Source of the DNA: Macrostomum lignano
Lineage: Eukaryota
Direction: 5' to 3'
DNA: 64,000 bases
NCBI GenBank assembly: GCA_002269645.1
Contig: NIVC01000426.1
Span: forward strand, 310,001 to 374,000
Part shown: positions 1 to 64,000 of the stretch, piece by piece
How positions within the stretch are numbered: the stretch's first letter is position 1
Layout of the letters: every line of letters begins with the position of its first letter
Notes under the pieces: generated by a model
What the model was told of the DNA's origin: nothing
Database searches by the model: none
Seen by the model: only the letters and a program-made list of their open reading frames with translations
Made by a program: the position numbers and the translations under genes

Positions 1-1517
1 CGATAGTTTTTCATTAGGTGTATTGAACGCATGAAGCAAATCTGTTATTACGACAGAGAATTTTAATTTAAAATTTATCAATGTTCAGCGATCCCATTCT
101 CTTTCAGTGTCAGCAGCCTCAGATCCCGCAACCTCTCTGTGTGTCAGCAGCCTCAGATCCCGCAACCTCTCTGTGTGTCAGCAGCCTCAGATCCCGCAAC
201 CTCTCTGTGTGTCAGCAGCCTCAGATCCCGCAACCTCCCTGTGTGTCAGCAGCCTCAGATCCCGCAACCTCCCTGTGTGTCAGCAGCCTCAGATCCCGCA
301 ACCTCCCTGTGTGTCAGCAGCCTCAGATCCCGCAACCTCCCTGTGTGTCAGCAGCCTCAGATCCCGCAACCTCCCTGTGTGTCAGCAGCCTCAGATCCCG
401 CAACCTCCCTGTGTGTCAGCAGCCTCAGATCCCGCAACCTCCCTGTGTGTCAGCAGCCTCAGATCCCGCAACCTCCCTGTGTGTCAGCAGCCTCAGATCC
501 CGCAACCTCCCTGTGTGTCAGCTCCCATTGTCCAATTCGAACAAACTATAAAGAAATATTCTTTTTAGTGCGATATGTGGCACTCACCCATCAGAGCAAA
601 AGCCGTCAGAACCCGCAATGAGATTTTCAACGATTTTTCAGACATGGCAAAAATATCGAATATGTTTTGACACAAAAACACCACAGATAGCAGAGACAAC
701 GGTGGAAGCCAGCCGGAGCTTTTATGGTTTTCTAGGCCGACAAAACTTCTCTCCAATAGATGTGTTAGAAGATCCAACCTCACAACTATTGGCGTCCTGT
801 TGTCATGGAAACAATTTTGGGGTAGCTGGCTGCGTGACACGGGAAGATGCCTGGATGGCAAGAGAAGCTGGAAGAAGAATTGATAGTAATTTTTCTGAAA
901 ACAAATCGGTTGGGAGACGGCTGCAGTGTTTATAGAGTAAGTGGGTGAGTGAGTAAGTGAGTGAGTGAGTGAGTGAGTGAGTGAGTGAGTGAGTGAGTGG
1001 TGAGTGAGTGAGTGAGTGAGTGAGTGAGTGAGTGAGTGAGTGAGTGAGTGAGTGAGTGAGTGAGTGAGTGAGTGAGTGAGTGAGTGAGTGAGTGAGTGAG
1101 TGAGTGAGTGAGTGAGTGAGTGAGTGAGTGAGTGAGTGAGTGAGTGAGTGAGTGAGTGAGTGAGTGAGTAAGTGAGTGAGTGAGTGAGTGAGTGAGTGAG
1201 TGAGTGAGTGAGTGAGTGAGTGAGTGAGTAAGTGAGTGAGTGAGTGAGTGAGTGAGTGAGTGAGTGAGTGAGTGAGTGAGTGAGTGAGTGAGTGAGTGAG
1301 TGAGCGAGTGAGTGAGTGAGTGAGTGAGTAAGTGAGTGAGTGAGCAAGTGAGTGAGTGAGCAAGTGAGTGAGTGAGCGAGTGAGGAGGGACTCACTCTCC
1401 AGCATCTGGCAAGTGGGTTTAAAGCCCACACGCTAGCGGCCGGCTGTTTCGCTAATGGCCTCTTCATCCATGTGTTTTCATCGACATTGGCGGGCAGATT
1501 AGTGAATAATTCATTCA
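1..1517 (-). CDS. Unidentified multi-exon protein-coding gene, partial (5' end unresolved, 3' end off-window)
   Basis: Predicted exons ~1517-1396, 867-588 and 41-<1. GTGAGT donors at 1395 and 587, pyrimidine-AG acceptors at 868 and 42; phases match (0, then 1) and the frame stays open: ...NPLARCWR|LLLPSRH...LRVLTAFALM G|DLLHAFNTPNEKLS. No family recognised. Confidence 0.55.
103..521. repeat. 34-bp minisatellite (GTGTCAGCAGCCTCAGATCCCGCAACCTCCCTGT)n, ~12 copies, intronic
   Basis: Direct tandem copies; explains ORFs 81-551, 107-568 and 139-621. Confidence 0.95.
938..1384. repeat. (GTGA)n microsatellite in an intron of the minus-strand gene
   Basis: Seen directly. Confidence 0.97.
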
Positions 1518-2108
1518 CTTAAGCAACATTTTTAGACAAAGGCCTGCGCTTTTAAACACAACAAAAGGCTTTTGTTAAAAAGCTAATTTCACCAATAATT
1601 GGATTTTTCTTTAGCCATGTCATTAAATGACAGGAAAGAAGATCTATTTTAGCAATTTATACACTATTTTTTGTACTTAACTATACACTATTTTAACACA
1701 GAAAGCACTACTATACTCGTAATTCTCAGTTACACTACTGACAGTAGTGAAAGGCAAATAAACGCTTTTGTTACCTATTTTCTTCTACTAAAAGCACTTT
1801 CTGAATTGTGTGTACTGTCTGCACTGTACAATGGGCTGCGCACAGCGTGAAAGGACAATGGGAGGGTAGGCAGGAGGGGCTTGGCTCGGACTACGAAATG
1901 TGGATTAATTAAACACACAGAATTACGGTTTCTGAGCAGCTTCCGTGATGCTTTTAGAAGGAAAAACAACCAGTTGAATAGAAAGGGCTCTCTTTCAGGG
2001 TTTCTATATAAACAAGTTCTGATTTTTTATTATGCCAATTGCTTAGCCAACTTACAAAAGTTGTCGTGTACTAGTACAATATTTTTTCTATCTGCGACAG
2101 CTGCTCCG

Positions 2109-15041
<12,933 letters not shown>

Positions 15042-15479
15042 CAGATAAAAACATTTCAATGACACATCAAAAAGGGTTGGAAGAGTTTTGAAAAAAGATT
15101 GTTGACAATGTAAAAGCTGACAATGTACGAGCTGAGTGTAAAACTGTCAGCCAATTAATTTTTGAAGGCCGACTCTTATTTATTTTTAAACACGGTAGCT
15201 CGTACTTGCTTTCTTTCTTCATCAAAAGGCAAAATTTTCGTTAACTTTTATTGCAAATGATCGATAACCTTTTTTCCTAGAAATTCATTTATTCTAACAA
15301 AAAATCGAAGTAAATTAAATATTCGACGCTCGCCTTCATATGAAGTCGCGATAAACTAACTGGTAGTTATTCAGATAAAGAACCGCGCGTTTTGGCCGAT
15401 TATAGGATAAATAGTTAGTATTCATCTATTAATTAACCTAATTAATTCACCGTAGGTATTTTCAGATCTTAACTAGCAA

Positions 15480-16900
15480 TCTACGCCCCCCGTTGGGGAG
15501 CCAAAGAAATGCAATACACGTTTTTTTAATAAGCTACATGTAGCCTTGAAATCTTAAAAAATCTACTGTCAAACTTCTAACCCTAACCAAAACCCTAAAT
15601 TCAATATTCTGTCTATGAGTTTTTGCATGATCGATGCTTCTATGATTTTTGGCATGACGCTTCCATTGTTTTTGCATGACGCTTCCATTATTTTTGCATG
15701 ATGCTTCCATGATAAACATTCTTAATAAGGTACATGAGCTAAGTTATAAGCTCCTTAACCCTAACCCTAACCCAAATCTTAACATAATAACCCTGAACCT
15801 AACCTTAAACCTAAACCCTAATACCAACCCTAACACTAACCCTACAGCCTGACATCTGCATAAGTTTGTGAAGTGCTAGTAGTATTTTTTAGCTTAGTAT
15901 CTTAGCGTTAGGGAGCCAAAAATGCAGTACAAGTTTTGTAATAAACTACATGTAGCATCTCTTAGCAACATACCTCAGAATTGTCCCTTGTAAGCCTTGA
16001 AATGTCAGTAATTCCCCCCACAAGCTTTAACAAATCAACTTCCCCCCTTGACATCTCAGCGATGCCCCCAAAAAGCCTTGAAATCTAAAAAAATCTGTCA
16101 ACCTTCTAACCCTAACCCTAACCCTAGCCCAACCCTAACCCTAACCCTAACCCTAACCCTAAAGCATTGAAATTTCAGTTTTCTGAGTCATTATAGCACT
16201 ACTACAGCATTATAGCGATTCCCTGCAAGCCTCGACATCGTAGGGATTCCCAAATGAATCTCTTAACTTCGACATGAAGCTTCTTTTATTTTTACATTAC
16301 GCTTTTCTATCAGCGAGCCCTGAGGAGTCAACAAATAATGTAATAAAAAGTTTTCAATAAACTACATGTAGCTTCTGACTTAAGCCTTGAAATCTCATTT
16401 ATACCCCGTGAGCCTTGACATGTCAGCGATGCCCCCATAAATCTTGAAATCTAAAAAATCCCTTGTTAACCTTGAAACCCGATAAAATATAACCCTCAAC
16501 CCACACTTGACCTAAACCTAACTTTAACCCAACCTAAAGCCTTGAAATCTCAGCAATTCTTCTCCCCTAAGCCTTGGAATTTTAGTGATTCCTTCTTTAA
16601 GAATCACAGCACTATAACGATTTCCACCAAGCTTTGACATCGTAGCAATTCCCAAATGAATCTTTTAACTTCGACATGACTTTTCTTTTATGTATACTTA
16701 GTGCTACTTTTATTTTTTACATGACTCTTCTTCTATCAGCGCCTCCCCCCGTGGCGAGCCAACAAAGAATGTAATAAAAAATTGAGTAAAGTACATGAAC
16801 TTTGAAGTAGCTTCTAACTTTTGCTTTGACATCTCAGAAACCCCCCCTGTAATCTCAGTTATTCTCTGTGAGCCTTGACGTCTCAGTAATTCTCCCCAGC
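15480..16900. repeat. About four degenerate ~420-bp modules, several with (CCCTAA)n-like tracts (longest 16106-16162)
   Basis: Module anchor G(G/C)GAGCC...AAT...CTACATGTAGC...CCTTGAAATCT recurs near 15495, 15911, 16314 and 16754. Confidence 0.7.
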
Positions 16901-16934
16901 ACAGCATTATAGCTGCATTTAATTTTTACATGAC

Positions 16935-19900
16935 ACCTTCATGTCTGACATGACGCTTCCTTTATTCTACCATGATGCTTCTTAATTTTTTAAATGACAC
17001 TTTCATTAGTCTTTAAATGAGGCTTCTATGATTTTTCATGACGCTTCTATGATTTTTACATGATGCTTCTATGATTGTTTATATGACGCTTCTATGCTTT
17101 TTACATGACGCTTCTATGATTGTCTACATGACGCTTCTATGCTTTTTAGATGACGCTTCTATGATTGTTTATATGACGCTTCTATGGTTTTTACATGACG
17201 CTTCTATGATTTTTTACATGACGCTTCTATGATTGTCTACATGACGCTTCTATGATTGTCTACATGACGCTTCTATGCTTTTTCCATGACGCTTCTATGA
17301 TTGTTTACATGACGCTTCTATGCTTTTTAGATGACGCTTCTATGATTGTTTATATGACGCTTCTATGCTTTTTACATGATGCTTCTATGATTGTTTATAT
17401 GACGCTTCTATGCTTTTTACATGACGCTTCTATGATTGTCTACATGACGCTTCTATGCTTTTTCCATGACGCTTCTATGATTGTTTACATGACGCTTCTA
17501 TGCTTTTTAGATGACGCTTCTATGATTGTTTATATGACGCTTCTATGATTTTTACATGACGCTTCTATGATTTTTTACATGACGCTACTATGATTTTTAC
17601 ATGACGCTTCTATGATTTTTTACATGACGCTTCTATGATTGTCTACATGACGCTTCTATGCTTTTTCCATGACGCTTCTATGATTGTTTACATGACGCTT
17701 CTATGCTTTTTAGATGACGCTTCTATGATTGTTTATATGACGCTTCTATGATTTTTACATGACGCTTCTATGATTTTTTTACATGACGCTACTATGATTT
17801 TTACATGACGCTTCTATGATTTTTTATATGACGCTTCTATGATTGTTTATATGACGTTTCTATGCTTTTTATATGACGCTTTTTTATGATTGTTTACACG
17901 ACGCTTCTATGATTGTTTACATGACGCTTCTATGATTTTTTACATGACGCTTCTTTGATTTTTACATGACGCTTCTATGATTGTTTACATGACGCTTCTA
18001 TGATGTTTATATGACGCTTCTATGATTTTTAAATGACGCTTCTATGATTTTTACATGACGCTTCTATGATTGTTTACATGACGCTTCTATGATTTTTACA
18101 TGACGCTTCTATGATGTTTATATGACGTTTCTATGCTTTTTACATGACGCTTCTTCGATTTTTTACATTACGCTTTTTTGATTGTTTACATAACGCTTCT
18201 ATGATTTTTTACATAACGCTTTTTTATGATTGTTTACACGACGCTTCTATGATTGTTTACATGACGCTTCTATGATTGTTTACATGACGCTTCTATGATT
18301 GTTTACATGACGCTTCTTTGATTTTTACATGACGCTTCTATAATTGTTTACATGACGCTTCTATGATGTTTATATGACGCTTCTATGATTTTTTACATGA
18401 CGCTTCTATGATTTTTACATGACGCTTCTATGATGTTTACATGACGCTTCTATGATTTTTTTAAATGACGCTTCCATGATTGTTTACATGACGCTTCTAT
18501 GATTTTTACATGACGCTTCTATGATGTTTACATGACGCTTCTATGATTGTTTACATGACGCTTCTATGATCGTTTATATGACGCTTCTATGATTGTTTAT
18601 ATGACGCTTTTATGATTTTTTACATGACGCTTCTATGACTTTTTAGATGACGCTTCTATGATTGTTTACATGACGCTTCTTTGATTTTTACATGACGCTT
18701 CTATGATTGTTTACATGACGCTTCTATGATTTTTACATGACGCTTCTATGATTTTTTACATAACGCTTTTTTATGATTGTTTACACGACGCTTCTATGAT
18801 TGTTTACATGACGCATCTATGATTGTTTACATGACGCTTCTATGATTGTTTATATGACGTTTCTATGCTTTTTATATGACGCTTTTTTATGATTGTTTAC
18901 ACGACGCTTCTATGATTGTTTACATGACGCTTCTATGATTTTTTACATGACGCTTCTTTGATTTTTACATGACGCTTCTATGATTGTTTACATGACGCTT
19001 CTATGATGTTTATATGACGCTTCTATGATTTTTTAAATGACGCTTCTATGATTTTTACATGACGCTTCTATGATTGTTTACATGACGCTTCTATGATTTT
19101 TACATGACGCTTCTATGATGTTTATATGACGTTTCTATACTTTTTACATGACGCTTCTTCGATTTTTTACATTACGCTTCTATGATTGTTTACATAACGC
19201 TTCTATGATTTTTTACATAACGTTTTTTTATGATTGTTTACACGACGCTTCTATGATTGTTTACATGACGCTTCTATGATTGTTTACATGACGCTTCTAT
19301 GATTTTTTACATGACGCTTCTTTGATTTTTACATGACGCTTCTATAATTGTTTACATGACGCTTCTATGATGTTTATATGACGCTTCTATGATTTTTACA
19401 TGACGCTTCTATGATTTTTACATGACGCTTCTATGATGTTTACATGACGCTTCTATGATTTTTTTAAATGACGCTTCCATGATTGTTTACATGACGCTTC
19501 TATGATTTTTACATGACGCTTCTATGATTTTTACATGACGCTTCTATGATTGTTTACATGACGCTTCTATGATCGTTTATATGACGCTTCTATGATTGTT
19601 TATATGACGCTTTTATGATTTTTTACATGACGCTTCTATGACTTTTTAGATGACGCTTCTATGATTGTTTACATGACGCTTCTATGATTGTTTACATGAC
19701 GCTTCTATGATTGTTTACATGACGCTTCTATGATTTTTACATGACGCTTCTATGATTTTTACATGACGCTTCTATGATTTTTACATGACGCTTCTATGAT
19801 TGTTTACATGACGCTTCTATGATCGTTTATATGACGCTTTTATGATTGTTTATATGACGCTTTTATGATTTTTTACATGACGCTTCTATGATTTTTACAT

Positions 19901-21562
19901 GACGCTTCTATGATTTTTTACATGACGCTTCTATGATTTTTACATGACGCTTCTATGATTTTTACATGACGCTTCTATGATTGTTTACATGACGCTTCTA
20001 TGATTGTTTACATGACGCTTCTATGATTGTTTATATGACGCTTCTATGATTTTTTACATGACGCTTCTATGATTTTTACATGACGCTTCTATGATTGTTT
20101 ACATGACGCTTCTATGATTTTTTAAATGACGCTTCCATGATTGTTTACATGACGCTTCTATGATTTTTTACATAACGCTTTTTTATGATTGTTTACACGA
20201 CGCTTCTATGATTGTTTACATGACGCATCTATGATTGTTTACATGACGCTTCTATGATTGTTTACATGACGCTTCTATGATTTTTTTAAATGACGCTTCT
20301 ATGATTGTTTATATGACGCTTCTATGATTTTTACATGACGCTTCTATGATTTTTACATGACGCTTCTATGATTGTTTACATGACGCTTCTATGATCGTTT
20401 ATATGACGCTTCTATGATTGTTTATATGAAGCTTTTATGATTTTTTACATGACGCTTCTATGACTTTTTAGATGACGCTTCTATGATTGTTTACATGACG
20501 CTTCTATGATTTTTACATGACGCTTCTATGATTGTTTACATGACGCTTCTATGATTTTTACATGACGCTTCTATGATTGTTTACATGACGCTTCTATGAT
20601 CGTTTATATGACGCTTTTATGATTGTTTATATGACGCTTTTATGATTTTTTACATGACGCTTCTATGATTTTTACATGACGCTTCTATGATTTTTTACAT
20701 GACACTTCTATGATTTTTACATGACGCTTCTATGATTGTTTACATGACGCTTCTATGATTGTTTACATGACGCTTCTATGATTGTTTATATGACGCTTCT
20801 ATGATTTTTTACATGACGCTTCTATGATTTTTACATGACGCTTCTATGATTGTTTACATGACGCTTCTATGATTTTTTTAAATGACGCTTCCATGATTGT
20901 TTACATGACGCTTCTATGATTTTTTACATAACGCTTTTTTATGATTGTTTACACGACGCTTCTATGATTGTTTACATGACGCATCTATGATTGTTTACAT
21001 GACGCTTCTATGATTGTTTACATGACGCTTCTATGATTTTTACATGACGCTTCTATGATTTTTTACATGACGCTTCTATGATTGTCTACATGACGCTTCT
21101 ATGATTGTCTACATGACGCTTCTATAATTGTTTACATGACGCTTCTATGATGTTTATATGACGCTTCTATGATTTTTTACATGACGCTTCTATGATTTTT
21201 ACATGACGCTTCTATAATTGTTTACATGACGCTTCTATGATGTTTATATGACGCTTCTATGATTTTTTACATGACGCTTCTATGATTTTTACATGACGCT
21301 TCTATGATGTTTACATGACGCTTCTATGATTTTTTTAAATGACGCTTCCATGATTGTTTACATGACGCTTCTATGATTTTTTACATGACGCTTCTATGAT
21401 TTTTACATGACGCTTCTATGATTTTTTACATGACGCTTTTATGATTTTTTACATGACGCTTCTATGACTTTTTAGATGACGCTTCAATGATTGTTTACAT
21501 GACGCTTCTATAATTTTTACATGACGCTTCTATAATTTTTACATGACGCTTCCATGATTTTT
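16935..21562. repeat. ~4.6-kb satellite, 21-23-bp unit (ATGACGCTTCTATGATTGTTTAC)n, with ~1-kb higher-order repetition
   Basis: Seen directly; the variant run GACGTTTCTATGCTTTTTATATGACGCTTTTTTATG occurs near 17852 and again near 18857. Confidence 0.97.
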
Positions 21563-22480
21563 TAGTTTTCTTGGCGTTAAAAAACTTTAATTAAAAAAAC
21601 TCTCTAAAAATTCGAACCATCGTCCCTGCATTTAGCAGTCAGTCTGTTTACCTCTAGGCTAGCTCTCATCGTTTTGATAACATCAAATTTTGCACTTATA
21701 TAACTCAACACTTTTAAATCCAAGCATAGAGTAAATCACACGAAGCAGTTATGACATAATCAGTTTCTCACTCAGTCAGTATCAGTTAACAATATGGTTA
21801 CGCAATTTAAATCAAGTCTGGTGCTACGCTTCCACACTGCATTTTCAATTCAAGTCGGAGTTACAATTCAGTTATGATGCAATCTATTTTAGAATCAGAA
21901 TTCAACCAGTCAATTTTTTTCTAGCATTCTTACAATGCATTTCAAGTCGAAAAGTTTGCTTGACCTTTGCAAAAAAGCATGTTTTTCGAGTATTTAATGC
22001 CTTTAGCATCGAGCAATTTCTTAGCCAAGACACATGTACCGTCGCGGGAAAATTTCTGATCGAACAGTGCAAGTCTCATGAAAATCGGTTAAGCCATTTT
22101 TTCTCTAATCGATTACAAGCAAGCAAGCAAGCAAGCAAGATTTTCATTTTTAGTATATACGAGGCCAACTCCTCCTCTGGAGGAGAAAGGGGAAGAATTC
22201 CCATCACCGGTACTCCATTCCCTGAAATGCCATTCCCTGAATCCCATCATCCAACTCCTCTCCGCGAAACTGAACATCATCGAAATCTTCTCCGTAAAAG
22301 AGAACTCCATCAAACACCTCTCCGTGAAACTGACATTCATCAAAATCCCCTCCGAGAAATAGAAATCCTCTCCACCAAACAGAAATCCTCTCCGTCAAAA
22401 TTAAAACATTGAAATCGTCTCCGCTAAACTGGACTCAATCGATTTTTTTCCGTCAAACAACTCAACTCTCCAGATTCATT

Positions 22481-22510
22481 GGTTAGGGTTAGGGTTAGGG
22501 TTAGGGTTAG
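22481..22510 (+). repeat. Interstitial (TTAGGG)n tract, ~5 copies
   Basis: GGTTAGGGTTAGGGTTAGGGTTAGGGTTAG seen directly. Confidence 0.9.
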
Positions 22511-22576
22511 AACTACGCACAGCTTCGTGTTAAAAGGCACTGATAAAAATATTGAACTAATTGAATCAATTCATTG

Positions 22577-23480
22577 CGCAACCGATTTCACAGTCAGTCA
22601 GTATCAGTCTCAGTTAAAGTTAACAAAAACATTGCGCAATCTAAATCAACCCTCCAATACACAGCAGCAGTGAGAAGTTGAACCCTCCCCCCCAACTTTA
22701 TCTATTACGTCTCGCAAAACTGAGAACAATTTTTGCAGAAAATTAAAAGCATGGAAATAGTTTTTTTAAATGCTGTGCTTTTTCTTTTCATATTTAAAGA
22801 TAACAAATTATATCCCCGAACTCAGCGTTGCAAGATCTTTCCAGCAATATAAGTTTCTCCTATCAAAGTTAGAAACTCGAGCAACAGTTTGCGTTTGAAA
22901 CTTTCTGATTTAAAGCATTGAAATATCGAGTGTACGTTCACTGCCTGCTAAAGAGGCTCGCAAGTTTATGCATTGAATTTCAATGTTCAAAACTTCACAG
23001 CGCAGCCTATTGAAAGGCACATATAATAAAACAAATTGATGGCGCAACCGATTTCACAGTCAGTCAGTATCAGTCTCAGTTCAAGTTAACAAAAAGTTTG
23101 CGCAATCTAAATCAACCCTCCAGTACACAGCGCCCGACCCCCTTCCACTACGCAGTGGCAGTTAGAAATTGAACCCCCAACTGTTGGGGGGTCAGTCGAA
23201 CGCCCATTGAACCCCAAAATGAGTACAATCTTTGCAGAAAGCTAAAAGTCTGGAAATAGTTTTTTTGATGCTGTGCTTTTAGTTTTTCTATTTAAAGCAA
23301 ACAATTTATATCCTCGAACTCAGTGTTGCAAGATCTATTCAGCAGTATAAGTCTCTTCTCTTAACATTTAGAACTCGAAGAGCAGTTAGCGTTTGAAACT
23401 GTCTGATTTATAGCATTGAAGTATCGAGTGTACGTTAACTACCTGCTTGCTAGCTGATGCATTGAATTTCAATGTCCAAC
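22577..23480. repeat. Two diverged ~450-bp direct repeats (22577-23005 and 23042-23480)
   Basis: Both begin GCGCAACCGATTTCACAGTCAGTCAGTATCAGTCTCAGTT and stay collinear; a partial relative lies near 21765. Confidence 0.8.
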
Positions 23481-24157
23481 AAATACACAGGGCTGCCCAT
23501 TGAGAGGCAAGAAAACTTATCAGTAGCCAAATCATTGCGCAATTATCTATACAGTCAGCCAGTGAGCCAGGGTCCAAGTGTACACACGCCGCCACTGAGA
23601 ACGCCCCCATCCCCCCACTGGAGAGAAAATACACTGCCGAGATAGGAAAAAGTTGTTGCGTAATCACTCAAAATTCATGCAAATTTTCAGCTCCGAGCGG
23701 AAAGAGAGGACAATTAAGATTATCAAAGGTCAGAATTGCCGTTTTCTGCTTTTTTAGGGATCTTAAAATGTAAAAATAAAAGATTAAAATAGCCTAAAGC
23801 CATCCTCGGAAAATTTGCAGTTTTCCCACATAAGTTTCAACGCTGACTTGCAAGTATTCTAGGAGGAGATATCCAACAAACACACACACACACAGACAAA
23901 CAACGCACCAGTTTTAGTATTAAGAGACGAAATAATTGTAATTTTTAATGAAAGTTCGTAAATTTTCTCTGTATATTTGCAAAAATCACCCATCTATCCA
24001 TATCTATCTAGTTTTCACAATTTTAAAGAAAATTCTACTCAAAAATATATTTAAGCGTGCGGTTGTTTTTCTTTTCTTCAACGCTCACACTTTCACAGAG
24101 CTGCATCTCGCTGAGCATTATTTACTAACATCATGTCACATGTGGTTCGGTAGTTAA

Positions 24158-24518
24158 TCTAACAGGTGACACTCCTATCTAACAGGTGACTCTCCTGTCT
24201 AACAGGTGACACTCCTGACTAACAGGTGACACTCCTGTCTAACAGGTGACTCTCCTGTCTAACAGGTGACTCTCCTGTCTAACAGGTGATTCTCCTGTCT
24301 AACAGGTGACACTCCTGACTAACAGGTGATTCTCCTGTCTAACAGGTGATTCTCCTGTCTAACAGGTGATTCTCCTGTCTAACAGGTGACTCTCCTGTCT
24401 AACAGGTGACTCTCCTGTCTAACAGGTGACACTCCTGTCTAACAGGTGACACTCCTGTCTAACAGGTGGCACTCCTGTCTAACAGGTGGCACTCCTGTCT
24501 AACAGGTGACTCTCCTGT
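24158..24518. repeat. 20-bp minisatellite (CTAACAGGTGACTCTCCTGT)n, ~18 copies
   Basis: Seen directly. Confidence 0.95.
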
Positions 24519-24806
24519 CGTACATGTAATAACTTTATTTTAAACAAGCACTCTAAAAGACGCTTTCAAGGTGGTTCCCCTCACCATCGGACTTGCTATT
24601 GCCAGTGCACTGATGCACAGATATATTATTTAGCATCACATTTTTTGTTAATTAAATCGTAAAAAAGTTCGGAGTCTTAAATGGTAAGTGAGCTCAAACT
24701 AAAAATATAATAACATTAATGAGTAACCAGAGAATAGCAAGAGATGTCACACGATGCACTTCAAAGGTCCAGCGTACATAGCAATGGCATTGAGAGAAAA
24801 AATGTT

Positions 24807-26288
24807 TTATAGAGTGGACTGGAGACTGGACTGCATCACTTGAACGCCCCACGTTGCAGCGCTGTAGCGAGAAGTCGAGCCAGATTGCGGCATCGGAGGT
24901 GGCGGAGGCGGAGGCGGAGGCGGCGTCGGCACCTCGGCGCAGCGGTCCAGCGACTCCATGCGGCGCATGTAGGCGGCGGGCGGCGGCGGAGGAGGCGGCA
25001 CCGGACGAGGAGGCGGCGGCTGAGGCCCCTCGTGCAGGCCGCTGCTGAAGAACTCGCTGTTGCTGTAGACGCCGCCGCCGCCCCCAGCCAGCGAAGGCAG
25101 CGACGGCAGCAGCTGAGGCGGCTCCGAGGCGGCCTGAAAGCTGTCGCTGGATGATGGCAGTAGCTGCCTCAGATGTCGGCCACCGGAGCGACTCAGAGTG
25201 GCCGCCTCCTCGGACTCGCCGGAGTCTATTCGGCGAAGTCGCAGCCGCGGCGGCGTCTCGGAGCGGCAGCAGCCGCGGCCGCCGACTAGGCAGGCCAGCA
25301 CGAACGGGTTGACGGCTGAGTTGCAGCAGGCGAACATGGTGAGGACTCGGTAGGCCACCGGCTGCCCTGAGTAGCTGGGGTCGGCCAGGGTCAGGGCGAA
25401 CAGGGGGTACCAGAACAGCACGAACAGCACCGTGAGCAGCAGCAGCATGTACAGCTTGGTCATGGCGTGGCGCTGAATCCGGCGCAGCAGGGCTCGCTCG
25501 GCCGCGGGGTCCGGACAGCCGGCCGGCTCGCCGGGTCCACCTGGCCGCTCCAGCGACTGCCTGACGGTGCGCGACAGCTGACTGTCTGCCAGTTGACCGG
25601 CCGCGATGTCCTGGTAGAGCTTGCGCAGGTACAGCACGGCCAGGCCCACTGCCAGGGTGACCAGGGTGATCCACAGCGCGTGCAGGACGTAGTTCCGAGT
25701 CTCGCCGTAGCGAAAAGTGCAATGCCCGATCTTCTCAACGTAGCTGGGATTGCCGGGCAGGAAGGCAACGCCCAGGTTGAGGATGATGCTGGCGAACCAG
25801 ATGGTGCTGATGCTGAACAGGATGCAGCAGCAGCTGCCGCTGTCCTTCACGCCGGCGTTCAAATCGGCGTAGACGTAGGCCTCGCTCATGACCATGGCCA
25901 GCAGGTTGAAGGCCGTGCCGGTGACGCAGACGATGAAGGAGCCGCCAAGGAGGCTGCAGAACCGGGGCTCCTGTTCATACAGAAGGCTGTTGGCGAACAG
26001 GAGGCTGTAAAGTGCCTTCATCAGGTCCAGCAGGCAGTGGTGAAACATGAACGAATTGGCGGCTTTTCTCAATCGCTTCACTGACAGGATCACCAGCGGG
26101 ATGCCGACGTTGCCGACGATCCCGACGATGCTGGCGCAGACCAGCAGGCCGTACTCGGCGTAGCGGGCGATGCCGAGCGAGTCTGGCGCCGGCGAGGCGA
26201 CTGGCGGCAGACGGCGGAGGAACGGCGACTCGGTGTACGCGTCGGCGGGCTGCAGGTCCTGGCTGACGGCGGCAGGCGGTGTCGGCAT
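24807..26288 (-). CDS. Class A (rhodopsin-like) GPCR, SREB/GPR27-85-173-like; intronless CDS, 493 aa, poly-Pro C-tail
   Basis: Seven hydrophobic segments; GN in TM1, LLD in TM2, TAFxL in TM3, GHCTFRY in ECL2, FWYP in TM6, NPFV in TM7, resembling SREB as recalled. The ATG at 26288 follows a pyrimidine-CAG acceptor; an in-frame ATG at 26357 is the alternative start. Confidence 0.88.
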   Translation of the reverse strand: MPTPPAAVSQDLQPADAYTESPFLRRLPPVASPAPDSLGIARYAEYGLLVCASIVGIVGNVGIPLVILSVKRLRKAANSFMFHHCLLDLMKALYSLLFANSLLYEQEPRFCSLLGGSFIVCVTGTAFNLLAMVMSEAYVYADLNAGVKDSGSCCCILFSISTIWFASIILNLGVAFLPGNPSYVEKIGHCTFRYGETRNYVLHALWITLVTLAVGLAVLYLRKLYQDIAAGQLADSQLSRTVRQSLERPGGPGEPAGCPDPAAERALLRRIQRHAMTKLYMLLLLTVLFVLFWYPLFALTLADPSYSGQPVAYRVLTMFACCNSAVNPFVLACLVGGRGCCRSETPPRLRLRRIDSGESEEAATLSRSGGRHLRQLLPSSSDSFQAASEPPQLLPSLPSLAGGGGGVYSNSEFFSSGLHEGPQPPPPRPVPPPPPPPAAYMRRMESLDRCAEVPTPPPPPPPPPPMPQSGSTSRYSAATWGVQVMQSSLQSTL

Positions 26289-26402
26289 GGCAGCGAAGGA
26301 CTGCAGGACGGAGAAGCGCGAGTTACAGGTTTGGATTGGAGTGCAGAGAAATGGCATTCATAGTGGAAGAATGCGTCAGAATAAGCTAAGCATTAAAACT
26401 TA

Positions 26403-27660
26403 TGTGTCAGTAGGTGAAAGTGTTAGTAGGTGAAAGTGTCAGTAGGTGAAAGTGTTAGTAGATAAAAGTGTTAGTAGGTGAAAATGTCAGCAAGTGAAAG
26501 TGTCAGTAGGTGATAGTGTCAGTTAAATGAAAGTGTCAGTAGGTGAAAGTGTTAGTATATGAAAGTGTTAGTAGGTGAAAGTGTTAGTTGGTGAAAGTGT
26601 CAGTAGGTGAAAGTGTTAGTAGATAAAAGTGTCAAGATTCAGTGTCAGTAGATAAAGTGTCAAGATTTAGTGTAAGCAGATAAAGTGTCAAGATTCAGTG
26701 TCAAGATTCAGTGTCAGCAGATAAAGTGTCAAGATTTAGTGTCAGCAGATAAAGTGTCAAGATTTAGTGTCAGTAGATAAAGTGTCAAGATCCAGTGTCA
26801 GTAGATAAGGTGTCAAGATTCAGTGTCAGTAGATAAGTGTCAGATTCAATATTAGTAGATAAAAGAGTCAGAATTCAGTGTCAGTAGGTAAGGTGTCAAG
26901 ATTCAGTGTCAGTAGATAAAGTGTCAAGATTCAGTGTCAGTAGATAAAGTGTCAAGATTCAGTGTCAGTAGATAAAGTGTCAAGATTCAGTGTCAGCAGA
27001 TAAAGTGTCAAGATTCAGTGTCAGTAGATAAGGTGTCAAGATTCAGTGTCAGCAGATAAAGTGTCAAGATTCAGTGTCAGCAGATAAGGTGTCAGGATTC
27101 AGTGTCAGTAGATAAGGTCTCAAGATTCAGTGTCAGTAGATAAGGTGTCAGCATTCAGTGATAGGGGGGCCGTAGCCCAGCGGTAGCGCAGCTGCTCTGG
27201 TGTGCCAGCGACCCAATTCCAAGTGCAGTCACATTAATTTGGGGCTGAATTGGAATCTCGGCTTGGCTCTGCTCGTGCAATTAACGGCCTTGAGAGCCAA
27301 CCCCCCAAGGCGCAGTGAAGTGTACATGCCTAACGATAAAATAAAGTTAGGGCCGCTGTACACTCCTGTGTGAGTGTGTGCCTGCGTACGTATCCGCGCG
27401 CTTGTATACCTGCTCAGGGGAGTCGGCGAAATGGGCAGCAATGCCTCTCGCCGGTTGTGTGCCTGTCGCTTAAAGTGCGCCAGGGTGCACACAACCCCCT
27501 GCCTCTAATAAAAAAAGGTATCAAGATTCAGTGTCAGTAGATAAGGTGTCAGGATTCAGTGTCAGTAGATAAGGTCTCAAGATTCAGTGTCAGGAAACAG
27601 TGTCAGGAAACAGTGTCAGGATTCAGTGTCAGGATTCACTTGTCAGTAGATAAGTGTCAG
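26403..27660. repeat. Compound array: 16-bp (GTGTCAGTAGGTGAAA)n grading into 28-bp (GTGTCAAGATTCAGTGTCAGTAGATAAA)n, interrupted by a SINE
   Basis: Seen directly. Confidence 0.92.
27163..27517 (+). mobile_element. tRNA-derived SINE, family A, copy 1
   Basis: tRNA-like head (GGGGCCGTAGCCCAGCGGTAGCGC), ~100-bp core nearly identical to 34905-35000, A-rich tail. Fragments of the 3' part occur near 3550-3600 and 60815-60900. Confidence 0.8.
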
Positions 27661-28889
27661 AAGCAAGATGTCACGTAAGTTTGGCTCTCATTTCAGCGCA
27701 GAAACCCGACACGAGTAGTGCAGTAATAAACTCTCAAGTACTTCGAAGTGCTTTCGCAAGTACTTTGCGAAAGCAGTCGACGAGAGCAAGATAGTTAGTG
27801 CTCTACTTTTAAAGTTAAATTCGGCCTTCAAATAAACTTTCATAGAAGGCGAGTGTGCTGCATCCTGGTGCAATTGCAACTTTTAATTAGTGGGTGCTTG
27901 GGCCCGCCCCCACCCCCTGACTTACCTACCGGCTGCAACAATGCAATCGCAGTAGAATGGAGCTCGTATCAGTGTATAGTATCAGCTGTTCCGCTTCGAG
28001 AAAAAGTGCCTCAGGCCTATAGGTCGGCAATCGATGCCCGCACCCCACACCCCTCGAGCTCCGTTTTAAAAACTAAGGAGGCCTACTCGCGTTTTCTCCA
28101 ACCCCACGTCGCTGTAATCCTCTCTCCTGCATTCGAGTCCAGCCGCCTCCTAAGCTATCCCCCCATCCAATCGAGTGAAGGCACGCATCGGATATCGATT
28201 GACAATTAGCGACCGGTCTGGGGGCGCCGGAGCCCAAAACCAATCCGGAGCGAACTCGACAGGCGAATCGAAGAGAGAAAAAATATAGAAGCGGCGCAGT
28301 TAATTAAAGACGGGGCCTCTGAGAAAAAAGCGGAAGCGAATGAAAGAAGCTAGGAGCAGCTTGATCAATTAGTTGCCAAGCGGTGCTCAAGCAGAGCTCA
28401 TGCGCAATGCCCGCATGGGATCTGGTTTGATGCATTATAGCCGGTTAGGCTGCTATCTAAATAAGACTCTTGTTTGCATATGGCCAACCGCATCTCTTCA
28501 CGCAGCCGGCGAATCTTGGCCATAACTCGTATATAGCTTGGGTGTAGGATCGATCTGTATTAGAGGCCCAAGTCTATAATCATAGATTTCCTGCCAAGTA
28601 CATTTGGCTTAAATCAGCCACGCAAGACTCCCATGCATGCCTAACGTTTTGCCCAAGGAGGTGGCCGCTCAATTGGGCTCGGCTGAGTTAGCAAGGAAGC
28701 CTGTTAGCTGAGCCCCAGTGCAAACACGAGCCATGCCGGTCGATATTGACTGACATCTCTGGTGGCAGAATCAGCTACGGATTGTCCCTTAGCTAAGGCA
28801 ATAAATCAATTGCATGCAGCTGGAATTGACCAAACCTCTGGCCCAATTGACGCAAAACTTTATTGGCAATCAAAGTTCCTTTTTGAACT

Positions 28890-31800
28890 CTGTCAGAATA
28901 GCTGTCAGAAGCTAAGAATGTCAGTAGCTATGTCAGAATAGCTGTCAGAAGCTAAGAATGTCAGTAGCTATGTCAGAATAGCTGTCAGAAGCTAAGAATG
29001 TCAGTAGCTATGTCAGAATAGCTGTCAGAAGCTAAGAATGTCAGTAGCTATGTCAGAATAGCTGTCAGAAGCTAAGAATGTCAGTAGCTATGTCAGAATA
29101 GCTGTCAGAAGATAAGAATGTCAGTAGCTATGTCAGAATAGCTGTCAGAAGCTAAGAATGTCAGTAGCTATGTCAGAATAGCTCTCAGAAGCTAAGAATG
29201 TCAGTAGCTATGTCAGAATAACTGTCAGAAGCTAAGAATGTCAGTAGCTATGTCAGAATAGCTCTCAGAAGCTAAGAATGTCAGTAGCTATGTCAGAATA
29301 GCTGTCAGAAGCTAAGAATGCCAGTAGCTATGTCAGAATAGCTGTCAGAAGCTAAGAATGTCAGTAGCTATGTCAGAATAGCTGTCAGAAGATAAGAATG
29401 TCAGTAGCTATGTCAGAATAGCTGTCAGAAGCTAAGAATGTCAGTAGCTATGTCAGAATAGCTCTCAGAAGCTAAGAATGTCAGTAGCTATGTCAGAATA
29501 ACTGTCAGAAGCTAAGAATGTCAGTAGCTATGTCAGAATAGCTCTCAGAAGCTAAGAATGTCAGTAGCTATGTCAGAATAGCTGTCAGAAGCTAAGAATG
29601 TCAGTAGCTATGTCAGAATAGCTATCAGAAGCTAAGAACGTCAGTAGCTATGTCAGAATAGCTGTCAGAAGCTAAGAATGTCAGTAGCTATGTCAGAATA
29701 GCTCTCAGAAGCTAAGAATGTCAGTAGCTATGTCAGAATAACTGTCAGAAGCTAAGAATGTCAGTAGCTATGTCAGAATAGCTCTCAGAAGCTAAGAATG
29801 TCAGTAGCTATGTCAGAATAGCTGTCAGAAGCTAAGAATGTCAGTAGCTATGTCAGAATAGCTATCAGAAGCTAAGAATGTCAGTAGCTATGTCAGAATA
29901 ACTGTCAGAAGCTAAGAATGTCAGTAGCTATGTCAGAATAGCTCTCAGAAGCTAAGAATGTCAGTAGCTATGTCAGAATAGCTGTCAGAAGCTAAGAATG
30001 TCAGTAGCTATGTCAGAATAGCTGTCAGAAGCTAAGAATGTCAGTAGCTATGTCAGAATAGCTGTCAGAAGCTAAGAATGTCAGTAGCTATGTCAGAATA
30101 GCTGTCAGAAGATAAGAATGTCAGTAGCTATGTCAGAATAGCTGTCAGAAGCTAAGAATGTCAGTAGCTATGTCAGAATAGCTGTCAGAAGCTAAGAATG
30201 TCAGTAGCTATGTCAGAATAGCTGTCAGAAGCTAAGAATGTCAGTAGCTATGTCAGAATAGCTGTCAGAAGCTAAGAATGTCAGTAGCTATGTCAGAATA
30301 GCTCTCAGAAGCTAAGAATGTCAGTAGCTATGTCAGAATAACTGTCAGAAGCTAAGAATGTCAGTAGCTATGTCAGAATAGCTCTCAGAAGCTAAGAATG
30401 TCAGTAGCTATGTCAGAATAGCTGTCAGAAGCTAAGAATGTCAGTAGCTATGTCAGAATAGCTATCAGAAGCTAAGAACGTCAGTAGCTATGTCAGAATA
30501 GCTGTCAGAAGCTAAGAATGTCAGTAGCTATGTCAGAATAGCTATCAGAAGCTAAGAATGTCAGTAGCTATGTCAGAATAGCTGTCAGAAGCTAAGAATG
30601 TCAGTAGCTATGTCAGAATAGCTCTCAGAAGCTAAGAATGTCAGTAGCTATGTCAGAATAACTGTCAGAAGCTAAGAATGTCAGTAGCTATGTCACAATA
30701 GCTCTCAGAAGCTAAGAATGTCAGTAGCTATGTCAGAATAGCTGTCAGAAGCTAAGAATGTCAGTAGCTATGTCAGAATAGCTGTCAGAAGCTAAGAATG
30801 TCAGTAGCTATGTCAGAATAGCTATCAGAAGCTAAGAACGTCAGTAGCTATGTCAGAATAGCTGTCAGAAGCTAAGAATGTCAGTAGCTATGTCAGAATA
30901 GCTATCAGAAGCTAAGAATGTCAGTAGCTATGTCAGAATAGCTGTCAGAAGCTAAGAATGTCAGTAGCTATGTCAGAATAGCTCTCAGAAGCTAAGAATG
31001 TCAGTAGCTATGTCAGAATAACTGTCAGAAGCTAAGAATGTCAGTAGCTATGTCAGAATAGCTCTCAGAAGCTAAGAATGTCAGTAGCTATGTCAGAATA
31101 GCTGTCAGAAGCTAAGAATGTCAGTAGCTATGTCAGAATAGCTATCAGAAGCTAAGAATGTCAGTAGCTATGTCAGAATAACTGTCAGAAGCTAAGAATG
31201 TCAGTAGCTATGTCAGAATAGCTCTCAGAAGCTAAGAATGTCAGTAGCTATGTAAGAATAGCTGTCAGAAGCTAAGAACGTCAGTAGCTATGTAAGAATA
31301 GCTGTCAGAAGCTAAGAACGTCAGTAGCTATGTAAGAATGGCTGTCAGAAGCTAAGAACGTCAGTAGCTATGTAAGAATAGCTGTCAGAAGCTAAGAATG
31401 TCAGTAGCTATGTAAGAATAGCTGTCAGAAGCTAAGAACGTCAGTAGCTATGTAAGAATGGCTGTCAGAAGCTAAGAACGTCAGTAGCTATGTCAGAATA
31501 GCTGTCAGAAGCTAAGAACGTCAGTAGCTATGTAAGAATAGCTATCAGAAGCTAAGAACGTCAGTAGCTATGTCAGAATAGCTGTCAGAAGCTAAGAACG
31601 TCAGTAGCTATGTCAGAATAGCTCTCAGAAGCTAAGAATGTCAGTAGCTATGTCAGAATAGCTGTCAGAAGCTAAGAACGTCAGTAGCTATGTCAGAATA
31701 GCTGTCAGAAGCTAAGAATGTCAGTAGCTATGTCAGAATAGCTGTCAGAAGCTAAGAATGTCAGTAGCTATGTCAGAATAGCTGTCAGAAGCTAAGAACG

Positions 31801-31994
31801 TCAGTAGCTATGTCAGAATAGCTGTCAGAAGCTAAGAATGTCAGTAGCTATGTCAGAATAGCTGTCAGAAGCTAAGAACGTCAGTAGCTATGTCAGAATA
31901 GCTGTCAGAAGCTAAGAATGTCAGTAGCTATGTCAGAATAGCTGTCAGAAGCTAAGAACGTCAGTAGCTATGTCAGAATAGCTGTCAGAAGCTA
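28890..31994. repeat. 3.1-kb satellite, 40-bp unit (GTCAGAAGCTAAGAATGTCAGTAGCTATGTCAGAATAGCT)n, ~77 copies
   Basis: Seen directly. Confidence 0.98.
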
Positions 31995-32735
31995 GGTCTG
32001 TCAGGACCGTCAAAAAACAGTCAAAAAATAACTTTCAATAACTGACGAGAGTTTTGTATTAACAGAATGTGCAGTAGATAGGTACAACGAAATAATTTAT
32101 CAAGTCACATTTAATTTATCAGTTAGCAAGGTCTACAACAGTATTTTAACATACTTATTTAAAAGCTGATAATGTACATGATGGCTAAAAACAGAGTCAG
32201 GTTACTGCAAATACTTTGCATGGTTTCTACACCTTAACAGCTGAAAAAATCCAAGAAAAAAGGAGCTTGGGTTAAACTAGGCATTTAAAACATACGCTCG
32301 TACTGCTACTTATAAAGTAGCAAGTAGTAAAAGCAACGCAAAAATGCAATTACACGAATAAATTAATGAGTTTATTTTGTAGTTCACTTCCTGCCGGCAG
32401 TGGCAGCCTGTTCAATCAGAGGCTCCCTCTTGTAGGCAGCTGGCTGCTTGGCTCGCTGCTGTTGCTGGGCGGTCACGGCCGCCGCCCGGTCCGCCGCGAA
32501 CCGAATTCGATCAGACGGGGAGCGGGGAAATTTGGCGACGGTCCACGCCGTCGAGTCTGTCGCGTCGAGGACGAATAGCCGATAGATTGGACGAAGCCGC
32601 GGCAATATTTCGCTGAGTTATTGTTGAGGAGCGGTTGATGCGTTCGATTCAATTTCTAAGAAATGGCAGTTATTTACTAACATTCTCTTTCAATCTTTCA
32701 CAATGTTTTATTTACAAACTTTTGTGTGCAATAAA

Positions 32736-33782
32736 TTAACAGTAGGAATACCAAGCCATTTTTCCGCCCGTCGAACTACCAAGGGGGGGGGATTTCCCCC
32801 CCCCCCCCTGACAATTTTTTTTGCTGCGCCGGAACGGAGCAACGCAGGCACACGAAATTCAAGAACACGGGCTAACTTTTTGTTGCGCACCTTCTCAAAC
32901 AAGAATCAAGTCGCCAGCCCTTCGGACCGTCGAGATATTCGACGATTCTGCCAGAAGGTCGGATTTTTCCCATAAGCGCTAGTGTATTCAGTACACCCCT
33001 GTGCGCCAATTAGCACTGCGCCTCAGTGCAGCCTTGCCAAGTCTCCAAATTTCATCAGCACGTCGACCACATGTGTCTGCATCAGTTCTGACTTCGTTGG
33101 TCACTAGCCTTCACCCAGGTGGAGCTTCTGGACCCTCAACAGCTGTGGCACCAGGTGACTATGGACACCCTGATGCGGATTTCTCTAGTTTCGCCGATCA
33201 AGCCTCGACAGTGGGCAAGAATCAACCGTCAGACGTTCTCAGTTAGTCTCTCAAGCATTCTGTCATCATCCCGACGCCGTCGGCTCCTTCAACAGATTAC
33301 ACCAGGTGACTATGGACATCCTTTCTTATTCAGATTTTTCTTATCAAGCTTCAATAATGGGCAAACCTCAACCGACGGACATTGTCAGCTAGTCTCTCGA
33401 GCATTCCGTCATCACCCCGATGCCGTCGGCACCTTCAACAAATGACACCAGATGACTATGGACACCCTGATGCTGATTTCTCTAGTTTCGCCGATCAAGC
33501 CTCGGCAGTGGGCAAAAATCAACTGCTGGACATCCTCAGCTAATCTCTCGAGCATTCCGTCATCACCCCGACGCCGTCGGCACCTTCAACAGCTGTGGCA
33601 CCAGGTGACTATGAACAGCCTGATAAGAATTTCTTTAGTTTCGCTGATCAAGCCTCGACAGTGGGCAAAAATCAACTGCTGGACATCCTCAGCTAGTCAG
33701 TCAAGCATTCAGCCATCACCCCGACGCCGTCGGCACCTTCAACAGGTGGCACCCCCCCCCCTCTTGGTAGTTCTACTGTTAA
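32736..33782. mobile_element. Non-autonomous TIR DNA transposon flanked by TTAA (piggyBac/Kolobok-like), carrying four ~150-bp internal repeats
   Basis: TTAA-CAGTAGGAATACCAAG at 32736-32755 and CTTGGTAGTTCTACTG-TTAA at 33763-33782 (14/16 inverted match); sub-terminal G-run and C-run mirror each other. Confidence 0.75.
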
Positions 33783-33799
33783 ATTGCTAGAATTTATTC

Positions 33800-34035
33800 T
33801 TGTTGCTAATCTAGCCAATATGCACATGGATTGCTATTTGCTAATCTAGCCAGTATGCATATGGATTGCTAATCTAGCCAATATGCATATGGATTGCTAA
33901 TCTAGCCAGAACGCATATGGATTGCTAATCTAGCCAATATGCATATGGATTGCTAATCTAGCCAGAACGCATATGGATTAATAATCTATCCAGTATGCAT
34001 ATGGATTGGTAATCTAGCCAATATACATATGGACT
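33800..34035. repeat. 28-bp minisatellite (TGCTAATCTAGCCAATATGCATATGGAT)n, ~8 copies
   Basis: Seen directly. Confidence 0.92.
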
Positions 34036-34082
34036 GGTCTTGGACTTTAAAAGTACAATAGGTACTTTCGCTAAAAATGAAG

Positions 34083-34745
34083 TCAATCCTCACCTGACGG
34101 TCCGCCAATGATTTCCTGAGCTCGAATCCGACATGCTAACCGGCCAGCAATGGCCGATCGGCCGCAGACAAACCGGACAGAGTCCAACGGCCTCGGCGCG
34201 TCCTCGTCGGGGCCGGGCAGGTAGGCGGCCGGATCGAAGCTGCCATCGGGCGGGGCAGCGGTAGTTGGCAGCAGCCAGGTGAGCACGCAATAGCCAGTTA
34301 GGTACTGATCCTGCAGCAGGCCGCGCAGCAGAGCATAGTAAGCCACCCCCTGGGACTGTTTGTCCCTCAGCTGGACAACATCGCCAATGGCATAGCGGAC
34401 GCCGGATTGGACTAAACTGTCCGAGCCGACCGGCGCTACGCAGGCCGGCCCGGATTTCATCGCCCGGATGGCCGATTCTGCGGCCGCGGCGGCTGCAGCA
34501 GCTGCAACGGTGGCCTCTGCCGAATCCGACGCCGCCTGGTGCCTGCCGCCGGCGCCCCGGCCAGCCGCCGACTTTGGACTCTGCTGGATGGCGGCTGGAG
34601 CCAGCTCGGCTAGAGCCATCCGGTACTTATACGGCTCCTTGCGCACCCGGGAAGTTCGACGCAGTGGCGACAGGCTGGTTGAAGTCGGACTCGCGACGGC
34701 AGCGGCATCTTTTTTATCATTGCCAGCTTCCAACTCGCCAACCAT
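34083..34745 (-). CDS. GATAD1: GATAD1/ODAG-like chromatin protein (C-terminal conserved domain; no GATA finger visible)
   Basis: YAIGDVVQLRD...YYALLRGLLQDQY...LTWLLPT...FDPAAYLPGPDEDAPRPLDSVRFVC closely matches the GATAD1 C-terminal domain as recalled. A possible donor at 34093 could link to a last exon beginning at 32655. Confidence 0.8.
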   Translation of the reverse strand: MVGELEAGNDKKDAAAVASPTSTSLSPLRRTSRVRKEPYKYRMALAELAPAAIQQSPKSAAGRGAGGRHQAASDSAEATVAAAAAAAAAESAIRAMKSGPACVAPVGSDSLVQSGVRYAIGDVVQLRDKQSQGVAYYALLRGLLQDQYLTGYCVLTWLLPTTAAPPDGSFDPAAYLPGPDEDAPRPLDSVRFVCGRSAIAGRLACRIRAQEIIGGPSGED

Positions 34746-34839
34746 AGCTTTGCACTCAAGGTAAGCATGAGTAGAATGAGCAGTTTAATACTTAGGTACC
34801 TGCTAGGTTTGTCTGTGTCATAGGTGTGTGCCATGACAG

Positions 34840-35168
34840 AGGGGTCCTAGTCTAGTGGTCTGGCGCTGCACTCTGATGTGCCAGCGGCCCAGGCTCGATT
34901 CCAAGTGCAGTCACATTAATTTGGGGCTGAATTGGAATCTCGGCTTGGCTCTGCTCGTGCAATTAACGGCCTTGATGGCCAACCCTCAAGGTACAGTAAA
35001 GTGTACATGCCTAACAGTAAACACTGTGCATGTTTACTTGTGCACATGACTGCATATGTATCTGCACACTTGTGTGACTGCTCAGGGAAGTTGGCAGAAT
35101 TGTGTGACAATTTTGCTTAACATGCACCAGCACCAGAATGCATGCAGACTCTGTCTTTAATTAAAAAA
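34840..35168 (+). mobile_element. tRNA-derived SINE, family A, copy 2 (3' half CpG-decayed)
   Basis: A-box-like TAGTCTAGTGG and B-box-like GGCTCGATTCC; core shared with copy 1 at 27163; A-rich end. Confidence 0.8.
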
Positions 35169-38100
35169 TCAAAGAAGACATATCAAATTAAATTTTGGCA
35201 TTCTAAATTTGGACCCCAGATGCCAAAATTTGACTTAAATTAGATATAAATTTGAGTTTAATCAAAGGGAAATATCATCCCTAACCTTAGCTTTTACACT
35301 TTGTATCTGGCTTAACTCATCTTTTGATCTTATTGTGGGCATGCTCTATAAAGCTTCAATTGTCTACAATACTTGGGTCAACTGATTAAAAAACCTACTG
35401 ACTAACCTCTATTGAACCTACTTAACCTCTATTGGCAATTGCTATAAAGATTTCAATGAAGCCACTCTAGTCTTGCCTTTCTATGGCCATCCCAAATAGG
35501 CTCTCAAGAACAAAAAGTATAAATTATTTTGCTTAACACAAAATCAAAATGGTCTTTTTTGTACTACTAAGTTGTCTAAAATCTTAAATTCCCCCTTTTG
35601 CTCTATATCTATATGTTAATGTTGCTGATTAATTCAATTGCACAGATGACCAATGTCTCTAAAGTAAGAAAAACAAAAAGATAGCCTATATATAATAACA
35701 TTGGCTTAAACCTAATGCCATTCAAAGATACTTTTATAACTTAATACTTATACTCACTGTAAAAAACCTATTGATTGCTTAAAATCCTTAATAAATGTCA
35801 ATATGACTTTAAAATCATTAATCCTTAAGATTATTACACATTAAAGCTAAATCACATAGTCCTAATACATAGCTTACATATAATGGTATGGCATTAGTCA
35901 TGATCTTTGCATATTCTAAGAAGGTAAACTCACTATATTTTTATATTTGCTTTTCTTATTAATGTGATACCTAAATATTTTATTAAAATTAGGGTAAATT
36001 TTAAATTAGTTTCCTTTTTAGAAGTTGCTAAATAATAAATATGTATCTAGTATATTTCAACTTTCTCTATTGACAAGGCAAATATGACATATTTTTGTGA
36101 GGCAACATTTAGTATATGGTATTTGACACAATATAACCCTAAAACATGTGTAAATATTTTTCTTTTTCTAATAATCTAGTTTTAACTTCATTTCCCCCTT
36201 TTTATTGTCTCTTTTTTGTTTTTTCCTTTTTCCTTAATATTTTGTTGCCTTTTCTATTTCTTGGTTCTGGAAAGAACTAGGCCTAATTTTGCAACTTACT
36301 TTGGCTAGCAACTTTTTAAAGAATTTTCAAATTTTCAATATATGTATGTATGTATGTCAAGAAAAGCTTTTATCAATTTTTTGACAATTGATATAATATT
36401 TTGTCAAAATGACTTTTTACTAAAAATGACTAGGTTAGGTAGGCCTACTATAATGATACAAAGTAACATTACCAAAATCAAATTCTGAAAATTACTAAAA
36501 ATCTATAATTAACTAGAGGGTAAGCCTTTTTTAAAAGAAAAAAAGCAGAAACTTCTGTGTGAATAAAGTAATTATTATTTATCTGGTAATACCAAGTAGA
36601 TAATATTTATATATTTGCTTGGAAGTTAAAATTAAAGTTAACTTTAATTAAAGTTAAAGTTAAAAAGTAACTGGTACTTTAAAAAGTTGTTGGTCCTTTT
36701 TAACTTTAAAGAGCCACCATTATAAAAGTCAATTTTCAGATATTGATTCTTTCTCTTTGCAAGTATTTATAGAGATAATTTTTGTCCAATAGGTATAGAT
36801 ATCATATAGGTATCACAATGAATAGAATACTTTAGGAGACTTTTTTGTGTGGGTTATTCTTGTTGCCCTACTACAAATAATTCCTGTAGTATTATGCTAG
36901 AGTTTTATAGCAGCTATACTTTTATAGTAGTGTAGTGTAAGTATACTTTTGTACACTGCTAACTCATTTAAATCAATGATAATCTTCTGGCAGCCTTGGA
37001 AATACCAGTTGACAAATAAGAAAAAAATGCTTGGACAACAAATGGCTGGAATTTGACAAACAGACCAATGTACAAGACTTTAAATAACTTAATGTTTCAC
37101 AATTCACAAATGTAGCTTCTTAATATATTGCTAGTAGTCTTACCAATAATTACTTCATTCTATGATTATATAATGCTTAAAATGTGGTTTAACTTAAAAA
37201 TTAAAACTACCTGATCTAGGAATCTAGGATCACCTCTTTTCACCTTTTTATTAATGTGCTACAAATATTTTAGTGAATTTTTTGTGCTTTTGAGAAATAT
37301 TTATTCACTAGTATTAAATTGGCCATTTGACACCTAAAATTTCATTTTCAAGTACCAGAGGACCAGACTTATCAAAAAGTAACTTTCTGTTACCCAAGTC
37401 TAGCATTCTAAAAAAGGAACTGGAAAAAGTACCACTTCAAAAAAGTAACTTTGTGTCAAAAGTATACATGCGCAACAGTCGGCCAAGTTGGCTGATCCAG
37501 CTGACTGATTTGGTGGCCAACCAAGGTAAGTCACAAAAATGCCCACCCAAATAAATACTATAGTAGTACTAAGTAGATAATGAGGCATTTTGCCTTAAAC
37601 AGACAGTCATAGTTACTTCTGCTGTTTACCCAAAGTTGCATTAATTTTGCTTTAGGGTTTCTTTTACATGTAAGTCACATTTTGGCCAAAAACTGTCACA
37701 TTTTTTGTTAAAACTAAATTGCATGGCTAACCAAATTTTGGAGGTTGTGCAAAAATGGCTAGAAGCACCAGAACTTTGCCCAACACTGAATATAATTAGG
37801 TCTAGTTAGGGATTTATTTGGTATTTTGCTATCTCAGGATCCCAGGATTTAATCTCTGAATTTTGGCTAATCCTAAGATTCATTCTTGAAAGTAGAAAAA
37901 ATACTGATTTTTAAGCTGCCAGGTTGAAATTTTAAGGCAAAATGTGTGCTAAACATTTTTTGCCTCTTTTTTGATTGTTATAGATTTAATGATATATTTG
38001 TAAATGAAAAATAACATTATCTTATGATATATTTAAGTAAGTAATTACTTAAATGACTTAAATGACTATAAGTATAAAAGTATTAATTAGATATAAAGAT

Positions 38101-39089
38101 AGCAAATCAAATATCAAAATTTTAAGTGGAATAAATTTGATACTTAAATTCCTAATGCTGGGATTAAAAAGATACTATGCAATATGAGGCAATTAATAGA
38201 AATTAGTGCATTATAATAAATAATAACTAGTCATTTTGCCTATAAACCATTCTGGCCATGGATACTTTATCCCCATGCTTTTATTTTCAATTTGGGTGAC
38301 AAATCTTATTCTTTTAGTATTTCTGGCTTTAGGCCTACCTTGCTATAACCGAAACCTTTTTTCACCTTTTGATTATTCAAATTGGCTTTTAATTATCACA
38401 CTTTTGAAAAGAATGACTTTTTAAAAACTTGTAATAATTCACAATTGCAATAAACAAAATTGCAATAAGACAATTGTTATAGCAACAATTTAGATCATAT
38501 TTTTCATACAATAAAACGAAAAATTATTGAAAAAGACAATAAAGATACATATACGGCTGTATCTCAATATTACATAATCATCATTTTTGCTAAAACACCT
38601 ATAGCCAAACTGGTTTATGGGCAAAATAGACTATGGGCAAAATAGTCTAGGGATGAAATATCCATAGCCAAAACAACTGGAATTCTAATAAACTAGTTGT
38701 AAGCCTAACTATGTTCATATTACAACACTTTAAAAATAACTTGAAATAAAATAGAAAAAAATTGTCTTAGCATCCTGGGATTGCAATCCCTACTAGGCCT
38801 AGTATTTCTTTAGAATGTTTATAACTTATAAGAACGAAGAACCTATGAAAAAGAAACTTCCCTAGCCTAAGTGTAATAAATGAGATTTATTTTAGTCACG
38901 TGACTGCTCTCAGCCAATAGCAACTTACATGTGTGTGTTGCCAATAGAAACGGCTGGGTGATTCCCAAAGTTGCACATGTATGAATATATTAGGGCTTAG
39001 AGATGCTAATATGAACAATTGTATTGTAATACATAAAACTAAAGAAAGCATCTAATGCTAGACAAAAACAATAAAATACTATTCATCCC

Positions 39090-39375
39090 GGCAATGGCTA
39101 GAGTTCCGGCATCGGAACCCATTTTCTAATGGCTACGGATCCGGCAGTGCCATTATAATATAGATGGAATATTATATTTTTCTTTCTACATGTGGCTGAT
39201 ATTGAGATTTTGTTCTAGATTAAAATTTAAGACAATATGATAAGATTCGGGACGAGATGCTTCTAATATCCAGACTTAGATATGTTCTTAGCAGTCTTTA
39301 CATGCTTCTATATGGCACTGCCAGATCCCTAGCTGTTAGAAAACAGGTTCCGGTGCCGGAACTCTAGCCATTACC
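39090..39375. mobile_element. Mutator (MULE)-type MITE, ~65-bp TIRs, 9-bp TSD
   Basis: Left arm GGCAATGGCTAGAGTTCCGGCATCGGAACC is inverted at the right end; flanks are ATTCATCCC and ACTCATCCC (8/9 identical). Confidence 0.8.
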
Positions 39376-42300
39376 ACTCATCCCATACTAGACAATTAAA
39401 ACCAACATTCATCTAGTACTATACAAAAAACAAACATTAATTATATGGTACTGGACAAAAAACCAACATCATTTCTCCCATACCAAATGAATTGAATAGG
39501 CCTACTCAAGTCTATTTTATTTTATTTTTTTACTTTTATATTCTTAGTTCACTTTTTAAATTAGGCAAAAGTCTAGAGAATATATGTTAGTATTTTATGT
39601 ATAATATACTATACAATAAGATTATCTGCCTAGATCCAGTGGACTAATGCCTAAGGTTGGACGGCCTAAGCATAACTGTATAAGTTAACCTTTTGCTAAT
39701 TTGCTGCAAAATAATATAACAGCAAATAAAAAATCTGTTTTTAGATCTTCCTTAGCACAATTTCACATTAAAAGTGTTAATGATAATTGTTTTCTTGCAC
39801 TACACGACACGAGACTCATGAAAGCTTTGCTAAGGCTAGTTGGTCAAATATCTAATCCAAACCAATCCATGGATCGGTCACGCGCTAACAAAGTTTAGCT
39901 AAATTGAATCTGAACTGCGTTTGTACTTCTGAGAAATGTGCTTATTAGAACACAATTTAGAGAAATAGAAAACTTTTATCTGCTTGAGTCTACAAGTCTA
40001 CTCGCATGCTTAACAGTATAAAAAGAGGCAACGAATATTAAGAAACTTGACAAAAAGTTTATTAAAACGGTCTACAGAAATTCAACATTCAAAATTCAAA
40101 TTCAATAAACCAGAGAGCTAGGACTTTAAAGTTAAAGTTAATAATAATTCGTCACGAATTTTTGTTTTGCTTATTATTTTTTCCTGACTTTCAATACATC
40201 ATGAAAATATACACATGAACCATGCTGAAATACGGCATATATAGACAATGCAATAGGCCTATACTGTCTATTTCAAATCAGGATAGGGCCTACGCCTACC
40301 TAGCTTAGCTATACTTATATACCAATGGCAATAGGCCTAGGGAGGGGTGTGAGTGTAGAACTTAGAACTATAGTTAAATTATAGGCCTACTTATATATAC
40401 TTAAGTCAGACAAGATTCCTATCAGATGATACCTAAATACTTTTGCATCATATAAAAATAAGCATAGTAGAAATCAAACTTCCAACTATAATACTACTAG
40501 GCCTAGGCTTAATAGTAATAATACTAAAATATACATGTAGGTATAGGCCTAGCCATAGCATAAGTGCTTTCCTTTATTCATCAATCCCACTATTATTATA
40601 AAACTGACCAAATATTATTTAAGGTAGGCCCTATCTTAATGCTGCTATAGCCTATAGGATAGATAGATATTTTAGTAAATGAATATTTCACTTTCAGTTA
40701 GGCCATAAAACTGTAAAAGTAGCTTTTTGGTGAAGGCCAAGGGTTTTATAATTATACTCAATATATATCATTCCTAGGTCAACACCCTATAGTTATCTTA
40801 CTTATCTTAATAAAATCCAGCGTATTAGTAATGGACTAATGGTAAAATGTTTAATCTTACTAAGATTCCTACTAAGATTCATAGGCCTAGTAAGATAAAG
40901 CTGACTTGGTACTTCTTACTTTGCCTTTGCCATGGAAAATTCCAGTGCACACAAAGGGTCCTTTGTGCACTTGGTGCATAATCATAGCGTACATTGAGGT
41001 CCCTGGCACATGTGGTGCACAATCATGGCGCATACTGAGGTCTCTACCTAGCGTATGTGGTGTATAATTGCAGTACATACGACGTATAAGGTCCTTGACA
41101 TATGCGGTGCTGTGCACAACTTTGGTGCATAAAGAATCAGAATAGAATCTTTATTAACATAAAATTAGTATAGCATATTGAGTCTTTATGAATTCTAAGA
41201 ATTTTGTAAATTTGTAATAAAATATGTAATTTATATAAATTATGTAAATTAAATAAAATATATAAAATAAGGGCACAGACATGGCACATAGATGGTACAC
41301 AAATGGCACATAGACTGCACACAGATTGTCCCAAAAAAAATATTCTTGCGCATACTATGCCACCTTCCTAGCTATGGTGCCTTTGTAAGCTAATCTTGGT
41401 AGTCTTAGTAGTAGTAATAAGAATATAAATACTATCAAGATTATTCTGTTTTTTTTTTGCATCAAATATTGATATATGCTTGCTAATGAACAAATAACTA
41501 TTATGCCTATATATCACAACAATAGATTATATTTATTACCCCAACCCCAATCCCTGCCCATCCAGTCTTACCATTAAATAATGTGCAAAAATCTTGTAGT
41601 ATAGGCCTATTTAGCCTATAGATTACATTTCTTAAATCAGTCACATAGTTATAGATTACCTGAGATCCCCTTAATATTTAGTAAAGAGTAGTTCTTTATA
41701 ATATAATGCTTTTTACATTGCAAAATTTTTCATTTGAACAGTGACTGGGATTTATTTTCATTTTAAACTCAATAAATTAACATGTTGCAACACTATACTA
41801 CAGCAGTGAGAAAACATTAACTCTTCAGACTTTACATAGGGAAAATCTGGGGATGGACACAATGAGGAATAAAAAAACTATAGCAACAAAAAAATTTGGA
41901 ATAGGTTATAAATTTATAATAAATTTTTAGTTTTTTTCCAAGTTACATGGTATAAAAAAGAAACCACACAATTATGTACAGAAAACATGGAAGACAAAAG
42001 GTTTATTTCAAAAATGTCATATATTAATCAAAAGAAATTTTTTAAATTTTAAAGGACATTAAAACAAAGTGAATATTAGTACAATTCTTTTTGTCTTCTA
42101 GCTGTCTAAATGTATGATTCCAATTAATGATTCATGCATGATTCCTTATACAAACTAGCACTAGGAAGACCCAAGATACAGTAGCTAGAGCACTATCATT
42201 GCTGATAGTACTGAATAACATTTGCTGCTGCTATAATCAGCATTATGACTAGCAAGGCTGTAAATAGAGAGTAAATTGCAATGTAAGAGATAATAAATAG

Positions 42301-43509
42301 ATAAAAATTACAAAATTTTATAATTATATTACAATCACAGTTACAGCTAAAAAAACCAGGGCCTAAGGCAATCAAAATTAACTGCAAAAAACTAAAAACT
42401 TAATAAACATTATTTTTGATTAGAACTAATAAATAATATAAAAAGGTAAATCTTTTTAAAAGGATACACAAAAGAATTTGGGAGCAATAAATTGTAACCA
42501 AGCTAGCTTGCAATGAAATCATATCTATTATTTTAGAGCTAAGCCAAGAGAAAAAAGAGAGATAGATAATCATACATTTTATAGAGCCAAAAAGCCCATA
42601 CTATTATCAACTTTGTGCAATTAAACTATTATTAATAATTTACTTACTACCAACTCTGCAGTTGAAAAAATATATATTAAACATCAGTGGAATATAAAGA
42701 AGCATGTTAGATTTACATTGTATGTGTAATGTGTATACTAGGAATAAAAATTGTGTTGCTTAGCAATTAAAAACTGGAATATATAAGTATGTGTAATTTT
42801 CTATTACTACTACTAATTGCAAAACAAGTAGTAAGGTCCTTGCTAGGAATTTTATTATGTGCCTAATACATTTTTCCATTACAAATCAAATAGAAAAGTA
42901 CTAAACTAAGCCTAGCTGGAATAGAGTATTCTACAGGAATTCTCAAAACACAATGGGAGTTATATTGCATGGCACAATTTTAGCAGTTCCTAACACAATC
43001 CAATCCTCTTTCCCTTATAGTTAGACCTCCAATTTTTCTAATCTTGTCTTAACAATCATTCATATATCCTAAAATAACCAAGTATAGATAAAGGAAACAT
43101 AATGAAAGAGTTAGCCCAGCAATATGTGAGAGGAAATAAGCAAGTGTTAAGCTTTTTGTTTAACAAAATCCTTTCTTGATTGGGTATTAATGTCCTGCAT
43201 CTTCTCTCTGCAGTATACAAGCCCTGGAGCTGGGGTGCTCACCAAGGACAAGTGACTGTTTTTTTTCATTTTATTTGCTTAAATATACCAAGGATCTTAA
43301 AATTACCGGCCTCTTTTCTGGCAGTGATGGCCTTCTCAATCAGTGAATGTTAATTGTAAACTTATTATTTCTTTTGGCCTATTATATTTTAGTTCATAAA
43401 ATTCAATTCAAATTATTTCTTTAAGGAAAGTCAGGAAAATGAAAGCAAAGGCAAACGTTCATATTTTATCTTTAATAATACAAAATTATGAAATTATAAT
43501 TTATTAATC

Positions 43510-43912
43510 AATCTTTGCGCGACATGTTTTGCCGAAAAATTGGCATCTTCAGGCAAGGCAATAATATAGTTTCAGAAAGATGGTAATTTTTTAAAGTCTA
43601 GTAGGCCAAAAAGATTGTAAGTATGGGTAACCGAGTTAGATGGCCCTAAATAAGAGGCAAGTGCATAGAGTCAGAACACCCTTAGATGGACACTCGCCCC
43701 TCTACCACCAAGTTGGATGTTCATGGTAGGCTTTAACTGTTTAATGTACAATGCCTCAAGAGTAGAAAACTTAAAACTCTGCCAATTACGATCAATAATT
43801 TCAAATTTCTTAGCATTTCTAACTTTAGCACATTGATTGTACATCAGGAGGTGGTCGTACACAGCACAAGCTCTTGTACAATGCTCCTTTACCCTTGTGT
43901 GTAGGTGCCTTA
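43510..43912 (-). mobile_element. Penelope-like retroelement remnant (GIY-YIG endonuclease C-terminal part)
   Basis: RHLHTRVKEHCTRACAVYDHLL...FEII...LEALYIKQLKPTMNIQ matches the PLE GIY-YIG consensus pattern. Confidence 0.8.
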
Positions 43913-44698
43913 AATTAAATTTCTTAAATGTCTTTAAGGTATTATATTTTCCTCAATATAATTCAAATATGTTTAATTATTAAAAAAGTGGACATATACA
44001 GAAATGGAAAAGGTTGCCAATAAAACTGCCAAAATGGGAGTTTGTATTGTTTCTAATTCTTGTGTGCAAGGTCTTTTCTTTCGAGTTCTTTGTGGGTGCA
44101 GGCAGTGTAAACTGTGTATTGAGAATTCCTGTAGAATACCCTGTTCCAGCTGGTTTGGTACCTTACTATTTGATTTGTAATGGGAAAATGTGGTATGTGC
44201 ACAGTAGAATTTCTGATGGGTACCTTACTACTTGTTTTGCAGTTGAAAATTGGAGTATGTAAGTAATTTTCTATTACTACTCTTGTGAATTTTTAACAAC
44301 TCAATTGATTGTATGTAATAGAGAGGCAACTGTTTGAGTCACCAATGCATCACATGAGTTTTAAAATCATAAAAGAGTGCTAAAAATGCCTATGTGATTC
44401 TAACTCATAAAGTGATGCATATGTGTTTTATACGCAACTCTAGCATGCCTCAGATACCATTCTCTCTGTTGCCCCAGAGTCGCAAACAATAAAACGCCTC
44501 ATATTGACTCAGATGACTTTTTAGAAACTTGTGCCGTGACATTTTGTGGTTTTAGAGTTGTAATTTAACAACTCTGAAACGACTCTGGGACAAGGTAACA
44601 TGGACCGATATTTCTGCTCATAAATCTGTAAATTCATGCGCTTGCCAATCTCCTTTGTCGGCATTGTCAGCAGCAGCAGCAGCAGAAGGATTGCAGCA

Positions 44699-46247
44699 AT
44701 GTCGGCATCAACTGGCATCCGGCCAATTGTATTCAGCGGGCCTAGCGGCAGCGGCAAGTCTACACTAATCCAGCGTCTGATGGAGCGTCATCCAGGCTGC
44801 TTTCGGTTCTGCGTGTCGCACACAACCAGACAGCCGAGAGCCGGCGAAAAGCACGGCCAGCACTATTGGTACGTGACCGAGGCCGAGATGCTGGCTGACA
44901 TTGATGCCGGCAAGTTTATTGAGTCCACCCATTTTGCCGGCAACCGCTATGGCACCAGTTACAAAGCCGTGACGGATGTTATCAATAGCGGACAAATTCC
45001 CGTGCTAGATGTGGATGTGCAGGTTTGTTCAGGTGTTAATACTGATTTGTTATTGCTTTTAAAATTTATCAATTTCGGCTGCGCAAGTGGCATTTAACGT
45101 ACTCAGTAATACAAATTCAATGTGCGTTTAAACAGCGTATTTATAGTTTTTGGGCAATTAACCATTTTAAGCATACGAAATGCCAGTCTAAATTAGTTAG
45201 CTGATATGCATAGTTAAGTCTAAATTGACATTAATTCGCAAAAATGGAAAGTTTTCTTTTAGTTTTTAGTCTAACACGCCCGTGTGCCTGCTCAGATAGG
45301 GAACGCTTGAGACGGAAGTGACTCCCCCAACTGAGGCTTCCAGAGTCGTTTCAGACGCGTTGCAGATGACAAAGGTCAAACAGGAAAGAAGTGATTCTAA
45401 ACGACTCTAAAACAACAAGATGTTACGGTACAAGTCGCCAAAAAGTCGTCAAATAGTCGCCCCACAATCACTTTGAAACGTTTTATATTGTCTGCGTCAG
45501 TGCGTCACTTCTGAGGCGTTCTGGACGCGTTACAGAGTCGTTACTACCGGCCTTAAACAGACTGCTGGATCGTCATTTCCGGGCGAATAGAAAATGCTAG
45601 AATCACTTCTTTCCTGTTGGACCTGTGTCATCTGCAACGCGTCTAAAACGACTCTGTGGCTACACAAGTGACTCCGGGACGCTTCTTGGCCTCTATAACG
45701 TTTTCATCGGGCTTTGGCGGATTAGCCCAGCCCATTAGCCTTAAAATGGATTTAAAGATTCAAGGTCGGTTTTGCTATCCCGGAATTATCGAAAATCTTG
45801 TGCATCTGCATATAGTAAGGAAACGAACTGGCCTGGGCCTCAGTTTTGGCGGAGTGCCTCCTGTGTGCTCTGAGTGGCCTATATGATTATTGTAGCATAA
45901 TATACTACCCGTGCCGTCAACTGAGAACCGTACCGAATTCCTAATCGCCACAGGGCGTCAAGAGTTTCAAAGCCGCCAAGCTGCAGCCGCCGCCAACCTA
46001 CGTGTACATCAAAGCGCCCAGCATGACAGACCTCGAGCAGCGACTCCGAGCCCGCTGTACAGATGACGACGAGAAAATCCGCCTCCGTCTGGCCGAAGCC
46101 GAGGCTGGCAACGCCTACGCCGATCAGGCCGGCGCCTACGACGTCGTGATTGTCAACGATAATCTGGACGCCGCTTTCGCCGAGTTGGACAAATTTCTGG
46201 CCGACGACGTGGCCCGCGCATTGGCAGCCAAAGCATCCGCAAGCTGA
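44699..46247 (+). CDS. GUK1: Guanylate kinase
   Basis: Exons 44699-45022 and 45954-46247 (phase 0). P-loop GPSGSGKST; VSHTTRQPR, YGTS, VLDVDVQ|GV, LEQRLRAR, DVVIVNDNL motifs. Confidence 0.95.
45341..45656. repeat. 59-bp inverted repeat pair in the GUK intron; dispersed family also near 44470-44590 and 62410-62625
   Basis: 45341-45399 matches the reverse complement of 45598-45656 with ~3 mismatches. Confidence 0.8.
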
Positions 46248-46321
46248 TTGAGAGCTACAGGGAGACTGCTGTTATAGTAGGTTGCAGTAACCTCTGGGTT
46301 GGTTTACAGCAAAGTCCGGTG

Positions 46322-49300
46322 GTGTAGGTTACAGTGACATCAGGTGTAGGTTACAGCGACATCAGGTGTAGGTTACAGTGACATCAGGTGTAGGTTACAG
46401 CGACATCAGGTGTAGGTTACAGTGACATCAGGTGTAGGTTACAGTGACATCAGGTGTAGGTTACAGTGACATCAGGTGTAGGTTACAGTGACATCAGGTG
46501 TAGGTTACAGTGACATCAGGTGTAGGTTACAGTGACATCAGGTGTAGGTTACAGTGACATCAGGTGTAGGTTACAGTGACATCAGGTGTAGGTTACAGTG
46601 ACATCAGGTGTAGGTTACAGTGACATCAGGTGTAGGTTACAGTGACATCAGGTGTAGGTTACAGTGACATCAGGTGTAGGTTACAGTGACATCAGGTGTA
46701 GGTTACAGTGACATCAGGTGTAGGTTACAGTGACATCAGGTGTAGGTTACAGTGACATCAGGTGTAGGTTACAGTGACATCAGGTGTAGGTTACAGTGAC
46801 ATCAGGTGTAGGTTACAGTGACATCAGGTGTAGGTTACAGTGACATCAGGTGTAGGTTACAGTGACATCAGGTGTAGGTTACAGTGACATCAGGTGTAGG
46901 TTACAGTGACATCAGGTGTAGGTTACAGTGACATCAGGTGTAGGTTACAGTGACATCAGGTGTAGGTTACAGTGACATCAGGTGTAGGTTACAGTGACAT
47001 CAGGTGTAGGTTACAGTGACATCAGGTGTAGGTTACAGTGACATCAGGTGTAGGTTACAGTGACATCAGGTGTAGGTTACAGTGACATCAGGTGTAGGTT
47101 ACAGTGACATCAGGTGTAGGTTACAGTGACATCAGGTGTAGGTTACAGTGACATCAGGTGTAGGTTACAGTGACATCAGGTGTAGGTTACAGTGACATCA
47201 GGTGTAGGTTACAGTGACATCAGGTGTAGGTTACAGTGACATCAGGTGTAGGTTACAGTGACATCAGGTGTAGGTTACAGTGACATCAGGTGTAGGTTAC
47301 AGTGACATCAGGTGTAGGTTACAGTGACATCAGGTGTAGGTTACAGTGACATCAGGTTTAGGTTACAGTGACATCAGGTGTAGGTTACAGTGACATCAGG
47401 TGTAGGTTACAGTGACATCAGGTGTAGGTTACAGTGACATCAGGTGTAGGTTACAGTGACATCAGGTGTAGGTTACAGTGACATCAGGTGTAGGTTACAG
47501 TGACATCAGGTGTAGGTTACAGTGACATCAGGTGTAGGTTACAGTGACATCAGGTGTAGGTTACAGTGACATCAGGTGTAGGTTACAGTGACATCAGGTG
47601 TAGGTTACAGTGACATCAGGTGTAGGTTACAGTGACATCAGGTGTAGGTTACAGTGACATCAGGTGTAGGTTACAGTGACATCAGGTGTAGGTTACAGTG
47701 ACATCAGGTGTAGGTTACAGTGACATCAGGTGTAGGTTACAGTGACATCAGGTGTAGGTTACAGTGACATCAGGTGTAGGTTACAGTGACATCAGGTGTA
47801 GGTTACAGTGACATCAGGTGTAGGTTACAGTGACATCAGGTGTAGGTTACAGTGACATCAGGTGTAGGTTACAGTGACATCAGGTGTAGGTTACAGTGAC
47901 ATCAGGTGTAGGTTACAGTGACATCAGGTGTAGGTTACAGTGACATCAGGTGTAGGTTACAGTGACATCAGGTGTAGGTTACAGTGACATCAGGTGTAGG
48001 TTACAGTGACATCAGGTGTAGGTTACAGTGACATCAGGTGTAGGTTACAGTGACATCAGGTGTAGGTTACAGTGACATCAGGTGTAGGTTACAGTGACAT
48101 CAGGTGTAGGTTACAGTGACATCAGGTGTAGGTTACAGTGACATCAGGTGTAGGTTACAGTGACATCAGGTGTAGGTTACAGTGACATCAGGTGTAGGTT
48201 ACAGTGACATCAGGTGTAGGTTACAGTGACATCAGGTGTAGGTTACAGTGACATCAGGTGTAGGTTACAGTGACATCAGGTGTAGGTTACAGTGACATCA
48301 GGTGTAGGTTACAGTGACATCAGGTGTAGGTTACAGTGACATCAGGTGTAGGTTACAGTGACATCAGGTGTAGGTTACAGTGACATCAGGTGTAGGTTAC
48401 AGTGACATCAGGTGTAGGTTACAGTGACATCAGGTGTAGGTTACAGTGACATCAGGTTTAGGTTACAGTGACATCAGGTGTAGGTTACAGTGACATCAGG
48501 TGTAGGTTACAGTGACATCAGGTGTAGGTTACAGTGACATCAGGTGTAGGTTACAGTGACATCAGGTGTAGGTTACAGTGACATCAGGTGTAGGTTACAG
48601 TGACATCAGGTGTAGGTTACAGTGACATCAGGTGTAGGTTACAGTGACATCAGGTGTAGGTTACAGTGACATCAGGTGTAGGTTACAGTGACATCAGGTG
48701 TAGGTTACAGTGACATCAGGTGTAGGTTACAGTGACATCAGGTGTAGGTTACAGTTACATCAGGTGTAGGTTACAGTGACATCAGGTGTAGGTTACAGTG
48801 ACATCAGGTGTAGGTTACAGTGACATCAGGTGTAGGTTACAGTGACATCAGGTGTAGGTTACAGTGACATCAGGTGTAGGTTACAGTGACATCAGGTGTA
48901 GGTTACAGTGACATCAGGTGTAGGTTACAGTGACATCAGGTGTAGGTTACAGTGACATCAGGTGTAGGTTACAGTGACATCAGGTGTAGGTTACAGTGAC
49001 ATCAGGTGTAGGTTACAGTGACATCAGGTGTAGGTTACAGTGACATCAGGTGTAGGTTACAGTGACATCAGGTGTAGGTTACAGTGACATCAGGTGTAGG
49101 TTACAGTGACATCAGGTGTAGGTTACAGTGACATCAGGTGTAGGTTACAGTGACATCAGGTGTAGGTTACAGTGACATCAGGTGTAGGTTACAGTGACAT
49201 CAGGTGTAGGTTACAGTGACATCAGGTGTAGGTTACAGTGACATCAGGTGTAGGTTACAGTGACATCAGGTGTAGGTTACAGTGACATCAGGTGTAGGTT

Positions 49301-49625
49301 ACAGTGACATCAGGTGTAGGTTACAGTGACATCAGGTGTAGGTTACAGTGACATCAGGTGTAGGTTACAGTGACATCAGGTGTAGGTTACAGTGACATCA
49401 GGTGTAGGTTACAGTGACATCAGGTGTAGGTTACAGTGACATCAGGTGTAGGTTACAGTGACATCAGGTGTAGGTTACAGTGACATCAGGTGTAGGTTAC
49501 AGTGACATCAGGTGTAGGTTACAGTGACATCAGGTGTAGGTTACAGTGACATCAGGTGTAGGTTACAGTGACATCAGGTGTAGGTTACAGTGACATCAGG
49601 TGTAGGTTATAGTGATATCAGGAGT
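46322..49625. repeat. 3.3-kb near-perfect satellite, 22-bp unit (GTGTAGGTTACAGTGACATCAG)n, ~150 copies
   Basis: Seen directly; starts ~75 bp after the GUK stop codon. Confidence 0.98.
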
Positions 49626-51121
49626 AAGTTGTAGTGGAAACTCAGGTTTAAGTTACAGGAAAAATAAGTGGATTACAATAATAATCAGATAATTTTTAAA
49701 GCACTCTGAAAGTGAGTTTTACACCTGAATCTTAGGTATCATCTTCTTATTATTTTATCATAACAGACATACAGAAGACCATGTGAACATCACAGTAGTC
49801 TCATGCCAAATTTATGCAACAAAACTTATGAATGGTTGAGTAGTTTGATGCTTGCTTGTCTCTAATATGTTTGTTATAACTAGGTTATGTAATTGGTATA
49901 ATTATAGTGCTTGGTTAAAATATTGAATAAATATCGTGAATCTGTCACAGCCAATCTTATTGGTCAACCTTACGCTTTTGTCCCTATTAGTCCACAAATA
50001 TCCCACAATATCCTAAGCTAAGTTACGGTTATGAATAATTAACTTGATCACATTCCCGCACTTGAGTGACAGGTGAACTACATTGTCATACGTTTTCAAC
50101 TCTCACAAATTGTGTTTAAACCGTCTTTTATAAATACACGAGTATACGATTTAATCAGTGGAAATATTTCAATCAATATCGATCTAATTTTGTTATAGTT
50201 TTGCTGATATCGAGGAATCGCGCCTTTTTAAACGCGCACTTAAATGGCTTGTTTTTTAAAATGTTTTAACTTCTCTCGCATTAATCCTCAATTATTCAAT
50301 GCTCAAACTCTTAGAGTCACAAATTTGAATTAGTGCTGCGAAATACGATTTAATAATAATTATTTGAGACATTTTAATTTCCAATCTGGTCAATTGAGTA
50401 CACTGTGTACTTTTTATTGCTAATTTGGTACTTTTGTACTGTTGGATTGAACCTAAATGGGCTTTAGGTATGAAATGTAAGGCACCGGTACATTTTGTGA
50501 TGAATCTTCTAATAGAACTTTAGTTTTATTGTTTATTGTTTGTTTATCTCCGCTATGTATATTTTGTCTCGTGTTTTATCTTAAATAGCTTAGTTCGTCA
50601 GAGCCTTGTTCAAGCTTGCTTTCGGGTTTTCAGAATTTTCTAATCGGTTGTGCTTGTTAAAGCAATTATTTGCTTTCTTCTTCTGGCTGTCTCTGCTGCT
50701 GCTGCGGTTGAACTCAACAAAAAGGTCAGCTTAGCTTACCTATTAACGCTTCTAGCTATTAAAAAATACATAAATATAAAAATTCGATTTACAACTTGTT
50801 GCTTACATAATCTATTTAATTAAATTGAAATGTTGGACTTGATTGAATAATTTCTGTCTGGAACTCTGGTTAATTTTTCTTTTCTGTAGTCAAAGTTTTG
50901 TAATTATAGTTAGCTCTTAGTTGTTGTAGAACCAAAATGAAAGTGCATTAGTGACTTATCACTATCGATAATTACGGTATTAGTGTTTACAAAATTATTT
51001 TTAAAGTTATTCACGACCTAGGTAGGACTGCGATAGATAATATAATTATTTCATTAAAATTCAGCATTAGGTGTAGAAGTATAGTTCTGTGGCTTCGTCA
51101 CGATCGTGAAAAATTAATCAT

Positions 51122-51716
51122 TATTGTCTACCTCCAAAACCAAATACACAATCTATCATTATTGTCTACCTCCAAAACCAAATACACAATCTATCATTAT
51201 TGTCTACCTCCAAAACCATATACACAATCTACCATTATTGTATACCTCCAAAACCATATACACAATCTACCGTTATTGTCTACCTCCAAAACCATATACA
51301 CAATCTACCATTATTGTCTACCTCCAAAACCATATACACAATCTACCATTATTGTCTACCTCCAAAACCATATACACAATCTACCGTTATTGTCTACCTC
51401 CAAAACCATATACACAATCTACCGTTATTGTATACCTCCAAAACCATATACACAATCTACCATTATTGTCTACCTCCAAAACCATATACACAATCTACCG
51501 TTATTGTCTACCTCCAAAACCATATACACAATCTACCGTTATTGTATACCTCCAAAACCATATACACAATCTACCATTATTGTCTACCTCCAAAACTATA
51601 TACACAATCTACCGTTATTGTCTACCTCCAAAACTATATACACAATCTACCATTATTGTCTACCTCCAAAACTATATACACAATCTACCATTATTGTCTA
51701 CCTCCAAAACCATATG
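51122..51716. repeat. 38-bp minisatellite (ATTATTGTCTACCTCCAAAACCATATACACAATCTACC)n, ~15 copies
   Basis: Seen directly; an inverted copy lies at 53358-53497. Confidence 0.95.
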
Positions 51717-52449
51717 CAAATTTACCATTGTTTCAGCACCGTGAATGTGCGTAGATTAAGCCACAGGCGAAAACGCAAGATGTGGAGGGGTAGTTGGGAT
51801 AGTGAAGTTAGAAGCACTGGTAAGGCTGTGCCAGAGACAAAACTGATGGACTGGGGTGGGGTGGGGCCTAAATAACATGGAGGCGCTAGCTAGGAATACA
51901 GAGAGAGAGCTTTACCTCCGACGCCTCAGCTTATTAAACATGGCTCTCATTAACTGGGGCCATTCTTCGGTGAATTCGCTCAACGGTGTGACAAGTAGTG
52001 AGTTAAGCCTGATATCGGAACTGAGTTCCAAGGCCCACCAGGATTGAATGGCTGACCAACTCCTGGTGATATGGACCATTTGCCGGAGCTTCCAGTTGAC
52101 GATGCGACAATCGGTGGCCACGCCACGGTGAATACTTAGTCTTTTCTAATGGAGCATACGGATGAGGACTGCGTCACTTGGTCATCCTAGCCACCCTGAT
52201 CGCTCTCTTTCTCTCAAACGTTCTCTCAAACTGCCGTTTTGAGCGGCCTGAATCTTCAACTTTTAATGCCTTTCCGATTGCTGACAATTGAACACGCATA
52301 TGTCGACTTCAGCTGTTGATTTTCATTTCGTTTGTTGCAAGTTACCGATTCCTAATATGTCTATGGCCCGCACGCCAGAAGAAATATAGCGACTGTTTTT
52401 GCCACCCTGAAATAATGGCAAAATGTAAGAAAGCTGAAATAATGGTAGA

Positions 52450-52536
52450 TTGCGTAGTAGGTAAGGGGCTGAAATAATGGCCAAACACGACGCTCGTGTC
52501 TATGGCCATTATTTCAGCCCCTTACCTACTACGCAA
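52450..52536. other. Near-perfect hairpin (34-bp stem, asymmetric bulge, 6-bp stem, 3-nt loop)
   Basis: TTGCGTAGTAGGTAAGGGGCTGAAATAATGGCCA pairs exactly with 52503-52536; inner ACACGA-CGC-TCGTGT. Confidence 0.9.
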
Positions 52537-53357
52537 CGTCATTGTCTATAAGACACAGCCTGGCCATTATTTCAGCGTGCCGGAAGCGGTCATTATTTCA
52601 GGGTAAGAGTCTGCGTGCGTGCGACTGCGTAAAGAGGGCGGTGGTTGGGCCATAGACTATAAATAAAAAAGCTGTTGGGCCATAGACTATAAATGAATAA
52701 GCTGATGATAGGCTTGAGCTGACGAGAAGTAGAGATAGTCGAGATCGAGGATTAACAGAGCTGTCTTTTCTTTTTTCGGCTATGGCGCTTATCAATTGGT
52801 CGCATCTTCCAGTGGACAGCCTTAACGGAGTAACTAGATATGAGTTAGAACTACTATCCGAGCTAAGTGCAAAGGAGCTTCAGTGGAGGTGAGACAGGAG
52901 ACGCGGATGAAGCATGGTAAGTACATGTACATTAAGTTGTAAGTAAATTAGCGGCAATACTATTGGTTATATAGAAAGTGTGAATTTTTTACAATACCCA
53001 TTAATCTGCAGGTCGGATGGATTCGGAAAGTGCAGTTCGGTTTTTCGAGAATTGCCACTTCAAGGATTGCACATTTCATTTTTAATGAGCAACTTCTGAT
53101 GAACAGACTACGACTACTATGTTGTTTTTGTGTTAGGCGCGTTTTCTGCTAAATAGTTTTGTGGCTAAATAGTTTTGACTATCATTTTTCTTCTCACTAA
53201 TATTACTATTGTTATGATTATCATTACTGTGAACATTATTCCCTTATGCCAGTTAATATATGAATACTTTAACTAATCGTCTATGGTTCAAACGTCTGTT
53301 AAAGCTGAAATAATGGCCAGTTGAGTTTGTCATTACGCCAGGCTGTGTCTTCTGGAC

Positions 53358-53497
53358 AATGGTAGATTGTGTAAATGGTTTTGGAGGTAGACAATAACGG
53401 TAGATTGTGCATATGGTTTTGGAGGTAGACAATAACGGTAGATTGTGTATATGGTTTTGGAGGTAGACAATAACGGTAGATTGTGTATATGGTTTTG
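53358..53497. repeat. Inverted copy (~3.7 units) of the 38-bp minisatellite
   Basis: GGTAGATTGTGTATATGGTTTTGGAGGTAGACAATAAC repeats. Confidence 0.92.
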
Positions 53498-54502
53498 GCC
53501 ACGAAAGACTAAATTTAATCATTGTCCATGACAAAACCATATGCACAAACACATTGTCTCATGAATGTATTTTTAGTAGCCTTAAATAATGATTCCGAAG
53601 CGTTTAATAATAAGCGTACAGCATGACACAATGTCCCTATGTGTTCGATGTACAATGAAATTGCTTTGAGGTAGCGTCCTTAGATAATGGCCATAAACAC
53701 TCGTCCGCTACGTGCCATGCAGAGAATGTAATTCTCTACTTGATCGTCTTTTTAACCAGAACAGATCCTTAAACCGCTTGCTTGGCTTGCAGTCTGTGGA
53801 AGACCGCAGCTTGGAACGAGCTGTCAGCTTAATTAACTTTTTATCAAGTTGATTGGCTGTATTGTCTATGGCCGGGACGAGTTCGAATTCTTGATGTCAT
53901 GTACGTGTTCACGTTTCACATCATCGCATTCACTAGCTTCATCTCCGTGCTGACAGATTTTGTCGCTATCTACATCCGTTATGCAAGTAGATGGGATAAT
54001 TTTTGTGGAAGACCAACAGAAGCAATTAAAGAAACTGCTTTAAAAGATTCGATTTTTATTGTAATACATACGATTGGAATTCAATTATTTTTATACAGAA
54101 AAGTTAATCGAGTTATACAGTTTCTTCTATTATAATAAAAGTCGCCCGAAATCGGCAAATTAGCTAGTTAATATACGACCATGCTTTCAATAAATAAATA
54201 TACAATAGTGTGTAGGCAGCAAAGTTATCATCAATAGTGTGCGCAGCATCAATAGTGTGCGCAGCATCAATAGTGTGCGCAGCATCAACGTACAACCAAA
54301 CTCCGGCGCGTAGGTTCAGTTAGTTAAAAAATTATTTATGAGTTTGTGGTTAATTATTGAATTTGTAAACTTGTAAAAACTAAAGCGCGAGTAAAATATA
54401 AAACACAATTATATTCGATAACTATTCGATAATTATTCGATAACAGAGATCGAGTAGAGATGTCACAGCCTATTAATTGGTCTGTTTCTGGCGCCACAGA
54501 AA

Positions 54503-55609
54503 TTAGGCCTCTCCAATGAGAGCCAGCAGCACCTTGCGATAGTCGCCAGACGTGTCACTGCGAATCATATCGCCGAGGCCCTTGCTGTGCAGGCGCTGGA
54601 AGGCCGCTTTGATGGCCGGCAGGTCCGACTCGCACTGGCTGATGATGACGCGCTGCAGACGCCGGTCGTTTGTGCCGATGCCTCTCATGCTGTGGTAGAG
54701 CAGGGTGGCAACGTGAGCCACTGGGTCGGTAGCGAACGAGACGATGCTAAGCAGCAGGTTGCGATAGTTGCCGCTAGTCTCGCTGGAGATGGCGTCCTTC
54801 AGACTGCGCTTGTGGGACCGAGCGTACTCGGCCGATACGGCGGCGATGTGCGGCAGCGACCGGGTGCACATGATCCGGTTGAAGGTTGACTCTTCAGTGC
54901 CCATTCGTTTCTCGCCAGCTTCGTACAAGGCCTGAACGTCTTTAGTGACAATCTCTGGGTTCACTGGCCCGGTGCTCTCGTCTCGGTTGGCCATCATCAG
55001 GCCGATGAGGACTCGGCTGAAGTCGCCGCTGACATCGGAGCGCACGTCGGCCTCCATGTCGCGGCGGAACTCTGCATGGTGTCAGTCAAGTCGCGGTCAA
55101 TGAAGTAAGAGAGCGTTTTTATTGTAAAGATTTAATGTGGGCTTACTTTGAGAGTAGGAAGCCTTAATCGCCCTGATCTGGTGATTGTTACGCATCGACA
55201 TGATGTCGACCAGAGCGTCTTCATCCGTGCCGGCTCCCTGTATATTGAAGCATTACATTATTTTGGATTCGAATACTCCTATTAACTTCGAATTAGGATT
55301 CGCATTGTAGTGAAGACTCACCTTGATCGCCCGTCGAATGCAAGCGGCGTCATAGTCGCACAGGTAGTCACAGAGACCCTTACAGACTTTGTGAAAGTTG
55401 CCGCTCAGCTCCGACTTAAATGCGGATTTTAAATCTTTGCCGTACGAAGTTTTAAAAGCCTTGGCAATCTCCGCCCTCTGGTGAGACGGCCTGTGCGCCA
55501 TTACATCAATAATGGCCTTCTCGTCCGTGCCGAGGCCCTTCATGGCCTTGTGCAGCTTCTCAGCGTCGGCCAGCGGGTCGAAAGTTTGATTGATCTGAGA
55601 CAGGGCCAT
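54503..55609 (-). CDS. Annexin, four repeats, minimal N-terminal head, ~315 aa
   Basis: Exons 55609-55322, 55237-55147 and 55071-54503 (phases 0, 1) total 948 nt. Motifs MKGLGTDE, GAGTDE, RMGTEE, MRGIGTND; SELSGNF, SDVSGDF, SETSGNY, SDTSGDY. Confidence 0.95.
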
Positions 55610-56864
55610 GTCCAGTTGCTGTTGGAAACGCAAAGGTTTTATTAATCACTTCTTATAATGATAGTTGTTTGATAGACTTTCACCGATTTTATATCAACCC
55701 AGTAATCCCCGAGCGTTGTATACTGGACAGGAATAGCTTTAAAAATGAAAAGCAACTTTGCCGAGTTTCGGAGTTCGTTTATTATCGGAGACGCAAGCAC
55801 TGAATCTAAAACCTGAGTGTATATTTATTCTGTCAAGTCGGTCCGCGAAGGGTAGAATTTGGAGCATTGAATGAACAATGAAACAGGCTGGCTACACACA
55901 AACGAAGAGGTGGGTGCAGGTGAGTATGTGGGGGAAGGGTTGCATGCAATTGCAAATAAAGCACAACTACCTACGAGCGTATACTAGCGTTTTGTGGCCC
56001 AGGTGAGCAGAACTAGTTTGAATCAAGAGTGTACACTCGTACTTGTCGTACACTATTCGACGTCAAAGCAATTGCAATGGGCGCAGCTATGGTCAAGGAA
56101 AAATCGAAGACAAACGGGCTGTCATGAAAGATTTAATTGCACGTTGCACACCCAGTATGCAGCGGTCCTTCTATGCAATCAGCCCTATTGTGCGAGTTTG
56201 GAATATATGTATAGAAGCCCCCGCATGAAGCGTGCGTGAGCACGATGCTTTGCGCGCTATGTGACACATACTGCACTCCACCGCATTGATCTATGCAGTG
56301 TGTGTTTCATGCATTTTTCATGCACATCACTCGCGACAATTAGCTACTTCAAAAGAGAGCCCGTGGCCGGTCGCACCCGCGCTTGTTTAGCACAGACTCT
56401 GCTGCTACAATTCATGTTCAATAGAATTTCTGCATGAGCGCGCTGTTACATATGTAAAGTATGAAAATGTTATAAGAACATGTTAGCGATTTACATGCAT
56501 GTTGGGGTACATAAATTATTGATCGCCACTGGACTAAAACTCACACAGAGCATTGTAATAAATGTTATTGCAAGTCGCGTACAACTATTTAGTATAGACA
56601 TGCAAGCTTGTACATGTACTTCGGTTTGTTTTTTACTCGAATACATATGTAAGTTTCAGTAAGCATTTTTCTAATACTCGAAGTTTCGAGACGAGTTTGG
56701 TTGGTTTGTATAGTTGACGGTCCAGTCAAATTAGCTTATGGCTGCAAAATTGGCAACCCAACAATTTTAATTGTCTGACAAAAGTGCATGTACAGTCAGC
56801 AATACATGTTGAAAACCGCCACCTAAGAGCATTGGCAGGGTTATTGACTAATTCGATAAGCTCA

Positions 56865-58262
56865 CGACACGAGCTGACGCCAGGCACATGTCCCCCCCCC
56901 CAGTAAAAGCTATGATGGGAACGTGCTAATGCTTTGTCCCCCCCCCCCCAACCCACCTTGTGACACGTGGTAATCATAATTTTTCTTCAGGGCGCCAAAA
57001 TATAGCGCCTATGGCGCTAAAATGAGTGCCTACAACAACAAAAACAACAAAAACAGCAACAACAACAAAATACAGTCATGCAGTCACAGTTAAAACAGGG
57101 CGCGTCAGATGGCGCGCCGCAGAGCCTGGGAGCGAACAAAACCCGCTCCGTTAGCAGAGTCGGGCGCCCCAGCGTCGCACAACAGGCAGTCCACGTATCG
57201 ACGGGTTCGGGCCTGACCCCGCCTGAACGGACCCTAAGGTGAGCAGCAGGACGTCCTGAACAGGTTGGGGGCAGTAGCCCTCGGCCCGGATCACGTGGCC
57301 CGCCAGTTGAAGTCGTCGCCGGCGCAGACTGATGGACGGGCGCTGCAGCTTGGCCCGATCGTACAGGGCCTCGGTCCCGACGCTCTCGTCAGCTTGAAAG
57401 GCCGCACGGAGCAGCCCTGAGTGCGCCGAGTCCAACTGCCGCTCTGGCGTAGCCGTCGATCAGTGTCAGCGTCCACGTCCACGTCCTGCTCTTGTATAGC
57501 AGGACGGTTTCGACCACCACCTGCCACAGCCGAGCACTCTGCTGGTGGTCGGGCAGCGCTTCGGACTGGAGGACGGCTCGGATCGAACGAAAGGCCGCCC
57601 AGGCAAGTCCTCTGCGCCGCCGGAGGTCCTCTTCCACGTTGGGCACCAGACCGCCGAGGACGAACCGCTGGCAGCGTGCGAGCTTTGGTCGTCTGCCCGT
57701 CTGCGCCGCGGCACGTCAGGTCCGTTGGGATATCGGCCGGCACAGTCAGCACCTCGGTCTTCAGCGTGTTGACGATCAGACCAACGCTCGATGCCACCTC
57801 GACCATGCCTGTCGATCTGGCACTGGGCGCCTTCAACGGACGAGGACAGGAGGGCGAGGTCTCGGCGTAGCCAAGCACGCTTTACGCGCTTTTCGCGTGG
57901 CGGTGACCGATGCGTCTGCGCAGCAGGAAGCCGTCATTAGCCGAGGGGAGTGCGGTCCGAAGCACCCAGTCCAGCAGCAGCACGAAGAGGAACGGCGCTA
58001 GCGTGTTGCCCTGCAGAACTCCTGATGAAGTACATGTATCGAACAGGTCAGACAGGCCGTCCGCCTGTCCATGTGGTGAGTGCCTGCGGCGCCAAAAGTA
58101 ATGCCTGTGGCGCCAAAATGAGTACCTGCGGCGCTAAAATGAGTACCTGCGGCGCCAGAATAAGGAGAGGGCTGACAAACACGATTCTCAAAAGAATGGA
58201 AATGCATGTAGGAATTTAGTCATGTACATGCACATGTTAAATTCTTTGCTTTTTCCCCACCC
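56865..58262. mobile_element. Dispersed non-autonomous element split by the RTE insertion
   Basis: Left part 56865-57030 and right part 58070-58262 together match the element at 3270-3510; both halves carry GGCGC(C/T)AAAATGAGT sub-repeats. Confidence 0.55.
57075..58020 (-). mobile_element. 5'-truncated, frameshifted RTE-clade LINE (reverse transcriptase C-terminal half)
   Basis: LQGNTLAPFLFVLLLDWVLR, disrupted YADD (YAE/T), VGLIVNTLKTEVL, RRGLAWAAF, VETVLLY, RRLQLAGHVIR spread over shifting frames. Confidence 0.88.
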
Positions 58263-58916
58263 TGACACCTCCCTTAATAAAATAACGAACGTCTCTCAAA
58301 AGACGCTCCGTCTATCAATGGACGTCCTGGCTGAGCGCCTGGCTGAGCGCCTGGCTGAACCTAGATAGCTGCATGAGAATGAGCCGCTTTATTACTCAGC
58401 TGCATGGTACTGCGCGCCTGCAATTATTATGATTTTACTGAGGATTGTCTTTAATTCGGCAGCCCGATCTGCTACGAGCGTATGCGGTGATCTCAATATT
58501 CTCCAGAGGATAAGGGCACATACGCGTCCCCGGACCATCGGATAGTCTGGGTGGGGCAAGGTGCATTAAATGCAGTAATAATCAACAAAAGCATATGCAA
58601 ATCTTGCTTTTAATAATAATTTAGTCGACTTTAATTAAAAGCTAGCAATACAAAAAAACTTTAAAGTATGCATTTATCCTACAACTTTAGTTATAATCAC
58701 TTTCTTTATTGCATTTAAATTTAGATTTTTTCTTTTCGGAAAAAGGTCGATTTAGATTTAGAGTCGTCGTCAGTTGAGACCACATGGACATCTTGTTGTG
58801 CCGACGCATTATGCATTGCCATCTGTAATCCTTATTCCTTTTTATTCGTTGCTTGAGGTTTTGAATTTTTTCCGTTAGTTATTTTTCATCGATATATAAA
58901 GGGGAAATAATTATAA

Positions 58917-61900
58917 ATGGAAGGCATTGAAAATCCAACCGACTTAACAGATGCTGGCACCCAAAATGGGAATGCAAAGCACTATCAGGTAGGTATATAC
59001 TATTACTAGGGCTACCGGCTAAGCTATTTATTTTTTCTTAAAGAAATATAAAGGAGAATAGCAGTATATATTTTTATTCTGCTCTTTAACTAGGCCTAAT
59101 CCTTAACTTAGGCCTAATGCTTTTTGTGCATATACCATAGCCTATAGGCATAGGGCCTAACATAACATAGCCATATTACCATATGCTACATTAGGGTTGG
59201 CTGGAAAGGATAGACCTAGGGCTAGGTAGTAGATCTAAAGACACAGGTACAATGCCAGGTTGCTTACTGAAATAACTAGGTATTTTGTTACATTATATAT
59301 TTATTATAGGCCTAGGCAGGCTTTTTTAGATCCAGTGTTCATCTTTTGATATATTATGCCTTTCTTATTGCTCTATTGATATTCATAGAGTTTTTTGTCC
59401 AGAAAATTAGGATTCTATATGGATTTTTTATTATATGTACATTTGCATGTCTTGTGCCTAAAAACCATTGAAGTGGCACAGCTTGGCTCTTTGTTTTTAT
59501 GAGTCTATTTTATCATTCTTAGTTGACTGTGTAACAAATATTTGTAACAGAGATGATAAAATAGATTCATAAAATCAAAGATTCAAGCTGGGTCATGCAT
59601 TTTTATGATTTTTAGGTATAGGAAATATATGTAAAATAAAAAATTAACATAGAATCCTACTTCTACACAAATCTAATCTTAATTTAATAGCTTTGCATGT
59701 TCACACTTGCTTAATAATGTCTAGTTTAGTGATCAATGCTATTAGTCACTATATACTTTTGATATATCAAAAGTTGATACTAGTTTTACAAACTTTTAGC
59801 TATCAAAACAAATTTCTTTTAGGTTTAAAAGTTCTCTATTTTTGGAGTTGCCATTTTATTCATATTTTAATAACTCTGTATAACTTTTAAATCTTACTAA
59901 CTTTATTACATCAACATTAGTAAGTTAGTACAACAATTTATGTTAAAATATTTAGTCAAATTAAGCTGAGTTTTTAAAGTTTACTAGACTTGTGTAGGTT
60001 ACACAGGTATTTTTGAATAAAATTGCATATGAAATATGATATTAAATATATAATAGAATCATAATTACTACTACTACTTGAAAACTCAATGAGTAGTCTT
60101 GTTGCTAAATAAATTTTTATTATTTGGTCTTTAAAATAAATATTTGATTGTAATAATTATTAATAACATGTAACCTTTTTATCATTTTAGGATATTTTCA
60201 TTGGCTGTCTTCTGGCTGTCATAGGAAATCTTTTAATCAGTGTTTCACTCAATATTCAAGTAAGTCTGCTTTAGAATATTCTTTTTTATAAATATAATAA
60301 GTAAAATGTACTATTAGATAAGCTAGTTGAACTCAGTGGTGGTCAGTGGGCCATCAAAAAGAGCAAGCAAGGGTCAAGACTCAAGAAGACACCAAACTGA
60401 TCATTTCTCACAAGCTTCTCAAATCTTCACTTCGCTGCTCGCAGAAGTACACGCACAACCGTGATCAACAGCTAACAGTCGGGAATCGAACTCACTACTT
60501 GAAGCGGCCCCTCTGGTGGGTGGGCATAGTGCTCATGGTGCTTGGCGAGTTAGGTAACTTTGCCGCCTATGGCTACGCGCCTGCCTCCACCGTTGCACCA
60601 CTTGGCACTACAACCGTCATCGCCAATATGTTCATCGCTGTGCTGTTCCTGCGCGAACGCCTTCGTCCTGAGGATCTGTTTGGCAGCTCTTTGTCTATCG
60701 TTGGCGCTTTCCTCATTGTCAGCTTCTCCAAGAGGGTGAGCTGGAGGGGGGCAGAGCAGATCAATAGAAAACACGTTTGATTCGCGCACCAGGAGCATTC
60801 ATTTGGGGCTTTTGTACATGCCTGACGATTAGAAAGTCAGGGCCGTTGTACACCCTGTGTGAGCGTGTGTATGAGTGCTATGCCTGCGTACAGTACGAGT
60901 ATTGGAGCGCTTGTTTGTGCTGTGGAGTCAGCGGAATGAGCAGTTCGATTGTCTCAGCGCTGGTTGTGGGACCATGCCGTCAAAGGCGTTGCTCCAGGGT
61001 GGCCACAAATCTACGGTCATTAATATTCTGAGAGGGGTCCAACGTCTTAGGACTTTTTACATGACTCTTTTTAGCAGCTAGCAAGAGTAACAGCAACTGA
61101 TTTATTTCATAGCGACTTTACATCTATGGTACAAGTTTCATTTGCTTCTGCTTGTGTGGCACCCTTGTGGCAACCATGACTGCCTTGAGCAGGAAGTGCG
61201 ACGGGTTCTTGTCCATAAAATGCCAAGGCAGGCGTATGCAGATGCCATTGATGACATGCTTACCTGCTACTGAGGACATGCCACTGAGGAAGATATTAGG
61301 ACTTTTTTTGAAAGACAACTGACTTAATGTTTCCTGGTGCTTCATATGCAGCATCCAAGTTTCTGTTCATGTATTAAATGCAGTACCCCACCCACTGCAG
61401 TTAAGGAGGCATAACTTTGAAAAGTTCGTGATATTTTAAAAAAATATTTCACTGTGTCATTTGTAAGTAAAGCCGCTATGAAATAAATCTGTTGATGTTA
61501 CTATTTTGGAATGTTAAAGAGTCATGTGAAAAGTCCTAAGACTTTTAAGCCGTAAGTCCTAAGTTGTATATTGAGTGTGAACTGCAAAATGGAACTTCAA
61601 ATTTTAATAGGAAATTTTTGGTTTCAAATGTACGTACGTAATTTCATAAAAGCATCCGGCCCTGAAAGGCTTCCATCTAGTCTAAGATAGTAAATCTCCT
61701 TTGAGCTTTGGCATCAAAGCCTCCTTTAAAGCTATGGCGTAACCCTAGCTCTCCCTTTGTTGCTTGACCCTTCGAATCTCGGCAACCGCCCTATGAGCCC
61801 ACGGCATTTCAGCGATCTAATTTTGGGATTCCGTATAGACTTTTCCGATGCATTTTGAACGAAATTTCAGACTGCACTACTATAATCAGTAATAATCTGA

Positions 61901-63323
61901 GCTAACATATCAAAAGATTAGCGGAAAAAGTTGACTGTGAACAGTAACCGCTTTCTTTCAATTTTATCTTGCAGAAGGAGCACGTACTGTCATCCAGCCA
62001 GCTGGTGGAGGCTCTGACTAGCGTTCGCTTTATCATCTATGTGGTGAGTTCACTTTGGGTTAATTGTAAATAAACCTCACCTTTCTTTTGTGATATGCTC
62101 AATAACTATCAGATTCTTCATCTTTGCAGTTAACCTCCCAGTCCCAGATTCTCAGTCACTCGCCACCCTCCCAGATCCTCAATTCCTCTTCCTCATATAA
62201 TGTCATAATTGGAGAGTACTGCAATAAGTTAACATAGAGATTCGTTTCGTTTCGACTTTTTCGTTTTTTTCAGTCGCTGGAGCTTCTCACGCTGACAGTT
62301 CTATTCTTTCTACTCTACGTTGCTAAGAAAGACAATGTGCTCATCCTACTGCTCATCACCAGCATTGTCGGTGCGTTGTTACTTTTTTCTTCCGCATGAA
62401 GAGTCATTATAGAAGCGTCCCAGAGTCGCAGACGATAAAACGCCTCAAAGTGACTCTCAGGTGACTCTTTGACGACTTCTTGGCGACCTGTACCGTTGAC
62501 ATGTCGTCGATTTAGAGTCGTCTGGAGTCAGTTCTTTCCTATTTTACCTGTGTTACATCAAACAGCTCTGAAACGAATCTGTGGTGACGCAAGTGACTCA
62601 GAGGACGCTTCTTGGCCTAGGTACTGTTTTCATCCGGGTTAAGTAGAGCAGAACCTGAAGTTAAAGAAAGTCAATAACTAAATTCATTAATCAACTCCTT
62701 GTGGTATACGATATATTTCAAAACAGCAATATCTTGAATCAGGTCACAAACTCGACTACATTAAACACTAATGTTTCTCTACGAAAACATTGTATAGCAA
62801 ATTTATGTAATTTATCTGCAATTTATAGCAGAGGTTGTAGCCTAGTGGTTAGAGCGTCGCACTCACGACTTGAAGGTCGGGGGTTCGATACCCGATCCCA
62901 CTGGAACAATTTGTGTCCTCGAGCAAGACACTTAACTCTGCATTGCTTCAGTTCACCCAGCTGTAAAATGGGTGCCAGCATTGGCTGGGGTAATTGAGGG
63001 TGTGCGGGGCGACCCCCCAGTCCTTGGACTGAACAGCTAGCCGTAAGCAGCCTTCAGATGCGCCGCGCAATAGCTGCGGCTGAGCTGTCGGTTGCACATC
63101 TGTCCATTAGAGCAAGTGTAATCAATTATTAATTAATTATTATTTGCACTTTATGCAAATTAGTTATATACCGTATTTCGGACGCATTTCAGCTTCCTTC
63201 ACAGTGATCTGCGCCAAGGCCGTGTCCGGTCTGTTGAATCTTAGCCTCGCCGGCCTGCCGCAATTCGGACATCCTGTACTCTATATCATGACTGCCGTAC
63301 TTGTGGCCACTGCCGTGCTGCAG
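58917..63323 (+). CDS. NIPA-family Mg2+ transporter-like protein (NIPAL2/NIPAL3-like), 3' end off-window
   Basis: Exons 58917-58988, 60191-60259, 60445-60735, 61975-62043, 62274-62370, 63193-63323 with consistent phases. Motifs GNLLISVSLNIQ|KY, LWWVG..LM..GE.GNFAAYGYAP...APLG, SFTVICAKAVSG, HPVLYIM. Confidence 0.92.
62831..63145 (+). mobile_element. tRNA-derived SINE with CORE-like domain (family B)
   Basis: A box TAGCCTAGTGG and B box GGTTCGATACC, then GTGTCCTCGAGCAAGACACTTAAC...CAGCTGTAAAATGGG resembling the MIR/CORE domain; (ATT)-rich tail. Confidence 0.8.
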
Positions 63324-63469
63324 GTTTAGTGAGTTTTTTGAGTACATGTAGACATCTAGCACTGTTTTTTAGCTATTCTGGCATATTGTAACATGGAATC
63401 TGATAGTGACAATTAGATAATTATGTGCTGTTTTTATACTGTTTTAACTGGCAGCTTTGAATGCTGTTG

Positions 63470-64000
63470 ATTTCCACCCTCCCAGATCCTCAGTTGTTGG
63501 GCCAGCCTCCCAGATCCTGCTGGAATACCCTCCCAGAGTGTCAATTGCTGGGCCAGTCTCCCAGAGTGTCAATTGCTGGGCCAGTCTCCCAGAGTGTCAA
63601 TTGCTGGGCCAGTCTCCCAGAGTGTCAATTGCTGGGCCAGTCTCCCAGAGTGTCAATTGCTGGGCCAGTCTCCCCGAGTGTCAGTTGCTGGGCCAGCCTC
63701 CCAGATCCTCAGTTGCTGGGCCAGCCTCCCAGATCCTCAGTTGCTGGGCCAGCCTCTCAGATCCTCAGTTGCTGGGTCAGCCTCTCAGATCCTCAGTTGC
63801 TGGGCCAGCCTCCCAGATCCTCAGTTGCTGGGTCAGCCTCCCAGATCCTTAGTTGCTGGATCAGCCTCCCAGAGTGTCAGTTGCTGGGCCAGCCTCTCAG
63901 ATCCTCAGTTGCTGGGCCAGCCTCTCAGATCCTCAGTTGCTGGGCCAGCCTCCCAGATCCTCAGTTGCTGGGCCAGCCTCCTAGATCCTCAGTTGCCGGG
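63470..64000. repeat. 28-bp minisatellite (CCCAGATCCTCAGTTGCTGGGCCAGCCT)n in a NIPA intron, continuing off-window
   Basis: Seen directly. Confidence 0.93.

What the first reader, a model, noticed from the sequence alone, without database searches (positions are those of the whole stretch)
34840..43500. Sharply bounded CpG-void domain whose edge is recorded inside a single SINE copy
Seen: aligning SINE copy 2 (34840) to copy 1 (27163), about five CpGs are kept in 34860-34975. All ~12 alignable CpGs after ~34990 are TpG, CpA or TpA (e.g. CGTACGTATCCGCGCG vs CATATGTATCTGCACA; GTCGGCG vs GTTGGCA). I found no CG at all in ~35000-37465 or ~41360-43300, whereas similarly AT-rich DNA at 50000-50900 has many. 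Established: germline 5mC deamination produces this CG-to-TG/CA pattern. Inference: a long-standing methylated domain starts ~230 bp after the donor-like site at 34761, next to a protected promoter, in what looks like a flatworm, a group usually regarded as weakly methylated.
Basis: partly seen in the sequence, partly recalled or inferred. Interest (0 to 1): 0.75.

Follow-up and report, generated by a model that had tools for sequence, protein, structure and literature searches.

The report
CpG-free DNA blocks in a flatworm
In a stretch of Macrostomum (flatworm) genome whose exons, satellites and much AT-rich DNA keep normal CpG, a few AT-rich non-coding blocks have lost nearly every CpG through C-to-T changes, which is the footprint expected of long-term germline DNA methylation confined to those blocks.

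Summary
Unique DNA at 34968-38349, 41350-43306 and 59017-60432 holds 2 CpGs where 146 are expected. It holds 220 GpC. Exons, tandem arrays and equally AT-rich DNA, including a second M. lignano locus, sit at CpG o/e about 1.

The loss happened in place. Void-resident copies of three unrelated interspersed repeats have lost 29 of 29 CpG dinucleotides present in their copies elsewhere. 28 became TG, CA or TA; one became TC.

The most likely cause is 5mC deamination in discrete germline-methylated blocks. M. lignano is reported to keep DNMT1 and DNMT3. No methylation data were available here, so this step is inferred.

The only homology-supported gene at the left edge, a BAH-domain gene, is on the minus strand. 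The void lies upstream of its ATG, and the "donor" at 34761 is a chance-level motif. The edge inside the SINE is confounded by the SINE's conserved core and variable head and tail.

A second void does begin 28 bp after a verified first-exon donor, in a NIPA-like gene. The 34840-43500 domain is two voids with a partly decayed middle and a graded right edge. The palindrome TAGGCCTA is strongly over-represented and lies almost only in void-class DNA; this is unexplained.

The parts
34746..34837 (.). 5' flank of the BAH gene's ATG. It is CpG-free and rich in TG/CA, and is the probable true left end of the void.
   Evidence: 0 CpG against 4.1 expected; TG+CA 17 against 11.6. ATG position from tblastn with P0001.
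34838..35169 (+). SINE copy 2. Head with an A-box-like site (34848-34858) and a B-box-like site (34892-34902), then a core to about 34990; these keep 6 CpGs. The tail, about 34991-35169, has none.
   Evidence: Alignment to copy 1: 12/12 copy-1 tail CpGs lost. 10/10 consensus CpGs lost, against 25/39 kept in four copies outside voids. CpG>TpG 13/24 against 2/28 in control copy c3 (Fisher p=2e-4). Motif positions.
34968..38349 (.). Void A: unique AT-rich DNA (GC 0.29) with 2 CpGs in 3382 bp.
   Evidence: CpG o/e 0.03, GpC o/e 1.48, 108 GpC. P(0) 9e-18 for 34968-37470.
37464..37751 (+). Copy of an interspersed repeat that holds the only two CpGs of void A (37471, 37480). It has lost 9 of at least 11 ancestral CpGs.
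   Evidence: 87% identical to L001 21616-21907. 9/9 L001 CpGs are TG (6) or CA (3) here, and the 2 CpGs here are TG in L001.
38350..41349 (.). Partly depleted middle (36 CpGs, o/e 0.46) with the same dinucleotide signature as the voids. It includes a MITE-like element, 39090-39375, with 64-nt inverted arms that carries 8 CpGs, and a 528-bp CpG-free run, 40293-40821.
41350..43306 (.). Void B: 1957 bp of unique AT-rich DNA with no CpG.
   Evidence: 0 CpG against 41 expected; 66 GpC. P(0) 2e-13.
42815..42952 (-). Void-resident arm of an inverted duplication. Its partner at 44113-44244 lies in the graded right edge.
   Evidence: Partner-to-void differences: C>T 16/51 against T>C 4/81, in all contexts (Fisher p=8e-5). 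This shows general AT drift in the void in addition to CpG loss.
43307..44635 (.). Graded right edge upstream of the guanylate kinase gene (CpG o/e 0.41).
34089..34745 (-). Exon 1 of the BAH-domain gene (ATG at 34745). GC-rich, CpG 69 against 69.3 expected.
   Evidence: 98% identity to M. lignano A0A1I8HF37. CpG counts.
44696..45019 (+). First coding exon of a guanylate kinase gene. CpG 24 against 25 expected.
   Evidence: Pfam Guanylate_kin 2.5e-34. CpG counts.
27163..27515 (+). SINE copy 1, the reference copy, inserted in a minisatellite. It keeps 14 CpGs in its tail and lacks the B-box-like segment.
59017..60432 (+). Void C: intron 1, exon 2 (60191-60259, GC3 0.26) and intron 2 of a NIPA-like magnesium-transporter gene. 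It starts 28 bp after the exon-1 donor (exon 1 58917-58988) and ends 12 bp before exon 3 (60445).
   Evidence: 0 CpG against about 29 expected. Adding exons 1 and 2 extends the Pfam NIPA match to profile position 2 and raises the score from 95 to 117.5 bits. GC3 6/23 against about 0.65 elsewhere, binomial p=1.6e-4.
59328..59645 (+). Void-C copy of another interspersed repeat. It has no CpG.
   Evidence: 83% identical to L001 7366-7677, which lies in CpG-normal AT-rich DNA. 8/8 L001 CpGs are TG (4), CA (3) or TC (1) here.
36278..41609 (.). Twelve exact copies of the palindrome TAGGCCTA scattered in void-class DNA. Three more lie at 59091-59314 in void C.
   Evidence: 15 in the window against 1.0 expected, none outside void-class DNA. 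In L001, 4 against 0.24 expected, 3 of them in its two small voids.

Best explanation
The window comes from Macrostomum lignano or a very close relative or homeologue. Most of its DNA behaves as unmethylated, with CpG o/e about 1.

Embedded in it are discrete AT-rich, mostly non-coding blocks in which CpG mutates to TpG/CpA roughly 10-20 times faster than other cytosines mutate. Old sequence in these blocks has reached a nearly CpG-free, 29% GC equilibrium. Repeats that inserted later are caught at stages of decay:
- the SINE tail has lost 12 of 12 CpGs;
- the repeat at 59328 has lost 8 of 8;
- the repeat at 37464 has lost 9 of 11;
- the MITE-like element at 39090 is still CpG-bearing.

The most likely cause is constitutive germline CpG methylation of these blocks by the DNMT1/DNMT3 system that this species retains, followed by 5mC deamination. 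The blocks stop within tens of bases of GC-rich coding exons, which are spared.

Shown: the depletion, its CpG specificity, its direction and its regional restriction. Inferred: that methylation is the cause, and what targets it.
For: 1. CpG specificity. 2 CpG against 220 GpC in 6.76 kb; o/e at most 0.049.

2. Direction and in-place origin. Void-resident copies of three unrelated repeat families have lost 12/12, 8/8 and 9/9 of the CpGs seen in their copies elsewhere. 28 of the 29 became TG, CA or TA; one became TC. Non-CpG C>T runs at 15/67, 15/77 and 10/97. Four SINE-tail copies outside voids polarise the SINE changes.

3. Regional restriction.
- Exons have CpG 69/69.3, 163/166, 53/51, 24/25 and 19/21 observed/expected.
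- Tandem arrays outside voids show CpG-site transitions 6/308 against 59/1357 at other G/C.
- The 153-mer array 1-2 kb left of the edge shows 11/86 against 20/259.
- AT-rich DNA (GC 0.30-0.36) in a second M. lignano locus has o/e 1.1-1.3.

4. Fresh decay products. TG+CA is 27 and 20 against about 12 expected per 100 bp in the SINE tail.

5. Rate estimate, my inference. The void copy of the 37464 repeat lost 9/11 CpGs and the L001 copy lost 2/11, at about 4-5% non-CpG transitions per lineage. That gives roughly 18-fold hypermutability in the void and about 2-fold outside.

6. Replication. Small voids (568 and 833 bp) exist in the PacBio-based Mlig_3_7 contig L001, so this is not an artefact of one assembly.

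7. Literature. M. lignano keeps DNMT1 and DNMT3 and has low global 5mC (PMC11292947, PMC9246332, PMC10658182). Low global 5mC is what one expects if the methylated compartment has almost no CpGs left to score.
Against: - No methylation data were available, so 5mC in these blocks is inferred, not shown.
- The depletion is stronger than in heavily methylated vertebrate genomes, where o/e is about 0.2 (my knowledge). It therefore needs an added factor such as AT-biased background mutation or weak T:G repair.
- The voids also show context-independent C>T drift, and an exon inside void C has GC3 of 0.26. CpG methylation alone does not explain either.
- The SINE's head and core have kept all their CpGs although CpG-free DNA lies on both sides. 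Under uniform domain methylation this needs a special explanation.
- Sparing exons while hitting adjacent introns is the reverse of canonical invertebrate gene-body methylation.
- Only about 86 kb of this genome was examined.
Confidence: 0.7

Rival explanations
1. CpG is hypermutable everywhere in this genome. GC-biased gene conversion or selection rescues CpGs, and GC content, in exons, arrays and recombining DNA. The voids are recombination-cold, unconstrained DNA that has run to the mutational equilibrium.
For: The voids show general C>T drift in all contexts (16/51 against 4/81). An embedded exon has AT-rich third codon positions. Block edges coincide with exon edges to within 12-28 bp.
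Against: CpG-site transitions are not elevated at all in tandem arrays or in diverged SINE tails outside voids. AT-rich intergenic DNA in L001 has o/e 1.1-1.3. Reported global 5mC is low. Gene conversion would have to cancel a 10-20-fold excess exactly, in every sequence class.
Confidence: 0.12
2. A CpG-directed mutagenic process acts in these blocks without stable 5mC. Examples are enzyme-catalysed deamination by a C5-methyltransferase or an AID/APOBEC-like deaminase recruited to them, or the relic of methylation that has since ceased.
For: The sequence records only the mutations, not the modification. The depletion is more complete than typical methylation equilibria.
Against: There is no positive evidence. 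The process must still be CpG-specific and symmetric on both strands: both TG and CA products are seen in every repeat. That is the signature of symmetric CpG methylation.
Confidence: 0.1
3. The CpG-less state is inherited, not acquired in place. On this view the void is built from CpG-poor repeat subfamilies or foreign DNA, and SINE copy 2 belongs to a CpG-poor subfamily.
For: Copies 1 and 2 clearly differ in subfamily. The head is 58% identical, and the tail has transversions and indels at about 9 times the core's rate. No genome-wide set of copies could be examined.
Against: Three unrelated families show the same total loss exactly where they lie in voids. The CpG-free tract continues without a break for 2.3 kb beyond the SINE. 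The void has no internal repeat structure. The 37464 copy still keeps 2 of 11 CpGs, so it is caught mid-decay.
Confidence: 0.05
4. The pattern is a chance or composition effect of very AT-rich DNA, or an assembly or basecalling artefact.
For: None beyond the low GC content of the voids.
Against: P(0) is 1e-10 to 9e-18 per run. There are 220 GpC in the same DNA. Composition-matched controls in the window and in L001 are at o/e about 1. Voids also occur in an independent PacBio assembly.
Confidence: 0.01

Closest known systems
Vertebrate-type CpG depletion with unmethylated CpG islands
   Same: CpG-to-TpG/CpA decay of methylated DNA. The implied hypermutability is about 10-20-fold. Protected CpG-rich segments abut depleted DNA at gene 5' ends.
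   Different: The proportions are inverted. Here the bulk of the DNA, including exons, satellites and much AT-rich spacer, is CpG-normal, and only discrete blocks of 0.6-3.4 kb are depleted. Depletion is near total (o/e below 0.05, against about 0.2). Coding exons next to the blocks are at o/e 1.0.
Mosaic (gene-body) methylation of invertebrates such as Ciona, oyster, annelids and honeybee
   Same: A DNMT1/DNMT3 toolkit. A bimodal CpG o/e landscape within one genome. Low global 5mC.
   Different: In canonical mosaic genomes the depleted compartment is the exons and bodies of broadly expressed genes, with o/e of about 0.3-0.6. Here every sizeable exon tested is at 1.0. The depleted compartment is AT-rich non-coding DNA: a gene-upstream spacer and a first intron, an embedded 69-bp exon and a second intron.
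Fungal repeat-induced point mutation (RIP) and AT-rich isochores (Neurospora, Leptosphaeria)
   Same: Sharply bounded AT-rich blocks made by C-to-T transitions, lying next to GC-equilibrated genes.
   Different: RIP acts on duplicated DNA and prefers CpA, which depletes CpA/TpG. Here the DNA is unique. (CpA+TpG)/(ApC+GpT) is 1.22-1.31. CpG is the preferred target: 13/24 against 5/29 for CpA. No RIP machinery is known in animals.
SINE families with a conserved central domain and variable head and tail (CORE-, V- and Deu-SINE type architecture)
   Same: The two copies share a 95.5% identical core of about 120 bp between a 58% identical head and a 70% identical tail. Tail-only relatives occur elsewhere in the window.
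   Different: No assignment to a named family was possible. ARAGORN and Rfam do not recognise the head as tRNA-like.

Membership tests
5mC-deamination CpG-decay domain (germline-methylated compartment) | CpG depleted relative to GpC and to base composition | tested here: met
   2 CpG against 220 GpC; o/e at most 0.049. CpG/GpC is 0.00-0.02, against 0.7-0.97 in controls.
5mC-deamination CpG-decay domain (germline-methylated compartment) | Directional CG-to-TG/CA substitutions in datable repeats, on both strands | tested here: met
   29/29 CpGs lost in void copies of three repeat families. Both TG and CA products occur in each.
5mC-deamination CpG-decay domain (germline-methylated compartment) | Excess of TpG/CpA | tested here: inconclusive
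   Strong in the young SINE tail (27 and 20 against about 12 per 100 bp). Only 1.04-1.26 o/e in old void DNA, which overlaps some controls.
5mC-deamination CpG-decay domain (germline-methylated compartment) | The organism has maintenance and de novo CpG methyltransferases | not tested
   Literature only: DNMT1 and DNMT3 are retained in M. lignano (PMC11292947, PMC9246332).
5mC-deamination CpG-decay domain (germline-methylated compartment) | Residual CpGs in the domain are methylated in the germ line | not testable with these tools
   No bisulfite or long-read modification data were accessible.
Canonical invertebrate gene-body methylation | Exons of the methylated genes are CpG-depleted | tested here: not met
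   Exon CpG observed/expected: 69/69.3, 21/20, 24/25, 163/166, 53/51, 25/23, 19/21.
Fungal RIP | CpA preferred target; (CpA+TpG)/(ApC+GpT) below about 1.03 | tested here: not met
   The index is 1.22-1.31 in the voids. CpA>TpA 5/29 against CpG>TpG 13/24 in the SINE tail.
Fungal RIP | Acts on duplicated sequence | tested here: not met
   The void is essentially unique within the window.
tRNA-derived SINE | Internal pol III A and B boxes | tested here: inconclusive
   Copy 2 has TAGTCTAGTGG (34848) and GGCTCGATTCC (34892), which resemble the A-box and B-box consensus as I recall it. Copy 1 lacks the second.
tRNA-derived SINE | Head recognisable as a tRNA | tested here: not met
   ARAGORN finds no tRNA in the window. 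Rfam gives no tRNA match at E up to 1 in 34700-35300.
tRNA-derived SINE | A-rich 3' end and dispersed copies | tested here: met
   A-rich ends at 27505-27515 and 35158-35169. Two full copies and three tail-only relatives occur in the window.

The most novel reading that the evidence does not exclude
The voids are a sequence-specified compartment. On this reading, AT-rich blocks marked by the palindrome TAGGCCTA are constitutively targeted for CpG methylation or another CpG-directed mutagenic state, with borders that exclude GC-rich coding exons to within 10-30 bp. That would be the inverse of canonical animal gene-body methylation, and the most complete CpG erasure described in an animal genome that is otherwise CpG-neutral. 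A variant of this reading is that the pol III promoter-like head of the SINE shields its own 5' 150 bp inside such a block.
Probability: 0.13. Interest if true: 0.8.

Novelty: new variant of a known kind. Interest (0 to 1): 0.55.

Why it matters
Whether flatworms use DNA methylation, and on what, has been disputed for over a decade. Parasitic flatworms and planarians lack DNMT1 and DNMT3. [quoted passage not shown]

The mutational record here makes a concrete and cheap prediction. The methylated compartment should be a minority of discrete AT-rich non-coding blocks, not exons and not the repeats sampled here. It also offers a reason why global 5mC reads low: the targeted compartment has erased its own CpGs.

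If confirmed, this would be an unusual "inverse mosaic" methylome. It would also give a tractable model species in which to ask what targets DNMT3 to such blocks.

Tried and rejected
Searches for more M. lignano DNA that found nothing:
- Exact-protein look-ups of P0001 and of the 516-aa GPCR ORF were not on record.
- A metagenome scan for the SINE core gave no match.
- The guanylate kinase homologue search returned no Macrostomum protein; the best hit was 57-60% identical.
- Only the annexin search yielded a usable M. lignano contig, L001.
- L001 contains no copy of the SINE.

Literature and RNA-family searches:
- The Wasik et al. 2015 genome paper, which reported the bisulfite data, is not held.
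- Rfam and ARAGORN gave nothing for the SINE or the window.

Ideas tested and dropped:
- The GC-richer patch at 37460-37530, with two CpGs and an AGGTAAG, might have been a hidden exon. It is a copy of an interspersed repeat, and the donor-like site is not conserved in the L001 copy.
- A pure "age" model, in which all non-coding DNA decays and voids are simply the oldest DNA. In-place tandem duplicates and diverged repeats outside voids show no CpG excess.
- RIP.
- Pfam does not support my impression that 57150-57900 (-) is a LINE reverse-transcriptase tail.
- A literature search for TAGGCCTA returned only primers and unrelated oligonucleotides.
Full report
**What the window is**

The ORF at 34083-34745 (minus strand) is 98% identical over 220 residues to the Macrostomum lignano protein A0A1I8HF37, a BAH domain-containing protein. 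The annexin exon at 54503-55057 is 95% identical to M. lignano A0A1I8IUY5. The window is therefore M. lignano, or a very close relative or homeologue.

Genes found in the window:
- a multi-exon CUB-domain gene whose introns are filled with minisatellites;
- a single-exon GPCR, a guanylate kinase, an annexin and a NIPA-like transporter.

Composition is a mosaic. Exons are 55-65% GC, and there are many tandem arrays and AT-rich spacers.

**The observation**

There is a further run at 37481-38349.

The other long CpG-free runs in the window are tandem arrays whose unit simply lacks CG. They carry no information.

I simulated a null that keeps local base composition and the window-wide CpG o/e of 0.72. 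The longest CpG-free run in 2000 simulations averaged 411 bp and never exceeded 1094 bp. P(0) for the four runs is 9e-18, 1e-6, 2e-13 and 1e-10.

Pooled, the three voids hold 2 CpGs against 146 expected (upper 95% bound on o/e 0.049). They hold 220 GpC.

Composition-matched controls are not depleted:
- 50000-51118 has GC 0.316 and o/e 1.11.
- The AT-rich 23-mer satellite at 16971-21564 has o/e about 1.9.
- In a second M. lignano locus fetched through an annexin paralogue (L001, GCA_002269645.1 NIVC01000576.1:122126-144280), DNA of GC 0.30-0.36 has o/e 1.1-1.3.

Two corrections are needed. 38350-41349 is only partly depleted (36 CpGs, o/e 0.46). The right edge is graded: 43307-44635 has o/e 0.41.

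**Was the loss acquired in place?**

The SINE evidence. Copy 2 (34838-35169) aligned to copy 1 (27163-27515) keeps 6 CpGs in its head and core. All 12 alignable tail CpGs of copy 1 are TG, CA or TA in copy 2. Three further tail-only relatives in the window (60813-61008, 9644-9775 and 3545-3630) polarise the changes. At 10 consensus CpGs copy 2 has none, whereas the four copies outside voids keep 25 of 39. Per site, CpG>TpG is 13/24 in copy 2 against 2/28 in the equally diverged control copy c3 (Fisher p=2e-4).

The two SINE copies are not copies of one master. The head is 58% identical, the core 95.5% and the tail 70%. The tail differences include 8% transversions and several indels, against 0.9% transversions in the core. 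Methylation cannot make transversions or indels. The head, which lies outside the CpG-free tract, is as diverged as the tail. This is a SINE with a conserved core and variable ends. The abrupt change of divergence at about 34990 is therefore partly the SINE's own architecture, not a chromatin edge.

Evidence independent of the SINE. A BLAST of the window against L001 found two more interspersed repeats with one copy in a void.
- Window 59328-59645 (void C) against L001 7366-7677, which lies in CpG-normal DNA: 83% identity. All 8 CpGs of the L001 copy are TG (4), CA (3) or TC (1) in the void copy, which has none.
- Window 37464-37751 (void A) against L001 21616-21907: 87% identity. All 9 L001 CpGs are TG (6) or CA (3) in the void copy. 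The only two CpGs of void A (37471, 37480) sit in this repeat and are TG in L001.

Across the three unrelated families, 29 of 29 CpG dinucleotides are lost in the void-resident copy. Non-CpG C>T differences run at 10-22%. I consider it unlikely.

From the 37464 pair I estimate, as my own inference, about 18-fold CpG hypermutability in the void copy and about 2-fold in the L001 copy. The void copy lost 9 of 11 CpGs and the L001 copy 2 of 11, at about 4-5% non-CpG transitions per lineage.

**Is the process regional or global?**

Outside the voids CpG is not hypermutable.
- Every sizeable exon is at expectation: 69/69.3, 21/20, 24/25, 163/166, 53/51, 25/23 and 19/21 observed/expected.
- In eight tandem arrays, CpG-site transitions are 6/308 against 59/1357 at other G/C sites.
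- In the four diverged 153-bp tandem copies inside the BAH intron, 1-2 kb left of the edge, they are 11/86 against 20/259.

A pure "age" model, in which voids are simply the oldest DNA, is therefore rejected. The process is confined to particular blocks.

Small voids (19143-19711 and 20665-21498) also occur in L001, which comes from an independent PacBio assembly. There they are interrupted by a CpG-bearing insert flanked by inverted-repeat-like ends, which I read as a transposon but did not test.

**Other features of the voids**

The voids share a dinucleotide signature: GpC o/e 1.5-1.6 and GG/CC about 1.3.

They also show context-independent AT drift. In the inverted duplication 42815-42952 (void) against 44113-44244 (edge), C>T is 16/51 and T>C is 4/81.

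The 69-bp NIPA exon embedded in void C has GC3 of 0.26, against 0.58-0.83 for the other coding exons (0.42 for the 72-bp NIPA exon 1) (binomial p=1.6e-4). CpG methylation alone does not explain this. AT-biased background mutation without a counteracting force, such as GC-biased gene conversion, may contribute.

RIP is excluded. (CpA+TpG)/(ApC+GpT) is 1.22-1.31, and CpG rather than CpA is the preferred target.

**Gene context**

tblastn with P0001 places the BAH gene on the minus strand, with exon 1 at 34745-34089 and exon 2 at about 32637-32387. Void A-B therefore lies upstream of its ATG, between it and the plus-strand guanylate kinase gene (ATG 44696).

The "donor" at 34761 matches a heptamer that occurs at chance frequency: 8 observed, 7.9 expected.

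The 92 bp between the ATG and the SINE already lack CpG and are rich in TG/CA (0 against 4.1; 17 against 11.6). The void probably starts at the start codon, and the SINE's head and core form a CpG-retaining islet. The head carries A-box-like and B-box-like motifs at 34848 and 34892. ARAGORN and Rfam do not call it a tRNA.

The BAH intron, which is full of tandem arrays, is not a void.

I found two unannotated NIPA exons, 58917-58988 and 60191-59259's correct coordinates 60191-60259. Adding them extends the Pfam NIPA match to profile position 2 and raises the score from 95.4 to 117.5 bits. Void C is then intron 1, exon 2 and intron 2. It starts 28 bp after the exon-1 donor and ends 12 bp before exon 3, which is at CpG o/e 0.9. 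The next intron (60780-63144) contains a SINE-tail relative (60813-61008) and is not a void (o/e 0.6-0.8).

**Mechanism and comparison**

The best explanation is germline CpG methylation restricted to these blocks, followed by 5mC deamination.

M. lignano is reported to retain DNMT1 and DNMT3 and to have low global 5mC. A 2022 review states that methylation patterns are unknown in free-living flatworms (PMC11292947, PMC9246332, PMC10658182). Low global 5mC is what a methylated compartment would produce once it had erased its own CpGs.

The pattern differs from vertebrate genomes, where the bulk is depleted and islands are spared. It also differs from canonical invertebrate gene-body methylation, where exons are depleted. 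Here exons are at o/e 1.0 and the depleted compartment is AT-rich non-coding DNA with o/e below 0.05.

Methylation itself was not observed and cannot be with these tools. What targets it, and why the SINE's 5' part is spared, remain open.

**Verdict**

I file this as a new variant of a known kind, with moderate interest. It turns the question of what DNA methylation marks in a free-living flatworm into a specific test that existing data types can answer.

Noticed in passing
window 36278-41609 and 59091-59314; L001 17581, 19213, 19403, 21438: The 8-bp palindrome TAGGCCTA occurs 15 times in the window against 1.0 expected, and every copy lies in void-class AT-rich DNA. In L001 it occurs 4 times against 0.24 expected, 3 of them in the two small voids. 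The flanks are unrelated, so these are not copies of one repeat. Exact copies (15) outnumber all one-mismatch variants together (12) despite the local C>T drift. Every AGGCCT in void-class DNA carries the T...A flanks; those in exons do not. No explanation found.
   Followed up: partly
window 15756-15844, 16106-16162 and 22481-22510, flanking 16971-21564: Short telomere-like arrays flank a 4.6-kb AT-rich 23-mer satellite in chromosome-end orientation: (CCCTAA/CTAACC)n on the left and (GGTTAG)n on the right. The satellite keeps its CpG in 120 of 123 units.
   Followed up: no
window 32566-32637 (minus strand): Relative to the M. lignano protein P0001, the second exon of the BAH gene carries a 1-bp frameshift. 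'SIGYSSS' and 'DATDSTAW' fall in different frames. This is either an assembly indel or a disrupted copy.
   Followed up: no
window 58917-58988 and 60191-60259 (+): Two small AT-rich exons of the NIPA-like gene that a plain ORF scan misses. Adding them extends the Pfam NIPA match to profile position 2.
   Followed up: yes
window 39090-39375: A MITE-like element with 64-nt inverted arms 88% complementary, possibly flanked by a TCATCCC-like duplication. It carries 8 CpGs inside otherwise depleted DNA and looks like a recent insertion.
   Followed up: partly
window 57478-58016; L001 2498-3019: A GC-rich (63%) interspersed repeat shared with L001 and CpG-normal in both (o/e about 1.0). One ORF reminded me of the C-terminal part of a non-LTR reverse transcriptase, but Pfam gives no hit.
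   Followed up: partly
window 2600-13000 (+): A multi-exon CUB-domain gene in which nearly every intron is occupied by a different minisatellite or microsatellite array (periods 4-35).
   Followed up: partly
window 51119-51729 and 53361-53498: Arrays of the same 38-mer in opposite orientation flank about 1.6 kb of unique DNA. This may be a transposon with terminal inverted tandem arrays.
   Followed up: no
window 34848-34902 against 27173-27215: SINE copy 2 has both A-box-like and B-box-like motifs. Copy 1 has a 6-bp deletion that removes the B-box-like GGCTCG. The shared core can fold as a hairpin (GATTCCAA...TTGGAATC).
   Followed up: no
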